Below are positions 1 to 64,000 of a DNA stretch of 64,000 bases, piece after piece. The stretch is taken from NCBI GenBank assembly GCA_965231125.1, contig OZ246414.1:384137-448136 (forward strand). The letters run 5' to 3'. The first letter of the stretch is position 1; every line of letters starts with the position of its first letter. Below the pieces are notes generated by a model. The model had not been told where the DNA came from and did no database searches. It was given only the letters and a program-made list of their open reading frames with translations. The translations under genes and the position numbers were made by a program. This stretch comes from an uncultured Gammaproteobacteria bacterium. Its GTDB lineage: Bacteria; Patescibacteriota; Microgenomatia; Woykebacterales; RBG-16-39-9b.

Positions 1-170
1 CATCCCTCACAACTGCCGGCACTATTTTCTGGTAAAAGCCGGTTTTTTCCAAGGAATTTTTGAGAGAGTCTTTGTTGAGTAGTACTGCCTGGAAGTTAAA
101 AACTAAAATGCTGATAATAAAAATAGGTACGAAAACTAGCGCTAAGAGGGCAGTAAAAAAAGTCCGCATC
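1..170 (-). CDS. Partial membrane protein (N-terminal part only; the gene runs off the left window edge)
   Basis: The reverse complement of 1-170 reads ATG(168-170) MRTFFTALLALVFVPIFIISILVFNFQAVLLNKDSLKNSLEKTGFYQKIVPAVVRD with no stop codon before the edge. The N-terminus is hydrophobic and helix-like. This ORF is absent from the ORF track because it is truncated. Confidence 0.35.
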
Positions 171-212
171 TTCTCAATTAAATCAAAAACGCTCTTACCA
201 AGCAAGTGCTTT

Positions 213-1451
213 TCAAGGTGCTAGTATTGGGACGTGAAGAAGTACCGAAAGCAAGTAGTAAATTAAAAATAGTACCAAGATTATAAAACCGTAGTAATAC
301 CAAGAGGCTTTTCCGCTTTCTACATCGCGGAAGGTCCAACGACTGTTTACAAGATAGTTAAAGATTAAAACTGCCGGCACGGTTAGAAGTTTAGCAGAAA
401 GATCGTAAATCGAAAATACCTGTAAGAGTATCAAAAAAATAATCTGATTCAGCACATAACCGCCAAGAGAAACGAATTGAAAGATGAAAAACCGTTTAAA
501 AAATGGGTCTTGGATATTGCGTTTTGAGAAAGTCCACAAGTTGTTCCAAAAGAAACTCCAGACTATCGCAACTTCTACAGATATTTGATTGGCATTAATT
601 GAGGCTGCGCCAAAGCTTCTGGTTAGGATGTACAGTGTGCCAATGTCTACAATAGTATTGGTAACACCAACAATAGAAAACTGCCAGAAAGTTCGATAAC
701 GATAGATAAGGTAAAAGATTCGGTCCGTTACCGAGCCGTATTCGTCAGAGTAGAAAAGGCGAATTTTAAACAAGTCCACCAACATTTTTAATGAATCCTT
801 AATTGGGTGCACACTACTGTGGGGGTCGTTGTACCAAAGTACCGGTACTTCGGCTATTTTCAGACCGTGTTTTTTGGCGACGTAAAGAAGCTCAACATCA
901 AACCCAAAATCAAAAATTTTTTGGTTTTTGAATATATCTATGGTAGATTCTCTTTTGAAAAGTTTAAATCCACATTGAGTATCCACGATATCTTTTACGG
1001 TTAGGGTTCGAACTAATATATTAAAACTTCGGCCCATAACTTCCCGCAAGATATTTTGTTTCCTTTTTACGCTTCCTCGTTCCAACGCTCTTGATCCAAT
1101 TGCAATATCATACCCTTGTCTAATTTTGGCTAAAAGTTTTTCGATTTCTTCTATCGGGGTGGAGCCGTCTGCATCTGTAAATAAAACAAAATCCCCAGAA
1201 GAGTTTAGTACGCCTTTGCCAACAGCATAGCCTTTGCCAGCAAGTGGACTTTCCGCCAAACGGAGAATTGCCAGGTTTTTAATTTTTTCAGAAAAACTCT
1301 CGGCCACTTGAATAGTTTTATCGGTGCTGGCATCGTCGACAACAATTACCTCGGTTTCTTCTTTGAAGTTTTTTAAAAAACTAGCAAGTTTTTCTAAAGT
1401 CCGCCCAATTCGTTTTTCCTCGTTAAAAGCAGGAATAATTATAGAAATCAT
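213..1451 (-). CDS. GT2 family glycosyltransferase (dolichyl/polyprenyl-phosphate sugar synthase-like) fused to a C-terminal GtrA-like membrane domain
   Basis: The N-terminus MISIIIPAFNEEKRIGRTLEKL...VVDDASTDKT is a typical GT2 nucleotide-binding region with an acidic-residue motif. The C-terminal ~120 aa form four hydrophobic helices, as in GtrA/polysaccharide-synthesis membrane proteins. Confidence 0.75.
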   Translation of the reverse strand: MISIIIPAFNEEKRIGRTLEKLASFLKNFKEETEVIVVDDASTDKTIQVAESFSEKIKNLAILRLAESPLAGKGYAVGKGVLNSSGDFVLFTDADGSTPIEEIEKLLAKIRQGYDIAIGSRALERGSVKRKQNILREVMGRSFNILVRTLTVKDIVDTQCGFKLFKRESTIDIFKNQKIFDFGFDVELLYVAKKHGLKIAEVPVLWYNDPHSSVHPIKDSLKMLVDLFKIRLFYSDEYGSVTDRIFYLIYRYRTFWQFSIVGVTNTIVDIGTLYILTRSFGAASINANQISVEVAIVWSFFWNNLWTFSKRNIQDPFFKRFFIFQFVSLGGYVLNQIIFLILLQVFSIYDLSAKLLTVPAVLIFNYLVNSRWTFRDVESGKASWYYYGFIILVLFLIYYLLSVLLHVPILAP

Positions 1452-1531
1452 GACACGGTTTATTATCAGTTAAAGGTAAATACCTGTCAACGAATTTTGA
1501 CTTAATGGTAGAGTGGGTTTAAAATAAATTT

Positions 1532-2899
1532 ATGGATCCTGCCCAAACCAATACAAATTTAACTTCGCCCGCAACTGCCCAAAATCCACCGCAAGGTGGG
1601 GCTAATCTACAAAAGCCACAGGGTGTATCTAACCAGCCTCAGACAACTGCGGTGCAACAACCCTCTCCCGCTCAACAGGCGGCAAATGGTGTCGGTGCAA
1701 AGCCAGATTACACGAAACCTTATCAAGCAGGCCAAGTCCCTAGTGCTGTCCCTCAAACTCAGGGACAAAAAACTGCCCTTTCACTACTAGACCAACAAAA
1801 CTTAGAGGATATTTTGGTTGGGATTGGTCAGTTGCTGCTTTCCATGCAGATTTATAAAGCAGATCACCCGACTGTTAAGAAAAAGATTACGGATTTGGCT
1901 CTTAAGATAATCAAGACTGCCCAAACCTCCGGTAGGCTTATCTTATCCAACCGGGAAGATCTAATTTTTTTGAACGGTTATCAAGAAAAAGTTTCGGGCG
2001 GTCCCTTACAAAAATTAGTCGACACCTTAAAATTCCTTAAGGTGGCTAGTTTTGAGATTGAGAAAGGTATAACGGAACAGGAAGTAACGCTATTTTTCTC
2101 ACTTTTGGCGGCCCAAAGAAGGGCCCAAGTCACGGGCGATATTAAAGGACAACTGCAAAAAGCTGGCATTTCTCACATCAGACCAATTTTCCTCCAATAT
2201 GTTGAGGTTAATGATCTTGCCAAAGACGTTCCAGAACCTAAAAATGTAATTGAAGGAACCAAGCAAGGTTATAAAAAAAGCGATTACACCGTCGAGGAAC
2301 AAATGATTGGAGATTTCTTGAAGGGTAAAATTGCCACTTTACCAAAGAGGGTAAACACGTTTCTTTTAAATCATCCGAAGCTGGCAGCGCTGGTTTTGAT
2401 AAAACTTTTGGACGAATATCAAATTCAGAACCTGGATAGTTTTTCCGCCTTTCAGACTTACGTTAAATCGCTAAGCCACTATATGGCCCGACTTTCACGA
2501 GTTGTAGGAAATCCGGATAAAGTTGCGCAAGCCCTCGAAAGATTAGAAAAACATTTAAACATTGGGCTTCGGTCGTTAGAAAAAGATAAAAAATTTATTA
2601 CCACCGCGAGACAAGAGATTAAAGATGCTAATTCCTGGGTTCAAATAGAACAAATCCTAAGTCATTATGAGGAAGCCAAGAAAAATCTATCCGCCCAAGA
2701 GCAAGAAATAATCGATGCCATTGAAAAAAGAAAAGTTCCATCTATCCCCGATCTGCGCCAGAGATTAAATGAGTTGGGACTTTTTCAGAGTAAACTGTCT
2801 GCTTATTTTCAAGCCTCGCGACCCGCGGTCGACCTGCCTGCCGGCAAGGCAGGGAAAACGTCGGAAACCCCGACTTCAGTCGGGGAGGACGTTATCTAA
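1532..2899 (+). CDS. Hypothetical cytoplasmic protein with a Pro/Gln/Thr-rich low-complexity N-terminus
   Basis: The 455-aa ORF has consistent coding texture. The first ~90 aa are P/Q/A/T-rich, and the remainder looks helical without TM segments. I recognised no family. The 3' end overlaps the hairpin motif at 2855-2896. Confidence 0.5.
   Translation: MDPAQTNTNLTSPATAQNPPQGGANLQKPQGVSNQPQTTAVQQPSPAQQAANGVGAKPDYTKPYQAGQVPSAVPQTQGQKTALSLLDQQNLEDILVGIGQLLLSMQIYKADHPTVKKKITDLALKIIKTAQTSGRLILSNREDLIFLNGYQEKVSGGPLQKLVDTLKFLKVASFEIEKGITEQEVTLFFSLLAAQRRAQVTGDIKGQLQKAGISHIRPIFLQYVEVNDLAKDVPEPKNVIEGTKQGYKKSDYTVEEQMIGDFLKGKIATLPKRVNTFLLNHPKLAALVLIKLLDEYQIQNLDSFSAFQTYVKSLSHYMARLSRVVGNPDKVAQALERLEKHLNIGLRSLEKDKKFITTARQEIKDANSWVQIEQILSHYEEAKKNLSAQEQEIIDAIEKRKVPSIPDLRQRLNELGLFQSKLSAYFQASRPAVDLPAGKAGKTSETPTSVGEDVI
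2855..2896 (+). repeat. Hairpin element, copy 1: conserved flanks AAAACGTCGGAAACC...AGGACG around a GC-rich stem (CCCCGAC-TTCA-GTCGGGG)
   Basis: The sequence is aaaacgtcggaaaccccgacttcagtcggggaggacgtta. It forms an outer 5-bp stem ACGTC/GACGT, an internal loop GGAAA/AG and an inner 7-bp stem. Copy 2 at 3011 keeps identical flanks but has a completely different, still complementary, inner stem. Confidence 0.6.
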
Positions 2900-2912
2900 C
2901 CGAGTGAGTCAC

Positions 2913-2941
2913 TTGACTTATAGTGCCCGCTGATTTAAAAT
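2913..2941 (+). promoter_or_regulatory. Sigma70-like promoter (TTGACT-17 nt-TAAAAT) for the surface repeat protein gene
   Basis: ttgact lies at 2913-2918, followed by a 17-nt spacer and taaaat at 2936-2941. An 11-nt palindrome agtgagtcact (2903-2913) abuts the -35 element. The implied transcription start site is about 150 nt upstream of the ATG at 3102. Confidence 0.5.
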
Positions 2942-3010
2942 TAAATTAGGATGAAACCTGCCCAACTAATCCGCAACTTTTTATTTTCAAGTCCCGATCA
3001 TCGGGGCGAG

Positions 3011-3052
3011 AAAACGTCGGAAACCGCGGCCTTTAGGCCGCGGAGGACGACA
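3011..3052 (+). repeat. Hairpin element, copy 2: same flanks, inner stem CCGCGGCC-TTTA-GGCCGCGG
   Basis: The sequence is aaaacgtcggaaaccgcggcctttaggccgcggaggacgaca. The inner stem covaries fully relative to copy 1. This copy lies in the 5' leader of the 3102 gene. Confidence 0.6.
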
Positions 3053-3101
3053 TTTAATTTCACTTACCATCTTTGTTTAATTTGTAGCTGGGGGGCTGAA
3101 A

Positions 3102-4298
3102 ATGGCTGTTAATAAGGGCCTACTAGTCACTCTTTTTATTCTGATTGGTTTAGTTGGGGTTTACTTTGCAACCCGCGTAGTTGTGGGCAGTAGTCTAATA
3201 ACTACGAGCCAAATAGCGGATAATGCAGTTACAAGTAGTAAAATTAAGAATGGAACAGTGACGAGATACGATCTTGCTACCAGCACAGTAACCGGGGCTA
3301 GGGTGGCTTCTAATACTTTGACGACTGCGAATATCGCTACCGGGGGAGTTGCCTCAAGCGAAATTTTAAACGGTTCGATTGCTTTCGCCGACTGGGCTTC
3401 GAACAGCTGTTCGGCTGCCGATGTGCCTCAATGGAACGGCTCGGCCTGGACCTGCGCCGCGGTAGGTAACGGTGGTACAGTGACCTCCGTCGCTACCGGT
3501 GCGGGGCTGACAGGCGGACCGATTACACTATCAGGTACCATCAGCATTGCAACCGGGGCGGTTACGTCGGCGATGATAGCCGACGGCACCGTTACATCAA
3601 CCGATATTACCGACAGCACGATAACAACCACCGATATAGCTGCGGACACAATCACTGCGGCGGACATTGCCGCTGGCGGAGTTGGTACAAGTGAGATTGC
3701 TGATGGCACGGTAACCTCAACCGATATTACCGACGGCACGATAACAACCACCGACATTGCCGCGGACACTATCGCCGCTGCCGACATCGCTGCCGGCGCA
3801 GTTGGAACAAGCGAAATAGCCGACGGCACAGTCTCTTCTACCGACATAGCTAACGGAACAATTGCCACAGTTGATATTGCTGCCAACGCGGTAGATACAA
3901 GTAAGCTTTCTTTGGCAGCCTCGATTCAAAGCGTGCAGGTTCAGGTTGGGGATGTGGCCGCGGGTACAGATAAAGAAATACCTGTTTTTGTAGGTCCAAT
4001 AACCCAAGCCTCAACGATTGTGCGTGTTTCCTACATAAATGCGTCAAATATCACGGCAAACGGCACTGATTACACCACCCTTTCTCTGGAACGTAAGTCT
4101 GCTGTAGCAGGGCAGACTTCCAGTGTAAGCACTAGTGTCACAAGTTTAACCGCTTTTATTGCAAGTGTGGACATCACTCTTGCTAACAAAACGGTTGCTT
4201 CAGCGGACGTTTATTCCTTTAAAAAGGCTGATACTGGTGCTGGACAGGCGATAGATGATATGCTGGTAACGATAGATTATGTAGTTGCCGAGCCTTAA
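3102..4298 (+). CDS. Membrane-anchored surface protein with tail-fibre-like repeats (..IADGTVTSTDITDGTITTTDIAADTI..)
   Basis: The N-terminal signal anchor is MAVNKGLLVTLFILIGLVGVYFA. The body is made of about 10-aa units of the form xxxIAxxAVTxxKIxxGxVT, the pattern seen in phage tail-fibre repeats, organised into three ~40-aa super-repeats. A good Shine-Dalgarno ggggggctgaaa precedes the ATG. The C-terminal ~130 aa are non-repetitive. Confidence 0.7.
   Translation: MAVNKGLLVTLFILIGLVGVYFATRVVVGSSLITTSQIADNAVTSSKIKNGTVTRYDLATSTVTGARVASNTLTTANIATGGVASSEILNGSIAFADWASNSCSAADVPQWNGSAWTCAAVGNGGTVTSVATGAGLTGGPITLSGTISIATGAVTSAMIADGTVTSTDITDSTITTTDIAADTITAADIAAGGVGTSEIADGTVTSTDITDGTITTTDIAADTIAAADIAAGAVGTSEIADGTVSSTDIANGTIATVDIAANAVDTSKLSLAASIQSVQVQVGDVAAGTDKEIPVFVGPITQASTIVRVSYINASNITANGTDYTTLSLERKSAVAGQTSSVSTSVTSLTAFIASVDITLANKTVASADVYSFKKADTGAGQAIDDMLVTIDYVVAEP
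3581..3860 (+). repeat. Intragenic tandem DNA repeat, 120-bp unit, about 2.3 copies
   Basis: Unit starts fall at 3581, 3701 and 3821 (cgacggcacc / tgatggcacg / cgacggcaca). Units are roughly 85-90% identical by eye and encode the 40-aa super-repeat of the surface protein. Confidence 0.8.
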
Positions 4299-4323
4299 TT
4301 CAGATTTCGGTTGCAGAGATTTT

Positions 4324-4358
4324 AAAAGCTCCAAGTTCGGAGCTTTTTCTTTTTTAGT
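4324..4358 (+). terminator. Intrinsic terminator after the surface-protein gene
   Basis: The sequence is aaaagctccaagttcggagctttttctttttt. Stem AGCTCC/GGAGCT is 6 bp with A/T extensions, and a 13-nt T-run follows. Confidence 0.7.
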
Positions 4359-4397
4359 GACGTAGATTAAACGGTTGGTGGTTGGTATAATTCAAAG

Positions 4398-4946
4398 GTG
4401 ATGTGGTTGAGAAAAAGGCATTCAAACAAAAAGGGTTTGCTTTTTGTAACTTTTATATTGGTTTTTGTCGTGACTCTTCTGGTCCTTTCTTTTTTTGAAA
4501 AAAGTAAAAAGTTTGAAAATGCTTATTTTTCTTTTACCGTACCAGCCGGTTGGAAGCAGGATGATTTAGTGACAACTAAGTTGCAAGGTTACCTGGATGT
4601 CAGAATCCGTAGGCAAGACCCAAAGGCTGTCTTTCTTGTTCGGGCGCTGCCGACAAAGGGACCGGTGGATTTTAACGATCTTCAAAACAAACTTCGAGAC
4701 TCTTCTACTAAAAGTTTTAAGAGCTTTCAAGAGATAAAGGGGGAGCAGCAGAAAATCAGCGGCCACGACGGCCTGTACTATGAATTTAAATATAGTCAAG
4801 CTGGGTCAACGGAACACGAGGATATGATAATCACCGAAGTTGGAGATAAAGTTTACTATCTAATTGGGCAAACGGCGGACAGTGATTACAATAAAGTCCG
4901 TGGCAGTTTTGAAAAAATATTTAAGTCGTTTAAGTTTAAAAGTTAG
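4398..4946 (+). CDS. Hypothetical membrane-anchored protein (N-terminal TM, ~150-aa extracytoplasmic domain)
   Basis: MMWLRKRHSNKKGLLFVTFILVFVVTLLVLSFF is followed by a mixed alpha/beta-looking domain. The start is GTG 4398 or ATG 4401. A TATAAT sits at 4386-4391 immediately upstream. Confidence 0.5.
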   Translation: MMWLRKRHSNKKGLLFVTFILVFVVTLLVLSFFEKSKKFENAYFSFTVPAGWKQDDLVTTKLQGYLDVRIRRQDPKAVFLVRALPTKGPVDFNDLQNKLRDSSTKSFKSFQEIKGEQQKISGHDGLYYEFKYSQAGSTEHEDMIITEVGDKVYYLIGQTADSDYNKVRGSFEKIFKSFKFKS

Positions 4947-5075
4947 GGCAGACTACCTCACAAATTAGTATTTTCCCGTCTTGACAAGGCTTCTCATTAT
5001 GTTTTTAATAGTCTAACTGTTTTAGAGTGCTGAGCGTACCGGTCTGGAACCTTTCAAGTCCTTATAACAATTGCT

Positions 5076-5597
5076 CTAGTTACCAAAAGAAAATGGGTGC
5101 TTTTTGGTAAATCTAGGAATTGTAATAGAGTTATTTATTAAAGAGTAGACCTCAATGATTAGTATTGGATTAATGTTCTCTTTATAATAAATTTTGTCTG
5201 TTAACCTGTCTTGTAAAGGAGGGAGATCAATTTTATTGTCGGATAATATTATTTCTATTCCGACAGGTAGTTTAACATCTAAGTCTAAAACGATATCTTC
5301 ATTTTCCTGTAGTGATACGCAATTTTTTGGATCAGGTGCGCCATTTTGTATCAAGAATAATTGTACTAATGGTTCTGGTCCATTAAATTTAGAAAGAGGT
5401 TGTCTTTGTTTTTCCACTGTTAGTTCTGGAAATTTACGAGTAATATCTGATTTTCCATGAGAATTGCCGCTTTCGTGATAGGAAAAGTGACTTTTTTTAT
5501 CTCTTAGATCGTTAAAATAAAGATCTGTTGGGGTTCTGTTGACTTCCCAGAGCTTGTAAAGTTTTCCATTGTTTTTATAGAGTATCTTAAATTTCAT
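5076..5597 (-). CDS. Hypothetical protein (orphan, AT-rich gene)
   Basis: The 173-aa ORF has no TM segment and I recognised no family. It lies in an AT-rich block. Confidence 0.4.
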   Translation of the reverse strand: MKFKILYKNNGKLYKLWEVNRTPTDLYFNDLRDKKSHFSYHESGNSHGKSDITRKFPELTVEKQRQPLSKFNGPEPLVQLFLIQNGAPDPKNCVSLQENEDIVLDLDVKLPVGIEIILSDNKIDLPPLQDRLTDKIYYKENINPILIIEVYSLINNSITIPRFTKKHPFSFGN

Positions 5598-5652
5598 AGA
5601 AGTTTGGACCTATTCTATCGCTATGTAGTTTGATGTGGGACATAGAAATAAC

Positions 5653-6105
5653 TTAAACTTGGGTATCTCCGCCGCGATTAGAGAAAAACCATAGCGTTCG
5701 AGGAAGTAATCCTGTATATCCCAGTAGAGCTATTAAAAGTAGTACCAGTTCTTTTATTCCTAAGCCATCTAAATTTACCGGAAAGCTGGTAAAGTTTAAT
5801 TTTCCTAATAACAAATATAGGGCTAAGCTTCCAACAACCCCACAAACAAGATGTATCCATACCTGATGCCCTTTATATAAAGATAGTTCTTTGAAGTCTG
5901 GGTTTGACTTGAAATTCTCTTTACTATTGATTTTTGGTGATAGCCAAATGAAGTCGTTATACAAACCATAATATACACCTGATATTAGACCACTAAGAAT
6001 TAAAACAATTAATTTCCAGGGTAGTGAGGCTAAGACCTTTGGGTCAACGATTCCTAAAAATAGTAAGATTGTGATTGAAATTCGAACAATTAATTCTCTA
6101 ATCAT
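5653..6105 (-). CDS. Hypothetical integral membrane protein (4 predicted TM helices)
   Basis: The 150-aa ORF has four hydrophobic stretches and is AT-rich. It is co-directional with 5076..5597. Confidence 0.45.
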   Translation of the reverse strand: MIRELIVRISITILLFLGIVDPKVLASLPWKLIVLILSGLISGVYYGLYNDFIWLSPKINSKENFKSNPDFKELSLYKGHQVWIHLVCGVVGSLALYLLLGKLNFTSFPVNLDGLGIKELVLLLIALLGYTGLLPRTLWFFSNRGGDTQV

Positions 6106-6169
6106 AGTTGTTGGTTCGGATTTTAAATCATTAACTAAGAGCTTTGCAAGCCGTTTAAGGATATTTTAG

Positions 6170-6318
6170 GGAAATAGGTCACTGGGTGTGCACAACCTGG
6201 CTGCCTCAGTCGTATTCGTACGACTGCCTCTCTTCCCAAGCAAATCTTAGTTCGACAGGCTCACTGTAAACTGGAGGTTTTCTTAGGACAAGAAGCTAGC
6301 TGAAAGGCTAGTTTTTTG
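6170..6318 (+). ncRNA. Candidate structured RNA or leader element upstream of cyoA (class unknown)
   Basis: This is a locally GC-richer intergenic stretch. It holds a perfect 8-bp stem capped by a UUCG tetraloop (cagtcgta-ttcg-tacgactg, 6207-6226) and ends in a terminator. It lies on the + strand between a minus-strand gene and cyoA. Confidence 0.3.
6294..6318 (+). terminator. Intrinsic terminator-like hairpin about 75 nt upstream of cyoA
   Basis: The sequence is agctagctgaaaggctagtttttt. The stem is about 7 bp including one G-U pair, followed by a T6 run. Confidence 0.45.
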
Positions 6319-6391
6319 TTGGGAAATCTTTGAGTGTTTAGTTTAAGGGATGTACTTATCAGGCGAGAATTTGTATATTGGAAGTAAAGGT

Positions 6392-7306
6392 ATGAGCAAA
6401 AAATACATACTTGCATTGTTTATTACTCTCCTTCTTGGGTTAGTACTGTCAGCTACACTTTTTTTCCGCGGTCACACCGTTGCAGTTTTTGATCCAAAAG
6501 GAATAGTAGCTCTACAAGAGCGCAACCTCATTATCTTCGCTTTACTACTATCTTTAATTGTCGTCATTCCAGTCTTTGTTCTGACTTTTGTTTTCGCCTG
6601 GAAGTTTCGGGAAGGTAGGGAAGAAAAGTATGATCCGGACTCGAACCACAGCCGGTGGTTGGAGTTCTTTTGGTGGGCGATTCCTGCCACTGTTATTCTC
6701 GTACTTGCGATCGTAACCTGGAGAGGCACTCATGCACTCGATCCACGTAAACCAATTGAGACTTCCGAGAAGCCTGTCACGATACAGGTGGTAGCGCTGC
6801 GATGGAAGTGGCTCTTTATCTACCCGCAGCAGAATATTGCCACAGTCAACTTTATTCAGTTTCCGGCTCGTACTCCGATTAATTTTGAGCTAACCGCCGA
6901 TGCTCCGATGAATTCATTTTGGATTCCGCAACTTGGCGGTCAGATATACGCGATGGCAGGGATGAGGACGCAGCTGCACCTCATGGCCTCCGAACCGGGG
7001 GAATTTGCCGGCTCAGCTGCCGAGATAAGCGGCCGGGGATTTGCGGGAATGAAGTTTACCGCGAAAGCGAGTTCGGTTGCGGATTTTGACGCGTGGGTAG
7101 GGTCCGTTAGAGGGTCACCAAATGTGCTTATTATGGATGAGTATAATAAACTCTCGCAGCCTAGTGAAGATAGTCCGGTCTCTTACTACTCGTGGGTTGA
7201 TCCGGGTCTTTATGACAGCGTTGTGATGAAATACATGATGCCTACCATGCCGGCAGGCGCACAAATGCCGAGCATGCAGAATATGAATATGGGGGGTTCG
7301 TACTGA
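6392..7306 (+). CDS. cyoA: Cytochrome bo3-type ubiquinol oxidase subunit II
   Basis: The protein has a signal/TM region and two TM helices followed by a cupredoxin-like domain ([54 protein letters not shown]). Subunits I, III, IV and a heme O synthase follow directly. I prefer a start at MSKKY (6392) over the track start 6350 because of Shine-Dalgarno spacing. Confidence 0.8.
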
Positions 7307-7308
7307 CG

Positions 7309-9303
7309 ATGGATAATCTTACCAGTATACTTTTTGGAAAACTAACACTTGAGGCGCTTCCTCACGAGTGGTTTACACTTGGGGCAACGTTTTCCATAAC
7401 CGCCGCAGGACTCGGCGTTGCGGTTCTTTTGACGTATTTTAAACGTTGGAAGTGGCTTTGGCGTGAGTGGCTCACGTCGACCGATCCCAAAAAAATCGGG
7501 GTTATGTACATTGTTGTCGCGTCTCTTATGCTCATACGGGGCGGGCTCGATGCCGTAATGATCTGGCTTCAGCAGACACTATCGGTTGGGTCTTCACACG
7601 GATATCTCACAGCTGACCATTTTCAGCAAATCTTTACGGCTCACGGTAACATAATGGTTTTCTTCGTTACCATGGGCTTTTTGTTCGGACTGATAAATAT
7701 CATCGTACCTTTGCAAATTGGCGCGCGAGACCTTGCTTTTCCATTTTTGAACAGCCTAGGTTTTTGGTTGTATGTCGCGGGCGCAGTGCTCATCAACCTA
7801 TTTTTTGTTTTAGGCGGCCAGTTCGCCGCGACTGGATGGCTCGCGGTTACACCACTTTCGGAGATGCAGTTTAGTCCTGGCGTCGGAGTTGATTATTGGA
7901 TCTGGAGCTTACAAGTGTCCGGACTGGGAACACTCCTGGGTGGTATTAATTTCTTCGTAACAATTCTCAAGATGCGCGCTCCGGGCATGACACTCGCGCG
8001 CATGCCGCTGTTCACTTGGACCTCGCTTTGTAGCATGGTGCTGGTTATTACTGTCTTCCCGATACTTACTGTCACGACTCTGCTACTATTTTTAGATCGT
8101 TTTTTCGGTATGCACTTCTTTACTGCCGGTGGTGGGGGAAACGCAATGATGTACATCAACCTTATCTGGATGTGGGGTCATCCTGAAGTCTATATTCTGA
8201 TACTGCCAACTTTTGGCGTCTACTCCGAAATAGTTTCTACGTTTAGTCAAAAGAGATTAGCCGGATACGTTTCGATGGTGGCTGCCGCGATCGGTATCAC
8301 TATTCTCTCTTTATCAGTGTGGTTGCACCACTTCTTTACAATGGGTGCCGGAGCGGACGTGAACGCCTTTTTCGGCATGATGACTATGGTGATTGCAATA
8401 CCTACGGGAGTACAAGTTTTCAATTGGCTCTCCACCATGTATAAAGGGCGCATCCGCTTTTTCACTCCGATGCTTTGGTTCTTCGGTTTTATTAGTACGT
8501 TTACAATAGGTGGGGTAGCTGGGGTGCTGATGGCAGTGCCACCAGCTGATTTTCAAGTTCACAATAGTTTATTTCTCGTTGCGCATTTCCATACCATGGT
8601 GATTGGTGGCGCACTTTTTGGTATTTTTGCAGCTATCACCTACTGGTTTCCTAAGGTCACGGGGTTCAAGTTGAATGAGCGGCTTGGCAAGTACGCCTTC
8701 TGGTTTTGGATCGTCGGGTTCCTGACAGCCTTTATACCGCTTTACATTTTGGGGCTAATGGGCGCAACTCGCCGGTTGGATCATTACGCCGCCTCTACCG
8801 GTTGGCAATCTTTGTTTATGGTTTCGCTACTGGGCTCTATCATTATCGTATTCGCCGTCGCTCTCCAGGCGCTGCAAGTGATTGTGAGTATCAAACAAAG
8901 AAAACAAAATACCGATACTACCGGAGACCCGTGGAACGGTCGAACACTCGAGTGGTCAACTGCGTCTCCTCCATCAGCTTACAACTTTGCGGTTATACCC
9001 GAAGTACACGGCCGCGATGCGTTTTGGGAGATGAAAAAAGAGACCAGTGACAAGAACCAAGTGACAAGCATAAGCTATGAAGACATTGTTATGCCAAAAA
9101 ATACTCCAATGGGTATTTATGTTGCCGGGTTTGTCTTTCTTATTGGATTTGCTTTTGTCTGGCACATTATCTGGCTTGTTTTTGTTGGTATCATTGGTGC
9201 GATAATCTGTGTCATCATCCGGACGTTCGATGAAGATACTGAATATGTAATACCGGCCGCTGAAGTTGCTAAAATTGAAGAGGGGAGAACCTCGGGTGGG
9301 TAA
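7309..9303 (+). CDS. cyoB: Cytochrome bo3-type ubiquinol oxidase subunit I (heme-copper oxidase catalytic subunit)
   Basis: The 664-aa ORF is polytopic. It carries the signature [23 protein letters not shown] and the His ligands (HHFFTMG..., [14 protein letters not shown]). The start is 3 nt after the cyoA stop, with Shine-Dalgarno ggggggt. Confidence 0.92.
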
Positions 9304-9859
9304 ACACGACACGAATGATAAAACCATCTTCGGATTTTGGGTCTATTTAATGACCGACCTTATAGTGTTTGCAGCTCTTTTTGCTACGTTTGCAGTACTT
9401 CGTAATAACACTTTTGGCGGGCCAGGGGGTCGTGAAATCTTCAACATGCCAAATGTTTTAATCGAGACTCTAATATTGCTAACTAGTAGTTTTACTGCTG
9501 GTCTTGCAATACTCTCTGCCCATCGCAATGACAAAAACCAGGTGATTTTCTGGTTTGGTATAACCTTTTTGTTGGGGCTAGCCTTTTTAACGATGGAGCT
9601 AACTGAGTTCAGAAAGTTAGTCGCTGAGGGTAACAGTTGGCAACGGAGCGGCTTCTTGTCTTCATTCTTTACACTAGTGGGCACGCACGGACTGCACATT
9701 ACGGCTGGCCTAGTTTGGATGGCTGTCCTTTTGATAAAAGTTGTAATAAGTGGTCTTAACTCGTCCAACACTCGCAAATTAACCCTTTTGAGTTTGTTTT
9801 GGCATTTCTTGGATATTGTGTGGATTTTCATATTTACGATAGTATATTTAACGGCATGA
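9296..9859 (+). CDS. cyoC: Cytochrome bo3-type ubiquinol oxidase subunit III
   Basis: [27 protein letters not shown] matches the CyoC N-terminus, and there are 5 TM helices. The likely start is GTG 9296, which has Shine-Dalgarno aggggag 8 nt upstream and overlaps the cyoB stop. The track ORF begins at TTG 9266. Confidence 0.8.
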
Positions 9860-10206
9860 ACGATAAAGGAACAACTAAATTATATGTCTTTGGGTTTGCG
9901 CTTTCGATTTTGCTTACTCTAGCGGCCTATTTTTCTGTGGTGAACAAGCTCTTTAGCGGAATGATATTAACTGCTTTCATCACCGCTTTAGCGCTTGTTC
10001 AACTCATGGTTCAGCTAATTTTCTTTTTGCATCTTGGGCAAGAATCAAAGCCGCGCTGGAAGCAAGCTATTTTTCTATCCACAGTTTCTATTATCCTTGT
10101 CATAATAATAGGGTCACTGTGGATTATGAGTAATTTAAATTATCATAATATGAGCCCAGGCGATACCAATAACTACATTCTCAAAAACGAAGGAATCTAC
10201 CACTAA
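9856..10206 (+). CDS. cyoD: Cytochrome bo3-type ubiquinol oxidase subunit IV
   Basis: [26 protein letters not shown] has the CyoD-like three-TM architecture. The ATG overlaps the cyoC TGA (ATGA at 9856-9859). Confidence 0.75.
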   Translation: MNDKGTTKLYVFGFALSILLTLAAYFSVVNKLFSGMILTAFITALALVQLMVQLIFFLHLGQESKPRWKQAIFLSTVSIILVIIIGSLWIMSNLNYHNMSPGDTNNYILKNEGIYH

Positions 10207-10215
10207 CTTTTGAAG

Positions 10216-11070
10216 ATGCTTAAAACGTATTACGCACTAACCAAACCCGGAATTATTTATGGGAATCTTGTAACCGCCGCTGCCGGTTTTTTCCTCGCAT
10301 CAAGGGGTCACATAAATTTCTGGTTACTACTAGCAACTCTTTTGGGAACATCTTTGGTTATTGCTTCTGCTTGTGTATTTAATAACTATTTTGACCGCGA
10401 TATTGACTCTCTTATGGCGAGAACCAAAAATCGTGCCTTCGTAAAGGGGTTAGTCTCCTTTCGCGCCGGGATTACTTACGCAATTTTCCTCGGAGTTTTA
10501 GGGTTTTTGGTCTTGGTGAGGTACACCAACCTTCTGACGGCATTTGTCGGACTAATTGGATTCTTTGATTATGTGGTCTTGTATACTTTTTTAAAACGCA
10601 GTTCAATTTACGGGACTATCATTGGTAGTATTTCAGGTGCAACACCTGTGGTTGCTGGTTACACAGCTGTAACTAATCATTTTGACGTGGGCGCGGCTTT
10701 ATTATTTTTGATTTTAGCTCTCTGGCAGATGCCGCATTTTTATGCGATTGGGATTTACAGATTAAAAGATTATGCTGATGCGGGAATCCCAATATTGCCG
10801 GTCAAAAAAGGTATTCCAGAGACCAAGATCCAAATGCTCTTTTATATCCTTGCTTTTACTGTTGCGACCGCCGCGCTAACTGTGTTTGGCTATACTGGCT
10901 ACACTTATCTAGTCACTGTGCTCTTTCTATCCTTGGCGTGGCTTTGGTTAGATGTCAGAGGTTTTCGCTCGACCAATGATCAGGCCTGGGCGCGCAAAAT
11001 GTTTCTGTTCTCACTGGTAATTATATTTGCATTCTCGATTATGATTTCAGTGGGTGGAGTTTTACCTTAG
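10216..11070 (+). CDS. cyoE: Protoheme IX farnesyltransferase (heme O synthase)
   Basis: MLKTYYALTKPGIIYGNLVTAAAGFFLAS is typical of the UbiA-family CyoE/CtaB proteins, with their Asp-rich motifs. It lies directly downstream of cyoD. Confidence 0.88.
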   Translation: MLKTYYALTKPGIIYGNLVTAAAGFFLASRGHINFWLLLATLLGTSLVIASACVFNNYFDRDIDSLMARTKNRAFVKGLVSFRAGITYAIFLGVLGFLVLVRYTNLLTAFVGLIGFFDYVVLYTFLKRSSIYGTIIGSISGATPVVAGYTAVTNHFDVGAALLFLILALWQMPHFYAIGIYRLKDYADAGIPILPVKKGIPETKIQMLFYILAFTVATAALTVFGYTGYTYLVTVLFLSLAWLWLDVRGFRSTNDQAWARKMFLFSLVIIFAFSIMISVGGVLP

Positions 11071-11090
11071 AGGGTGTATAATAATTTTAA

Positions 11091-11360
11091 ATGATATTAC
11101 TTTTTCATATAGTGGTTGCTCTGACAAGCCTAGCCTACAGTGGATATCTCTTCTTCAAACCTTCAAAGTCTGGGTTGAACATAGCTTACGCTTTGGTTGC
11201 CGCCACTTTGGCCAGTGGGACTTATTTAGTAGTAGGCTCTGGCCACTTGGTCTCAGCCTGCGTTTCTGGGTTAGTTTATCTCGCCTTTGTCTTACCAGCG
11301 ATAGTTGCTGCACGTAACAAGTTGGCTAGTATAGTAAACGAGGAAAAAGATCTCCCCTAA
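11091..11360 (+). CDS. Small membrane protein (3 TM helices), last gene of the cyo operon
   Basis: The 89-aa ORF is hydrophobic and starts 20 nt after the cyoE stop. Its function is unknown. Confidence 0.4.
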   Translation: MILLFHIVVALTSLAYSGYLFFKPSKSGLNIAYALVAATLASGTYLVVGSGHLVSACVSGLVYLAFVLPAIVAARNKLASIVNEEKDLP

Positions 11361-11455
11361 ATTGCTTCTTATCCAATAGACTTCTCCTGAAGTTTATTTA
11401 TGTGTCAGTCTATCTACTGAACTGCAAAGTTTGAGATACTTGTTTCATATAAAGT

Positions 11456-11487
11456 TCAAAATAAAAGGCCCGAAGGGGAATCTTCGG
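11456..11487 (-). terminator. Intrinsic terminator for the minus-strand gene 11512..11940
   Basis: The hairpin CCGAAG-gggaat-CTTCGG (11470-11487) is preceded on the + strand by aaaataaaa, which is a U-run on the minus-strand RNA. Confidence 0.55.
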
Positions 11488-11511
11488 ACCTAGATTGTCG
11501 TGACTGTGTGT

Positions 11512-11940
11512 TCAGGCTAGGAGACCTGGGCGAGGAGTGTCGTAACCCAGGCTCAGCGCCCAATCGATGATCTCTCGGGCTCTTTGTTCGTTTTCCTCCA
11601 GGATGACGGACTCGTTAATTTCGGAAATCCAGGCGAAAAAAGTATCTGGAAGCCTGGCGTGGCCTTTTCCCGGACCGTCAACTCTATTGAAACCTTCGTG
11701 TTCATAATCATTCGGGGTATCCGGCGTGAGTCGGTGTTGGTAAGCCCAGCCGAGTAGAGTTTTTTCGTCCGCAGACAATTTCAGGATGTTAGCGACTGTT
11801 GTTTGGTGTCCTTCCTCCCCAACAAAAGCATGCCCGCAAGCAATTATGGCCCTACCGCCGGGCCAAAGAAGTTGCATCGCCTCCTCAAGTGGGATCTTTT
11901 CTCCGATGATCTCCTCCGGTGTGTCCGCCGGGTTTTCCAC
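11512..11940 (-). CDS. Hypothetical protein, compositionally foreign (high GC)
   Basis: The 142-aa ORF is acidic. Its local GC is clearly higher than the flanks (roughly 55% by eye). A strong Shine-Dalgarno ggaggaaacaa precedes the ATG. I recognised no family. Confidence 0.5.
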   Translation of the reverse strand: MENPADTPEEIIGEKIPLEEAMQLLWPGGRAIIACGHAFVGEEGHQTTVANILKLSADEKTLLGWAYQHRLTPDTPNDYEHEGFNRVDGPGKGHARLPDTFFAWISEINESVILEENEQRAREIIDWALSLGYDTPRPGLLA

Positions 11941-12280
11941 TTGTTTCCTCCTTCCGAAAACTATTCAGCATTTTAACATTTTCTTGTTTTCGTAGCAAGG
12001 AAATTACGTATCTGCCAAGCTTTAATAGAGGTGATGATATTTTAGGCTCTATCTTTGGCTAAATTTTCTTGAGAAAGCTTAGCTTCCTTGATGAGTTGGC
12101 GAGTTGATTAACCCGCACTTCTTGAAGTGCTAGTTTAGTGGTACAACATTAGGTTGAGAGTAAAAGAGTTCTGCTCGGGGACGAATGTTTCTTATTTTAG
12201 TTTGGAAATTAGAGTGAGGCACAACAAAACGTCTTGGTCATCTAGCTCACCGATGCCAAAAAATTACTTTTAATCTTTAC

Positions 12281-13231
12281 TTACTGTTTCGACAGTAAAG
12301 TTTCTTTCACTACTGCTGCTAACGCTTGGATAAATAATGGCGAGTCGTTTAGGGATGTGGTCCGAGAAAACTGGAGACCGTGTTTTTCTGCTTGTTCGCG
12401 GGCGGCAATATCAATATCATACAAAATCTCGAGATGATCAGCTAAAAACTGGATTGGAGCGATGAGTACATGAGTGTGTCCTTTTTCTCGTAATTCTGGC
12501 ATAATATCAGCAAGGTCAGGCTTGAGCCATTCCTCCGGTGTATGTCCTGCACTTTGATAGCAAAACACCCATCTTTCATTTGGCAGTCCGACTGCTTTTG
12601 CTACGGCGGCGGCTGTTTCTTTGAGTTGATTAATGTAATCCGGTTCTTTAGCAATTACACGCCTTGGCATGCTGTGGGCAGAAAAAAGGACAGGGGTGTT
12701 TTCTGGTAAATTATTTAATCCTTGCTGTACTTTTTGAGCCAATGCTTGAACAAAGTGTGGTTGTAAATGCCAGCCTGTAGCAATTTTTAACTCGAAATTA
12801 GCTTTGTTTAATTTTGCAGCTGCTTGTTCCAACTCCTTTCTATAACCGTCCATAATAATCGGTGAATATTGCGGTGACATGATTATGCCAATCAACTCTT
12901 CGGTATCACTGGTAAACCTCTGAGTAATTTCGGTAATAAACGGTTTGGAAAAACGCATACCAGCCTTAACTTGAAAGGTTGGTCCGTCCGGATGTTGTTT
13001 GTTTAATTCTTTTTGCAAAGCGGCGGCTTGTTTTTGTGTGGTTGGTATTAAGGGTGAGCCGCCAATGAGCTTGTAGCGTCGACGAAATTCAGCAATGACT
13101 TCGGCTCTTGACTCTCGTCCACCATAGATACTTTTGAGGTAACCGGGAATTTCGTTTAGTGAGGCTGGTGAACCGTAAGTCATCAGGAGGACGCCCACTT
13201 TTTGTTTTGTGGCGTTCTTCTTTATGACCAT
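12281..13231 (-). CDS. hemH: Ferrochelatase (coproporphyrin ferrochelatase type)
   Basis: MVIKKNATKQKVGVLLMTYGSPASLNEIPGYLKSIYGG aligns with the ferrochelatase N-terminus. The later segment IAPIQFLADHLEILYD is also conserved. I chose the ATG at 13231, internal to the longer TTG-initiated track ORF. Confidence 0.88.
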   Translation of the reverse strand: MVIKKNATKQKVGVLLMTYGSPASLNEIPGYLKSIYGGRESRAEVIAEFRRRYKLIGGSPLIPTTQKQAAALQKELNKQHPDGPTFQVKAGMRFSKPFITEITQRFTSDTEELIGIIMSPQYSPIIMDGYRKELEQAAAKLNKANFELKIATGWHLQPHFVQALAQKVQQGLNNLPENTPVLFSAHSMPRRVIAKEPDYINQLKETAAAVAKAVGLPNERWVFCYQSAGHTPEEWLKPDLADIMPELREKGHTHVLIAPIQFLADHLEILYDIDIAAREQAEKHGLQFSRTTSLNDSPLFIQALAAVVKETLLSKQ

Positions 13232-13265
13232 AGTATCGTTGGGTATAACAATCAATAAGTAAAAT

Positions 13266-14246
13266 TTACTTGTTTTGCAGCCATCGAGCAACTTGCGGAG
13301 CAAAGTAGCTGATGATAATATCTGCTCCGGCTCGTTTAATGCTTGTTAAGATTTCCATAACAATTCGCTGTTCGTCAATCCAGCCATTTTTTGCAGCAGC
13401 TTTTACCATAGAATATTCACCACTGACATTATAGGCAGCAATCGGGAGATCAAACTGCTCCCGAGCTTTTGCAATAACATCTAAATATGCAAGTGCTGGC
13501 TTAACCATGATAATATCAGCTCCCTCGGCAATATCAAGCTCTATCTCGCGTAAGGCCTCGCGTACATTTGCTGGGTCCATTTGATATGATTTCCTATCCC
13601 CAAATTGCGGTGCTGATTGTACTGCTTCACGAAATGGTTCGTAAAATCCGGAAGAGTATTTTGCGGAATATGCCATGATTGGTACTCGAGTAAAATTATT
13701 ATTGTCTAAAATTTTTCTTATCGCACCAACCCGTCCATCCATCATATCTGATGGTGCAACCATATCAGCACCTGCCCGCGCATGAGAAAGCGACATCTGA
13801 GAAAGTAATTTGAGCGATTCGTCGTTTTGCACAACGCCGTCTTTTACAACCCCACAATGGCCATGATCGGTATATTCACAAAGACAAACATCTGTAATAA
13901 TTAGCAGCTCTGGTATATTTGATTTCAGAAGACGGATTGTTCTTTGGATAATGCCATCTTCATTATACCCTTGGGAACCAACCTCATCTTTTTTTGTAGG
14001 TATTCCGAAAAGTAAAACAGCACCAATCCCAAGTTTAGCAACACGTTCTGCTTCTTTTTCAACAGAGTTTAATGGCCACTGAAAGATACCAGGCATAGAT
14101 TGGATCTCTTGTGGTTTTTTTGCCTCCTCGGAAATAAATAGTGGATAAATAAAGTCCGATACGGATAACCTTGTTTCCTTTACTAATTTTCTAAAATGAT
14201 CGTTTTGTCGTAACCTGCGAAGACGGGTAGTTGGGAAAGTAGACAT
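13266..14246 (-). CDS. hemB: Porphobilinogen synthase (delta-aminolevulinate dehydratase)
   Basis: RLRRLRQNDHFRKLVKETRLSVSDFIYPLFI is the HemB N-terminal signature. The protein is 326 aa, with an active-site lysine-containing stretch (IMVKPALAYLDVI). Confidence 0.92.
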   Translation of the reverse strand: MSTFPTTRLRRLRQNDHFRKLVKETRLSVSDFIYPLFISEEAKKPQEIQSMPGIFQWPLNSVEKEAERVAKLGIGAVLLFGIPTKKDEVGSQGYNEDGIIQRTIRLLKSNIPELLIITDVCLCEYTDHGHCGVVKDGVVQNDESLKLLSQMSLSHARAGADMVAPSDMMDGRVGAIRKILDNNNFTRVPIMAYSAKYSSGFYEPFREAVQSAPQFGDRKSYQMDPANVREALREIELDIAEGADIIMVKPALAYLDVIAKAREQFDLPIAAYNVSGEYSMVKAAAKNGWIDEQRIVMEILTSIKRAGADIIISYFAPQVARWLQNK

Positions 14247-14313
14247 TTGTATGAGTAGTATATTTGCTTATTTCATTTCCTGCAATAATTTTGTAAGATA
14301 TTTTTCAAATAGC

Positions 14314-15240
14314 ATGGGTATTCATAAAATAATAATCGGAGCAAGAGGTAGTAAACTTTCTTTAATTCAAACTGACATTGTGAAAAATAAACTACAGGCA
14401 CTTTTGCCGGGTATCGAGATTATTGTACAAGTTATCACCACAAAAGGTGATAAAGACATGAGCCCGGTTCCGCTTGATAGTATTGGGAAAGGATGGTTTA
14501 CCCGAGAGATTGATAAAAGTCTCCTTGGGGGATCGATCGATTTAGCTGTTCATAGCTTGAAGGATTTACCCGAAACGTTAGAGGAAGGGTTGATTATTGC
14601 TGCAATACCGCAGCGGGAAGATGCAAGAGAGGCGATGGTATCAAAAACTGGAGTCTCCTTCGACAAACTTAGAAAAGGTGCAATAATTGGAACAGACAGC
14701 ACTAGGAGAGGCTCACAAATCTTAAACAGAAGAGCGGACTTAGTTATCAAAAGTCTTCGAGGAAGTGTGATTACGCGGCTGGAAAAACTAGAACGAGAAG
14801 ATTATGATGCAATTTTTTTGGCTGTTGCTGGACTCAAAAGGCTTGGGCTTGAGGAAAGAATTACAGAATATTTTGAGGCAGTTGATTTTATTCCTTCACC
14901 TGGACAAGGAGCACTCGCACTGGTGACTAAAAAAGATAGTATTAAGCTGAACACATTACTTCAAAAGCTTAATCACGAGAAAACTGTAATTGCAGTAAAA
15001 GCAGAGCGCGCCTTTTCAGATGCAATTGGAGGTGGTTGTAAAATGCCAGTCGGTTCATATGCCGAAATTGATGGAGAGAGACTTGTAATCTATGCTTTTA
15101 TTGGTTCCTTAGATGGTAGAAATGTCGATAAAGATTCAATAGAAGGTGATATTACAAAGCCTGTTGAATTGGGGACTGCTCTAGCAGATAAACTAATAGA
15201 ACAGTGCAAACCTTGGTATACCAAAGAAAATGACCGATAA
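14314..15240 (+). CDS. hemC: Hydroxymethylbilane synthase (porphobilinogen deaminase)
   Basis: MGIHKIIIGARGSKLSLIQTDIV is the HemC N-terminus. The cofactor-binding Cys region is GGGCKMPVG. The gene is divergent from hemB. Confidence 0.9.
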   Translation: MGIHKIIIGARGSKLSLIQTDIVKNKLQALLPGIEIIVQVITTKGDKDMSPVPLDSIGKGWFTREIDKSLLGGSIDLAVHSLKDLPETLEEGLIIAAIPQREDAREAMVSKTGVSFDKLRKGAIIGTDSTRRGSQILNRRADLVIKSLRGSVITRLEKLEREDYDAIFLAVAGLKRLGLEERITEYFEAVDFIPSPGQGALALVTKKDSIKLNTLLQKLNHEKTVIAVKAERAFSDAIGGGCKMPVGSYAEIDGERLVIYAFIGSLDGRNVDKDSIEGDITKPVELGTALADKLIEQCKPWYTKENDR

Positions 15241-15982
15241 CTATATTGTTATTACCCGCCCACTTGAAGATGAGAAAACTTTTTCAAAACAGTTGGAAGA
15301 AATAAACATACAGATTTTTTTGTATCCAACAATTCAAATTAAAAAAAACACGTTAACAGGAGTTGAAAAAGAAGCAGTAAAAAAATTAGATACTTTTGAT
15401 TGGATACTATTTACAAGTAAAAACGGCGTCCGCTATTTACTGGATGTTTTGGATGGGTTGGGCGTAAATCCATCACTCCTTAACCATAAAAAAATTGGTG
15501 CAGTAGGACCAAAAACTGCTGAAGAGCTTAAGGCTAATGGTTTAACAGTTGATTTTATGCCTGCTCAATTTACAACAGAGGCGTTAGCAAAAGAATTTCC
15601 TGAAGTAAAGGCACAAAATATACTGCTACCACGTGCCGATATTGCAAGCGAAACCTTAACAAAGCTCTTAACTAGGAGGGGCGCAAAAGTCACAAATATT
15701 CCTATTTATAAAACCGAATATCGAGTCAAACCCAATCAGGGGTTTGAGAAACTTTTAAATGAGCACAAGATTGCATATATTACTTTTACTAGCCCATCAA
15801 CAATTCACGGATTTTTTAATAGTCTGAATAAAGAATCAAATCCATCTGTCTTATCGGTTCCAGTTCTTGCTATTGGCCCAGTAACGGAAAAAACCGCCAA
15901 AAAAGAGGGTTTTACGTCTGTGTTTGTAGCTGACACATTCACCACCGAGGGGATGATAAAAAAACTCAAGGAAATAGTGTAG
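15230..15982 (+). CDS. hemD: Uroporphyrinogen-III synthase
   Basis: The 250-aa ORF overlaps hemC by 11 nt. The N-terminus YIVITRPLEDEK and the two-domain pattern fit HemD. Confidence 0.75.
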   Translation: MTDNYIVITRPLEDEKTFSKQLEEINIQIFLYPTIQIKKNTLTGVEKEAVKKLDTFDWILFTSKNGVRYLLDVLDGLGVNPSLLNHKKIGAVGPKTAEELKANGLTVDFMPAQFTTEALAKEFPEVKAQNILLPRADIASETLTKLLTRRGAKVTNIPIYKTEYRVKPNQGFEKLLNEHKIAYITFTSPSTIHGFFNSLNKESNPSVLSVPVLAIGPVTEKTAKKEGFTSVFVADTFTTEGMIKKLKEIV

Positions 15983-15995
15983 AATTTATAAACGT

Positions 15996-16649
15996 ATGCA
16001 GTATCATAATTACATTTTTTTAGCCTCTAATTCTGGGTTGCGCGATCTTTCACAAAAAAATCTGCTTAGTTATAAAAAAGAGTTTATTAAGATACTGAAA
16101 ATAAAAAAAGATGTCATCATCAATACCTATGCCACGATCGGTTTAAAGGTAAACACGAACATTTTGCTTTGGTTTCAATCCGATTCGTTAGAGGATCTCC
16201 AAGATCATCTTAATACGCTAATGCAAACCAACTTAGGCAAGTGCCTTACCATTACTCACACTCTGTTTGGGTTAACCCGTCCTACCCAATATTCTCCAAA
16301 ATCAACTGGGTATTTGGAAACAGACCGCAAAGGAGGTAAGTATTTGATTATTTATCCTTTTTCAAAAACTAAAGAATGGTACCAATTAGACTACGATACT
16401 CGTAGGAATCTTATGGGAGGACACGTAACGTTTGGCAAAAAACACCCAAAAATCACTCAACTTCTTCTTTATTCATACGGTGTTGATGATAATGAATTTA
16501 TCGTTTCCTATGAAACAGATGGTTTATCCGATTTTCAAACTTTAGTTATGGAACTTAGGTCGGATAAAGTACGTGCATATACCCTCAAAGATACACCAAT
16601 TTTTACCTGCATCTATAAATCCGCAGGAGAGATTTTAGACTATCTATGA
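15996..16649 (+). CDS. hemQ: Chlorite-dismutase-family coproheme decarboxylase (HemQ/ChdC)
   Basis: The 217-aa ORF contains YLIIYPFSKTKEWYQLDYDTRRNLMGGHVTFGKKH...YSYGVDDNEFIVSYETD, characteristic of HemQ-type proteins. It sits between hemD and hemE. Confidence 0.7.
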   Translation: MQYHNYIFLASNSGLRDLSQKNLLSYKKEFIKILKIKKDVIINTYATIGLKVNTNILLWFQSDSLEDLQDHLNTLMQTNLGKCLTITHTLFGLTRPTQYSPKSTGYLETDRKGGKYLIIYPFSKTKEWYQLDYDTRRNLMGGHVTFGKKHPKITQLLLYSYGVDDNEFIVSYETDGLSDFQTLVMELRSDKVRAYTLKDTPIFTCIYKSAGEILDYL

Positions 16650-25112: not shown

Positions 25113-25146
25113 CCCCGACTCCTTTTAAAGAGCCGGGGTTTTTTTG
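25113..25146 (+). terminator. Intrinsic terminator-like hairpin plus U-run inside the leader of gene 25203 (candidate attenuator or tiny RNA 3' end)
   Basis: The sequence is ccccgactc-cttttaaa-gagccgggg-ttttttt. The 9-bp stem has one A-C mismatch and is followed by a T7 run. It lies about 25 nt downstream of the predicted transcription start site. An alternative pairing of cccggg (25096-25101) with ccggg (25133-25137) is possible. Confidence 0.45.
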
Positions 25147-25202
25147 GGAACAAGTGCTGGGTTGAAAGTTGGACACATTTTTTTGATAATGAGGACATAA
25201 CC

Positions 25203-26360
25203 ATGCCACAATATACTGCTCAACAACTCCCACCGCGCACAAAAATAGATAAAAAATTTGAGAATTGGACTGTCTTGATTATTGCAGTTGCGTTGATACT
25301 TGAAATATTGCTAGTTGCTTATGTTATCTACAGGTCTGGCAAGCGGGAATCTGCCTCGACTCGACCAAACTTAGAACGAGTAACAACCGAAAACAAATTT
25401 GAAGGTTTGGTTTTCGCCACGTACTCGAGTAAGAGTTTTGTAAAATCGGGCGCGACCCATCAAGGGTTTGTTTTTTCAATATACACCGCAACTACAAATG
25501 GTTACGATAAGCGGCCAGTTGCAACAGAGGATACCACCAAAAAAAGTACCCTATGTTCTCCGCGGACCGGTTTTAACTTTAAGCTTATTAGCCCCGCTAA
25601 ACTTTATTTTGAGTGCGCTGATATAAAAGAAATTATTTTAGGAGACGGCCAGGTCCAGAAGGCAAAAGTGTCAATCGCTGATACGGATTTAGTATCTCCA
25701 GACGGGGCTAAAATTGCAAAGGAAGAAAAAAATGGTCAAGTTAAAATAGTTGACCTGGCGTCTGGTAAAACTAAGGCTTTTAGAGCGCCAGCTTCCATCC
25801 CAAAGAAATATCAGGCGTTTTTTCCCCTCGCTTGGAGCCTGGATAGCAAATTTGTCTATTTTACCAATAGCCTTAAAAAAGTTTCCGGGGTTTGGAAATT
25901 AAATTTGGTTACAGGAGAGATGATTAAAACTTTTGGAGACCCCGTTAGCCGCAACCAAATTGTTCCGTTGTCCACCCAAGCTTTGCTGGGCAATTCTACA
26001 ACTCTTCGAGTGGTCGATTTTAACTCAGGCTCTACTATTAAAGAGATAACAGTTCAACACCCACTGTCCAAAATCGTCTCGGTGGATCCGGATGTTAGTA
26101 GAGTGATTTACACTTCCTCCGGGTCCACCTGGTTTCATGATGAAAATAGAAATAGCGATTCTTTGGCATCTTCTGCAGTTGATTTATGTCAGGATTCAAT
26201 AATTTTTAATACGCCTACCTTACAAAATCCAGCAAACCCGCCAACCGATCCAAGTGTAACTCCCAAAACCTTGAGTAGCTATAATTTTTCCACTAAAGAT
26301 TTTAACGAGATTCACCAGAGTGGGAAGTATATAAACTACATTGGCTGCCTGCCTCAATAA
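25203..26360 (+). CDS. Hypothetical membrane-anchored protein with a beta-propeller-like (TolB-like) extracytoplasmic domain
   Basis: The N-terminal TM helix is WTVLIIAVALILEILLVAYVIY. Repeated beta-strand-rich segments follow. I recognised no family. Confidence 0.45.
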   Translation: MPQYTAQQLPPRTKIDKKFENWTVLIIAVALILEILLVAYVIYRSGKRESASTRPNLERVTTENKFEGLVFATYSSKSFVKSGATHQGFVFSIYTATTNGYDKRPVATEDTTKKSTLCSPRTGFNFKLISPAKLYFECADIKEIILGDGQVQKAKVSIADTDLVSPDGAKIAKEEKNGQVKIVDLASGKTKAFRAPASIPKKYQAFFPLAWSLDSKFVYFTNSLKKVSGVWKLNLVTGEMIKTFGDPVSRNQIVPLSTQALLGNSTTLRVVDFNSGSTIKEITVQHPLSKIVSVDPDVSRVIYTSSGSTWFHDENRNSDSLASSAVDLCQDSIIFNTPTLQNPANPPTDPSVTPKTLSSYNFSTKDFNEIHQSGKYINYIGCLPQ

Positions 26361-26405
26361 AAAATGGTTTTTGACAACCTCGGACCCTTAATTTATCCTT
26401 AAAGG

Positions 26406-27158
26406 GTGAAAATAGTTGTTGTCGTACCAACTTATAACGAGAAAGAAAATATTGGTCCTCTTATTTCTGCTTTGCAAGAACAATTCGAAAAAATTCCCCA
26501 CGAGACTCATATTTTAGTTGTTGACGACACGTCTCCCGATGGGACAGCAAAGGAAGTTGGGAAGACGGCCAGAAAAGCAAGCAACATCCACCTTTTGACG
26601 GGTAAAAAAGAAGGGCTCGGTAAGGCTTATATTCGTGGGATGAAGCATGCTTTAAATAAACTGGGGGCCGATGTTATTGTGAGTATGGATGCCGATTTTT
26701 CTCATGATCCTGCGGATGTTCCAAGACTTATCTCTGAGATTGAAAAAGGAGCCGATTTTGCCATCGGCAGTCGGTACGTTGAAGGAGGGAAGATCCCGGA
26801 AAATTGGAATTTTTTTAGGGTAGCAAATTCTCGCTGGGGCAATAGGTTTGCACGCTATATTGTTGGTATCGATAACGTTAAGGACTGTACGGCCGGATTT
26901 CGGGCCATAAGAGCCTCTGTATTACAAAAAATCGATTTGGATTCCCTGAAAGTGAGAGGTTATTCATTTCAAATGAACCTTCTCTACAGGGCGTACATAA
27001 GAGGCGCTAAAATAAAAGAGGTACCGGTAGAGTTCGTCGAAAGGCACGCTGGACACACAAAACTTGGTCCAAGTGATATTATTGAGTTTATGGTAAGCTC
27101 TTTAATTTTACGCTACCGAAGAGGATTTACGATGCAAAAGCCAAGGGAGAAAATTTAA
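26406..27158 (+). CDS. GT2 glycosyltransferase, polyprenol-phosphate mannose/glucose synthase-like (DPM1/GtrB-like)
   Basis: MKIVVVVPTYNEKENIGPLISALQEQ...VVDDTSPDGT plus DAD...SRY motifs are typical of Dpm1-like GT2 enzymes. The protein is 250 aa. Confidence 0.8.
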   Translation: MKIVVVVPTYNEKENIGPLISALQEQFEKIPHETHILVVDDTSPDGTAKEVGKTARKASNIHLLTGKKEGLGKAYIRGMKHALNKLGADVIVSMDADFSHDPADVPRLISEIEKGADFAIGSRYVEGGKIPENWNFFRVANSRWGNRFARYIVGIDNVKDCTAGFRAIRASVLQKIDLDSLKVRGYSFQMNLLYRAYIRGAKIKEVPVEFVERHAGHTKLGPSDIIEFMVSSLILRYRRGFTMQKPREKI

Positions 27159-27167
27159 ATTTAATTT

Positions 27168-28088
27168 ATGAAAGTACTAGTTACTGGCGGGGCCGGGTTT
27201 ATTGGATCCCATGTAGTAAAACAATTGTTGGATGAAGGTCATAGTGTTGTGGTTTATGACGATCTTTCTCGTGGTTACGAGTCTTTGATTGATCACAGGG
27301 CTTTGTTTGTGCGAGGGTCCGTCTTAGATAAAGCGGCTCTTGCGGAGGCTCTTGAGGGGGTAGACGCTGTAATTCATATGGCCGCCTTTATAATAGTGCC
27401 AGAAAGTGTGAAAAAGCCAAAAATGTACTGGGAAAACAATGTCGGTGGGACTAAAGTGCTTCTGGAGGCAATGTCCGACAAAGGCGTTAAAAAGCTGATT
27501 TTTTCTTCTTCAGCAACAGTTTACGGCGAGCCCGATAAACTGCCTTTAACGGAAGAGTCTCCTTTGAAAAAGCCGACAAACCCGTACGGTGAGACCAAGC
27601 TTGAGATGGAACAGCTTTGCCAAAACTGGGCTAGGGCAGGCAAAGATTTAGTTATTTTGCGCTATTTTAACCCTTACGGGCCGAACGAATTGCACAACCC
27701 CGAGACTCACGCCATTCCAAATTTCGTTAAAGCTACTCTTAAAAAAGAACCTATCCCTTTGTATTGGAAAGGAGAGCAAATTCGCGATTTTATTTACGTT
27801 GAGGATTTAGCAAAGGCTCATATCGATACTCTCAATACCAGTAGCGCTCAAGTGTTCAATATCGGCACGGAAGTGGGAACCAAAGTTAAGGATGTGGTAA
27901 ATACTATTTTTAAGATAGCCGGTTACAGTGTTCCAATGAAAGATTTAGGCGTAAGGCCGGGCGATGCGAAGGCTACTTACGCCTCAAGTGAAAAGTTAAA
28001 AAAGTCAACTGGCTGGACGCCAAAGAATAATTTGGAGACGGGGTTGAGGAAAACAGTCGAGTTTTTTAGAGACAATTTGGGTAGATAA
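27168..28088 (+). CDS. NAD-dependent sugar-nucleotide 4-epimerase (UDP-glucose 4-epimerase family)
   Basis: MKVLVTGGAGFIGSH is a Rossmann GxxGxxG motif. A YxxxK-type SDR catalytic region follows. The protein is 306 aa. Confidence 0.75.
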   Translation: MKVLVTGGAGFIGSHVVKQLLDEGHSVVVYDDLSRGYESLIDHRALFVRGSVLDKAALAEALEGVDAVIHMAAFIIVPESVKKPKMYWENNVGGTKVLLEAMSDKGVKKLIFSSSATVYGEPDKLPLTEESPLKKPTNPYGETKLEMEQLCQNWARAGKDLVILRYFNPYGPNELHNPETHAIPNFVKATLKKEPIPLYWKGEQIRDFIYVEDLAKAHIDTLNTSSAQVFNIGTEVGTKVKDVVNTIFKIAGYSVPMKDLGVRPGDAKATYASSEKLKKSTGWTPKNNLETGLRKTVEFFRDNLGR

Positions 28089-28126
28089 TTTGATTACCAG
28101 CCTTCTTATCGATATACTAGGCAACT

Positions 28127-29110
28127 ATGGAAAATAAACGCCCTTCAATTGTAGTAATTGGCGGTGGAACTGGCACTTACACGGTGTTAATTGGCCTGAA
28201 AAAATTTGATGTGGATTTAACCGCCATTGTAACCATGATGGATAGCGGCGGTAGCTCTGGTCGTCTCCGTGACGAATTTGGCACATTGCCGCCCGGGGAT
28301 GTGCGCCAATCGTTGGTTGCTCTGAGCGCTGACACATCGGTGCTACGCAGCTTGTTTAATTATCGTTATGAAAAAGGCGAGGGCCTTTCGGGCCATAGTT
28401 TTGGTAACCTGTTTCTAACTTCCCTTGCCCAAGTTATGGGCGGTATGGATAAGGCAATTTCGGAGACAAGTAAGATCCTTAATATTAAGGGCAAAGTTTT
28501 ACCCGTAACTGTCGAGAGTGCTCATTTAGTTGCAAAATACGAGAATGGTTTGCAAGTAAGTGGCGAAGGAAATATCGACGAGCCCAAACATAACGGTAAA
28601 TTAAAAATTAAAGACATTAGTCTAGAACCTGAGGTGAAACCGTTTGATCACACTTTAGAGGCAATTGACAAGGCGGATCTTATTATTATTGGACCAGGTG
28701 ACCTTTATACAAGTTTAGTTCCAAATCTTTTGGTGTCGGGGGTGGCTCGCTCGATTCGGGAATCTAAAGCTAAAAAAGTTTATATAGTTAATCTAATGAC
28801 CAAATATGGCCAGACTTATGGTTTCAAAGCAAGTGATCATGTAAAAACTTTAGAAGAATATCTCGGTAGCCCATGCCTAGATTATGTTTTGATAAATGAC
28901 ACTACCTTACCAGAGGAGATCTTAAGAAAATACGAAAAAGAAAACGATTTTCCAGTAAGGGATGATTTGGCAACCGGTAAAAGTGAAATTATTAGAACCG
29001 ATCTTTTAGCTAAAGATCCAATCAAAAAAGCAGAAGGTGATTTACTAAAACGAAGCCTTATTCGCCACGATTCAAATAAATTGGCGCAGGCTATTATAAA
29101 ACTGGTTTAA
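28127..29110 (+). CDS. YvcK/CofD-family protein (UPF0052, gluconeogenesis-factor/LPPG:FO transferase-like)
   Basis: IVVIGGGTGTYTVLIGLKKF...VTMMDSGGSSGRLRDEFGTLPPGDVRQSLVAL is the conserved YvcK N-terminal signature. Confidence 0.75.
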   Translation: MENKRPSIVVIGGGTGTYTVLIGLKKFDVDLTAIVTMMDSGGSSGRLRDEFGTLPPGDVRQSLVALSADTSVLRSLFNYRYEKGEGLSGHSFGNLFLTSLAQVMGGMDKAISETSKILNIKGKVLPVTVESAHLVAKYENGLQVSGEGNIDEPKHNGKLKIKDISLEPEVKPFDHTLEAIDKADLIIIGPGDLYTSLVPNLLVSGVARSIRESKAKKVYIVNLMTKYGQTYGFKASDHVKTLEEYLGSPCLDYVLINDTTLPEEILRKYEKENDFPVRDDLATGKSEIIRTDLLAKDPIKKAEGDLLKRSLIRHDSNKLAQAIIKLV

Positions 29111-29114
29111 ACTT

Positions 29115-30869
29115 ATGTGCGGGATATTTGGTTACGTTGGAAAAAACAATCAAGCCGGCAACCTTGTGCTAGAGGGTTTGAAAGTTTTGGAATACCGCGG
29201 TTACGATTCGTGGGGAGTAGCGGTTATCGATAACGGTGAGTTTAGTATGAATAAGGTACCAGGTAAGATAGGCGCCGCCAAGCTGAACTTACCCGGTTCC
29301 AATTTAGGAATTGGCCACACTCGTTGGGCGACGCATGGTGGAGTAACCGTCGAAAACGCCCACCCTCATCTTTCTTGCGACGCAAGCCTGGCGCTAATTC
29401 ATAACGGGATTGTTGAAAATTACCGTGAACTTGCAAAAGGCTTATCCCAAAAACACCGGTTAATAAGCGAAACCGATACCGAGATTATCGTCCACATGGT
29501 AGAAGAAGAGTATCGTAGCAGCAACTTAACAGACGCTTTAAGGAAAGTTTTCAAGAAATTAGAAGGGTTAAACGCTGTTGCAGTCGCTTCATCTTCTGGG
29601 GAGATTGCAGTTGCAAAAAACGGCTCCCCCCTTGTTCTTGGTTTTGGAAAAGACGAATATTTTCTAGCCTCGGATGCGACAGCACTTTTGCCACATACAA
29701 AAAAGGTGGTATTTTTGGAAGACGATCAACTCGCGGCGATAGACAGCTCTGGCATTAAAATCTTCGATTTAAAATCAGACAAACAAATAAAACCGGAGAT
29801 TTCACAACTTGATTGGAGTGTGGTTGATAACAAGTTAGGAAAATACCCGCACTACCTTTTAAAAGAGATAAATGAACAACCTTCTGTTATAAAAAATATC
29901 TCAACGTCTTTGGTATCTCAAGCCGAAAAATTGGCTTTGGAAATTGATAAAGCTAAAGGAACCTTCTTTATCGGCTCTGGAACCGCCTACTTTGCTTGTT
30001 TGGCTGGAACTTACTTATTTTCCAAGGCTAATCGACACGTTAACACGGCCGTTGCTTCAGAATTTGTTTATCTGGAAAATTTCCTAACCGACAAGAGTTT
30101 GGTGATTGCTCTTTCGCAAAGTGGAGAAACAATCGATGTGGTCGAACCCCTAAATTTTGCAAAAAAAAGAAGAGCTAAAATTGTCTCGGTTGTAAATGTT
30201 TTAGGTTCAACAATCTACCGGATGGGCGATATTAAGATTTTGCTTGGGGCCGGTCCAGAACTGGCGGTTGCTTCAACCAAAGCTTATACGGCTAAGGTTG
30301 CTTTGTTGATAATGACCACTTTTGCACTTCAAGGTCGGATAGAAGAAGCCAAGAAACTGTTGGTTGCGGCGGCCGAAGAAGTGGAACGGTTGCTGGAAAG
30401 TGAGAATCTAAAAAAACTACAAGGAATAGCTAAAATTTTGTCTGCAAAGGAACATATCTACACCATTGGTAGGGGTATTTCGTCCGCCTTGGCGTTGGAA
30501 ACGGCCATGAAGATGAAGGAGGTTAGTTACGTGCACACGGAAGGGCTGGCAGGTGGAGAATTGAAACATGGGCCAATAGCTCTGATTGATAAAGGAACAC
30601 CTTGTATAGTTTTCGCACCCAACGATGAGACTTATCAATCGATTATTTCTAATGCTACTGAAATTAAATCTCGAGGCGGTTTAATAATTGGCATTGGTCC
30701 AAAGAAGTCTGAAGTGTTTGATTACTGGATTGAAGTAAAAGATATCCATGAAGCTTCTCTAATTCCAATGGTGGTCCCAGCCCAGCTATTTGGCTATTAT
30801 ATGGCTTTGGAGAAGGGATTGGACCCGGATAAACCGCGTAACTTAGCAAAATCCGTGACAGTTAAATAA
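29115..30869 (+). CDS. glmS: Glutamine--fructose-6-phosphate aminotransferase
   Basis: MCGIFGYVG has the N-terminal nucleophile Cys. The protein is 584 aa with two SIS domains and a C-terminal ...LAKSVTVK. Confidence 0.95.
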   Translation: MCGIFGYVGKNNQAGNLVLEGLKVLEYRGYDSWGVAVIDNGEFSMNKVPGKIGAAKLNLPGSNLGIGHTRWATHGGVTVENAHPHLSCDASLALIHNGIVENYRELAKGLSQKHRLISETDTEIIVHMVEEEYRSSNLTDALRKVFKKLEGLNAVAVASSSGEIAVAKNGSPLVLGFGKDEYFLASDATALLPHTKKVVFLEDDQLAAIDSSGIKIFDLKSDKQIKPEISQLDWSVVDNKLGKYPHYLLKEINEQPSVIKNISTSLVSQAEKLALEIDKAKGTFFIGSGTAYFACLAGTYLFSKANRHVNTAVASEFVYLENFLTDKSLVIALSQSGETIDVVEPLNFAKKRRAKIVSVVNVLGSTIYRMGDIKILLGAGPELAVASTKAYTAKVALLIMTTFALQGRIEEAKKLLVAAAEEVERLLESENLKKLQGIAKILSAKEHIYTIGRGISSALALETAMKMKEVSYVHTEGLAGGELKHGPIALIDKGTPCIVFAPNDETYQSIISNATEIKSRGGLIIGIGPKKSEVFDYWIEVKDIHEASLIPMVVPAQLFGYYMALEKGLDPDKPRNLAKSVTVK

Positions 30870-30940
30870 AATTTTCTTTTACTTTGCTCTGCGCTAGATA
30901 TCTTACACCTAACTAGATTTAGCGGTGTTTTCGGGTAAAG

Positions 30941-32506
30941 CTAATCACTCTCTTTGGGAACTGGAATGAATTTGTAGTAATCTTTATAATTTGAGAAGTA
31001 AGATTTATCTTCCAACATTTTGAATTTCGTTCCAAAGTAATAATTAAACATTTTTCTAAATGTATTAACCGGAGTAATCGTGGGGTAAAGGATTTTTCCC
31101 CCACCCTTTGGAAGATAATAAAGGTTTAAGTTAGAGATTCTCTCGTATATTTGCTGATCGGTTAACTTATCAAGTGGGGTTAACCATTGTCTTTGCGAAG
31201 CTGTTCCTTCGTCTGACTGAATAATTATTATCGGTGGAGTTTTAGATCTTGCTAAAATAGAATTAACCATATCTTCCACTTTATTATTTACAAAGATAAC
31301 TTGCTCTACATATTCTTTCCGCTGATTAAAACGCCCCTCATCGTCAGCTAAGCCCTTACTGTACGCGACCAGTTTATTACCATAACGATCAAATAGATAA
31401 GGATGATGGGGTGATACTATGTGAGCAAACGTAAATGTGGGTCTAGAGTCTTTTGGAATCTCTTTTAATTTATCAAATGCGTAAAGTATTGAATCCGCTG
31501 CGTCAAACTTGAATCTTTCAAATAAGGTAAGTGCGCTAGTTTGATAAAGTAGTCTCATAAATTCACTTCTTTGGCCGAGTACGTATAGCTCATCGGCATA
31601 TGGATTATCCGCTGTACCGCCCCAGAATGTACCAATTGCTATGTAAGTGTAACCCCTCGATTTAAGAAATTTAGAAACAGCGCTGTTTCTTATCATTTTG
31701 TAAGAAATCTTAAATTTTTCTCTCTGGCTCACCTGTTTTTTAGAAAGATCGTCCAGGTATGTCATATTTAAAGATGAACTAAGATTTAGCAAGGTTATAG
31801 AGTAATTACTTTTACTATTATCAACTACGTAAAAACCTTTTTTTGCCATATCACCCAAAAACTTATTGTTATCGTAATGGTATAAGCTTTTTAAAAAAGC
31901 AGCTCCTGCATAATCTTCCAAGATAATGTAGTAGATATCGGGTGAATTTTTACCTCTTTGCCCTCTAACACTTAAAGTTTTATTTTTTGAGTTTTTTTCA
32001 GACACATTAAGTCCATTTTTTAAAGCAAAGGTTCCTATCGTGTAAAGAGAACTTAGTATCAATAAAACTACAATAATATTTAAGATCTTTGATAAACTTT
32101 TCAAGTTAGCTTTTGTTTTCCAAATGAGAAATGAAAGAATTAAAAACAAAATTAGGTACGCCGGAGCAAGGAATTTATGACGAGTTAGTAGATGTCCTTG
32201 CATTCTAACTTCTGGTAAAAGATTGAATATGTGGCCATACGAAAAGAAGAAAATAAGGCTAGCGGAGGTTATTAAAGCTGCTTTTTGCGTGTCTTTAAGG
32301 GTAAATTTTAATGTGAAAAGGATGAAAATTGTGACTCCGAGGGAAATTAGAATTGGTGAAAAAGTTTCCGACAGATAAGATTCGTTAAGATTTATGCTAT
32401 AAATAAAGAGAATTGGGTAAATCGCAAAAAGGAAGGGGTAAAGTGGAAGTGAAAGCTTAACTTTTCTTAGCGCGCCAATTCCTAGGCTTTTCCTAAAGTT
32501 TGTCAT
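30941..32506 (-). CDS. LtaS-like / sulfatase-superfamily membrane protein (polyol-phosphate or phosphoglycerol transferase-like)
   Basis: Five N-terminal TM helices are followed by an extracytoplasmic alkaline-phosphatase-superfamily domain (PDIYYIILEDY..., ...IIQSDEGTA). Confidence 0.5.
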   Translation of the reverse strand: MTNFRKSLGIGALRKVKLSLPLYPFLFAIYPILFIYSINLNESYLSETFSPILISLGVTIFILFTLKFTLKDTQKAALITSASLIFFFSYGHIFNLLPEVRMQGHLLTRHKFLAPAYLILFLILSFLIWKTKANLKSLSKILNIIVVLLILSSLYTIGTFALKNGLNVSEKNSKNKTLSVRGQRGKNSPDIYYIILEDYAGAAFLKSLYHYDNNKFLGDMAKKGFYVVDNSKSNYSITLLNLSSSLNMTYLDDLSKKQVSQREKFKISYKMIRNSAVSKFLKSRGYTYIAIGTFWGGTADNPYADELYVLGQRSEFMRLLYQTSALTLFERFKFDAADSILYAFDKLKEIPKDSRPTFTFAHIVSPHHPYLFDRYGNKLVAYSKGLADDEGRFNQRKEYVEQVIFVNNKVEDMVNSILARSKTPPIIIIQSDEGTASQRQWLTPLDKLTDQQIYERISNLNLYYLPKGGGKILYPTITPVNTFRKMFNYYFGTKFKMLEDKSYFSNYKDYYKFIPVPKESD

Positions 32507-33885
32507 TTTTTAACCATTAAGTATAAAAGCCGCTTACTATTTTTTATATCTGACTTAATCTTCACTAAGAAGAACTTACCAAATTCTGTCTCAAAATCTT
32601 TTTCTGTGTAGTTAGGGAAAATATCTCTCCTAGTTGAAAGGAGTTTTTGGACTTGAGAGTCTTCTTTGGGTACAAATTCAATTATGAGGCTGTTACAGAA
32701 TTTACTGAAGAAACTGGCAAGTTCAGATAAAGGAACGTTATTTGAAATTGCTAGGTGATGGATCAAAGCCAGCGCAAGACCTAGGTCGGTTGGTCCTCTC
32801 TGCAGGAATGCTTCTCTTTCTTCGTTTTCCCAACCAATGGCTGGGCTTGGATTTGTTAGGTCGATTAAAAGAGGAAGTATGTATTTTTCCTTTCTTTTTA
32901 CCATCTCTTTGTAATTTAATTCTATTGCTGCCGGGTCTATATCAAAAGAAATTGTCGAGACCCCTTTATCGGAAGCAATACGACTGAATAATCCAGTGTT
33001 CCCACCAAAATCCCATACAGTTTTTGGATTTGTTTTTCCCAAAAATTCTTCCACCAGTTTTGCTTTATAACGCAATGAGTCTGTTAAGTAGTTATTGTTT
33101 GACGGATAATAATCTGCCCATTCTGTCCCTTTGGACTGCCAATTTAAAGATTTTATTGCGCCTTCAAGATTATCGATTAAGCCTAAAAACGATCTTTTAT
33201 TCATTCTTCCTTTTATTGAGTCTTTTTTTATCGTTTTATCTGAATACTTTTTTTGACTTGCTGCATGTAAATGAATATGAATAAATAAAGAAGGTTTAAA
33301 TTTAGTTCTTATGGGCAGCAATTTAGAGGCCAGGTCTAAAGGGATACCATCAATGTATAATTGAAACAAACTGCTAAGACGAATATCAGTATAAACCATC
33401 AAAGAAAGTGGAGCTAAAAAATGCTGGCAAAATTGTTTATACGCAACCCAAGGTTCCCCTTCTTTATATTTTTCAAATGAGAGAGTGTCAATTAAGATGG
33501 GTTTTCCCTCAAGAAATTGAATATTAAAAGCACTCGCATCTTTTAAGATCATTCCATGCTCAAGTGCAATTTTTTGTATCCTTAAGGTTGTGAGGGCCGC
33601 GTCCTTAAACTGGCCAAAGCACCATTCGTAAGGGTAAGAGATAAAAGGGACTCTTTCAGGCCTAATAATCTTATAAGCGTTTTTATTTGGTGAAGTCGAT
33701 TTTTCGACTTCTTTGTGGGGAATCAAAAGGCCCAAATCTACTAGTTTTTTATAAAGACCAGCCTTTATCAGATGCTCGTAATTTTCTCTGTAACTTTCAT
33801 TGATTTGCCGAAAAAGTGTTCCACGCGAAGCGAAGACAAAGCCAGATGGATCGCGAAAAGAGGCCTCCAGCTTATTTACTGTCAT
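32503..33885 (-). CDS. Two-domain protein with a C-terminal class I SAM-dependent methyltransferase fold
   Basis: The C-terminal region contains VWDFGGNTGLFSRIA (motif I) and an acidic motif II. The N-terminal ~270 aa are unassigned. Confidence 0.45.
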   Translation of the reverse strand: MTVNKLEASFRDPSGFVFASRGTLFRQINESYRENYEHLIKAGLYKKLVDLGLLIPHKEVEKSTSPNKNAYKIIRPERVPFISYPYEWCFGQFKDAALTTLRIQKIALEHGMILKDASAFNIQFLEGKPILIDTLSFEKYKEGEPWVAYKQFCQHFLAPLSLMVYTDIRLSSLFQLYIDGIPLDLASKLLPIRTKFKPSLFIHIHLHAASQKKYSDKTIKKDSIKGRMNKRSFLGLIDNLEGAIKSLNWQSKGTEWADYYPSNNNYLTDSLRYKAKLVEEFLGKTNPKTVWDFGGNTGLFSRIASDKGVSTISFDIDPAAIELNYKEMVKRKEKYILPLLIDLTNPSPAIGWENEEREAFLQRGPTDLGLALALIHHLAISNNVPLSELASFFSKFCNSLIIEFVPKEDSQVQKLLSTRRDIFPNYTEKDFETEFGKFFLVKIKSDIKNSKRLLYLMVKK

Positions 33886-34171
33886 CTATCTTGGGGGAAG
33901 AGGCAGGGTTTACTTTTTTATTCTTCTTAGAAAAAAGGTTGCTGAAGAAATTTTTTATTTGCAGCCAAAAAGACTTCACCGTAAAGAGAGCTCCAACTAC
34001 ACCAGCAATAAAAAACTGTAACATATAGCTTCCACTACCGGGGTCTAGGTATGCATAGACGGGTTTTGCAGGGAGGAACAAAAAAAGTACTAACAACAAA
34101 AAAAGATTTGTTTTTGATTTCATTTTGAAAAAGCTTAAAGACATTATATCTAATGTTCGATTTTTTGTCAA
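33872..34171 (-). CDS. Small secreted/membrane protein, hypothetical
   Basis: The 99-aa ORF has a signal-like N-terminus and one TM helix. It overlaps the start of the downstream gene. Confidence 0.35.
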   Translation of the reverse strand: MTKNRTLDIMSLSFFKMKSKTNLFLLLVLFLFLPAKPVYAYLDPGSGSYMLQFFIAGVVGALFTVKSFWLQIKNFFSNLFSKKNKKVNPASSPKIDDSK

Positions 34172-34180
34172 TCAAAGTTG

Positions 34181-35287
34181 TTAATCAACAATAACTTCCC
34201 AAGGAAAGCCTTCTCTTCCAAAATGTCCGTAAGAGGCTGTTTGTTTGTAAATGGGGCGAAGCAAATCTAGCCCTTTAATAATCCCAGGCACCGATAAATC
34301 CAACAAATTCCAAGCGAGATCTTTGATCACATTTAATGACTTCTTTTCTGTACCAAATGTGTCAACATCCTTTGCTATTGGTCGCTTATGACCAATGACA
34401 TAAGCAAGTTGCACTTCGGCTTTATCTGCTAAACCAGCAGCAACTATGTTTTTAGCAAGGAACCGGGCCGCATAAGCCCCACTTCTGTCAACTTTAGTTG
34501 GATCCTTGCCAGAAAACGCACCTCCACCGGCTCTAGAGAAGGCCCCATAAGAGTCAACAATTATTTTTCGGCCAGTAACACCAGTATCCGAGGAAGGGCC
34601 TGGTGTCGTCCAAACACCGGCCCCATTGACTATCAGAAGCCCCTTTTTTAAGTTAAAGCCGAACTTCTCAAGCACGGGTTTTACTACATACTTAAACAAA
34701 TCTTCCTTAAGCTGTCTATTATCTATTTTTTCGTCATGGGCTGCCGCTAAGACAACTCTTTCAACACTTTTCGGCTTCCCATTTTCATACAATACTGAAA
34801 CTTCACTTTTTCCGTCCGGTCGCAAATATGGGATTATTTTTTGCTCACGAACCTGATCGAGCTTTTCAGTCAACCGATGAGCTATTGAAATGGGTAACGG
34901 CATAAAGTTCTTTGTTTCATTCGTTGCATACCCAAACATCATGCCTTGATCGCCTGCTCCTCCAGAATCAACTCCTAAAGAAATTTCTGGTGATTGCCTG
35001 TGAATTAGAATTGTAATAGGGGATTTATAAGAAAAATTAAACCTACCATTGGTATAGCCTAGTTCTTTTATTACCGAACTCGCAATCTTATTAAATTTAA
35101 GGTTTGCATTCGTAGTTACTTCTCCTGCCAAAACAACCTTGTTAGTAGTTACTAAAGTCTCAACAGCCACACGGCTTTTTGGGTCGTTTTCTAAAGCCGC
35201 ATCAACAACAGCATCGGAAATTTGGTCACAAATCTTATCTGGATGGCCGGCCGCAACTGATTCAGAAGTGAAAATTTTATAGTTCAT
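34181..35287 (-). CDS. metK: S-adenosylmethionine synthetase (methionine adenosyltransferase)
   Basis: MNYKIFTSESVAAGHPDKICDQISDAVVDA is the canonical MetK N-terminus. The GGGAFSGKD motif is present. Confidence 0.95.
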   Translation of the reverse strand: MNYKIFTSESVAAGHPDKICDQISDAVVDAALENDPKSRVAVETLVTTNKVVLAGEVTTNANLKFNKIASSVIKELGYTNGRFNFSYKSPITILIHRQSPEISLGVDSGGAGDQGMMFGYATNETKNFMPLPISIAHRLTEKLDQVREQKIIPYLRPDGKSEVSVLYENGKPKSVERVVLAAAHDEKIDNRQLKEDLFKYVVKPVLEKFGFNLKKGLLIVNGAGVWTTPGPSSDTGVTGRKIIVDSYGAFSRAGGGAFSGKDPTKVDRSGAYAARFLAKNIVAAGLADKAEVQLAYVIGHKRPIAKDVDTFGTEKKSLNVIKDLAWNLLDLSVPGIIKGLDLLRPIYKQTASYGHFGREGFPWEVIVD

Positions 35288-35299
35288 TATTTTAGATTT

Positions 35300-35429
35300 A
35301 AAAAACTCTCGCTAAGGAGAGTTTAATTGGATTATCTGGTTAACAGATCATATCCTCCGATGTCGGAGTAAGCACCCAACTCCTTAGGGTTGCTGCTCGG
35401 TACAATATCCCAAGCTCTTGATACGTTTC
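35300..35429 (-). ncRNA. SAM riboswitch (S-box/SAM-I-like, reduced P2) with an intrinsic-terminator expression platform in the metK leader
   Basis: On the minus-strand RNA the leader reads GUAUCAAGAG...CAGCAACC...GGUGCUUACUCC...GGAGGAUAUGAUC. These are S-box-like conserved blocks: AUCAAGAG, GCAACC, GGUGCUnAnUCC, and a P1 closure GUAUC/GAUAU. The terminator AACUCUC-CUUAGC-GAGAGUU followed by U6 ends 25 nt before the ATG. GGAGG can pair with CUCC as an antiterminator. A TTGACA-17 nt-AATAAT promoter lies at 35431-35459. Confidence 0.55.
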
Positions 35430-35527
35430 AATTATTAAACAGTCAGCCAAAATTGTCAATCATTATGATTGCTCAAGATCTTGAGTTAATGCATTATTTT
35501 GATATAATAAACACTCAAAATTAGAAA

Positions 35528-36877
35528 ATGATGCAAAATTTAAAGAAAAAAATAAAAGATAGATCAGCCAAAATTTCTGTGATTGGACTTGGTTACGTTG
35601 GGCTTCCGGTTGCTTGTTTGCTAGCCAAAGTAGGTTTTAAAGTTATTGGAGTTGATCTTGATAAAAAAAAGGTAGATTCGATAAATAAAGGCATTTCGCC
35701 TTTGGACACCGTTGAAAAAGGTATCGGTCGACTAGTCAGCGAAGCAGTGAAAAAGGGTGGTCTAAAAGCCGCGGCCACTTACCAGCTGGTTAAAGAAAGT
35801 GGCGTGGTAATTATATGCGTTGATACACCGGTTGATGAAAGGACGCGCGTTCCAACCTACAAGTCCTTAAAAGCCGCGTTAACATCAGTTGGTGAAAATC
35901 TAAAGGAAGGCTGCCTTGTTATCGTCGAGTCCACAATTGCACCGGGAACAACAACAAACCTAGTTGTCCCATTTTTAGAAAAATCTTCAAAAATGAAAGT
36001 AAATAAAGACTTTTACGTTGGCCACTGCCCGGAAAGATTAAAACCAAACAGAATCTTGCTTCAACTGGAAAACTACCCTCGAGTAATTGGTGGGTTAACC
36101 GAAGAAACAGGGCAGGTAATGAGGCAACTTTATAAAACGATTGTTAAAGGACAACTGGATGTTGTGGACCCTCTCACCGCCGAAGTCATTAAAACAGAGG
36201 AAAATTCTTTTGGTGACACTCTTATTGCTCAGGCTAACGCTCTTGCTCTACTTTGCCAAAGTTACGGAGTGGATGTTAACCAAGTGATAAAATCTATCCG
36301 AAAAATCCCTGGTTATTGGGGTTCGTATTTGAATCCAGGTCCGGGTGTTGGTGGCCACTGTTTTCCTAAAGATCCGTATTTAAAAATTGCTCAATTACCA
36401 AAGGGAAAAGGTCTTCCAGAGGCTAAAAAACTTGTTTCCGATTTTGTTCGCTTGACTCGAGAAATAAACGATTATATGCCGGCAAATGTTGCTTACCTAT
36501 TAAATGAAGCTTTAAAAGAAGCCAAAATAGAGGCTAAAAAGGCCAAAGTGGCTATTTTGGGCTATTCTTACAAAGAGAATACTGATGATTCAAGAAACTC
36601 TCCAACTCAGTCTCTTACAGAAGAACTCAAAGGTAAAATTGGGGAGATCAGAATCCAGGATCCGTTCATAAACGAGTTTAATTCTAACCTTAGGGAGACT
36701 CTAAAAGGCGCCGATGCACTAGTTTTAATGGCGTCACACACGCCTTACGAAAAACTGACGTTTGATTATCTGAAGAAAACAATGAACAGGCCGATTATCG
36801 TAGACGGCAGGAATTTCTTTTCAAGGGACGAAGCTACCAAAAAAGGTTTTATCTATAAGGGGGTTGGGAATGTTTAA
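35528..36877 (+). CDS. UDP-sugar 6-dehydrogenase (nucleotide-sugar dehydrogenase family; WbpA/WecC-like UDP-GlcNAc/ManNAc dehydrogenase)
   Basis: [30 protein letters not shown] is the N-terminal NAD-binding region. The catalytic Cys region is [13 protein letters not shown]. The protein is 449 aa. Confidence 0.85.
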
Positions 36878-37400
36878 CAAACAAAAAGTAAAAATTCATT
36901 CAAGTGCTGAAGTTGCCAAATCTTCCCAAATTGGTGAGGGGACGCAAATCTGGAATGATGTTAAAATTCGAGACAAGGCTCGTGTCGGTAAAAACTGTAT
37001 GATTCACAAAGGAGTCTACATTGACGAGGAAGTGACAGTCGGCGACAACGTAAAAATCCAAGTTAACTCGTCAATTTTTAAGGGGGCCACTATTGAAGAT
37101 TGGGTTTTCATCGGCCCGCAGGTTTGTTTTACTAACGACAAACATCCTCGGGCAGTAAACCCAGACGGTACGAATAAAAAAAGTAGTGATTGGACTATCT
37201 CGAAAACACTCGTTAAGAAAGGCGCCTCTATCGGTGCAAATTCCACTGTTTTGCCCGGTATCACTTTAGGGAAGTGGTGTATGGTTGGTGCTGGAAGCGT
37301 CGTCACCCACGATGTTGTCGATTTTGGCTTGGTTGTTGGCAATCCAGCAAAACTTGTCGGCTATGTCAACAAGAAAGGAGAAATTGTTAAAAAAGTATGA
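36864..37400 (+). CDS. Hexapeptide-repeat (left-handed beta-helix) N-acetyltransferase, WbpD-like
   Basis: The 178-aa ORF has repeated [LIV]-G-x-x-x-x hexapeptides ([26 protein letters not shown]...). Confidence 0.75.
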
Positions 37401-38491
37401 TATCAATAGGAAAACCGACGATAGGTAAAGAAGAAGTTAAGGCAGCCGCTGAAGTGTTAAAGTCGGGGCGTTTGACCCAGGGCGAACAAGTCGAGAAGTT
37501 CGAAAAAGAATTTGCGGCTTTTGTGGGTACCAAATTCGCAGTTGCAGTTTCAAACGGCACGACGGCTTTGCAGCTTGCTTTACTTGCGGCTGGGATTGGG
37601 GAAGGGGATGAAGTTATCACCACTCCTCATACCTTTATTGCTACAGCTGCCTCAATCGTTCAAGTGGGTGCAAAGCCGGTTTTTGTGGACGTCAAACCAG
37701 ATAGTTTAAACATTGACCCAGAAAAAATCGAAGAGGTAGTTACTACCAAAACCAAAGCCATAATTGCTGTTCATCTTTACGGGCTGCCGGCCGACATGCC
37801 AGCCATAAATAAAATCGCAAAAAAGCACAAACTTATCGTGATCGAGGATTCAGCCCAGGCGCACGGTGCGCAGATACGTGGAAAAAGGACTGGTAGCTTG
37901 GGCGATCTTGCCTGCTTTTCTTTTTACGCTACAAAAAACATGACCACTGGTGAGGGTGGAATGGTAACTACTAATAAAGGCTCTTTCGCAGAAGAAATTC
38001 AAATTTTACGAGACCAGGGTCAAAAAGGTAGGTACAAGCATGTTATGTTAGGTTTTAACTATCGGATGACTGACATAGCTGCTGCTATTGGTAGAGCCCA
38101 GCTCAAGAAACTCCCAGCGTTCAATAAAAAAAGAATCGAAAACGCCGCCTACTTAACTAAAAAGTTAAACGGGATAAAGGGGATAAAAACACCGTTTGTC
38201 CCAGCAGGTTATAGACACGTCTTTTATCTTTACACGGCAGTTGTCGAAAACGACTATCCGATTAATCGAGATCAACTGCTTGCTAAACTCAATAAGTCTG
38301 GTGTGGACGCGCGAATCTATTATCCAGTCCTTTTAAGTGATGAGAATATGTTTAAGAGCTATAAAAGAGGCAGTTTAGATGTAGTTAAAAAAATTCATAA
38401 ACAAATCCTTTCTTTGCCGTCTCACCCATCTCTAACTAGGCAGGAATTGGGTAAAATAGCGGAGGTAATAAAAAATGGCGCCAAAGATTAA
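37397..38491 (+). CDS. DegT/DnrJ/EryC1/StrS-family PLP-dependent sugar aminotransferase (WbpE-like)
   Basis: [43 protein letters not shown] is typical. The PLP-lysine region is [15 protein letters not shown]. Confidence 0.85.
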
Positions 38492-39503
38492 AGCTAAAGA
38501 TATAGGGGTAGCAATTATCGGTTTGGGTTACTGGGGGCCCAATTTAGTTCGAAATTTTTACAAAACACAAGGTACCGATGTTGCCGGCGTTTGTGATTTG
38601 TCTAAAGAAAGGTTACAAATAATCAAAAAAGATTACCCTTCGATTAAACTTCTCACCAGTAATTACGGAGAGATCTTAAATTCTAAGGGTATCGCTGCCG
38701 TTGCTATTGCGACACCAGTCCGTACCCACTTTAGCTTGGCAAAACAAGCTTTGGAGGCTGGAAAACACGTACTTATCGAAAAGCCTTTGACAGAGACCTC
38801 ACAAGAAGCTGAAGAATTAATAAAATTAGCCGATAAAAAAAAGTTGACCCTAATGGTGGATCACACGTTTGTGTACACGCCGGCAGTTAGGAAGATAAAG
38901 GAGCTGATTGATTCAGGCGAGCTTGGCAAAATTCATTATATAGATTCAACCAGAGTCAATTTAGGACTTTTCCAAAGCGATGTAAATGTTATCTGGGATT
39001 TGGCTCCGCATGATTTTTCAATAATAAATTTCTTAATTGGATCCCGTCCAACTTCGCTTTCGGCTTTTGGGATAAAACATCCAGATGATGATAAAGAATC
39101 AGTGGCTTACTTAATGATTAAGTACCCAGAGTCTATTGTTGCTCATGTAAATGTTAGCTGGTTTTCGCCGGTAAAAATGCGCACGATGCTTATTGGTGGA
39201 AGTAATAAGATGATAGTTTACGATCACATTCATCCAAGTGAGCCAGTTAAGGTTTACGACTATGGTGTAAAGATTGATAGTAAGCGGGGAGACCCTTTCA
39301 ATCCTGTATATCGATCTGGAGATATTCAAATACCAAAAGTTGAGTCAACCGAAGGTTTGGCAGAAGTTTGCAAAGAGTTTGTTAAATCGATACAAGAAAA
39401 GAAAAAACCAAAGACAGGCGGCCGTGAAGGTTTGGAGGTTGTTAGATTGCTTGAAGGGTCCGAAGAGGCATTAAAAAAGGGCAGAGAGGTTAAGTTAAGG
39501 TAA
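38475..39503 (+). CDS. Gfo/Idh/MocA-family NAD(P)-dependent oxidoreductase (WbpB-like UDP-sugar 3-dehydrogenase)
   Basis: IGVAIIGLGYWGPNLVRNF is the Rossmann region. The EKP motif is HVLIEKPL. Confidence 0.8.
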   Translation: MAPKIKAKDIGVAIIGLGYWGPNLVRNFYKTQGTDVAGVCDLSKERLQIIKKDYPSIKLLTSNYGEILNSKGIAAVAIATPVRTHFSLAKQALEAGKHVLIEKPLTETSQEAEELIKLADKKKLTLMVDHTFVYTPAVRKIKELIDSGELGKIHYIDSTRVNLGLFQSDVNVIWDLAPHDFSIINFLIGSRPTSLSAFGIKHPDDDKESVAYLMIKYPESIVAHVNVSWFSPVKMRTMLIGGSNKMIVYDHIHPSEPVKVYDYGVKIDSKRGDPFNPVYRSGDIQIPKVESTEGLAEVCKEFVKSIQEKKKPKTGGREGLEVVRLLEGSEEALKKGREVKLR

Positions 39504-39506
39504 AAA

Positions 39507-41201
39507 TTGGAAACAATGAAACCAAAAATTCTTGCAATAATACCGGCTCGTGGCGGGTCAAAAGGAATTCCCAGGAAAAATGTAAAACTACTTGCTGGCA
39601 AACCGCTGATTGGTTACGTGATTGAGACAGCCTTGGGATCCAAATTTATTGATAAGGTTGTTGTAACCACCGATGACCCTGTTATAAAACAAGTAAGTGA
39701 GATTTTTGGTGCGGAAGTTATCGATAGACCAAGAGATCTAGCCGAAGATTCGGTCCCCCTTGATCCGGTCGTTTATCATGCGGTTACAAGTATTGAGAAA
39801 TCTGATAAAAAAACTTTCGACTTGGTAATTACAATTCAACCTACCTCACCACTTTTGTCGACTAAAAATTTGAATAAAGCAATCGAGCAGATGATAAAAG
39901 GCAGGTTCGATTCCTTGATAAGCGTGAAGCCAGAAAGACACTTGTTTTGGGTAAAAGAAGGTTCTCGCATTAAGCCGTTTTATCCAGAAAGAAAAAATCG
40001 GCAATTACTTGATCCAGTATTTAAAGAAACTGGCGCGGTGGTTATTAGTCAGAGAAATATAGTCACTGAGAAAAGCCGCTTAGGAAAAAATTTATCTATT
40101 TTTGAGGTGCCCGAAGAAGAATCGGTAGATATTGATAGCTACGAAGATTGGCTAATTGCTCAGTATCGGCTAGAAAAACTAAAAATTGTGTTTCGCGTTG
40201 ACGCAGACCAGAAAATTGGACTCGGACATATTTCCCGAGCCTCAATTTTAGCTGATAATCTTTACCCTCATGAAATCACCTTTTTATTGAACAAAAGTAA
40301 AACTCTTGGGATAGATAAGATGAAGGAACTTCATTTTAAATACGTAACTTTTGAGACTGAAGAGGAGGCTTTGGCAATCATAAACGATATTAAGCCTAAT
40401 ATTATAATAAACGACATTTTGGATACCAATAAAAATTATATTGCCAGGCTAAAAAAACTAGCCACATTAGTAGTAAATTTTGAGGATTTAGGGGAAGGTT
40501 CGGAAATTGCCGATTTGGTAGTAAACGACATGTATGAAAATACAAATCCGGAAGAAAACCAAGTGAGCGGTTATAGGTACGTTTGTTTGCGGGATGAATT
40601 TTATATTTGGCCGCCTAAAAAAATTAAAAAAGAATCTAGCGAAATATTACTTGCTTTTGGAGGTAGCGATCCGGAAAATTTAACACAAAAAACACTCCAA
40701 TCCATCGAGAAGATTGGTCTAAAAAATATCAAGATAACTATCGTCGTTGGTTTGGGTTACAAATTTGAAAGTAGTCTTTCTGAGTATATAAAAAAACTTA
40801 CATCCAATGGCTTTGACATAGAACTTATCAAGAACACGCCACTAATCTCAAAATATATGTATGGGGCGGATTTAGCAGTGACATCAAACGGCAGAACTGT
40901 CTATGAACTGGCTAGTCTGGGAACCCCAATAATTTCCATGTCCCAAAATGAGCGCGAAATGCGTCATCTCTTTTCTTACCACAATAAAGGAGTAATAAAC
41001 CTTGGATTAGGGCAAAACGCTACAGTGGCTGTAATCGCTGACTCAATCCGTAGAGTTTTCACGGACTACAAACTAAGAAACAATATGAGTAAAAAACTTT
41101 TGGATGTAGATTTGAAGGGCGGTAAAGAAAGAGTAGTAAGTCTTATTTTGGAAAAATTAACTGAGAAAGAAGGAAAGGGCTCTCATGTACATTTTGCTTA
41201 A
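39507..41201 (+). CDS. Bifunctional fusion: N-terminal CMP-nonulosonic acid cytidylyltransferase (NeuA/PseF-like) plus a C-terminal PseG-like UDP-sugar hydrolase domain
   Basis: The N-terminus is KILAIIPARGGSKGIPRKNVKLLAGKPLIGYVIETA (CTP-transferase family). After about residue 230 comes KIVFRVDADQKIGLGHISRASILADNL and ...LLAFGGSDPENLT, which is PseG/SpsG-like (GT28-C-like fold). Confidence 0.65.
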   Translation: METMKPKILAIIPARGGSKGIPRKNVKLLAGKPLIGYVIETALGSKFIDKVVVTTDDPVIKQVSEIFGAEVIDRPRDLAEDSVPLDPVVYHAVTSIEKSDKKTFDLVITIQPTSPLLSTKNLNKAIEQMIKGRFDSLISVKPERHLFWVKEGSRIKPFYPERKNRQLLDPVFKETGAVVISQRNIVTEKSRLGKNLSIFEVPEEESVDIDSYEDWLIAQYRLEKLKIVFRVDADQKIGLGHISRASILADNLYPHEITFLLNKSKTLGIDKMKELHFKYVTFETEEEALAIINDIKPNIIINDILDTNKNYIARLKKLATLVVNFEDLGEGSEIADLVVNDMYENTNPEENQVSGYRYVCLRDEFYIWPPKKIKKESSEILLAFGGSDPENLTQKTLQSIEKIGLKNIKITIVVGLGYKFESSLSEYIKKLTSNGFDIELIKNTPLISKYMYGADLAVTSNGRTVYELASLGTPIISMSQNEREMRHLFSYHNKGVINLGLGQNATVAVIADSIRRVFTDYKLRNNMSKKLLDVDLKGGKERVVSLILEKLTEKEGKGSHVHFA

Positions 41202-42324
41202 AGGCGCTAAGAAAAATGTTGGTGATTTCTTTATATTTGAAAGAGCCAAAAAACTTTTAATGGAATTTACGAAGGAGAAAGATTTTGTGGAGTTTAATCG
41301 TTGGGAACCTCTGGATGAAAAGTTAGATATTGTAAATAAAGCGAAGGCAGTTATTCTCTGTGGTGGGCCAGGGTATTCAAAGTTTTTTTATCCGAAGGTT
41401 TTTCCATTAACGCCTGATCTTTCAAGAATTAAGGTACCGATTATCCCCTTTGGTCTTGGATGGGTTGGAAAACCAGCGGCAAGCCCTGAAAATTTTACCT
41501 TTTCTAGCCAGTCTTTGGATGCTTTGAAGTTTATTCACTCAAAAATTCCTTATTCAAGTTGCCGGGACATTTTAACTAAGGAAATTTTGAAGAGAGCTGA
41601 GATAAATAACGTAATAATGACTGGGTGTCCGACTTGGTATGATCTTGGTAGTATTGGAAAGAAGTTAGATATCCCAACTAATATAAGAAAAGTGGTGGTT
41701 ACTACCGCCCAGGATCCTATTTATTATCAGCAAAATAAGCAGCTTCTAACGGGCTTAAAGAAACTGTTGAAGAAATTCAATGAAAATGTACAGCTTTACG
41801 CTGTTTTTCATCGAGGTTGGGAGAAGGATGAATTTACTTCAGGCGCGCAGGCAGATTCTTTGCAAAAGTTAAAAAATTATGCAGAGGGGGAGGGGTACAA
41901 AACAATTAACGCTGCTTATGGTCTCGAAAAAATAGATTTCTATAATGATTGTGATTTTCACGTTGGTTATAGGGTTCATGCCCAGATTTACTTTTTAAGC
42001 ATTAGAAAACCCTCATTTTTGCTTTGGGAAGATGGTAGGGGTATCGGACTATCAAAAAGCTTGGATTTACCAGATGTTCCGGCTATGAATTTAAGAACCT
42101 TGAGGTTTACTGATAAAATAAATATGTTCGTACCAAAGTTTAATAAGATTTCTACCAACAAGATTTTAGAAAATTTATTTGTAGATAGAAGTTCAGTCGA
42201 TCAAATTTTAGATAGGGTGGAAGTGCAGATAAAATCAAATTTTGAAGGATTCGAAAGCTTGCCAGCTAAACTGGATAAGAATTTTGAAGAGATGAAACGT
42301 TTTATCAAAACTCTGCCCGCTTGA
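41185..42324 (+). CDS. Polysaccharide pyruvyl transferase family protein (CsaB/WcaK-like)
   Basis: MYILLKGAKKNVGDFFIFERAKKLL matches the N-terminal G..N.GD motif of pyruvyl transferases. The protein is 379 aa. Confidence 0.45.
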   Translation: MYILLKGAKKNVGDFFIFERAKKLLMEFTKEKDFVEFNRWEPLDEKLDIVNKAKAVILCGGPGYSKFFYPKVFPLTPDLSRIKVPIIPFGLGWVGKPAASPENFTFSSQSLDALKFIHSKIPYSSCRDILTKEILKRAEINNVIMTGCPTWYDLGSIGKKLDIPTNIRKVVVTTAQDPIYYQQNKQLLTGLKKLLKKFNENVQLYAVFHRGWEKDEFTSGAQADSLQKLKNYAEGEGYKTINAAYGLEKIDFYNDCDFHVGYRVHAQIYFLSIRKPSFLLWEDGRGIGLSKSLDLPDVPAMNLRTLRFTDKINMFVPKFNKISTNKILENLFVDRSSVDQILDRVEVQIKSNFEGFESLPAKLDKNFEEMKRFIKTLPA

Positions 42325-43415
42325 GAATAAAAATGAAAACAATAAAAATTGGTAAAAAAACAATTTCAGAAGACTCTGACACTTTTATAATTGCCGAAGC
42401 TGGAGTTAATTATTACGATATTGCACCGAAGTTGGGGATCTCTTTACTTGAGGCTGCAATATTGATGATTAAAGAGGCAGCAAGAGCGGGGGCTGATGCA
42501 ATTAAATTTCAAACTTATAAAGCAGAAAAGATCGCCTCAAAATACTCTCCGGCGTATTGGGACACCACGAAAGAAAGTACCAAATCACAGTACGAGCTTT
42601 TTAAAAAGTTCGATAAACTCACAGAAAAAGATTACAAAGAACTTGCCGATTACAGCGATAAAGAGGGAATTATTTTCATGTCAACACCGTTTGACGAAGA
42701 TGCGGTTGATCTTTTAGATAAACTTACACCTGTTTTTAAGATTGCCTCCGCAGACATTACTAATACTCCCTTTTTGAGATATATTGCCTCAAAACGGAAG
42801 CCGATTATACTTTCGACTGGAGCAGCCACACTTGACGAGGTTAGAGAGGCGGTTGAAGCTATGAAGGGAGAAGGAAACAATGAAATAGTAATTCTTCATT
42901 GTATTTTAAACTACCCAACTGCCTATGAGAATGCAAATATTGGCGCCATTAGGCAACTTCAAAAAGAGTTCCCAGACCATTTGGTTGGCTATTCAGATCA
43001 CACTTTGCCTGATGAGAGGATGTTGGTCAACACGGTTGGAGTTTTAGCCGGAGCAAGCGTAATTGAAAAACATTTTACTTTGGATAAGTCTTTGCCGGGC
43101 AATGATCACTATCACGCTATGGATGCAGAGGATCTAAAAAAGCTGCGAGAGAATCTAGATTTTCTTAAGAAGATTTGGGGCAGTGGTAAAAAAGAGCCTC
43201 TTAAGAGTGAAAATATATCGCGCAAGTATGCTCGAAGAAGTTTAGTTGCTAAATCTGATATTCCGTCCGGAGCAACAATAAAAGCTGAAATGGTTACCCA
43301 TAAAAGGCCTGGTACAGGTATAAGTCCGAAGGATATTAGCAAAGCTCTCGGTATGAAGGCGAAGAAAAAAATTAAAGAGGATGAAGTGCTGAAATGGGAA
43401 CACCTAAAAAAATAG
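42321..43415 (+). CDS. Nonulosonic acid synthase (NeuB/PseI/LegI family) with a C-terminal SAF domain
   Basis: TFIIAEAGVNYYDIAPKLGISLLEAAILMIKEAARAGADAIKFQTYK is the NeuB-family TIM-barrel signature. The C-terminal ~60 aa are SAF-like. Confidence 0.8.
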   Translation: MRIKMKTIKIGKKTISEDSDTFIIAEAGVNYYDIAPKLGISLLEAAILMIKEAARAGADAIKFQTYKAEKIASKYSPAYWDTTKESTKSQYELFKKFDKLTEKDYKELADYSDKEGIIFMSTPFDEDAVDLLDKLTPVFKIASADITNTPFLRYIASKRKPIILSTGAATLDEVREAVEAMKGEGNNEIVILHCILNYPTAYENANIGAIRQLQKEFPDHLVGYSDHTLPDERMLVNTVGVLAGASVIEKHFTLDKSLPGNDHYHAMDAEDLKKLRENLDFLKKIWGSGKKEPLKSENISRKYARRSLVAKSDIPSGATIKAEMVTHKRPGTGISPKDISKALGMKAKKKIKEDEVLKWEHLKK

Positions 43416-44968
43416 ATTTAGAAGCTAAAGAGAGATTCGATAGAGCAAGGCACGAACTTGAAAAATTTACTCTAAAATATCGTCCAGATGGGGCATTAAT
43501 CTATAAAAATACTTCTTTGTACTGGTTTGTTTACCCAATACTCCATGGTTGGTTGCAAGCTACTATAGAAAATTTATCCAGTGAAGAAAAAATTTCGTTC
43601 ACGGCTGAGCCAACTTTAAAGGGAAGAGTGAGAGGTTTTTTTAAATTCAGTGCGCTCTTACTACTTTTTTTCTTGGAAAAAATAAAAAACTTTCTTGCAC
43701 CTTCTCCAAATGAAAATAAAAAGAAAATTTTATTTGTTTCTCCAGTAATCAACCTTCAACACTTACCTTCGCTAAAAAAGGGTCTAGTCGATACTCAGAT
43801 AGGTTTTGTTAAGGAAAAATTTGAAACCGGGAAGTTTCAGACAAAAACAATTTATATGTACAAAACTAAACCTCTAATAAATTTTAATTTTCAGCAAACT
43901 TCTTGGTTTTATTATTACGTTTATTTTAAACTAATTAATCTAACCAAAGGTAGAGACGAGATTGAAAGTTGGGAAACCTGGCTAAAATATATGTCCAAAA
44001 GAAAACTTTCCTTGCTAGAAAAAGCAATTTTAACTAGGCTTAGTGAATTTGATTTTGGCACGGAATTAGAGAAAGCAAAAATCGCCGAGTTTATTATTAG
44101 TAAGGAAAAGCCAGTTCTTTTAATAACCACTAATGAGAACGGTTCAAGCAGGCCTTTGGTTGTAGCGGCACAATCTTCAAAAATCCCAGTTGTTGGGGTT
44201 CAACATGGGATAATTCATCAATACCATCCGCAGTATATTTATCCAAAAGATACTACTTTAAAAATTCCTTTGGTTGACAAGATGACTGTTTTTGGGGACT
44301 ACTCAAAAAGAATACTTACCCAAGACAGTAGTTACCGAGAAAGTCAGGTTGTATCAACTGGCCAGTCGAGGATGGATTTAACCCTTACAAAATATAAAAA
44401 TTTTTCCAAGGATATGTTTTTGGAGAAAATGGGTATTAGTAAAAGTCTAAAATTGATAGTGGTAATTTCACAAAAAGGGGCACGAAATTATTTATCGGCA
44501 GTTTTAAACAATTTAAAGATGAAAAAGGACGAGTTCATTTTTGTTAAGCTTCATCCAGCAGAAAAAAACGACGGATTTTATGATTTTCTGAAAAATAGTT
44601 GGGAGGAAAATTTTCTTGTAACGAAGGATGTGGATCTTTACGAACTGCTCTTAGCCTCGGATGTAGTGGTTTCAGCTTTTTCCACAGTTATATCTGAGGC
44701 AATTGTTTTTGATAGACCAGCGATTCAAATTCGAGTTGCAGGTATACCTGAATTCATTAATTACTCAGACTATGGTGTTATCTTAGAGGTAGGTTCGGGT
44801 GAAGAGTTAAGGGACGAGTTGAGCAAGGTACTATACAAGGGCAGGAAAGTGGGAGAAAAAGAGCGGGAAAAGTTTGTTAAAGACCATTATTATAAATTGG
44901 ACGCTCTCGCTACTGATAGAATAAAAGAAGTTGGTTTAAAGCTTATGGTGTCCAATAGATGGTATTAA
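43394..44968 (+). CDS. CDP-glycerol glycerophosphotransferase (TagB/TagF)-like or capsule-synthesis-like transferase, tentative
   Basis: The C-terminal half reads ...KLHPAEKND...LYELLLASDVVVSAFSTVISEAIVFDRPAIQI, resembling the TagF-family catalytic region. The N-terminal half is unassigned. Confidence 0.4.
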   Translation: MGTPKKIDLEAKERFDRARHELEKFTLKYRPDGALIYKNTSLYWFVYPILHGWLQATIENLSSEEKISFTAEPTLKGRVRGFFKFSALLLLFFLEKIKNFLAPSPNENKKKILFVSPVINLQHLPSLKKGLVDTQIGFVKEKFETGKFQTKTIYMYKTKPLINFNFQQTSWFYYYVYFKLINLTKGRDEIESWETWLKYMSKRKLSLLEKAILTRLSEFDFGTELEKAKIAEFIISKEKPVLLITTNENGSSRPLVVAAQSSKIPVVGVQHGIIHQYHPQYIYPKDTTLKIPLVDKMTVFGDYSKRILTQDSSYRESQVVSTGQSRMDLTLTKYKNFSKDMFLEKMGISKSLKLIVVISQKGARNYLSAVLNNLKMKKDEFIFVKLHPAEKNDGFYDFLKNSWEENFLVTKDVDLYELLLASDVVVSAFSTVISEAIVFDRPAIQIRVAGIPEFINYSDYGVILEVGSGEELRDELSKVLYKGRKVGEKEREKFVKDHYYKLDALATDRIKEVGLKLMVSNRWY

Positions 44969-44978
44969 CTTTGCGAAA

Positions 44979-46460
44979 ATGAAAAGCTCTACTGTAGAAA
45001 ATCACCTTAAAGATATTTTTTCTCAATCTGTAATATACGGATTTGGGAGTCTAATCCCAAGATTTTTGGGGTTTTTCTTAATTCCAATTTATACGCGGGT
45101 CCTTACGCCAGCCGATTATGGTATTTTGGCTATTGCTAATGTTACCAGCTCAGTGTTAATAAATATTTACCAACTAGGTCAAAATGGCCCTTTAAGAAGA
45201 TTTTATTATGATTTTAGAAGTGATACCAAAAGAAAAAAATATATCGGAACAATTTGGATTTTTGAGTTTCTTGCGGCCTTAGCTTTTTCTTTAATTCTAA
45301 CCTTTTTCGGTAAACCATTGTTTGGCCTCATATTTAAGGACGTCCCTTTCTACCCGTATCTTCTTATCGTTGTGTGGATCGCGTTTTTTTCCACCTTTGA
45401 TTTTTTTCCAAACGTTTTGCTTAGAATGGAAAAGAAGACTCTCTTTTACTCTTTACTTTCTATCTCACGGTTTTTGGTGGACACAATCTTAATAATATTT
45501 TTTGTTGTGATTTTGCGAAAGGGAGTATTAGGGAGTCTTAATGCGACTTTGATCGGAGGTATATTATTTTTCGCCTTCTATATTTATTGGATAAGAAACA
45601 AAATGAAGTTCGCCTTTTTAAGGGAAAAGCTTAAAGAATCGTTGCAGTTCGGTTTACCTTTAGTACCTCATTCAATATCAGCTTGGGCACTCACATTTAT
45701 CGATCGAGTGATGCTAGAGCGGATGACTAACCTTACCCAGGTTGGTCTTTATTCAATTGGGTACAATATGGGATTTATAATCAGTATTGTCGTAAACTCC
45801 ATAAACCTTGCCTGGTCACCTTTTTTTATTGAAACAGTAAAAAAAGAGGGTAAAAAAGCGCCTAAAATATTTTCTCCTCTTATAACGTATTATTTCATAT
45901 TTACCTGCCTTGTGGCACTAGCACTTTCGGTTTTCTCAAGAGATATTGTGATTATTATGACCCAACCTAAGTATTTTGAGGCTTATAAAATCATTCCCAT
46001 AATCGCTTTTAGTTATCTCTTTCAGGGTATGTATTTCATGGCTATCAGTGGGTTATTTCAGGAGAAAAAAACAGGAAAGATTGCTTCAGCGACAACTTTA
46101 ACAGCAGTGTTTAACATTCTTCTAAACTTTGCTTTAATTCCAAGATACGGGATGTTAGGTGCTGCTTGGGCGACATTGGTTTCGTATTTTATCTTCTTTT
46201 TTGTTGCGTATATATTGTCCTTGAAAATTTACCCAATTAACTTTGAATGGATAAAACTTACAAAGGTTTTTGTTCTTAGTATTATTTTGGTAATAGTAGG
46301 CCTTTACATCAACACCTTCTCTCTTTCATTGTGGATTACGATTATAATAAAAATTGTTTTGATTGTGGTATACTTGGTAGGCATAAATTTACTTGGGCTT
46401 GTAAGGGTAAAACAAGTCATGAACTTTTTGGGTTCATACAAATCCCAGTCCATTAAGTAA
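44979..46460 (+). CDS. wzx: Wzx-type oligosaccharide flippase (MOP superfamily polysaccharide biosynthesis protein)
   Basis: The 493-aa ORF has about 12-14 TM helices. Its N-terminal pattern NHLKDIFSQSVIYGFGSLIPRFLGFFLIPIYTRVL is typical of Wzx/RfbX. Confidence 0.7.
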   Translation: MKSSTVENHLKDIFSQSVIYGFGSLIPRFLGFFLIPIYTRVLTPADYGILAIANVTSSVLINIYQLGQNGPLRRFYYDFRSDTKRKKYIGTIWIFEFLAALAFSLILTFFGKPLFGLIFKDVPFYPYLLIVVWIAFFSTFDFFPNVLLRMEKKTLFYSLLSISRFLVDTILIIFFVVILRKGVLGSLNATLIGGILFFAFYIYWIRNKMKFAFLREKLKESLQFGLPLVPHSISAWALTFIDRVMLERMTNLTQVGLYSIGYNMGFIISIVVNSINLAWSPFFIETVKKEGKKAPKIFSPLITYYFIFTCLVALALSVFSRDIVIIMTQPKYFEAYKIIPIIAFSYLFQGMYFMAISGLFQEKKTGKIASATTLTAVFNILLNFALIPRYGMLGAAWATLVSYFIFFFVAYILSLKIYPINFEWIKLTKVFVLSIILVIVGLYINTFSLSLWITIIIKIVLIVVYLVGINLLGLVRVKQVMNFLGSYKSQSIK

Positions 46461-46476
46461 ACAAGGTATTGCATTT

Positions 46477-47187
46477 ATGTTATTCAGCAAGATTAAGCCT
46501 AAATTAGGTAATTTATACAAGAGCCTTATTTTGAAATCTGCAAAAGTGTCAGATGGTCAGGTAAAGAAAAGAGATGAACTTATCCAATATTGGAGTGACC
46601 CTTGGGATGGTAGTAATTTGGCTTCGTCTTATGCCAAGACAAAAGGAGGTCCGCTAGAGGCTTCAAGATCTAGAAGAAGTAAATTTTTAAAAAATTTACT
46701 AAACAAATATGTTACATCAAATTCTAACATTCTGGAGATTGGATGCAACGTTGGTAGAAATTTAAATGAACTTTTTTCTTCAGGTTTTAAAAACCTAAGC
46801 GGCATCGAAATTAGTAAAAAAGCTTTGGAGTTAATGAAACACCATTATCCTGAGATGGTTAAAGGTTCTAGAATGTATAATAAACCGGTTGAGAGTGTGA
46901 TAAAAGATTTTAAGGATGGAGAATTTGATGTTGTATTCACGATGGCTGTTCTTCAACACATACATCCCGATAGTGAATTTATATTTCCAGAGATGGTTAG
47001 AACAACAAAAAAATTTATAATCACAATTGAGGACGAGAAGCAAAGCTCATGGAGGCACTTTCCTCGAAACTATAAAAAGGTATTTGAAACTATAGGTATG
47101 AAGCAAGTTGAAGAAAAAATTTGTGATTTTGATGTAGATGGTTTGAACCATAATTTTGTGGCAAGAATATTTGAAAAGTCCGCTTAG
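46477..47187 (+). CDS. Class I SAM-dependent methyltransferase
   Basis: ILEIGCNVGRNL is motif I. Motif II FDVVFT follows. The protein is 236 aa. Confidence 0.7.
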   Translation: MLFSKIKPKLGNLYKSLILKSAKVSDGQVKKRDELIQYWSDPWDGSNLASSYAKTKGGPLEASRSRRSKFLKNLLNKYVTSNSNILEIGCNVGRNLNELFSSGFKNLSGIEISKKALELMKHHYPEMVKGSRMYNKPVESVIKDFKDGEFDVVFTMAVLQHIHPDSEFIFPEMVRTTKKFIITIEDEKQSSWRHFPRNYKKVFETIGMKQVEEKICDFDVDGLNHNFVARIFEKSA

Positions 47188-47289
47188 ACCTATGATGACT
47201 TATCCTATTAAAGTCTGCTGTTTTTAAGGAGTTTCTTCCTTGTCAAACTTAGAATTATTAACCGTTATGGTGTATTAAGATGCTCATTT

Positions 47290-48453
47290 ATGACTAAATT
47301 GAAGGTAAATATGAAAAAGGTTTGTTCGATACTTGGTAATCCTTTTACAAATGATGGTAGAGTCTACCGTGAAGCTAAATCCTTGGCTAAAGGTGGTTAT
47401 AATGTAGTGGTTTATGCAACGAACCCCGAGAGAAATTTACCCCCACTGGAAAAAATCGATGGGTTTATAGTTAAGAGACCGGCGATAAAAAAGTATTCGC
47501 CTCACTTTATACCTTCGCGTATGTTAGGGTTTATTAAAGGACTGACTAAGTTAGTAGCTGAGAAAGCAGACGTTTATCATGCTAACGATAGAGATACTCT
47601 TCTCGCTGGGTTCTTAGCAAAGAAGATAACAGGGGCAAAACTTGTGTATGATTCTCATGAATTTTGGCCAGACAGAAGAGATTCAGTAAAAAACCGCAAC
47701 AAATTGATGAATTTTTTTAAGAACTTTCAAGAAAGTGCTTTTATAAAGTCAGCTGATTTGGTTATAACCGTTAACGATTCTATTGCTGACGCGCTGAAAG
47801 AACTTTATAAAATAAGAAGACCTACTGTCATTAAAAATTTTCCTGAGTCTACTGATGTTAAAAAATATGATCTTTTTAGGAAGGAATTCAAAGATATTGG
47901 AACGAGAAAAATTGTATTGTACCGGGGACGTTGGACTAGAGAACACGGGGTAGAAAAGTTGCTTGAGGCGGCAAAATTACTGAGTGATGGTCTTGTAATA
48001 GTTTTTCTCGGAAACGACGAGTTAGATGGATATTTGCAAGATTTTGTTAATAAAAATAATCTTAAAAACAAAGTTTTTTTCCATAACATAGTCCCGCTTA
48101 AAGATGTTTATGCCTATACTTCATCGGCCGATATTGGTATAATACCTTTGCTCAATGTATCACTTCAGAATTATTACAACCTTCCAAACAAAATTTTTGA
48201 ATATATAAATGCGGGTTTAGCTGTTGCTACGGTGGATTTTCCGGAACTACATAAGGTTGTTGATGAATCTAAAGCAGGAGTAGTTTTTAATTCGGAAAAA
48301 CCAGAGGAAATTGCAAGATCCTTAAACAAAATGATTGAGGACGAAGATTACTTAAAGAAACTTCAGGAAAATGCTGCGAGGTCCAAGTCTAAGTTTCAAT
48401 GGGAATCGGAAGGTGAGAAACTTGTAGAAGCGTATAAAAAGCTCGCAAACTAA
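47290..48453 (+). CDS. GT4-family glycosyltransferase
   Basis: The protein has a GT-B fold. The C-terminal domain carries the E-x7-E-like region ...FEYINAGLAVATVDFPEL. Confidence 0.75.
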   Translation: MTKLKVNMKKVCSILGNPFTNDGRVYREAKSLAKGGYNVVVYATNPERNLPPLEKIDGFIVKRPAIKKYSPHFIPSRMLGFIKGLTKLVAEKADVYHANDRDTLLAGFLAKKITGAKLVYDSHEFWPDRRDSVKNRNKLMNFFKNFQESAFIKSADLVITVNDSIADALKELYKIRRPTVIKNFPESTDVKKYDLFRKEFKDIGTRKIVLYRGRWTREHGVEKLLEAAKLLSDGLVIVFLGNDELDGYLQDFVNKNNLKNKVFFHNIVPLKDVYAYTSSADIGIIPLLNVSLQNYYNLPNKIFEYINAGLAVATVDFPELHKVVDESKAGVVFNSEKPEEIARSLNKMIEDEDYLKKLQENAARSKSKFQWESEGEKLVEAYKKLAN

Positions 48454-48455
48454 AA

Positions 48456-49970
48456 ATGCCTGAAAAAATATTGAGTCGTATTAATAGAAATAAAACAATT
48501 AAGCTGGTTTTTGAGAAGTCAGAGAAATTCGGCAAAAGGTGGGAAAAGGGATTTGCAATTTTAATACCTCTTGCGATTTTCTCTCTTACTATAGAAGTGT
48601 CGGAGACACTATTTAATATCCATTTATTAGGGAGTCAATTCCGGATAGTGGATGTTGGTCGGATCTTGATGTTCTTCGTAATTACCGGGTTTTTGTTATC
48701 AGCGCCTTACCAGCTTAAAAAAAGAAAAATAAGAGCAAATTTCTTTGGATATTTAATTTTGGCTTTGATTTTGCTTATACTAATTTCTTTTGCACTACAC
48801 CCTTCTTTGGCTGGACTTAGAGTTTTGATAAAGATTTCGTTTTTTGTTGCATTTGGAATCTCTCTACTTTATTTACTCGAAAAAAAGACAATAGAAAATA
48901 TCTGGAAGATGTTCACTCTTGGTGGATTGTTATTATCGGTGGTTACCATAATTCAATACATCACCGGGTTTTATTTTTGGTATCCAGCATACGATGATTC
49001 ATATCTTGGTGGATTTCGAAGGATTAATGCTACTTTCAAAGATCCAAATTTTTTTGCAACCTTCTTGATTTACACAATTCTATTCTCAATAACCTTGTTT
49101 TTGACATCAAAAAAAGATGATCCCTTTAAGAAGGTTTCCTTAGTCGCTCTGTTTTTAGAAACAATTGCCATATACCTCACTTTTTCCAGAGGAGCTGTTT
49201 TTGTTCTGTATCTTGTTCTAGCGATATTCTTGTTAACCCTTTGGTTAACAAAACAACCAAAATCTAAGTTAATTGCCGTGACACTTATATTTGTAATAAC
49301 GTCGGTTTCACTAATAACTTTCGAGAGGAATGTTAGAGATAGAATGCTTGATGTTGGAAGGCGAATAGGATCTTTGGCAAGTCTTAATGAAGAGGATTTG
49401 ATAGTGTTAAACAACCCTTCTTCGGGAGGGAACGGGAAAAGTAAGTTAAGCGCTAGGTATAAGAATCAAATAGAAAAAATTGTCTATGCTCTGCCGTTGA
49501 ATGAAGGAAGAAAGTATTTAATATCATCTGGCATTGCTATGATGATTGACAATCCTTTTGGAGTTGGAGTAGGGAATTATCGTCATGCCCTTTTAAGTGA
49601 TTATTTTGATTATATTCCAAAATCTGTTATTCGCAAATCGCAAGATACACCGGTTTCTTTGTCTCATACTAGCTTCATAACTTTGGGAGCTGAATTAGGA
49701 TTTCTTGGTATTGTTTGGCTTACCGTTTTCGTGGTTACTTTACTGATGCATCTTCTTAGATTGTTAAAATCAAATCTTGGGTTATATGACAGGTTTTTTG
49801 CGCTCTCAATATTATTTTCTCTATTTGCACTTATAATTCACACTCAGCTCCGAGGAGCTTTAATTGATGATACATTTTTCTGGATATTAACATTTCTCTT
49901 TTTGCACTGTCTGAATTGGGTTTATAAAGGATCAGCTAATGAAGGTTTGTCTACTCGCGGCAGCAAATAG
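48456..49970 (+). CDS. Wzy-type O-antigen/oligosaccharide polymerase or ligase family membrane protein
   Basis: The 504-aa ORF has about 10-12 TM helices and a periplasmic loop between late helices. It sits within the GT cluster next to wzx. Confidence 0.5.
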   Translation: MPEKILSRINRNKTIKLVFEKSEKFGKRWEKGFAILIPLAIFSLTIEVSETLFNIHLLGSQFRIVDVGRILMFFVITGFLLSAPYQLKKRKIRANFFGYLILALILLILISFALHPSLAGLRVLIKISFFVAFGISLLYLLEKKTIENIWKMFTLGGLLLSVVTIIQYITGFYFWYPAYDDSYLGGFRRINATFKDPNFFATFLIYTILFSITLFLTSKKDDPFKKVSLVALFLETIAIYLTFSRGAVFVLYLVLAIFLLTLWLTKQPKSKLIAVTLIFVITSVSLITFERNVRDRMLDVGRRIGSLASLNEEDLIVLNNPSSGGNGKSKLSARYKNQIEKIVYALPLNEGRKYLISSGIAMMIDNPFGVGVGNYRHALLSDYFDYIPKSVIRKSQDTPVSLSHTSFITLGAELGFLGIVWLTVFVVTLLMHLLRLLKSNLGLYDRFFALSILFSLFALIIHTQLRGALIDDTFFWILTFLFLHCLNWVYKGSANEGLSTRGSK

Positions 49971-50994
49971 CTCACATACCATAAAGTGGGCTCGGCTTTT
50001 TAAAGATCATGGTGTCGATGTGTATGTGTTAAGTCTGGTACCTGGGATGATCAATGAAGTTGAGGTGGTTGATCTCAGACCATCAAGACTGCCCTTTAAG
50101 CTGGGTTATTTAACAACCGTTAACAAAATAAAAAAAACTTTAGAAGAAATAAAACCAGATATTCTTCACGCTCACTATGCTTCCAGCTACGGTCTTTTAG
50201 GAGCACTTTCCGGCTTTCACCCATTTATAGTTTCTGTTTGGGGGTCGGATGTATTTAGTTTTCCGAACAAAAGTCCGATACACAGAAGTCTACTAAGATA
50301 TTCTTTAGGTAAGGCTGACGCAATAACTTCCTCCAGCCAGGTAATGGCGCAGGAGACAAAAAAGTTTGTAAAAAACGCACCTATCGACATTATTCCTTTT
50401 GGTGTTGATACACATCTGTTTAATCCTTCTCCTGATTCAAAAGGTGGGGTTTTTAAAATTGGCACAGCTAGGTCATTAAAAGAAATTTACGGTTTGGAAT
50501 ATCTGATAAAGGCTTTTGCCAAAATTGCCGGTGAAATATCTTCATCAAAACTAGAGATTGTTGGGGAAGGCCCGTTAAAAGACAAATTGGTTTCTTTGGC
50601 CAGTAGTTTGGGAATCAAAAGTAAGGTAGATTTTTTAGGTTATGTCGAGCAGGAGGGTTTAGCAAAACTTTTAGGAGGTTGGAGCGTGGCCGTGCTGCCA
50701 TCAATAAGAGAATCCTTCGGGGTTTTTGCACTTGAGGCATCCTCATCCGGTTTACCAGTTGTAGCGTCTAGAGTTGGTGGGCTTGTTGAGACTGTTCTCG
50801 ATGGAAAGACTGGTTTTCTTGTTGAACCAAAGAATGTAGATGAACTTGCCAATAAACTTTTGCAACTTTATAAAGACAATGCTCTTAGAGAAAAACTGGG
50901 CAAAGCTGGTAGGGAGTTTGTTGTTCAAAATTACGATTGGGAAAAGGCTGCTCCGAAAATGTTAGAGGTTTACGAGAGGGTTCTAAAGAAATGA
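49939..50994 (+). CDS. GT4-family glycosyltransferase
   Basis: The protein has a GT-B fold. The region ...VLPSIRESFGVFALEASSSGLPVVASRVGGLVE is the typical EX7E region. Confidence 0.8.
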   Translation: MKVCLLAAANSSHTIKWARLFKDHGVDVYVLSLVPGMINEVEVVDLRPSRLPFKLGYLTTVNKIKKTLEEIKPDILHAHYASSYGLLGALSGFHPFIVSVWGSDVFSFPNKSPIHRSLLRYSLGKADAITSSSQVMAQETKKFVKNAPIDIIPFGVDTHLFNPSPDSKGGVFKIGTARSLKEIYGLEYLIKAFAKIAGEISSSKLEIVGEGPLKDKLVSLASSLGIKSKVDFLGYVEQEGLAKLLGGWSVAVLPSIRESFGVFALEASSSGLPVVASRVGGLVETVLDGKTGFLVEPKNVDELANKLLQLYKDNALREKLGKAGREFVVQNYDWEKAAPKMLEVYERVLKK

Positions 50995-52232
50995 AGATTT
51001 TAATTATCAGCCAATACTTCTACCCAGAATCTGGTGCGGCAAGTGCGAGAGCCTATTTTTTTGCCAAGTATTTAAAGAGTTTTGGCCACGAAGTGACGGT
51101 TTTATGCGCTTCGCCGAATTATCCGCATGGGAATATTTACGACGGGTACAAAAATGCTAGAAGGGAAGAATACGTCGATGGTATTAGGGTTAAAAGAACA
51201 TTAATTTTCCCCACAAAATACACTGGAGCCCTTAGACGATTTTTAAACTACCTAAGTTTTTCCGCATCCTCATCGACCGAGCTCTTCCGCAATGAGGATT
51301 ATGATGTTGTTTTGGCGAGTTCCCCGCCAATTTTTGTTTTTGCAATTGGACTGCTCGCCAAAAAACTAAAAAAAAGCCCTTTGGTTGTTGATATTAGAGA
51401 TGTTTGGCCTGGTGTTTTGGTAGATACGGGCAGCTTAAAGTTTGGGCCAGCAATATCTATCTTGGAGGCTTTAGAAGGAAGAGCTTACAAAAGTGCGTCA
51501 AAAATTGCAACCGTTAACGAAGAAACCAAGGATTTGATTTTACGCAACAATAGCTTTTTAGATTCTAAAAAATTGGACGTTGTTTTTAACGGAGTTGACG
51601 TAGAATCGTTCGATAAACTTGTTGAAAAAAAGGCGAAGTTTAGCGTAAACAAAAATTCAAACGAAATCATGTTTGCGTATCTGGGAACTATAGGAGAACA
51701 GCAAAGCATTTTAACTTTTGGCCAGGCGATAAAGCTTGTGTCAAAAAGAGCTCCCGATATTCGGTTCATTATTATTGGTGATGGTTCGAAAAAAGAATCT
51801 TTGGTCGACGCGTTAAAAGACTTAAAAAACGTACAGATAGAGGGTTCAATGAAGTACGAGGAAGTCTTACCAATATTAAAAAACATTGATGTTGGACTCG
51901 TGCTTGTTAGGAAAAGCCGGTATCTGGACAACACCTATCCAGTAAAATCATTTGACTATATGGCGGCTGGTAAGCCGATTTTAGTAAGTGGCAGTTTGGC
52001 GATGAAAAGTTTGATTGATAAAGAAAAATTTGGTTTTTGGGTGCCTGCGGAAGAACCTGAAGCATTAGCGTCCAAAATAGTAGAAATTTCTAAAATGCCT
52101 AAAGAGACTCTTGAAGAAATGGGAAACCGAGGTAGGAAGCTGGTTGAAGGTCAGTTCAATCGAGAGAAACAAGCGCAGAAGTTAGAAAAGATTTTGAAGG
52201 AAATTGTAAAAAAGAGGGAAAATGGTCCATAA
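50991..52232 (+). CDS. GT4-family glycosyltransferase (WbuB-like)
   Basis: The ATG at 50991 overlaps the upstream TGA (ATGA). The N-terminus is MKILIISQYFYPESGAASARAYFFAKYL. The track ORF begins earlier, at 50937. Confidence 0.75.
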   Translation: MKILIISQYFYPESGAASARAYFFAKYLKSFGHEVTVLCASPNYPHGNIYDGYKNARREEYVDGIRVKRTLIFPTKYTGALRRFLNYLSFSASSSTELFRNEDYDVVLASSPPIFVFAIGLLAKKLKKSPLVVDIRDVWPGVLVDTGSLKFGPAISILEALEGRAYKSASKIATVNEETKDLILRNNSFLDSKKLDVVFNGVDVESFDKLVEKKAKFSVNKNSNEIMFAYLGTIGEQQSILTFGQAIKLVSKRAPDIRFIIIGDGSKKESLVDALKDLKNVQIEGSMKYEEVLPILKNIDVGLVLVRKSRYLDNTYPVKSFDYMAAGKPILVSGSLAMKSLIDKEKFGFWVPAEEPEALASKIVEISKMPKETLEEMGNRGRKLVEGQFNREKQAQKLEKILKEIVKKRENGP

Positions 52233-52261
52233 ACTTTACTGTATCCTATATAATAAGTAGT

Positions 52262-53227
52262 ATGAAAGCTTTAGTTACTGGAGGAGCCGGTTTCATTGGC
52301 TCGCATATAGTCGACAGATTAGTAGACGAAGGGTTCGATGTCGTCGTTATCGATAATCTTACGTTTGGTTTCAAAAGAAATCTCAACCCTAAGGCGAAAT
52401 TTTATGAGGTGGATATTAGAGATGCAAGGGTGGACGAAATTTTCTGGAAGGAAAAGCCAGATTATGTTTTTCATCAAGCCGCTCAAATAGATCTTGGTAC
52501 TTCGCTGCGAAACCCAATTTTTGATGCCGACGTTAATCTTATTGGGGCACTGCGACTTTTTGAGAATTGTGTTCAGAATGGAGTTAAAAAAATAGTTGTG
52601 GCTTCCAGCGCGGCAGTTTACGGAGAACCAAGGCAGCTTCCTACACCGGAAGATACAACTAAAATTCCGGCCATTCCCTATGCTTTTGGCAAACTGGCAC
52701 TGGAGCATTATGCCGATTTTTACTCCCGTGTTTACAATCTTGGTGTGGCGGTATTGCGCTATTCGAATGTCTACGGTCCGCGGCAATCTTCCCCAGGTGA
52801 AGGGGTAGTGGTCCAAAAACTTATCGAAAAATACTTATCTGACGAGGAACCAACTATTTACGGCGATGGGAACCAAACCCGCGACTTTGTTTTTGTATCC
52901 GATGTTGTTGAAGCAAATTTACTCTCAATAAAGAACGAAACTTTAACACCAATTAATATAGCCACATCAACAGAAACTACTATAAATGAACTTGCAGAAA
53001 AAATAGCTAAAACCCTTGGTAAGAAAACCAAACCTAAACACGAACCAGCCAAACTACACGAAGTTTACCGAAGTTCCCTTGATAATAGTCTAGCCAAGCG
53101 AGTGCTTGGTTGGGAGCCTAAAGTCAACCTTGATAAAGGGTTGAAAATTATAGTTTCCGCCTCAATGGGACGGAAGAGGCAGGTTAAAGACTTAGCAAAG
53201 AGAGAGAAACTCAAAAAGAGTGCATGA
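52262..53227 (+). CDS. NAD-dependent epimerase/dehydratase (SDR-family sugar-nucleotide epimerase)
   Basis: MKALVTGGAGFIGSHIVDRL is the Rossmann motif. The YAFGK region is Y-x3-K-like. Confidence 0.75.
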   Translation: MKALVTGGAGFIGSHIVDRLVDEGFDVVVIDNLTFGFKRNLNPKAKFYEVDIRDARVDEIFWKEKPDYVFHQAAQIDLGTSLRNPIFDADVNLIGALRLFENCVQNGVKKIVVASSAAVYGEPRQLPTPEDTTKIPAIPYAFGKLALEHYADFYSRVYNLGVAVLRYSNVYGPRQSSPGEGVVVQKLIEKYLSDEEPTIYGDGNQTRDFVFVSDVVEANLLSIKNETLTPINIATSTETTINELAEKIAKTLGKKTKPKHEPAKLHEVYRSSLDNSLAKRVLGWEPKVNLDKGLKIIVSASMGRKRQVKDLAKREKLKKSA

Positions 53228-54354
53228 AGATTGTACTTGACGCGAGAATCCTTGGCAGCGAAGGAGCCGGGGTCGGTAAGTACGTTGATAAGCTTTTAAC
53301 AAATCTTGCGGATCTAGACAGGGAAAACGATTACGTAGTTATCTTACGGGCTGCAAACTACCACTTCTTTAACCCCGGCTCAGGCAACTTTAGAAAAGTT
53401 TTACTTGATGCTCATTGGTACTCTTTTAAAGAACAACTCCTTTTACCGCCTCTTTTGATTAAAGAAAAGCCGGACCTAGTTCACTTCCCCCACTTTAATG
53501 TTCCGCTATTTTGGCGAGGTAAATTTGTAGTCACAATCCACGATTTAACTTTAACTAAATACGGTAGGGAAATTTCTAAAAGCCGCCTTTATCCTGCCTA
53601 TCTAGCAAAAAAAGCCGCTTACGAGGCGACCTTGAGGAGAGCAGTAGCCTCCTCAAAGAAAATTATCACTCCAAGCAACTTCGTTAAAAAAGAACTGGCG
53701 AAGGTTCTTAAAGTACCAAAAGAAAAAATTGTTGTTACTCATGAAGCTACCAGCGATATCTTTCTGGAGTATAGAGAACGTGAGATTTCCGAAGGCGAGA
53801 AAAGGAAAGTTTTAGCCACCTATGGAATCCGCCAACCTTTTATTTTGACTGTCGGAAATTCCTATCCGTACAAAAACTTCGAAGGGGTGCTGACGGCTCT
53901 TGAGATTTTACCAAAAAATTTGAGTGTTGTGCATGTCTCAAAAAAAGATTACTTTGGCGTCCGACTTTTGGACAAAGCCAAAGATCTTGGTCTTGAGAAT
54001 AGGTTCACACTTACCGGTTTAATACTGGACGAAAACCTGATCACTCTTTACAAACTAGCCGAAGCCTTTGTTTTTCCTTCCCTTTCCGAGGGTTTTGGTT
54101 TGCCGGGGCTTGAGGCAATGGCAGTGGGTACGCCTGTTGTTTGTTCCGATATCGAAGTCTTCAAAGAGGTTTATGGTGATGCCGCTGCCTATTTTGATCC
54201 TAAAAATGCAAAAGACTTGGCCAGTAAAATTGAATTTATAATGAAGAATGCAGAATTTAGAATTAATCTAACAAAAAAGGGACTCGAGCAGGTTAAAAAA
54301 TATTCTTGGAAAAAAATGGCCGAAGAAACCCTAAAGGTTTATGAATCTGTTTAA
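53224..54354 (+). CDS. GT4-family glycosyltransferase
   Basis: The protein has a GT-B fold. The characteristic region is ...FVFPSLSEGFGLPGLEAMAVGTPVVCSDI. Confidence 0.8.
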   Translation: MKIVLDARILGSEGAGVGKYVDKLLTNLADLDRENDYVVILRAANYHFFNPGSGNFRKVLLDAHWYSFKEQLLLPPLLIKEKPDLVHFPHFNVPLFWRGKFVVTIHDLTLTKYGREISKSRLYPAYLAKKAAYEATLRRAVASSKKIITPSNFVKKELAKVLKVPKEKIVVTHEATSDIFLEYREREISEGEKRKVLATYGIRQPFILTVGNSYPYKNFEGVLTALEILPKNLSVVHVSKKDYFGVRLLDKAKDLGLENRFTLTGLILDENLITLYKLAEAFVFPSLSEGFGLPGLEAMAVGTPVVCSDIEVFKEVYGDAAAYFDPKNAKDLASKIEFIMKNAEFRINLTKKGLEQVKKYSWKKMAEETLKVYESV

Positions 54355-54378
54355 AAAAGTTAGCTTCTCCAACCTGAG

Positions 54379-55125
54379 CTAAGTCGAAGGGAGGAATTTG
54401 AAGGTTGAGAGGATTTTTTGGTACAATTCAAAATCTTCAATTTCGGCTTTCTTTTCCTTCTCAGTTGGATTGTCACCCATACTGGTGTTCACTTCTATCC
54501 TAACAATCCTACTTCCATTGGTAGAACCGAGATAGCAATCAGATAACATTTGCTTATATTTATCTTCTTCGGTAACACAAACTCCAGTAGCATTATTAAT
54601 AGTAACATTCTTAAATTTTACATCCCCATTAAGGTTTATTTCTGCATCAAATGCTTCTTTTCCACTAGTTACCCCTGTAGTTTTTCTATCTATCGTACCC
54701 ATTGGAGGACCACCTTGTCGCTTTAATAGACTTTGCGAAGTTGCAAAGCCAACGTTCCCTTTAACATCTAAATTAAATACGACACTATCCGCTGGATATT
54801 TAAAAGAAAAACCTTGTTTCCCACTTATTAAAGTTTTCCAACCTTCTGTTTCATCTTTTTTGGCAGATGGGGTGGCGGAGGTTGTGGCGGTTTTGGCGCT
54901 TGGAGTGGAAACCTTTATGGGCGCGGTGTTAACGTTACTCGCCGACTTATTAATAACCAAGTACCAATAGGCTCCGCCAATAACTCCTACGACTACTAGG
55001 ATGATAACAACAGTTAAAATTACTTTTGACCAAGAAAACCCTCCTTTTGTAGTATTAACTACTTGGGGTGGGGGATTTTGTGGTTGTGGCGGCGGCGCCG
55101 TATTTACAGGAGCAGTTGGATCCAT
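54379..55125 (-). CDS. Hypothetical secreted/membrane-anchored protein with a Pro-rich N-terminus
   Basis: The N-terminus is MDPTAPVNTAPPPQPQNPPPQ, followed by a TM helix and a ~170-aa domain. I recognised no family. Confidence 0.45.
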   Translation of the reverse strand: MDPTAPVNTAPPPQPQNPPPQVVNTTKGGFSWSKVILTVVIILVVVGVIGGAYWYLVINKSASNVNTAPIKVSTPSAKTATTSATPSAKKDETEGWKTLISGKQGFSFKYPADSVVFNLDVKGNVGFATSQSLLKRQGGPPMGTIDRKTTGVTSGKEAFDAEINLNGDVKFKNVTINNATGVCVTEEDKYKQMLSDCYLGSTNGSRIVRIEVNTSMGDNPTEKEKKAEIEDFELYQKILSTFKFLPST

Positions 55126-55308
55126 TAGCCAAATTTTCTCATTTCTTCCACCAAAAAGTCAAGATTCCTCTCCTTAGTACATTATATTAATATATTGTAC
55201 TGAGAACTTTTGAAACTACAATTCACCAATATATCTAATTTCCTTTGTTGTATAATGCACGCACCACATGACAGGCATTGTGCTAATAGAATATAATTCC
55301 CTTTATCT

Positions 55309-56433
55309 ATGAAAGTTGCGTTGGTGCACGATTATCTCCGGGAGTATGGTGGAGCAGAGAAAGTCTTGGAGGCTCTTAACCAGGTATGGAAGGATGCCCC
55401 AATTTATACCACCTCTTACGAACACGACCTTATGGATAGGCTTGGTTTCAAAGTTCCCGCCGGGCTTATCCACCCTCTTTTTACTCAATATTTTCCTTGG
55501 CGTCAAGCTTTAAGAAAACATTACGCCCCAATTTACCCATTTGCTTTTAAATATTTGAAAATCCAGGCGGATGTGATTATTAGTTCTTCATCTTACGCTG
55601 CAAAATTTGTTTCTAAGCCAAAAGAAGGTTTGCACATATGTTACCTACATTCAATTCCAAAATTTCTTTGGGGATATGAAACCGAAACCCCAAATCTGGA
55701 AACATTACCAATAGACAAATATTTAAAACCTGTCTATAAAGCAATTTCCCCTCAAGTTAAGCGGATCTTGAGGAAAATGGACTTTGATGCAGCCCAAAAG
55801 GTAGATTTTTTTATTGCGAATTCGTCCTTTACAAAAGAGAGAATCAAAAGGCATTACGATAGAGATTCGGTGGTTATTTACCCACCAGTGGAAGTTGAGA
55901 AATTTAAAGGAACAAGCAAAGATGAAGGCTATTTTTTAGTTATAAGCAGGCTTGGTAGTTTTAAGAAAGTAGATATTGTTGTTAAGACTTTTAACGAGTT
56001 TAAAAAACCCTTGAAAATTATTGGTGAAGGACAGGATCTAGATAAGCTAAAAAGATTGTCCCTTTCAAATATTGAATTTCTCGGCGCGGTGCCAGAAACT
56101 AAACTAACAGAAACGTTGAAAAATTGCACCGCGGTGGTATTTCCTACCGAGGAAGATTTTGGAATTGTTCCGGTGGAGGCGATGGCAGCAGGGAAGCCAG
56201 TTATTGCTTTTCGGGGCGGAGGGTCTTTAGAGACCGTTGTTGAAGGTAAAACCGGGGAGTTTTTTGATAAACAAGAGGCAGGCAGTTTGCTTGAAGTTTT
56301 AAAGAAATTTGATCCGGCGCGGTATAATGCAAGAGACTGCACGGGTCAAGCGGAAAAGTTTTCTAAGGAAGAATTTAAAAAGAAAATTAAATTTTTTGTT
56401 GAAGAGTCCTGGGCGAATAGAAGTGGCGGCTGA
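55309..56433 (+). CDS. GT4-family glycosyltransferase
   Basis: The N-terminus is MKVALVHDYLREYGGAEKVLEAL. The C-terminal region is ...VVFPTEEDFGIVPVEAMAAGKPVIAFRGGG. Confidence 0.8.
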   Translation: MKVALVHDYLREYGGAEKVLEALNQVWKDAPIYTTSYEHDLMDRLGFKVPAGLIHPLFTQYFPWRQALRKHYAPIYPFAFKYLKIQADVIISSSSYAAKFVSKPKEGLHICYLHSIPKFLWGYETETPNLETLPIDKYLKPVYKAISPQVKRILRKMDFDAAQKVDFFIANSSFTKERIKRHYDRDSVVIYPPVEVEKFKGTSKDEGYFLVISRLGSFKKVDIVVKTFNEFKKPLKIIGEGQDLDKLKRLSLSNIEFLGAVPETKLTETLKNCTAVVFPTEEDFGIVPVEAMAAGKPVIAFRGGGSLETVVEGKTGEFFDKQEAGSLLEVLKKFDPARYNARDCTGQAEKFSKEEFKKKIKFFVEESWANRSGG

Positions 56434-56480
56434 GGTCGTCCCTGCCAATTTGTGTTAGTATCCGTGTTTATTAGAGTATT

Positions 56481-57551
56481 ATGAAAATCTGTGTTTTTTG
56501 TGGTGGAGCGGGGACCAGAATGTGGCCTCTTTCCCGAAAAAGTAAACCAAAGCAGTTCCAACCCTTAATTGGGAAAAAATCTCCATTTCAACTTATGATT
56601 GAAAGATTGGAGAAAGGCTTTGCCTTAAGTGATATTTTTGTCGTTACCGGCCGCGAATACACCGAAATTGTTAAAAAGCAGATACCAAAACTTTCAAAAG
56701 ATAATTTAATCCTTGAGCCTGAAATGAGAGATACTCTGGGAGCTGTCGGTTTAGCTGTCGCCACCTTAAGTAAAAAATTTCCTGACGAAGTAATGGCTGC
56801 AATTTGGGGGGCAGATCATTTAGTGCGAAATGATAAAGAGTTTATCAAAGCTCTTAAGGTGGCGGAAAAGCTGGCAAAAGAGCAAAACGTAATTGTCAAG
56901 GTGGATGTGGCGCCGACTTTTCCGAGCGTGCATTTGGGTTATATTCAGATTGAGAAGAAAGTTAGCACAACTGGCGGGTTTGAAGTTTATGAGTTTATTA
57001 AACATGTCGAAAAACCGACACTTCCCAAAGCAAGAAAATTTCTAGAGTCGGGAGACTATTTATGGAATACTGGCTACTTAGTTTGGAAAAACTCGGTAGT
57101 TATGAAAGTTTATCAAGAACATGCGCCTAATGTGTTTTCGATTTTGAAAGAGATTCAAAAAGCACCGGAGAGCCAAATAAAATCTCTTTTTTCTAGAATA
57201 CCAAAAAATTCAATCGACTTTGCGCTTTTTGAAAAACTTAAAAAAGGAAAGCAGCTGGTCATTAAAGCCGATCTTGGTTGGACCGATATTGGCGCTTGGG
57301 ACGTTCTTAAAAAAGAGCTTACCGAGAGCAAAGGTGCAAACGTTATCAGCGGAAATCATGTTGGGATAGATACAAAAGGCAGTCTTATTTTTGGTCCGGA
57401 TGAGAAAAAGCTTATCGCGACAATTGGTTTGAAGGATATGATTGTTGTGGATACAAAAGAGGCTCTTCTAATTTGCCCGGCAAACCGTTCCCAAGACATA
57501 AAAAAACTTGTGACCAAAATTTCAAAAGAAAAGAAAGATAAATATTTGTAA
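56481..57551 (+). CDS. manC: Mannose-1-phosphate guanylyltransferase (GDP-mannose pyrophosphorylase)
   Basis: MKICVFCGGAGTRMWPLSRKSKPKQF is the nucleotidyltransferase G-x-G-T-R motif. The protein is 356 aa and lacks a C-terminal PMI domain. Confidence 0.75.
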   Translation: MKICVFCGGAGTRMWPLSRKSKPKQFQPLIGKKSPFQLMIERLEKGFALSDIFVVTGREYTEIVKKQIPKLSKDNLILEPEMRDTLGAVGLAVATLSKKFPDEVMAAIWGADHLVRNDKEFIKALKVAEKLAKEQNVIVKVDVAPTFPSVHLGYIQIEKKVSTTGGFEVYEFIKHVEKPTLPKARKFLESGDYLWNTGYLVWKNSVVMKVYQEHAPNVFSILKEIQKAPESQIKSLFSRIPKNSIDFALFEKLKKGKQLVIKADLGWTDIGAWDVLKKELTESKGANVISGNHVGIDTKGSLIFGPDEKKLIATIGLKDMIVVDTKEALLICPANRSQDIKKLVTKISKEKKDKYL

Positions 57552-57562
57552 TTTCCGGCAAA

Positions 57563-57651
57563 GCATGATTAGCTCCGAAGGAGCGCATCATGCGAAGCAT
57601 GATATAATTACCCTGAGGCAAAGGCTTTTAACAAGGAACCTTTGCGTTTTT
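57563..57651 (+). promoter_or_regulatory. Structured intergenic leader between manC and the priming glycosyltransferase gene: nested hairpin, 12-nt direct repeat, extended -10, and a terminator-like hairpin
   Basis: A nested hairpin GCATGAT-t-AGCTCC-gaa-GGAGC-gc-ATCATGC lies at 57563-57592. The direct repeat is gcaaagcatgat/gcgaagcatgat. TGaTATAAT sits at 57600-57608. A hairpin GCAAAGG-13 nt-CCTTTGC followed by GTTTTT lies at 57619-57651. Confidence 0.4.
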
Positions 57652-57661
57652 AATTTTAGGA

Positions 57662-58297
57662 ATGTACGAATCTCTTAAACGAGCAATTGATATTTTTGGA
57701 GCAAGTCTCGGGATAATAGTTTTCTCACCAATATTTATACTCACCGCACTATCTATTAAACTGGATTCGCGTGGGCCGGTTTTTGTAGAAGAGTCCAGCC
57801 GAGTTGGTAAAGACGGTCGAGTTTTCAGAATGTACAAGTTTCGTTCGATGATTGCTAACGCTCATGTTAAAATTAAGAAAGACCCAGCTTTTAGAGAGCT
57901 TTACAAAAAATACGAAAAAAATAGTTTCAAATTAGATAAAGATCCTCGTGTAACTCGTGTTGGTGGTTTTATTAGGAGGACTAGTCTGGACGAGCTACCG
58001 CAGTTTTTAAATGTTCTTGTTGGTAACATGAGTTTGGTTGGGCCTCGGGCCCTTTACCCGGAGGAACTCGCAGCTAGAAAAAATGATCACTCTCACTTGC
58101 AGGATGAAATACACGAGTCTTTAAAAGCCAAGCCGGGTATCACCGGGCCGTGGCAAGTATCAGGAAGGGCCGAACTTTCGTTTAAAGATAGAGTCAGGTT
58201 GGATGCGGATTACGCTAAGAAAAAATCAATTATCTACGATTTTCTAATAATGATAAAAACAATTCCGGCCGTAATTAAAGGAAAAGGAGCTCAGTAG
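57662..58297 (+). CDS. Polyprenyl-phosphate sugar phosphotransferase (bacterial sugar transferase family; priming phosphoglycosyl transferase)
   Basis: [44 protein letters not shown]...MYKFRSM...[22 protein letters not shown] are hallmark motifs of the WbaP/PglC-like catalytic domain. Confidence 0.9.
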
Positions 58298-60190
58298 ATG
58301 GCTATAAAGGAGCTTGAACTGCAGGGTGAACATATTCCTCAAAAACCTAAAAAGAAGTTCCTAAAAGTAGCCTTTTCTATAGCCGGTTTTTTTATTTTTC
58401 TGGTTTTACTAATAGTCCTCTATATTGGTTTTGTTATTGTGCCGGCGGTTAACAATCTAAAATCTTCTCTCTCCGCCACGTCCTCTCAAGTGGATAAGGT
58501 CAAAGAAGATATAAAGCAGCAAAATATTGTTAAAGTTAAGAGTGACGTTGTTAATCTCCAAGATGATTTAGAGAGTTCCCAAAAGAACCTGCACAAACTT
58601 GGAATAGTTCGCTTTATACCGATTGTTAACGGCTACTATAACGATGCGAACCATTTAATAACGGCGGCTGTTTTGGCATCTGAGGCGGGTGAGATTACTG
58701 CCGACGGCATTTTGCCGTTTTCTGATGTGCTGGGTTTGAGAGGAAAAAAATCTAAGACTACTGCCGAAGCAAAAACGCAGTTTATTGTTAACAAAGTAAT
58801 ACCCTCACTTGGTCCTTTAGTAGATCAGCTAGAAGGTAAACTTTCTCAAATTGAGAACGAAGTTTCTCAAGTGGACCCGTACCGCTACCCGGCGGGGCTT
58901 AAAATAAAAGGCTATCCGTTGCGAGGGACTTTAATTAAAGCGAAGGAAGATTTGGATAAGGCTCAAAAGGACCTGCCAGATGTTAAACTCGCTTTAAAAA
59001 CTATTCCTGATGTTTTAGGGTCGCCAACTCCTAAAACTTATCTTTTCCTTTTCCAGAACGACAAGGAACTGCGGGCTACCGGTGGGTTCATAACTGCCTA
59101 CGCAATCGGTACAGTAAAGGCAGGCAAACTAACCAGTATTAAAAGTGAGGACATTTATAAACTTGATTCGCGTCTTGCTCACAGTGAGCCAGTTCCCGAT
59201 CCGTTAAGAAGGTATCTTGGGATTGGCTATTACGCTATAAGAGACACCAACCTTTCTCCGGATTTTCTAGTTTCCGCCAAGACATTTGAAAGTTTCTATA
59301 ACAGAGTTCCAGATACCCAAAAAGTAGACGGGATAATTTCCATAGACACTGAGTTTGTAAGAAGTTTATTGGAGGTTACTGGACCTATTACTGTACCAAG
59401 CCTTGGTGACACGTTTTCGGCTGAAAATAATCAATATGGTATTCCAGACGTTACTTATAAACTGGAGCTGTACGCAGAAAAAGTATTTCGCCGCAGCAAC
59501 CAAAGAAAAGGATTTATTGGGGATCTTATGCATGAAATTATAAATAAGGTTTTGAACGCTCCGCCAGAAAAATTTCAACCCCTTTTCAATACATTTTTAC
59601 AGGATCTAGATCAAAAACACCTCCAATTTTATCTTCACAATAAAGACGCTCAAGCTCTTGCCGAAAAATTCAACTTTGCAGGAAGGATAAAGCCGTACGA
59701 TGGAGATTATCTTAACGTCAACAACTCCAACTTCGGTGGGTTGAAGGCCAATCTTTTTATTACCGGAAAAATTGAACAAGATATTGTTACTTCGTCGGAT
59801 GGAAAAGTAACTAAGAAAGTTTCTGTTACTCTAACAAATCCAAATAACCAACTACTTGGTTGGTTAAATTCCTATTATCGCAACTGGATGAGAGTTTACC
59901 TACCAATTGGTAGTAAGTTAATCAATAAACAAGTTCAGGCTGACTTTCAAGATACCAAAGATTTGGGTAAGGAGGTTTATTCAAGCTTTAGCGTGACCGG
60001 ACCTTTAACTAGCTCAGTTACTAGTTTCACCTATCAACTGCCTTTTAAAGTCATGCCTGGTCAGGAGTATCGGCTGCTGGTTCAAAAGCAAGCTGGTACC
60101 GGATCAACAAAAATGATTATTAGATTAAATGGTAAAGATATTGAAAATTTCGACTTGACCACGGACAGGGAAATAAAGTTCAAGATATAG
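58298..60190 (+). CDS. Membrane-anchored protein, DUF4012-like, tentative (frequent partner of priming sugar transferases)
   Basis: The N-terminal TM helix is FLKVAFSIAGFFIFLVLLIVLYIGFVIV. The 630-aa protein has a large extracytoplasmic body containing ...YLFLFQNDKELRATGGFITAYAIG.... Its ATG lies 1 nt after the phosphoglycosyl transferase stop. Confidence 0.4.
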   Translation: MAIKELELQGEHIPQKPKKKFLKVAFSIAGFFIFLVLLIVLYIGFVIVPAVNNLKSSLSATSSQVDKVKEDIKQQNIVKVKSDVVNLQDDLESSQKNLHKLGIVRFIPIVNGYYNDANHLITAAVLASEAGEITADGILPFSDVLGLRGKKSKTTAEAKTQFIVNKVIPSLGPLVDQLEGKLSQIENEVSQVDPYRYPAGLKIKGYPLRGTLIKAKEDLDKAQKDLPDVKLALKTIPDVLGSPTPKTYLFLFQNDKELRATGGFITAYAIGTVKAGKLTSIKSEDIYKLDSRLAHSEPVPDPLRRYLGIGYYAIRDTNLSPDFLVSAKTFESFYNRVPDTQKVDGIISIDTEFVRSLLEVTGPITVPSLGDTFSAENNQYGIPDVTYKLELYAEKVFRRSNQRKGFIGDLMHEIINKVLNAPPEKFQPLFNTFLQDLDQKHLQFYLHNKDAQALAEKFNFAGRIKPYDGDYLNVNNSNFGGLKANLFITGKIEQDIVTSSDGKVTKKVSVTLTNPNNQLLGWLNSYYRNWMRVYLPIGSKLINKQVQADFQDTKDLGKEVYSSFSVTGPLTSSVTSFTYQLPFKVMPGQEYRLLVQKQAGTGSTKMIIRLNGKDIENFDLTTDREIKFKI

Positions 60191-60293
60191 AACGCTCCGT
60201 AACCAAATCCAAGTGACTAAGATCGCTGAAGCGCTCCGCGTCTTTGGGTACTAGGGTACTCTAGCGTTCTGCGCCACTGAAAGTGGCTAGACT

Positions 60294-61052
60294 ATGCAGA
60301 CTTTTTCCTCTGAAGGAATAATTTTGAAACGTCTGGATTTTGGGGAAGCCGACAGGTTAATCACGGTTTTTACCAAAAACAAAGGTAAAATCACGGCTTT
60401 AGCGAAAGGTATTCGTCGAATTGAGTCCCGAAGAGCTGGAAATGTGGAACTACTCAACCGCTCCAAACTTTTCTTTGCCCAGAGTAAGTCGTTACCTATA
60501 CTTACCGAAGCTGAAGCCGTCGAAACTTATTCAAATTTAAAAAAGGATTTAAAAAAAGTCGGTAACGCTTACCACATTGCTGAGCTTGTCGATAAGTTTT
60601 TTCATGATGGGCAGGAAAATTTCAAAGTATTTGAGCTACTGGCAGAAACACTTTCTTTTTTAGATAAAGCTGAGGATAAAAAAGTCGAAAACCTTGTCCG
60701 CGCTTTTGAACTAAAAATACTTACTTTAGCGGGTTACAGCCCGCAGGTTGACCACTGCGTCAAATGTGGCAAAAGCTTAGAACCCTCGAATAATCTATTT
60801 AGTCCCGAAGCAGGCGGTGTGTTGCACCCAAAGTGCGCTCAGAATTTTACTTTGAGCAAGGAGATCTCAGTTGAAGTCATCAAACTTGCGCGTTATATGC
60901 AAAGTCAGAACATAAAGGATTCTGCAAAGGTTAATATACCAACTGCTGTTATGGAAAAGTTCGAGGCTCTTACGAAATTCTACTTGGAGTTTATTTTGGA
61001 AAGGCAGCTTTATTCGGCCGATTTTGTTGAAAGTGTTAAAAATTTGAAATGA
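60294..61052 (+). CDS. recO: DNA repair protein RecO
   Basis: MQTFSSEGIILKRLDFGEADRLITVFTKNKGKITALAKGIRR is the RecO OB-fold N-terminus. The Cys pair ...HCVKCGK is a zinc motif. Confidence 0.85.
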   Translation: MQTFSSEGIILKRLDFGEADRLITVFTKNKGKITALAKGIRRIESRRAGNVELLNRSKLFFAQSKSLPILTEAEAVETYSNLKKDLKKVGNAYHIAELVDKFFHDGQENFKVFELLAETLSFLDKAEDKKVENLVRAFELKILTLAGYSPQVDHCVKCGKSLEPSNNLFSPEAGGVLHPKCAQNFTLSKEISVEVIKLARYMQSQNIKDSAKVNIPTAVMEKFEALTKFYLEFILERQLYSADFVESVKNLK

Positions 61053-61092
61053 AGCCAGCTGCGATTTTGCAAAAGCAGCTGGCTCGTTTATC
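61053..61092. terminator. Bidirectional intrinsic terminator between convergent recO and csrA
   Basis: The sequence is agccagctgc-gattttgcaaaa-gcagctggct. The stem is a perfect 10 bp. A T-rich tract follows on the + strand and an A/T-rich tract on the other. Confidence 0.75.
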
Positions 61093-61102
61093 GACACTGC
61101 TC

Positions 61103-61294
61103 TTATGCATTGGTGGTGGGTATTCGATCAGTGTCTCGTGGCTCTCTATCTAGCAGTTCTTGGCGTAGAACTGGGATGTCCAGCGGTGCTGAAATTCCGA
61201 GTTTCACTCTATCTCTTTCCACGCCGAGAACTCGCACGATGATGTTCCCGGAGATCACAATTCCCTGGTCGATCTTCCTTGTGAGCACTAACAT
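61103..61294 (-). CDS. csrA: Carbon storage regulator CsrA (RNA-binding translational regulator)
   Basis: MLVLTRKIDQGIVISGNIIVRVLGVERDRVKLGISAPLDIPVLRQEL fits the CsrA consensus (MLxLTRK...VxVLxV...VxLGIxAP..xxxxRxE). The protein is 63 aa. Confidence 0.85.
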   Translation of the reverse strand: MLVLTRKIDQGIVISGNIIVRVLGVERDRVKLGISAPLDIPVLRQELLDREPRDTDRIPTTNA

Positions 61295-61419
61295 CCTTGA
61301 TCCCTCCTTGTTAAATAGCTGCGGGGTAGGAAATCTCTTTGGTGTGGTTATTCTACATCATGGTTTGCAAACTAACAAGAGAACATTTATACTTTTTCCA
61401 AATGAACGGTAGCCAGTTG

Positions 61420-62802
61420 ATGGATAAAATAGTTTCCCTCACCAAAAGACGCGGCTTCCTTTTCCCTGGAAGTGAAATTTATGGCGGTGTTGGCGGGATT
61501 TACGATCTTGGACCACTGGGAACAGAACTTGCCAACAACATTAAAAAATCTTGGTGGAAAAGCACTGTTGTTGAAAGAGAAAATGTGGTTGGTTTGGACA
61601 GTGCGATATTGATGAATAGTGAAGTTTGGCGCACTTCCGGACATGTAAAAAATTTCAGTGATCCCTTAATAGAGTGTAAAAAATGTCACAAGAGATTTCG
61701 CGAGGATGTTTATCAAAGATTATATAAAGCAAATGAAGACTTAATGGGTAAAATTTATCCAAGTACTAGCACTTCGTCACTTACACCTGAGGCCTTGGAG
61801 GTTTTGCTATGCGAAGATGGTTACCATAAACCAGGAGACTTTACCGAATCCCGGATGTTTAATCTAATGTTCAAAACCCATATTGGTCCAATAGAAGAAG
61901 TTGGGTCCGAAACTTATTTGCGGCCGGAGACTGCTCAGGGGATTTTTGTAAACTTTGGGAATGTTGTGGACACAATGCGGGTAAAACTTCCTTTTGGAAT
62001 TGCTCAAATTGGTAAAGGCTTCCGCAATGAGATTACTACGGGAAACTTTCTCTTCCGCGTCCGTGAATTTGAAATGATGGAGCTTGAGTATTTCACTTAT
62101 CCAGCCCAAGCAGAGAAAGATTTCGAGTATTGGCAAAAAGAAAGAATGAATTGGCATCTTTCCCTAGGCTTGAAGAAAGAAAGCCTGCGTTTCCGTGAGC
62201 ATGAAAGTGGTGAAAGGGCTCACTACGCCGCAAGAAGCGTCGATATAGAATACAATTGGCCCTTTATGGGTTGGGGAGAGCTAGAGGGAATTGCCAACAG
62301 AACGGATTACGATCTAAAAGCCCATTCGGAAGCTTCCGGGAAAGACCTTTCTTACTTTGATGAAGAGACCAAAGAGAAAGTTGTTCCTTATGTTATTGAG
62401 CCGTCGGTTGGGGTCGGTCGCGCGATGTTAGCTGTTTTAGTCGATTCTTATTCAGAAGACGGAGATAGAGTCGTACTAAAACTAAAACCACACCTTGCTC
62501 CATACAAAGTCGCCGTATTTCCTTTGCTTGCCAACAAACCAGAATTAGTTAAACTAGCTCGAAAGATTTACTCTGAACTCAAAACTCAAATCGCTGGACT
62601 AGTTGCTTGGGACGATCGCGGCAACATCGGTAAACGCTATTTCGCTCAAGATGAAATCGGCACTCCGTTTTGTGTGACGGTAGATTTTCAATCTTTGGAT
62701 GATAATACGGTGACAATTCGGGATCGTGATACGACAAAGCAAACTAGGGTGAAAGTGAGCGGGCTTACAGATGAATTACAAAAAAGGTTTTCCGAACAAT
62801 AA
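61420..62802 (+). CDS. glyQS: Glycine--tRNA ligase (homodimeric alpha2 class II type)
   Basis: MDKIVSLTKRRGFLFPGSEIYGGVGGIYDLGPLGTELANNIKKSWW is the characteristic GlyRS N-terminus. The zinc-knuckle-like region is CKKCHKRFRED. The start was chosen at 61420, inside the longer track ORF. Confidence 0.85.
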   Translation: MDKIVSLTKRRGFLFPGSEIYGGVGGIYDLGPLGTELANNIKKSWWKSTVVERENVVGLDSAILMNSEVWRTSGHVKNFSDPLIECKKCHKRFREDVYQRLYKANEDLMGKIYPSTSTSSLTPEALEVLLCEDGYHKPGDFTESRMFNLMFKTHIGPIEEVGSETYLRPETAQGIFVNFGNVVDTMRVKLPFGIAQIGKGFRNEITTGNFLFRVREFEMMELEYFTYPAQAEKDFEYWQKERMNWHLSLGLKKESLRFREHESGERAHYAARSVDIEYNWPFMGWGELEGIANRTDYDLKAHSEASGKDLSYFDEETKEKVVPYVIEPSVGVGRAMLAVLVDSYSEDGDRVVLKLKPHLAPYKVAVFPLLANKPELVKLARKIYSELKTQIAGLVAWDDRGNIGKRYFAQDEIGTPFCVTVDFQSLDDNTVTIRDRDTTKQTRVKVSGLTDELQKRFSEQ

Positions 62803-62836
62803 ATTTATGGATCCCACGCCTAAGAAAAACCTAATT

Positions 62837-63178
62837 TTAATCTCGATTTAAAAAATTTCCTCTAGCTCTTTTCAAGAGGGTAAAAATTATAACTGCAAAA
62901 CCACAACTTAAAAATATTAGAAAGAAAAGGATAATCGGAAGTAAACCAATCCCTGCTAGGCCCAAATCGGGAAAACCAGAAATAGACCACAGCGCCAGGA
63001 CCAAAAGGTTAATAATAAGGTAAGAGAAAATCACGCCTAATATAAGACTTGAAATCAACGCTACTAATAAAAATTGAAGGTCTGAAAGCTTACAGATAGA
63101 AATTAAGATGTTATTAGACCAGTTCTTTAGTAGGATCACTAAATTAATTATTCCACAAACCAACCATTCAAGCAACAA
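62837..63178 (-). CDS. Small integral membrane protein (3 TM helices), hypothetical
   Basis: The 113-aa ORF is highly hydrophobic. Confidence 0.4.
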   Translation of the reverse strand: MLLEWLVCGIINLVILLKNWSNNILISICKLSDLQFLLVALISSLILGVIFSYLIINLLVLALWSISGFPDLGLAGIGLLPIILFFLIFLSCGFAVIIFTLLKRARGNFLNRD

Positions 63179-63184
63179 AGCTAT

Positions 63185-63208
63185 CTTTATCTAGGTACAG
63201 TATACCAG
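63185..63208. promoter_or_regulatory. Perfect 24-bp palindrome (11-bp arms, 2-bp spacer): candidate operator
   Basis: The sequence is GTACAGTATAC-CA-GTATACTGTAC. It lies 7 nt upstream of the 62837..63178 gene start and 47 nt downstream of the stop of the citrate-synthase-family gene. Confidence 0.55.
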
Positions 63209-63254
63209 TATACTGTACTCACACCTGAGGTGGCGGAATTATTTTTTAAAAATA

Positions 63255-63941
63255 TTACTTGGCTAGGTCTCGGGGTTTGGGGCCGTCGTACTCGACTTCG
63301 TCTTCTTCGATTCTACGCACAGGTTTCTCTCTTGTTTTTTCTTCATGTACATGCGCAACTAAGCCGGCGATTCGACTAATAATAAAAAATCCATTACCGA
63401 GAGCAGAATCAAACCCTAGCTCACTCATTACGGCTGCTGTTATACCATCTATATTCAAACAAAGTTTGCGGCCAACTGCTTTTTCCAATTCCTTTTCGAT
63501 TTCTAACGCCATAGAGATGTGTGGTCCTTTAAAACCTTGCTTTTCCGCAACCTCCAAAATTGCTTGAGTTCTTGGGTCTGTCTCGTAAATTTTATGGCCA
63601 TATCCCGGTAGTCTATCGCTCTTAAATCTAGCTTTTTCGACAATGTCGGCGGCTTTTAAGTCCTTTTTGACGGCATCTTGGAAAATTTTTGCCGCCGCCT
63701 CAATCGCACCACCATGGCTCTCGCCAATTGCGGCTACGCCATTGGCAACAGCCGTTGATAAAGGAACGCCACAAGAGGCCGTAATCCTGGCCACAGTAGT
63801 AGACGGAGCCTCAACTCCGTGGTCAATCGAAGCAACTAAAATAGCGTTCATTAGTGCTTCTTCTTTTTCGTCCGGAAGTTCACCCTTTAAGATAAGAAAA
63901 ATAGCTTGCGTGAAATTTAATTTTTTGAGCATATCGGTCAA
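63255..63941 (-). CDS. Citrate synthase-family protein (C-terminal catalytic half; probably truncated by the window edge, or a short citryl-CoA-lyase-like form)
   Basis: ...ILVASIDHGVEAPSTTVARITASCGVPLSTAVANGVAAIGESHGGAIEAA... matches the citrate synthase active-site region, including the HGGA(N)E motif. The reading frame stays open upstream to position 64000, although an in-frame TTG with a Shine-Dalgarno aagagga exists at about 63940. Confidence 0.55.
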   Translation of the reverse strand: MTDMLKKLNFTQAIFLILKGELPDEKEEALMNAILVASIDHGVEAPSTTVARITASCGVPLSTAVANGVAAIGESHGGAIEAAAKIFQDAVKKDLKAADIVEKARFKSDRLPGYGHKIYETDPRTQAILEVAEKQGFKGPHISMALEIEKELEKAVGRKLCLNIDGITAAVMSELGFDSALGNGFFIISRIAGLVAHVHEEKTREKPVRRIEEDEVEYDGPKPRDLAK

Positions 63942-64000
63942 TTTATATCCTCTTACGTGAGGAACTCCCTCAAAATGCCCAGTTATACTGCTTTTCCACT

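Follow-up and report, generated by a model that had tools for sequence, protein, structure and literature searches.

Two covarying hairpins in a Woykebacteria-like genome are discrete insertions, possibly of a PATE-like IS200/IS605 derivative

The two hairpins in a 64-kb stretch of a CPR (Patescibacteria, Woykebacteria-like) genome (hereafter the window) each belong to a discrete insertion. Both represent a miniature insertion element, 63–89 nt long and devoid of genes, and we put at about one half the probability that it is a PATE-like, terminal-only derivative of IS200/IS605 elements of the IS1341/TnpB type. In the window it probably survives as relics whose effects on the host are incidental. 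An earlier note on this DNA had offered several identities for the hairpins. Its suggestion of a REP/MITE-like family is favoured by the insertion evidence, whereas no support was found for a cis-regulatory RNA, a processing site or a site through which an RNA-binding protein would coordinate the two adjacent genes: the element is absent from the relatives' loci, is inserted at unrelated genes, has an exact empty site and is decaying in one copy.

Both hairpin sequences were present as described in the earlier note. The core of copy 1 (c1) at 2854–2891 reads GAAAACGTCGGAAAC-CCCGAC-TTCA-GTCGGG-GAGGACG and that of copy 2 (c2) at 3010–3049 reads GAAAACGTCGGAAAC-CGCGGCC-TTTA-GGCCGCG-GAGGACG. The distance between them is 156–178 nt. 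The exact core 14-mer occurred at two sites only in the 64 kb, which are the two copies. A covariance model run with filters off scored them at 70 and 80 bits (E about 1e-20 and 1e-24), and nothing else across the window exceeded 18 bits. GC-rich perfect hairpins of at least 6 bp were rare, with two others recorded in 64 kb by the hairpin census. The two-copy pattern is far beyond chance. A match at 11912–11948 on the minus strand proved to be no copy but the place where a 142-aa ORF begins, together with its ribosome-binding site, and near-matches at 60553 and 60679 lay inside the recO coding sequence.

The inner stems had been said to differ at every position. When they were aligned as CC[C/G]CG[A/G][-/C]C, five of the eight positions were identical in c1 and c2, and the remaining three were all compensated, by two substitutions and one base-pair indel. 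Comparison of three copies showed four of the eight inner pairs altered on both sides, with 100% of the cells paired. The covariation is real and indicates selection on a folded single strand. On the PATE-like reading, such a pattern would arise because the transposase reads the unpaired core and the geometry of the stem, which are therefore kept, while the stem pairs may change provided that complementarity is preserved. The boundaries of the repeated unit had been drawn too narrowly: both copies also have TTAT|TTTCAAG on their upstream side, another, variable hairpin, and NNAT at the 3′ end.

Copy 1 is an 89-nt element at 2807–2895 on the + strand, composed of TTTCAAG, two small GC hairpins, AAAA, an imperfect palindrome and TTAT. 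It directly follows a TTAT at 2803–2806 (+ strand), a candidate target or transposon-adjacent motif that is part of native ORF1 codons (..GCT TAT, encoding A Y) and whose Tyr is conserved at this position among ORF1 homologues. The variable left-hand region (2816–2853, + strand), seen in the folds and in the hairpin census, contains a first hairpin, (T)CGCG-ACC-CGCG(G) at 2816–2828 (+ strand), which is common to the decayed copy described below, and a second, CCTGCC-GGCAA-GGCAGG at 2837–2853 (+ strand), which was found in c1 only. The AAAA at 2855–2858 (+ strand) occupies the guide-sequence position of IS608-type ends. It is followed by the subterminal imperfect palindrome (2859–2891, + strand), which was recovered both by folding and by the covariance model and consists of the outer stem CGTC/GACG, an internal loop of GGAAA opposite AG, the inner stem CCCCGAC/GTCGGGG and the loop TTCA. 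The 3′-terminal TTAT at 2892–2895 (+ strand) is a candidate right-end cleavage motif.

The location of c1 within the last codons of ORF 1532..2899 (ORF1) was confirmed, and it is explained by displacement of the native stop codon by the insertion. In silico deletion of 2807–2895 yielded a 428-aa protein ending in ..QSKLSAY|LTE*, and the ORF1 homologues (49–66% identity) all terminate in ..YLNK/E*. The junction rebuilt without c1, TTATCTAA, agrees with TATCTAA, TATCTGA and TATCTTA in the relatives and is identical to the first of these. Since its removal restores an ORF1 end like that of the homologues, c1 is an insertion. Its effect was to replace the last 3 codons of ORF1 by a 31-codon tail; a 28-aa tail, ASRPAVDLPAGKAGKTSETPTSVGEDVI, is present in the window protein only and missing in the ORF1 homologues. 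The DNA between the copies (2896–2984, + strand) is native and carries the displaced ORF1 end CTA ACC GAG TGA (2896–2907, + strand), a sigma-70-like promoter TTGACT-17-TAAAAT identified by promoter scan (2913–2941, + strand) and the start of the next 5′ leader, ending in the TTAT that precedes c2 (2981–2984, + strand). The relatives have TTTACA-N17-TAAATT and the leader TTAAATTAG..CTGCCC at this position. The predicted empty-site junctions are GCTTAT|CTAACCGAG and TTTTTAT|TTAATTTCAC.

Copy 2, a 69-nt insertion at 2985–3053 on the + strand, sits in the 5′ leader of ORF 3102..4298, the surface-repeat gene, in line with its earlier placement. Its left part consists of TTTCAAG, the hairpin GTCCCGA-TCA-TCGGGGC and GAGAAAA, and its right part of the palindrome CGTC-GGAAA-CCGCGGCC-TTTA-GGCCGCGG-AG-GACG and ACAT. 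The leaders of the relatives measure about 35 nt and are without c2, the effect of which is a longer leader for the surface-repeat gene.

Two further copies were found at other loci. The 63-nt c3 lies at 587–649 of L029, another Woykebacteria contig from a metagenome, at an unrelated gene. Relative to the empty site in Ca. Woykebacteria RBG_16_44_10 (L043) it is a clean 63-nt insertion, the filled site reading GCTTAT[63 nt]TTTTAACC and the empty site GCTTATTTTTAACC, so that no target duplication is needed. The 72-aa gene family at this locus natively ends in ..AYF*, and the hairpin of c3 is followed by UCAUUUUU, which is derived from the target site. A target duplication of 8–10 bp (TTATTTTY) was considered and fits c3 alone. 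The decayed c4 lies 8 kb left of the window, in sense orientation to the upstream gene and antisense to a TsaE ORF that runs through it. In c4 the outer stem is broken, the second GGA is gone and AGAA stands at the guide position; its hairpin survives on the + strand alone, via G.T pairs. The broken outer stem is what would be expected of a relic, not of a host-selected RNA. No further copy was found in the 7 kb right of the window, and the tally is three copies in about 80 kb of the host genome (c1, c2 and c4) and one elsewhere (c3).

At the loci homologous to those of c1 and c2, the element was absent from all six relatives examined. Such an absence had been proposed to favour a local duplication, but no such duplication is indicated, the spacer being native and related copies occurring at other loci. 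The suggested pattern search of genomes and relatives retrieved c3 from metagenomes and no true copy from GTDB species genomes. The exact-core pattern gave 19 matches in JGI metagenome contigs, one of them a true copy, and 11 matches in 185,579 GTDB species genomes, all by chance and none with a hairpin. Exact-core patterns gave 0 and 5 matches in viral contigs, the latter by chance.

The four copies share one architecture. They span 63–89 nt, which leaves no room for a transposase gene, and all four follow directly on TTAT (background frequency 0.0073 per position), start with TTTYRAG and end in NNAT, namely TTAT (c1), ACAT (c2), TCAT (c3) and TAAT (c4). A subterminal imperfect palindrome with a stem of 7–8 bp is present in every copy, with the loops UUCA, UUUA, UUCA and UUUA, and the right end of the intact element can be written as ..CGTCGGAAAC-hairpin-GAGGACG-NNAT. 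Terminal inverted repeats were found in none of the four (TTTCAAG.. at one end and ..GAGGACGTTAT at the other), and the element is therefore not a classical MITE dependent on a DDE transposase. The invariance of TTAT on the left and the variability of the tetranucleotide on the right favour a flanking target plus an element end over a target-site duplication. In c2 and c3 the 5′ TTTY of the element pairs with the AAAA before the palindrome foot. By the IS608 pattern this AAAA fits TTAT at the left site in all four copies and at the right site in c1 only, whereas the tetranucleotide YRAG just 5′ of the left hairpin gives no such fit; the link between AAAA and TTAT as guide and target is inferred from the IS608 rule.

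In every copy the + strand gives the better fold, and c4 rises above its shuffled background on that strand only. The three copies in the host genome all lie on the + strand, which has a positive GC skew throughout the window and is the lagging-strand template. The + strand also codes for most genes here, so that strand bias is confounded with gene orientation.

These features suggest how the element may have moved. While single-stranded in the lagging-strand template, the top (+) strand would fold, bringing the 5′ end (TTTY with RAAA) and the 3′ end together at the palindrome foot. A Y1 HUH transposase encoded elsewhere and acting in trans would read the shape of the palindrome and the conserved unpaired GGAAA opposite AG. 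Its cuts would fall behind the flanking TTAT and behind the terminal NNAT, and the excised strand would be joined to the 3′ side of a different TTAT with no target duplication. The 64-kb window and some 15 kb beside it, together about 9% of the 915-kb genome, contained no Y1 transposase, TnpB, IscB, integrase or reverse transcriptase, and no autonomous partner with the same right end was seen in pattern scans of genomes and metagenomes.

Among known systems, PATEs offer the closest set of likenesses. Like them, the element is too short to encode a protein, lacks terminal inverted repeats, has a near-terminal palindrome and a short conserved oligonucleotide on its 5′ side, seems to require no target duplication and occurs as heterogeneous copies in strain-specific insertions with exact empty sites, within a size range of 52–89 nt. 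Terminal-only PATEs of 52 bp in Haloquadratum still appear mobile, and their families are heterogeneous (PMC3119063). PATE-like elements are also known from Geobacillus, where TTTAT is the target motif of ISGst2 and the spacing between motif and guide is flexible (PMC10055086). Unlike PATEs, the element resides in a CPR host, its cognate IS or TnpA was not found in ~80 kb, and it has one conserved palindrome with a 5-nt by 2-nt internal loop and a left hairpin that varies in sequence and number. Its copy number is also very low, and this counts against the PATE-like reading. With IS608 and ISDra2 it appears to share top-strand-specific hairpins, insertion 3′ of a tetranucleotide and a possible 4-nt guide 5′ of the foot (PMC3201880); in IS608 the guide AAAG recognises the cleavage site TTAC (PMC3201880). 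IS608 differs in having a pair of similar palindromes, whose feet lie 19 nt and 10 nt away from the cleavage sites, whereas here there is one conserved palindrome, the 3′ site abuts the foot and guide and cleavage site are complementary in part of the copies.

No Rfam family reached its gathering threshold in the window. Weak matches to HgcC (RF00062; gathering score 50) were obtained, at 22.8 bits for c2 (E 0.0027), 12.3 for c1 and 20.0 for the third copy scanned, in an alignment restricted to the 5′ hairpin and the 3′ tetraloop module. The 8-bp stem of HgcC with its UUCA loop (variant UUUA) has been identified as the palindrome at the right end of a PATE and of IS1341-type elements (PMC4615843), and HgcC RNAs arise inside transposase genes (PMC4247193). 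The element resembles HgcC, sotRNAs and the RE-like tetraloop in its 7–8-bp GC stem, capped by UUCA or UUUA and in the same top-strand orientation, and the covariance model also aligned the HgcC flanks GU(C/U)GGAA(A)C and GAGGA(C/G)GUCA. It lacks the roughly 50-nt middle of HgcC, which is archaeal and usually overlaps the 3′ end of tnpB, and no tnpB was found in the window and its flanks. The similarity could be generic, because phage hairpins collected with an element-derived pattern score similarly.

Several other explanations act at the level of DNA. The element could be a different kind of mobile miniature unit, either REP-like with a RAYT or one that makes a 4-bp TTAT target duplication, with a convergent likeness to IS200/IS605; we regard this as unlikely. 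Its status as an insertion is solid under this explanation too, c1 has TTAT on both sides, the other copies match at 2–3 of 4 positions as a decayed 4-bp duplication might, the NNAT ends are compatible with a TTAT duplication, and no transposase was seen in the window and its flanks. The four deviations from TTAT, however, are confined to the right side, and the missing terminal inverted repeats speak against a DDE-type MITE. REPs likewise pair a conserved tetranucleotide with a variable palindrome 5′ of which it stands, as described in PMC3333891, and the REP/BIME mechanism with RAYT (TnpA-REP) is related to that of IS200/IS605 ends. REPs are usually high-copy, strictly extragenic and often in inverted pairs, with GTAG-type heads and no defined insertion next to TTAT. 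An assignment to REP/RAYT fits poorly with three copies in about 80 kb, all direct and one of them within an ORF, and neither a GTAG head nor a RAYT was seen in that stretch. Integron attC sites are also read as folded single-stranded DNA and combine conserved short flanks with a palindrome that varies in sequence but not in structure. They were rejected as well: the RYYYAAC/GTTRRRY cores are missing, the flanks being CGGAAAC and GAGGACG and c2 having no GTT, no integron integrase or cassette array was seen in the window and its flanks, and the insertions lie at scattered TTAT sites and not at attI. Had the gene end been duplicated locally in tandem, together with a hairpin, and then drifted, the short distance of 156–178 nt and the upstream TTATTTTCAAG common to both copies would be accounted for. 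This model was rejected because the spacer is native, aligning with the gene end, promoter and leader of the relatives, and because c3 and c4 exist at two unrelated loci, one in another organism, which effectively refutes it; nor would drift keep 29 core bases while the stems change only in compensated pairs. Its residual probability is negligible.

At the level of RNA, the element might be a functional module that spread by insertion and was kept for its effects on mRNA, as a terminator-like or stabilising hairpin or a leader attenuator. This is doubtful, as are the specific roles of ending the ORF1 transcripts and of modulating the surface-repeat gene. The copies do lie at gene 3′ ends (c1, c3 and c4) or in a 5′ leader (c2), and all except c4, which is antisense to the TsaE ORF, point in the same direction as the gene they touch. 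The consensus fold of A-tract, long hairpin and U-rich tail (as in c3, with UCAUUUUU behind its hairpin), the G-U-compatible stem changes of c4 on the + strand and the PATE-derived RNAs of Halobacterium, which are transcribed and have a phenotype (PMC4615843), point the same way. Against it stand the absence of the element from orthologous loci, the lost outer stem of c4, the lack of a U-tract in c1, the use of ordinary terminators elsewhere in the genome (for example after the 142-aa ORF at 11512) and the absence of any Rfam family above threshold. A Rho-independent terminator was rejected, as a scan of 2600–3300 on the + strand found none and c3 alone has UCAUUUUU after its hairpin; so was a minus-strand terminator, there being no minus-strand gene that reads into the hairpin. 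A curated cis-regulatory RNA or riboswitch was dismissed for want of a gathering-level Rfam match and of the element at orthologous loci, and comparison by eye with hammerhead and other small ribozymes, the K-turn, guanidine-II and NAD+ or other riboswitch cores showed that none fits. It is very unlikely that the element belongs to the same family as a widespread phage 5′-UTR hairpin, a translation-initiation structure between Shine–Dalgarno and start codon. That hairpin is built of an outer stem that encloses GGAAA, then an inner stem with a UUCA loop, and AGGAA on the 3′ side, with at least 120 viral-contig matches to the element-derived pattern; 51 among the 120 matches listed had a perfect or near-perfect inner stem, with flanks displaying a variable outer stem, and of two loci with a true hairpin that were scanned, one (L157) scored 22 bits with HgcC. 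However, the search pattern imposed much of this similarity, the 3′ internal loop is AGGAA versus AG here, and the phage gene-sense strand reads UCCUCC..GGUUUCC, of which the gene-sense strand of the window is the reverse complement with no start codon after it, whereas an AUG lies 13–22 nt downstream in 38 of the 51 phage hairpins among the matches listed (within 13–18 nt in 35). Even less credible is a dual-GGA CsrA site coordinating the two genes. A csrA gene is present in the window (61103–61294, minus strand), and the conserved unpaired CGGAAAC and GAGGACG supply two GGA motifs about 25 nt apart. These GGAs lie outside hairpin loops, the second partly within the outer stem and lost in c4, do not overlap the Shine–Dalgarno of ORF 3102, which is 50 nt away, and show an insertion polymorphism that speaks against a host regulatory site.

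The hairpins are thus most likely fairly ordinary selfish DNA rather than regulatory RNA, and a false lead is removed in that they are not a new riboregulator. Perfect covariation with identical flanks can stem from selfish single-stranded DNA elements that are read as folded DNA, and genome scans for structured RNAs must exclude such elements. A full-text literature search returned no paper on repeat elements in Patescibacteria. A rather improbable, wider idea is that GGAA(A)C, an 8-bp stem, a UUYA loop and GAGGA form one ancient cross-domain unit of IS200/IS605 right ends, which would be shared by archaeal HgcC/sotRNAs, CPR mini-elements and a large set of intergenic phage cassettes and have been domesticated in phages as a structured spacer between Shine–Dalgarno and start codon. 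If that were true, the 63-nt Woykebacteria form, with one palindrome joining its termini, would be near the minimal substrate for guide-directed single-strand transposition. On the PATE-like reading, the copies provide an example of IS200/IS605-type debris in a CPR genome of roughly 0.9 Mb, where they altered a protein C-terminus and a 5′ leader, and if the single-palindrome architecture is mobilisable, it would represent a very small substrate for peel-and-paste transposition.

The two hairpin sequences described in the earlier note were confirmed in the window. The 14-mer that they share occurred exactly twice in the 64 kb, a covariance model run with filters off gave these sites 70 and 80 bits, against 18 bits or less for the rest of the window, and strong GC hairpins were nearly absent elsewhere in the window, indicating that the pair is real and far from chance. 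The inner stems, said to differ throughout, were found to have 5 of 8 positions in common, with the other 3 all compensated. When three copies were compared, including one from a metagenome contig (c3), 4 of the 8 inner pairs had changed on both sides with 100% pairing, and the 4-bp outer stem was invariant. The reported extent of the repeat was too small: c1 (2807-2895, 89 nt) and c2 (2985-3053, 69 nt) also have in common an upstream TTAT/TTTCAAG, another hairpin, which is variable, and NNAT on the 3' side.

Comparison with related loci indicates that both units are insertions. The window derives from a Patescibacteria (CPR) bacterium close to Candidatus Woykebacteria: homologues of ORF1 (1532..2899) were found only in genomes of this kind, and three metagenome contigs carry the same locus, where the element region is identical. 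The C-terminus ..(S/K)xY(L/F/I)(N/K)x-stop was present in all 14 aligned homologues, and the window protein alone has the extension ASRPAVDLPAGKAGKTSETPTSVGEDVI, which is the translated element. Removal of 2807-2895 in silico gave ..QSKLSAY/LTE-stop, and the rebuilt DNA junction, TTATCTAA, matched the TATCTAA, TATCTGA and TATCTTA of relatives. The loci of six relatives were without the element 3' of the ORF1 homologue and had in its place a promoter-like TTTACA-N17-TAAATT, a ~35-nt leader and a small membrane protein gene. The relatives' loci and the restored junction therefore argue that the DNA between the copies (2896-2984), which holds the stop codon displaced from ORF1, a promoter (TTGACT-17-TAAAAT) and the leader start, is native. 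Local duplication was essentially refuted, as the between-copy DNA is native and further copies lie at other loci.

Across 185,579 species genomes and the viral contigs the exact-core pattern returned no true copy, and in JGI metagenomes it returned one (c3, 63 nt, L029 587-649). This copy lies right at the stop codon of a gene for a 72-aa membrane protein, 5' of an AHSA1-family gene; the native C-terminus of the 72-aa family is ..AYF-stop. The empty site in the nearest relative (87% identity, Ca. Woykebacteria RBG_16_44_10) reads GCTTATTTTTAACC, whereas the filled site reads GCTTAT[63 nt]TTTTAACC. A decayed copy in the same genome as the window (c4, L001/L002 375-444, + strand, some 8.0-8.1 kb to the left of window position 1) was found by the covariance model at 33.8 bits, between convergent polyprenyl-synthase and tsaE genes, and the called tsaE ORF spans it. 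Its sequence, TTAT/TTTCGAG..GAGAACGACGGAAAC-CGCGACT-TTTA-GGTTGCG-G-GTACG-TAAT, has lost half of the outer stem, keeps the inner stem thanks to one compensated and two G.T pairs, and folds on the + strand only. No copies were found in the 7 kb right of the window. The 5' leaders of AHSA1-family genes in two Woykebacteria carry differing GC-rich long-range hairpins just 5' of the ribosome-binding site (L043 10310-10390, CCGCCT..AGGCGG; L029 735-780, CCCTCC..GGAGGG).

On the top strand, the four copies share a left flank TTAT, a 5' end TTTYRAG, a variable region with one or two small GC hairpins, a linker (GGCGA)G, an A-tract AAAA, the outer stem CGTC, an internal loop GGAAA, a 7-8-bp inner stem with a TTCA or TTTA loop, the 3' sides of the internal loop (AG) and outer stem (GACG), and a tail NNAT; none has terminal inverted repeats. 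In DNA folds, the first four element bases paired with the A-tract (TTTC-GAAA in c2, TTTT-AAAA in c3), so that both termini meet at the palindrome foot. The three copies found in this genome (c1, c2 and c4) are all on the + strand, a bias confounded with gene orientation. GC skew of this strand was positive throughout the window, and it was therefore assigned as the lagging-strand template, the strand that IS200/IS605-type elements use.

We consider the element PATE-like (a gene-less, palindrome-associated IS200/IS605 derivative) with a probability of about 0.5. IS200/IS605 ends and PATEs lack inverted terminal repeats, carry imperfect palindromes in a subterminal position and are strand-specific; they insert 3' of a target of four or five nucleotides and do not duplicate it, and the ends are recognised through their structure and not their sequence, a 4-nt guide lying 5' of the hairpin foot (PMC3201880, PMC10055086, PMC3119063). 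Each unusual aspect of the element has a precedent. In IS608, AAAG specifies TTAC (PMC3201880); by this pattern, the AAAA 5' of the foot would specify TTAT, which agrees with the left flank in every copy but with the right terminus in c1 only, so that AAAA is no more than a candidate guide. TTTAT is a natural target motif, and motif-guide spacing is flexible (PMC10055086). PATE families are heterogeneous, and 52-bp terminal-only members are apparently still mobile (PMC3119063). As an independent line, the three copies scanned weakly matched HgcC (RF00062) across the hairpin and both flanks, well below threshold. In the work of Gomes-Filho et al., the HgcC hairpin, which has an 8-bp stem and a UUCA loop or UUUA variant, was recognised as the palindrome at the right end of IS1341-type tnpB elements; a PATE-derived RNA has it too (PMC4615843); the tetraloops of the four copies are likewise UUCA, UUUA, UUCA and UUUA. 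Thermococcus HgcC RNAs start within transposase genes (PMC4247193).

Several points limit the estimate: the window and ~15 kb of flanks, together ~9% of the genome, showed no transposase; copies are very few; a full-length IS with this end did not turn up; the HgcC match is sub-threshold; and the flanks may instead reflect a 4-bp TTAT duplication made by a different mechanism, although all four deviations from TTAT fall on the right side. A mobile mini-element of another kind is less likely, and an exapted RNA role is less probable still; overall, the element is read as selfish DNA and not as the regulatory RNA that the earlier note listed among several possibilities. Under the PATE-like reading, a Y1 transposase would read the element as folded single-stranded DNA; unpaired bases and geometry would be constrained and hence constant between copies, stem changes in still-mobile lineages would be tolerated only if compensated, and a stranded copy would then decay, as c4 illustrates. 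This would account for the pattern of fixed flanks and covarying stems described in the earlier note.

A looser hairpin pattern gave at least 120 matches listed from viral contigs (loci L050-L169); 51 of the 120 listed have the same inner hairpin, the variable outer stem adjoining it in the printed flanks not being counted separately. These phage hairpins are widespread and intergenic (for example L072 673-701, L093 8615-8643, L129 1394-1422), with the layout variable outer stem, GGAAA, CC..stem..TTCA..stem..GG, AGGAA, outer stem. Among the matches listed, a long ORF starts 13-22 nt off on the opposite strand in 38/51 (35 at 13-18 nt), nearly always with ATGA. The gene-sense RNA order is SD, outer stem, UUCCUCC, stem, UGAA, stem, GGUUUCC, outer stem, ~8 nt, AUG; a Shine-Dalgarno-like GAAAGGAGG lies immediately past the hairpin, which thus seems to split the ribosome-binding site. 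This arrangement occurs 5' of many unrelated phage genes, and the same ~75-nt cassette is found before different ones. The phage hairpins may be related to the element or may form a translation-initiation structure of their own; their reversed orientation with respect to genes speaks against interpreting the window by them. On phage contig L072, a HEARO match (RF02033, omega-RNA of IscB/IsrB; 355-572, +, 139 bits) lies 100 nt upstream of a hairpin cassette, followed 3' by a 66-aa ORF and no IscB gene.

Other genes were also recorded. Window 6350-17665 holds a quinol-oxidase-type operon (COX2 with COX_ARM motif, COX1, COX3, COX4_pro, UbiA heme-O synthase) and a near-complete heme pathway (ferrochelatase, ALAD, porphobilinogen deaminase, HemD, chlorite-dismutase-like HemQ, URO-D), a respiratory and heme capacity unusual in Patescibacteria. 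A long one-strand cluster (35528-58297) for nonulosonic (sialic-like) acid and polysaccharide synthesis encodes NeuB, CMP-transferase, DegT aminotransferase, pyruvyl transferase, Wzy-like protein, flippase, many GT4 and Bac_transf. A 63-aa CsrA homologue (61103-61294, -; PF02599 per the L171 gene table) lies between recO and a class-II aminoacyl-tRNA synthetase gene. Three adjacent genes (63255-63941, -, and L170 9786-12705), split ATP-citrate-lyase-like or citryl-CoA-type, encode a citrate-synthase C-terminal domain, a CoA-ligase, and ATP-grasp_2 with Citrate_bind, and are unexpected in a 0.9-Mb CPR genome. A stand-alone 23S_rRNA_IVP / bAvd four-helix-bundle gene (L001 4931-5287, -, ~3.2 kb left of the window) is flanked by prfA-like and ftsE-like genes, with no reverse transcriptase nearby.

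The surface-repeat gene downstream of c2 (3102-4298, +) reaches 61% GC against a ~40% background and encodes 30/40-aa T/D/I/A-rich tandem repeats (DNA periods 120 and 90 nt), for which Pfam gave no match. The membrane anchor at its N-terminus is the counterpart of the start of the ~100-aa small membrane protein at the same place in relatives; the repeat body therefore appears to be an addition specific to its lineage.

For the host, c1 would have swapped the last three codons of ORF1 for 31 element-encoded ones, and c2 would have lengthened the leader of this GC-rich, repeat-rich surface protein gene by 69 nt of stable hairpins. The element is most likely a low-copy case of an already known type of selfish DNA in an under-studied phylum.

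Follow-up and report, generated by a model that had tools for sequence, protein, structure and literature searches.

The leader of metK in the 64-kb stretch of DNA analysed here (the window) raises the questions of whether it carries a riboswitch for S-adenosylmethionine (SAM), to which member of the SAM-I clan such an RNA would belong, and which of its strands would decide between termination and read-through ahead of the gene. The gene itself (34181-35287, minus strand, with its ATG at 35287) encodes an S-adenosylmethionine synthetase of 368 aa, an identity given by the three Pfam domains of S-AdoMet synthetase, with E-values between 1e-36 and 1e-57, and the nearest named homologues of the protein, at 66-80% identity, come from Candidatus Woykebacteria and other Patescibacteria (CPR). 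The minus-strand region 35300-35459 comprises the promoter and leader of metK, and the components of the structured leader that the original prediction had placed there (a promoter, conserved blocks, a hairpin followed by six U, and metK) were all located. The sigma-70-type promoter (35431-35459, minus strand) is the one that had been proposed, with TTGACA at 35459-35454, a 17-nt spacer and AATAAT at 35436-35431; it agrees with the consensus at 11 of 12 positions, ranks first among the sites of the region in a promoter scan, and its -10 element ends 5 nt before the first helix, P1. A promoter of the form TTGACA-17/18-(A/G)ATAAT also lies 6-14 nt upstream of P1 in eight of the nine four-way-junction leaders described below, the window included. 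Since the promoter is kept at one place before P1, transcription of the metK leader probably starts immediately ahead of this helix.

The aptamer core occupies 35349-35425 of the minus strand and takes the form of a four-way junction in minimum free energy (MFE) and centroid folds, in a full-length alignment to the Rfam SAM-I model (RF00162), and in RNAalifold and pair-count analyses of 10 leaders. It is closed by P1, in which CGUAUC (35425-35420) pairs with GAUAUG (35354-35349), in agreement with the predicted closure of GAUAU by GUAUC. The 4-nt J1/2 (AAGA) leads into P2 (35395-35415), a perfect 6-bp hairpin of GCUUGG and CCGAGC around the loop GAUAUUGUA, which has no internal loop and no kink-turn and hence bears out the reduced P2 of the original prediction. 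The P3 pairing of that prediction has to be replaced, because CAACC and GUUGG are not antiparallel-complementary; the actual P3 (35371-35394) joins AGCA(A)CCC, with a bulged A, to GGGUGCU, contains the GCAACC and GGUGC blocks of the SAM pocket, and is capped by the loop L3, UAAGGAGUU (35386-35378). A 2-nt J3/4 (UA) precedes P4 (35355-35368), a CUCCG-ACAU-CGGAG hairpin that lies inside the junction, as in SAM-I and in the crystallised SAM-I/IV riboswitch 4L81, and no nucleotide separates P4 from P1. The ligand core seen in the consensus alignment is of SAM-I type (AUC/GAU in P1, AAGAG at J1/2, and GCAACC...GGUGC with a bulged A in P3), and the conserved blocks named beforehand, AUCAAGAG, CAGCAACC and GGUGCUUACUCC, are all found in the minus-strand leader, the first of them forming the SAM-I core together with GCAACC/GGUGC and GAU.

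Between P1 and the terminator lie two elements that had been overlooked. The first is P5 (35334-35348, minus strand), an AUCUG-UUAAC-CAGAU hairpin that is present in the MFE fold and directly follows P1, a position typical of SAM-I/IV. The second is a tail, AAUCC(AA) (35327-35333, with AAUCC at 35333-35329), which is a candidate 3' strand for a short PK-2 pseudoknot between GGA of L3 and UCC, and whose AUCCAA is complementary to UUGGGU (35379-35374), a match that makes up half of the antiterminator helix predicted below. The tail is followed by the intrinsic terminator (35300-35324, minus strand), an 8-bp hairpin in the MFE fold in which AAACUCUC (35324-35317) and GAGAGUUU (35310-35303) enclose the loop CUUAGC (35316-35311) and are followed by UUU. 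A hairpin with a run of six U does therefore precede metK as claimed, but its U-run (35305-35300) ends 12 nt before the ATG and not 25. The call rests on MFE folds, in which the hairpin contributes -8.2 kcal/mol, since a consensus terminator scan of the region returned no site; the scan may have failed because some of the U-run is taken up into the A/U-extended stem. Without any constraint, the 81-nt aptamer folds into the four-way junction as its MFE structure, with a z-score of -4.2 and a stability that none of 200 shuffled sequences equalled, and the MFE structure of the full leader consists of the aptamer, then P5 and then the terminator (z = -3.7).

At its gathering thresholds, which are curated score cut-offs and not structural features, Rfam reports no match anywhere in the 64-kb window. 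In a local E-value scan of 361 nt, the one meaningful match is that to the SAM-I model RF00162, at 26.2 bits against a gathering value of 44.4 (E = 8e-4), which by itself is an ambiguous sub-threshold S-box-like match, no match to SAM-IV (RF00634) is reported, and the SAM-I/IV model RF01725 (gathering score 41.1 bits) yields no window match either at gathering or at E <= 10. The RF00162 alignment nevertheless runs from end to end (35347-35427), keeping UAUCAAGAG, GCAACCC, GGUGC and GAUA and deleting only P4 and the distal P2, where 6 nt take the place of the 15 that the model assigns to the kink-turn region. The low score can thus be traced to peripheral helices that are deleted or inserted around an unchanged core. 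Four related metK leaders from Patescibacteria, in turn, do pass the gathering score of RF01725 (50.3 bits for L195, 47.8 for L198, 45.7 for L169 and 41.6 for L162), and one of these, L162, has the four-way junction of the window, with a P4 that Rfam handles as an insertion in J3/1 and an L3, UAAGGAGCA, nearly the same as that of the window, UAAGGAGUU. The leaders L168, L179, L181, L184 and L001 have no Rfam match at E <= 0.1. The covariance-model check put forward with the original prediction hence gave no gathering-level match for the window itself but did recover some of its relatives as SAM-I/IV, an outcome that in spirit does not speak against the riboswitch.

The relatives were gathered through homologues of the window MetK protein, by taking the DNA upstream of the genes that encode them. 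Eight further distinct leaders display the architecture of the window (L162, L163, L168, L179, L181, L184, L205 and L207), three are built on a three-way junction (L169, L195 and L198), L001 is more distant, and L185, from a contig with a Gottesmanbacteria annotation for its MetK, has a kink-turn-like version; many of the retrieved loci are identical copies (L169-L178, L185-L194). Scans of genome and metagenome contigs with MetK peptides returned matches that, among those listed, were mostly from Bacillota, Acidobacteriota and other phyla at about 50% identity, with L001 as the only useful leader among them. A covariance model, R1, was built from the nine four-way leaders, window included. The variable length of P2, which ranges from 19 to about 70 nt across the relatives, had caused a MAFFT alignment of the raw leaders to misplace their 5' half; a 50-nt P2 insertion in L168 was trimmed for the building of R1 only, and the untrimmed sequences were then aligned to the model. 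In the resulting alignment, A3, P2 and P4 are still out of register in a few places, and pair counts taken from it therefore understate the pairing.

Over the 10 sequences of A3, standard pairs occupy 89.5% of the cells, as against 77.4% in shuffled alignments, and 16 pairs have changed on both sides, values that none of 500 shuffles attained; controls in which the pairing was slid along the 10-leader alignment were 39-52% paired. Compensatory changes are found in all six pairs of P2, in all four of P5 (100% paired), in two of four in P4 (86.5% of cells paired), in two of five in P1 and in one of seven in the nearly invariant P3. The blocks of the ligand core are likewise invariant or nearly so among the 10 related leaders. 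RNAalifold recovers the same five helices from A3, an alignment already fitted to the R1 structure. R1 itself has one match in the window and none that is new among 160 metK loci from other phyla; it gives 47.1 and 43.4 bits to the RF01725-positive leaders L169 and L195, and its remaining matches, at loci mostly of Bacillota title, score at most 33.4 bits.

The covariation bears on the suspicion, raised by a window copy that lies under all Rfam gathering scores, that the leader might be a degenerate or re-specialised relic of the SAM clan, retained as a constitutive leader structure or as a variant for another ligand. Such a relic is very hard to reconcile with helices that have all been kept by compensatory changes across diverged relatives, with an arrangement of promoter and aptamer that recurs in those relatives upstream of metK in every case, or with a score lowered by peripheral helices and not by changes in the core. 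The blocks expected of an intact pocket are also in place, namely AUC/GAU in P1, AAGAG, GCAAC with its bulged A, and GGUGC, which we take to be the contacts to SAM.

The class of the riboswitch was judged from its architecture. SAM-I/IV riboswitches are defined by a plain P2, with neither a kink-turn nor a pseudoknot of the P2 loop (Weinberg 2010, PMC2864571 additional file 1; PMC6890682), and a member of this class, 4L81 (env87), has been crystallised, its sequence being printed in PMC5393176. In the fold of 4L81, P1 encloses a J1/2 of 4 nt, a plain P2, a P3 in which one A is bulged, a J3/4 of 2 nt and, adjoining P1, a P4 whose 5-bp stem carries a loop of 4 nt; beyond P1 lie the hairpin P5 and a tail that forms PK-2 by pairing at its end with the loop of P3. 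When the folds are compared, the bracket pattern of the window corresponds to that of 4L81 element for element, down to the lengths of J1/2 and J3/4 and the 5-bp, 4-nt-loop P4 adjoining P1. The window shares with SAM-I/IV the SAM-I-type core, the plain P2 and the lack of the pseudoknot PK-1, which its J3/4 of only 2 nt makes impossible; its P5, directly after P1, has its counterparts in the <<<<____>>>> element of RF01725 and in P5 of 4L81, its tail starts with AA, and its L3 is complementary to a downstream strand. It departs from RF01725 in scoring below gathering, the Rfam consensus having no P4 and counting that of the window as an insertion, and in the composition of the interacting strands, since its L3 provides the purine-rich strand (UAAGGAG) and its tail or terminator the pyrimidine strand, as opposed to the RF01725 consensus tail 'Aaggagu'. 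Its host also sets it apart, being a Woykebacteria-like lineage of the Patescibacteria.

The resemblance to the SAM-I S-box (RF00162) extends to the four-way junction of P1 to P4, the AUCAAGAG, GCAACC, GGUGC and GAU blocks, the position in a metK leader and the terminator platform, but the window lacks a kink-turn or P2a/P2b and has P5 and the conserved tail in addition. With SAM-IV (RF00634) it has in common a core resembling that of SAM-I and a hairpin on the 3' side of P1, and its candidate PK-2 would correspond to the one that SAM-IV forms from L3 and the 3' tail (PMC6890682). In the cryo-EM structure of SAM-IV, however, P2 contains the P2a/P2b internal loop, PK-1 is present and P4 is missing (PMC6890682), in contrast to the plain P2, the missing PK-1 and the covarying P4 of the window, and a SAM-IV assignment was rejected on the presence of P4 and the absence of PK-1. 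A new minimal S-box class was rejected as well, because the architecture equals that of SAM-I/IV; the plain P2 that had suggested a novel variant is the published hallmark of SAM-I/IV. Judged by sequence and predicted fold, the window RNA is a divergent, lineage-specific SAM-I/IV-type riboswitch that presumably binds SAM. The original prediction is in this respect partly supported: its SAM-I-clan riboswitch with an intrinsic terminator on the metK leader stands, and its novelty does not. The riboswitch appears real and of the SAM clan, in a class that is known and structurally solved, and the window copy is a new member below Rfam thresholds. Since the combination of plain P2, P4, P5 and PK-2 had already been solved in 4L81, what is known of SAM recognition and riboswitch evolution is left unchanged. 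What the locus would add is a metK SAM riboswitch in a Patescibacteria genome that Rfam does not see at its curated thresholds, along with a whole set of related leaders from Woykebacteria-like and other Patescibacteria that are also missed; the regulatory annotation of these reduced genomes would gain from a model made for the lineage, such as R1.

The pairing potential of L3 offers a route by which such an aptamer might act on the terminator. The octamer CUCCUUAG (35319-35312), which extends from the terminator 5' arm into the loop, can base-pair with its complement CUAAGGAG (35387-35380), formed by the last C of the P3b 5' strand and L3. Within it, CUCCUUA is the perfect complement of UAAGGAG in L3, with a duplex energy of -9.0 kcal/mol (compared with -9.4 for PK-2 of 4L81) that is attained by a fraction of only 0.004-0.008 of shuffled sequences. 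When the transcript is folded up to the terminator loop, its MFE structure, at -33.4 kcal/mol, is a long-range helix in which CUAAGGAG-UUGGGU pairs with AUCCAA...CUCCUUAG. If the full-length MFE of -41.9 kcal/mol is reduced by the -8.2 of the terminator hairpin, about -33.7 remains for the aptamer with P5, and the two states are therefore predicted to be nearly balanced at this decision point. The same long-range helix is the decision-point MFE in L181, and in L184 a different structure, with AGAG of J1/2 paired to CUCU, takes its place. The segment CUCUCCUUA, which covers the terminator 5' arm and loop, is invariant in the window, L181 and L184, although the stem bases differ. Covariation cannot support the pairing of L3 with the terminator, because only these three leaders are of the terminator type and they share L3 and CUCUCCUUA by descent.

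On this evidence it seems quite probable that the leader is a SAM-I/IV riboswitch working as a SAM-dependent transcriptional OFF switch with an L3-based antiterminator, a joint reading in which we infer SAM binding, the direction of the response and the antiterminator strand. With SAM bound, P1 and P3 would be locked and L3 kept within the folded aptamer, where it would most likely dock on the AAUCC tail to give a short PK-2, so that the hairpin of AAACUCUC and GAGAGUUU with its U-run would stop transcription 12 nt ahead of the metK ATG. When SAM is lacking, L3 and the P3 3' strand (CUAAGGAG-UUGGGU) would pair with the tail and with the 5' arm and loop of the terminator (AUCCAA...CUCCUUAG); the long-range helix would break P3 and leave the terminator stem without its three G-C pairs, and RNA polymerase would read through into metK. 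At full length, the aptamer together with the terminator is the MFE state by a margin of about 8 kcal/mol with no ligand present, and the switch would consequently have to be kinetic, with SAM keeping L3 on AAUCC and, failing that, L3 and the P3 3' strand capturing the tail and the terminator 5' arm.

The antiterminator suggested by the original prediction, in which GGAGG pairs with the CUCC arm of the terminator, would keep the same SAM-I/IV aptamer and the same OFF logic and exchange only the strand. It corresponds to the pairing, without SAM, of the P4/P1 3' strand CGGAGGAU (35359-35352) with the UCUCC in the terminator 5' arm, and antiterminators made from the P4/P1 3' strand are the established design of SAM-I S-box leaders. 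This pairing is possible, as GGAGG and UCUCC can form a 5-bp duplex of -7.1 kcal/mol and the P4 3' arms of L181 and L184 (GGGGAGA and UUAAGG) likewise have complements in the terminator 5' arm or loop. It is nonetheless the weaker of the two, the L3-based helix having a duplex energy of -11.2 kcal/mol and a forced structure 4 kcal/mol more stable (-33.7 vs -29.5), and it is never the decision-point MFE in the window, L181 or L184. It would also leave unexplained the conservation of the terminator loop CUUA and of the AAUCCAA tail, and we regard it as unlikely.

The near-perfect use of L3 by CUCCUUA lends itself to an opposite interpretation, an ON switch in which this pairing would be the bound-state PK-2, SAM would sequester the terminator 5' arm, and metK transcription would rise. 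The 7-bp pairing does resemble PK-2 of 4L81 (ACGGAC/GUCCGU, -9.4 against -9.0 kcal/mol) in its length and energy and in taking up almost the whole loop, and the other PK-2 candidate in the window, GGA/UCC, has only 3 bp, which are conserved and show no covariation. The partner CUCCUUA, however, lies inside the terminator, 14 nt after P5, and not at the 2-6 nt found in 4L81, L169 and L195, and its pairing with L3, lengthened by UUGGGU/AUCCAA, is the MFE structure even when no ligand is present, so that under an ON switch the terminator would never be used. Furthermore, SAM would be exerting positive feedback on its own synthetase, which to our knowledge contradicts the logic of all metK SAM riboswitches described, and in sister leaders the tail lies over the start codon, a position that implies that SAM represses the gene. 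An ON switch is for these reasons highly improbable, and the OFF switch with an L3-based antiterminator is retained.

Those sister leaders (L162, L168, L179, L205 and L207) have no terminator. In each of them the tail, AAUCC (AAACC in L205), is followed by 1-3 nt and then by AUG, and the best partner of L3 is the tail itself, at -3.3 to -6.0 kcal/mol and with up to 6 bp in L207. This arrangement suggests that the folded aptamer occludes the start region, and it fits SAM-dependent translational repression of metK. Across the close relatives, the tail reads AAUCC in eight of nine and AAACC in one (L205), and the central GGA/UCC is paired in 8 to 9 of the 10 sequences, without covariation, the helix being longer in L179, L205 and L207. 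The pairs formed between L3 and the tail differ among relatives (CACAG/CUGUG in L169, UACACA/UGUGUA in L195 and UUAGGG/UCCUAA in L207), and searches for L3-to-tail duplexes in L001, L185 and L198 were uninformative, these leaders having long structured P3 extensions. A single aptamer type would thereby be connected to two expression platforms in sister lineages, through a start codon placed after the tail or through an appended terminator, a compact natural setting in which translational control can be compared with transcriptional control.

As a tentative proposal that on present evidence we consider rather doubtful, the terminator-type leaders (window, L181 and L184) may use their P3 loop as a strand with two partners, AAUCC when SAM is bound and AUCCAA...CUCCUUAG when it is not, in what might be termed a 'pseudoknot-swap'. 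The usual switching strand in the SAM-I clan is the P1 3' strand, and we know of no pseudoknot-swap expression platform described for this clan. The L3-based antiterminator, as judged from three related sequences and energy predictions, is possibly the sole new aspect of the system.

Around the metK start codon, the near-absence of a Shine-Dalgarno sequence that had been claimed was confirmed, none being found there. A special meaning for its absence was considered and rejected, as the use of such sequences is low genome-wide, with a loose match 5-20 nt upstream in only 11 of the 38 window genes. In the same intergenic region, a divergent promoter-like site lies on the plus strand at 35481-35508, before a gene of the UDP-glucose/GDP-mannose dehydrogenase family.

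The aptamer, the hairpin P5 and the AAUCC/AAACC tail of the metK leader in the window are common to the metK leaders of five loci fetched through homologues of its MetK (L162:1101-1203, L168:1053-1203, L179:1080-1203, L205:1092-1203 and L207:1085-1203), from all of which the terminator is absent and in which the AUG follows the tail at a distance of 1-3 nt. Given the lack of a terminator and the proximity of the start codon to the tail, the riboswitch of these five loci appears, from the arrangement of its sequence, to act on translation initiation. Across related leaders, P2 spans from 19 to ~70 nt, the larger figure corresponding to L168 (1065-1134), where an insertion of ~50 nt has enlarged the stem and the aptamer is otherwise unchanged.

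A SAM-clan element is also present at L185:765-935, in a locus obtained with the MetK homologue P0096, for which one source gives the name Candidatus Gottesmanbacteria. In this element, P2 (GGAGA...GAUGA) is kink-turn-like, P4 is internal, one hairpin is external, and a terminator (AAAACUCUCCUUUGGAGAGUUUUUU) comes next. Against RF00162 the element reaches 33.2 bits, under the gathering score, and what it precedes is not metK itself but small ORFs of 71-107 aa, lacking annotation, that lie upstream of that gene. In the window, a gathering-level Rfam scan of the whole 64 kb yielded zero matches, whether to tRNA, rRNA or any further RNA family, and a consensus terminator scan reported no site at 35300-35324, a segment that does contain an 8-bp hairpin followed by U's. 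This miss is likely due to an A/U-extended stem that consumes part of the U-run, and it shows that the A/T-rich terminators of the source genome will be under-called.

Shine-Dalgarno use in the source genome looks low: of the 38 ORFs in window 1-64000 that begin with ATG and are 200 aa or longer, only 11 show so much as a loose match (AGGA, GGAG, GAGG or AAGG, 5-20 nt upstream). Several window genes (e.g., at 35528, 52262 and 55309) display TATAAT-like boxes no more than ~20 nt from their ATG, which suggests very short leaders for these genes. The P3 loop of the window aptamer (L3, 35378-35386) contains UAAGGAG, resembling a perfect Shine-Dalgarno sequence, and its partner in the terminator, CUCCUUA (35313-35319), has exactly the sequence in which bacterial 16S rRNA canonically ends at its 3' side. 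In an organism hardly using Shine-Dalgarno sequences, this resemblance may be a coincidence or a hint of ribosome interaction.

On the minus strand, metK and its downstream ORFs occupy window 30941-35287, with metK followed by a 99-aa ORF without a Pfam match, a 460-aa protein that matches Methyltransf_23 weakly, under the Pfam cut-off, and a 521-aa ORF whose start overlaps the end of the preceding gene by 4 nt. These genes may constitute an operon, which would place a SAM-dependent methyltransferase under the metK riboswitch. Divergent to metK, a promoter-like site on the plus strand (TTGAGT-16-TATAAT, with an upstream TG; 35481-35508) lies 20 nt ahead of the ATG at 35528, which opens a plus-strand gene of the UDP-glucose/GDP-mannose dehydrogenase family.
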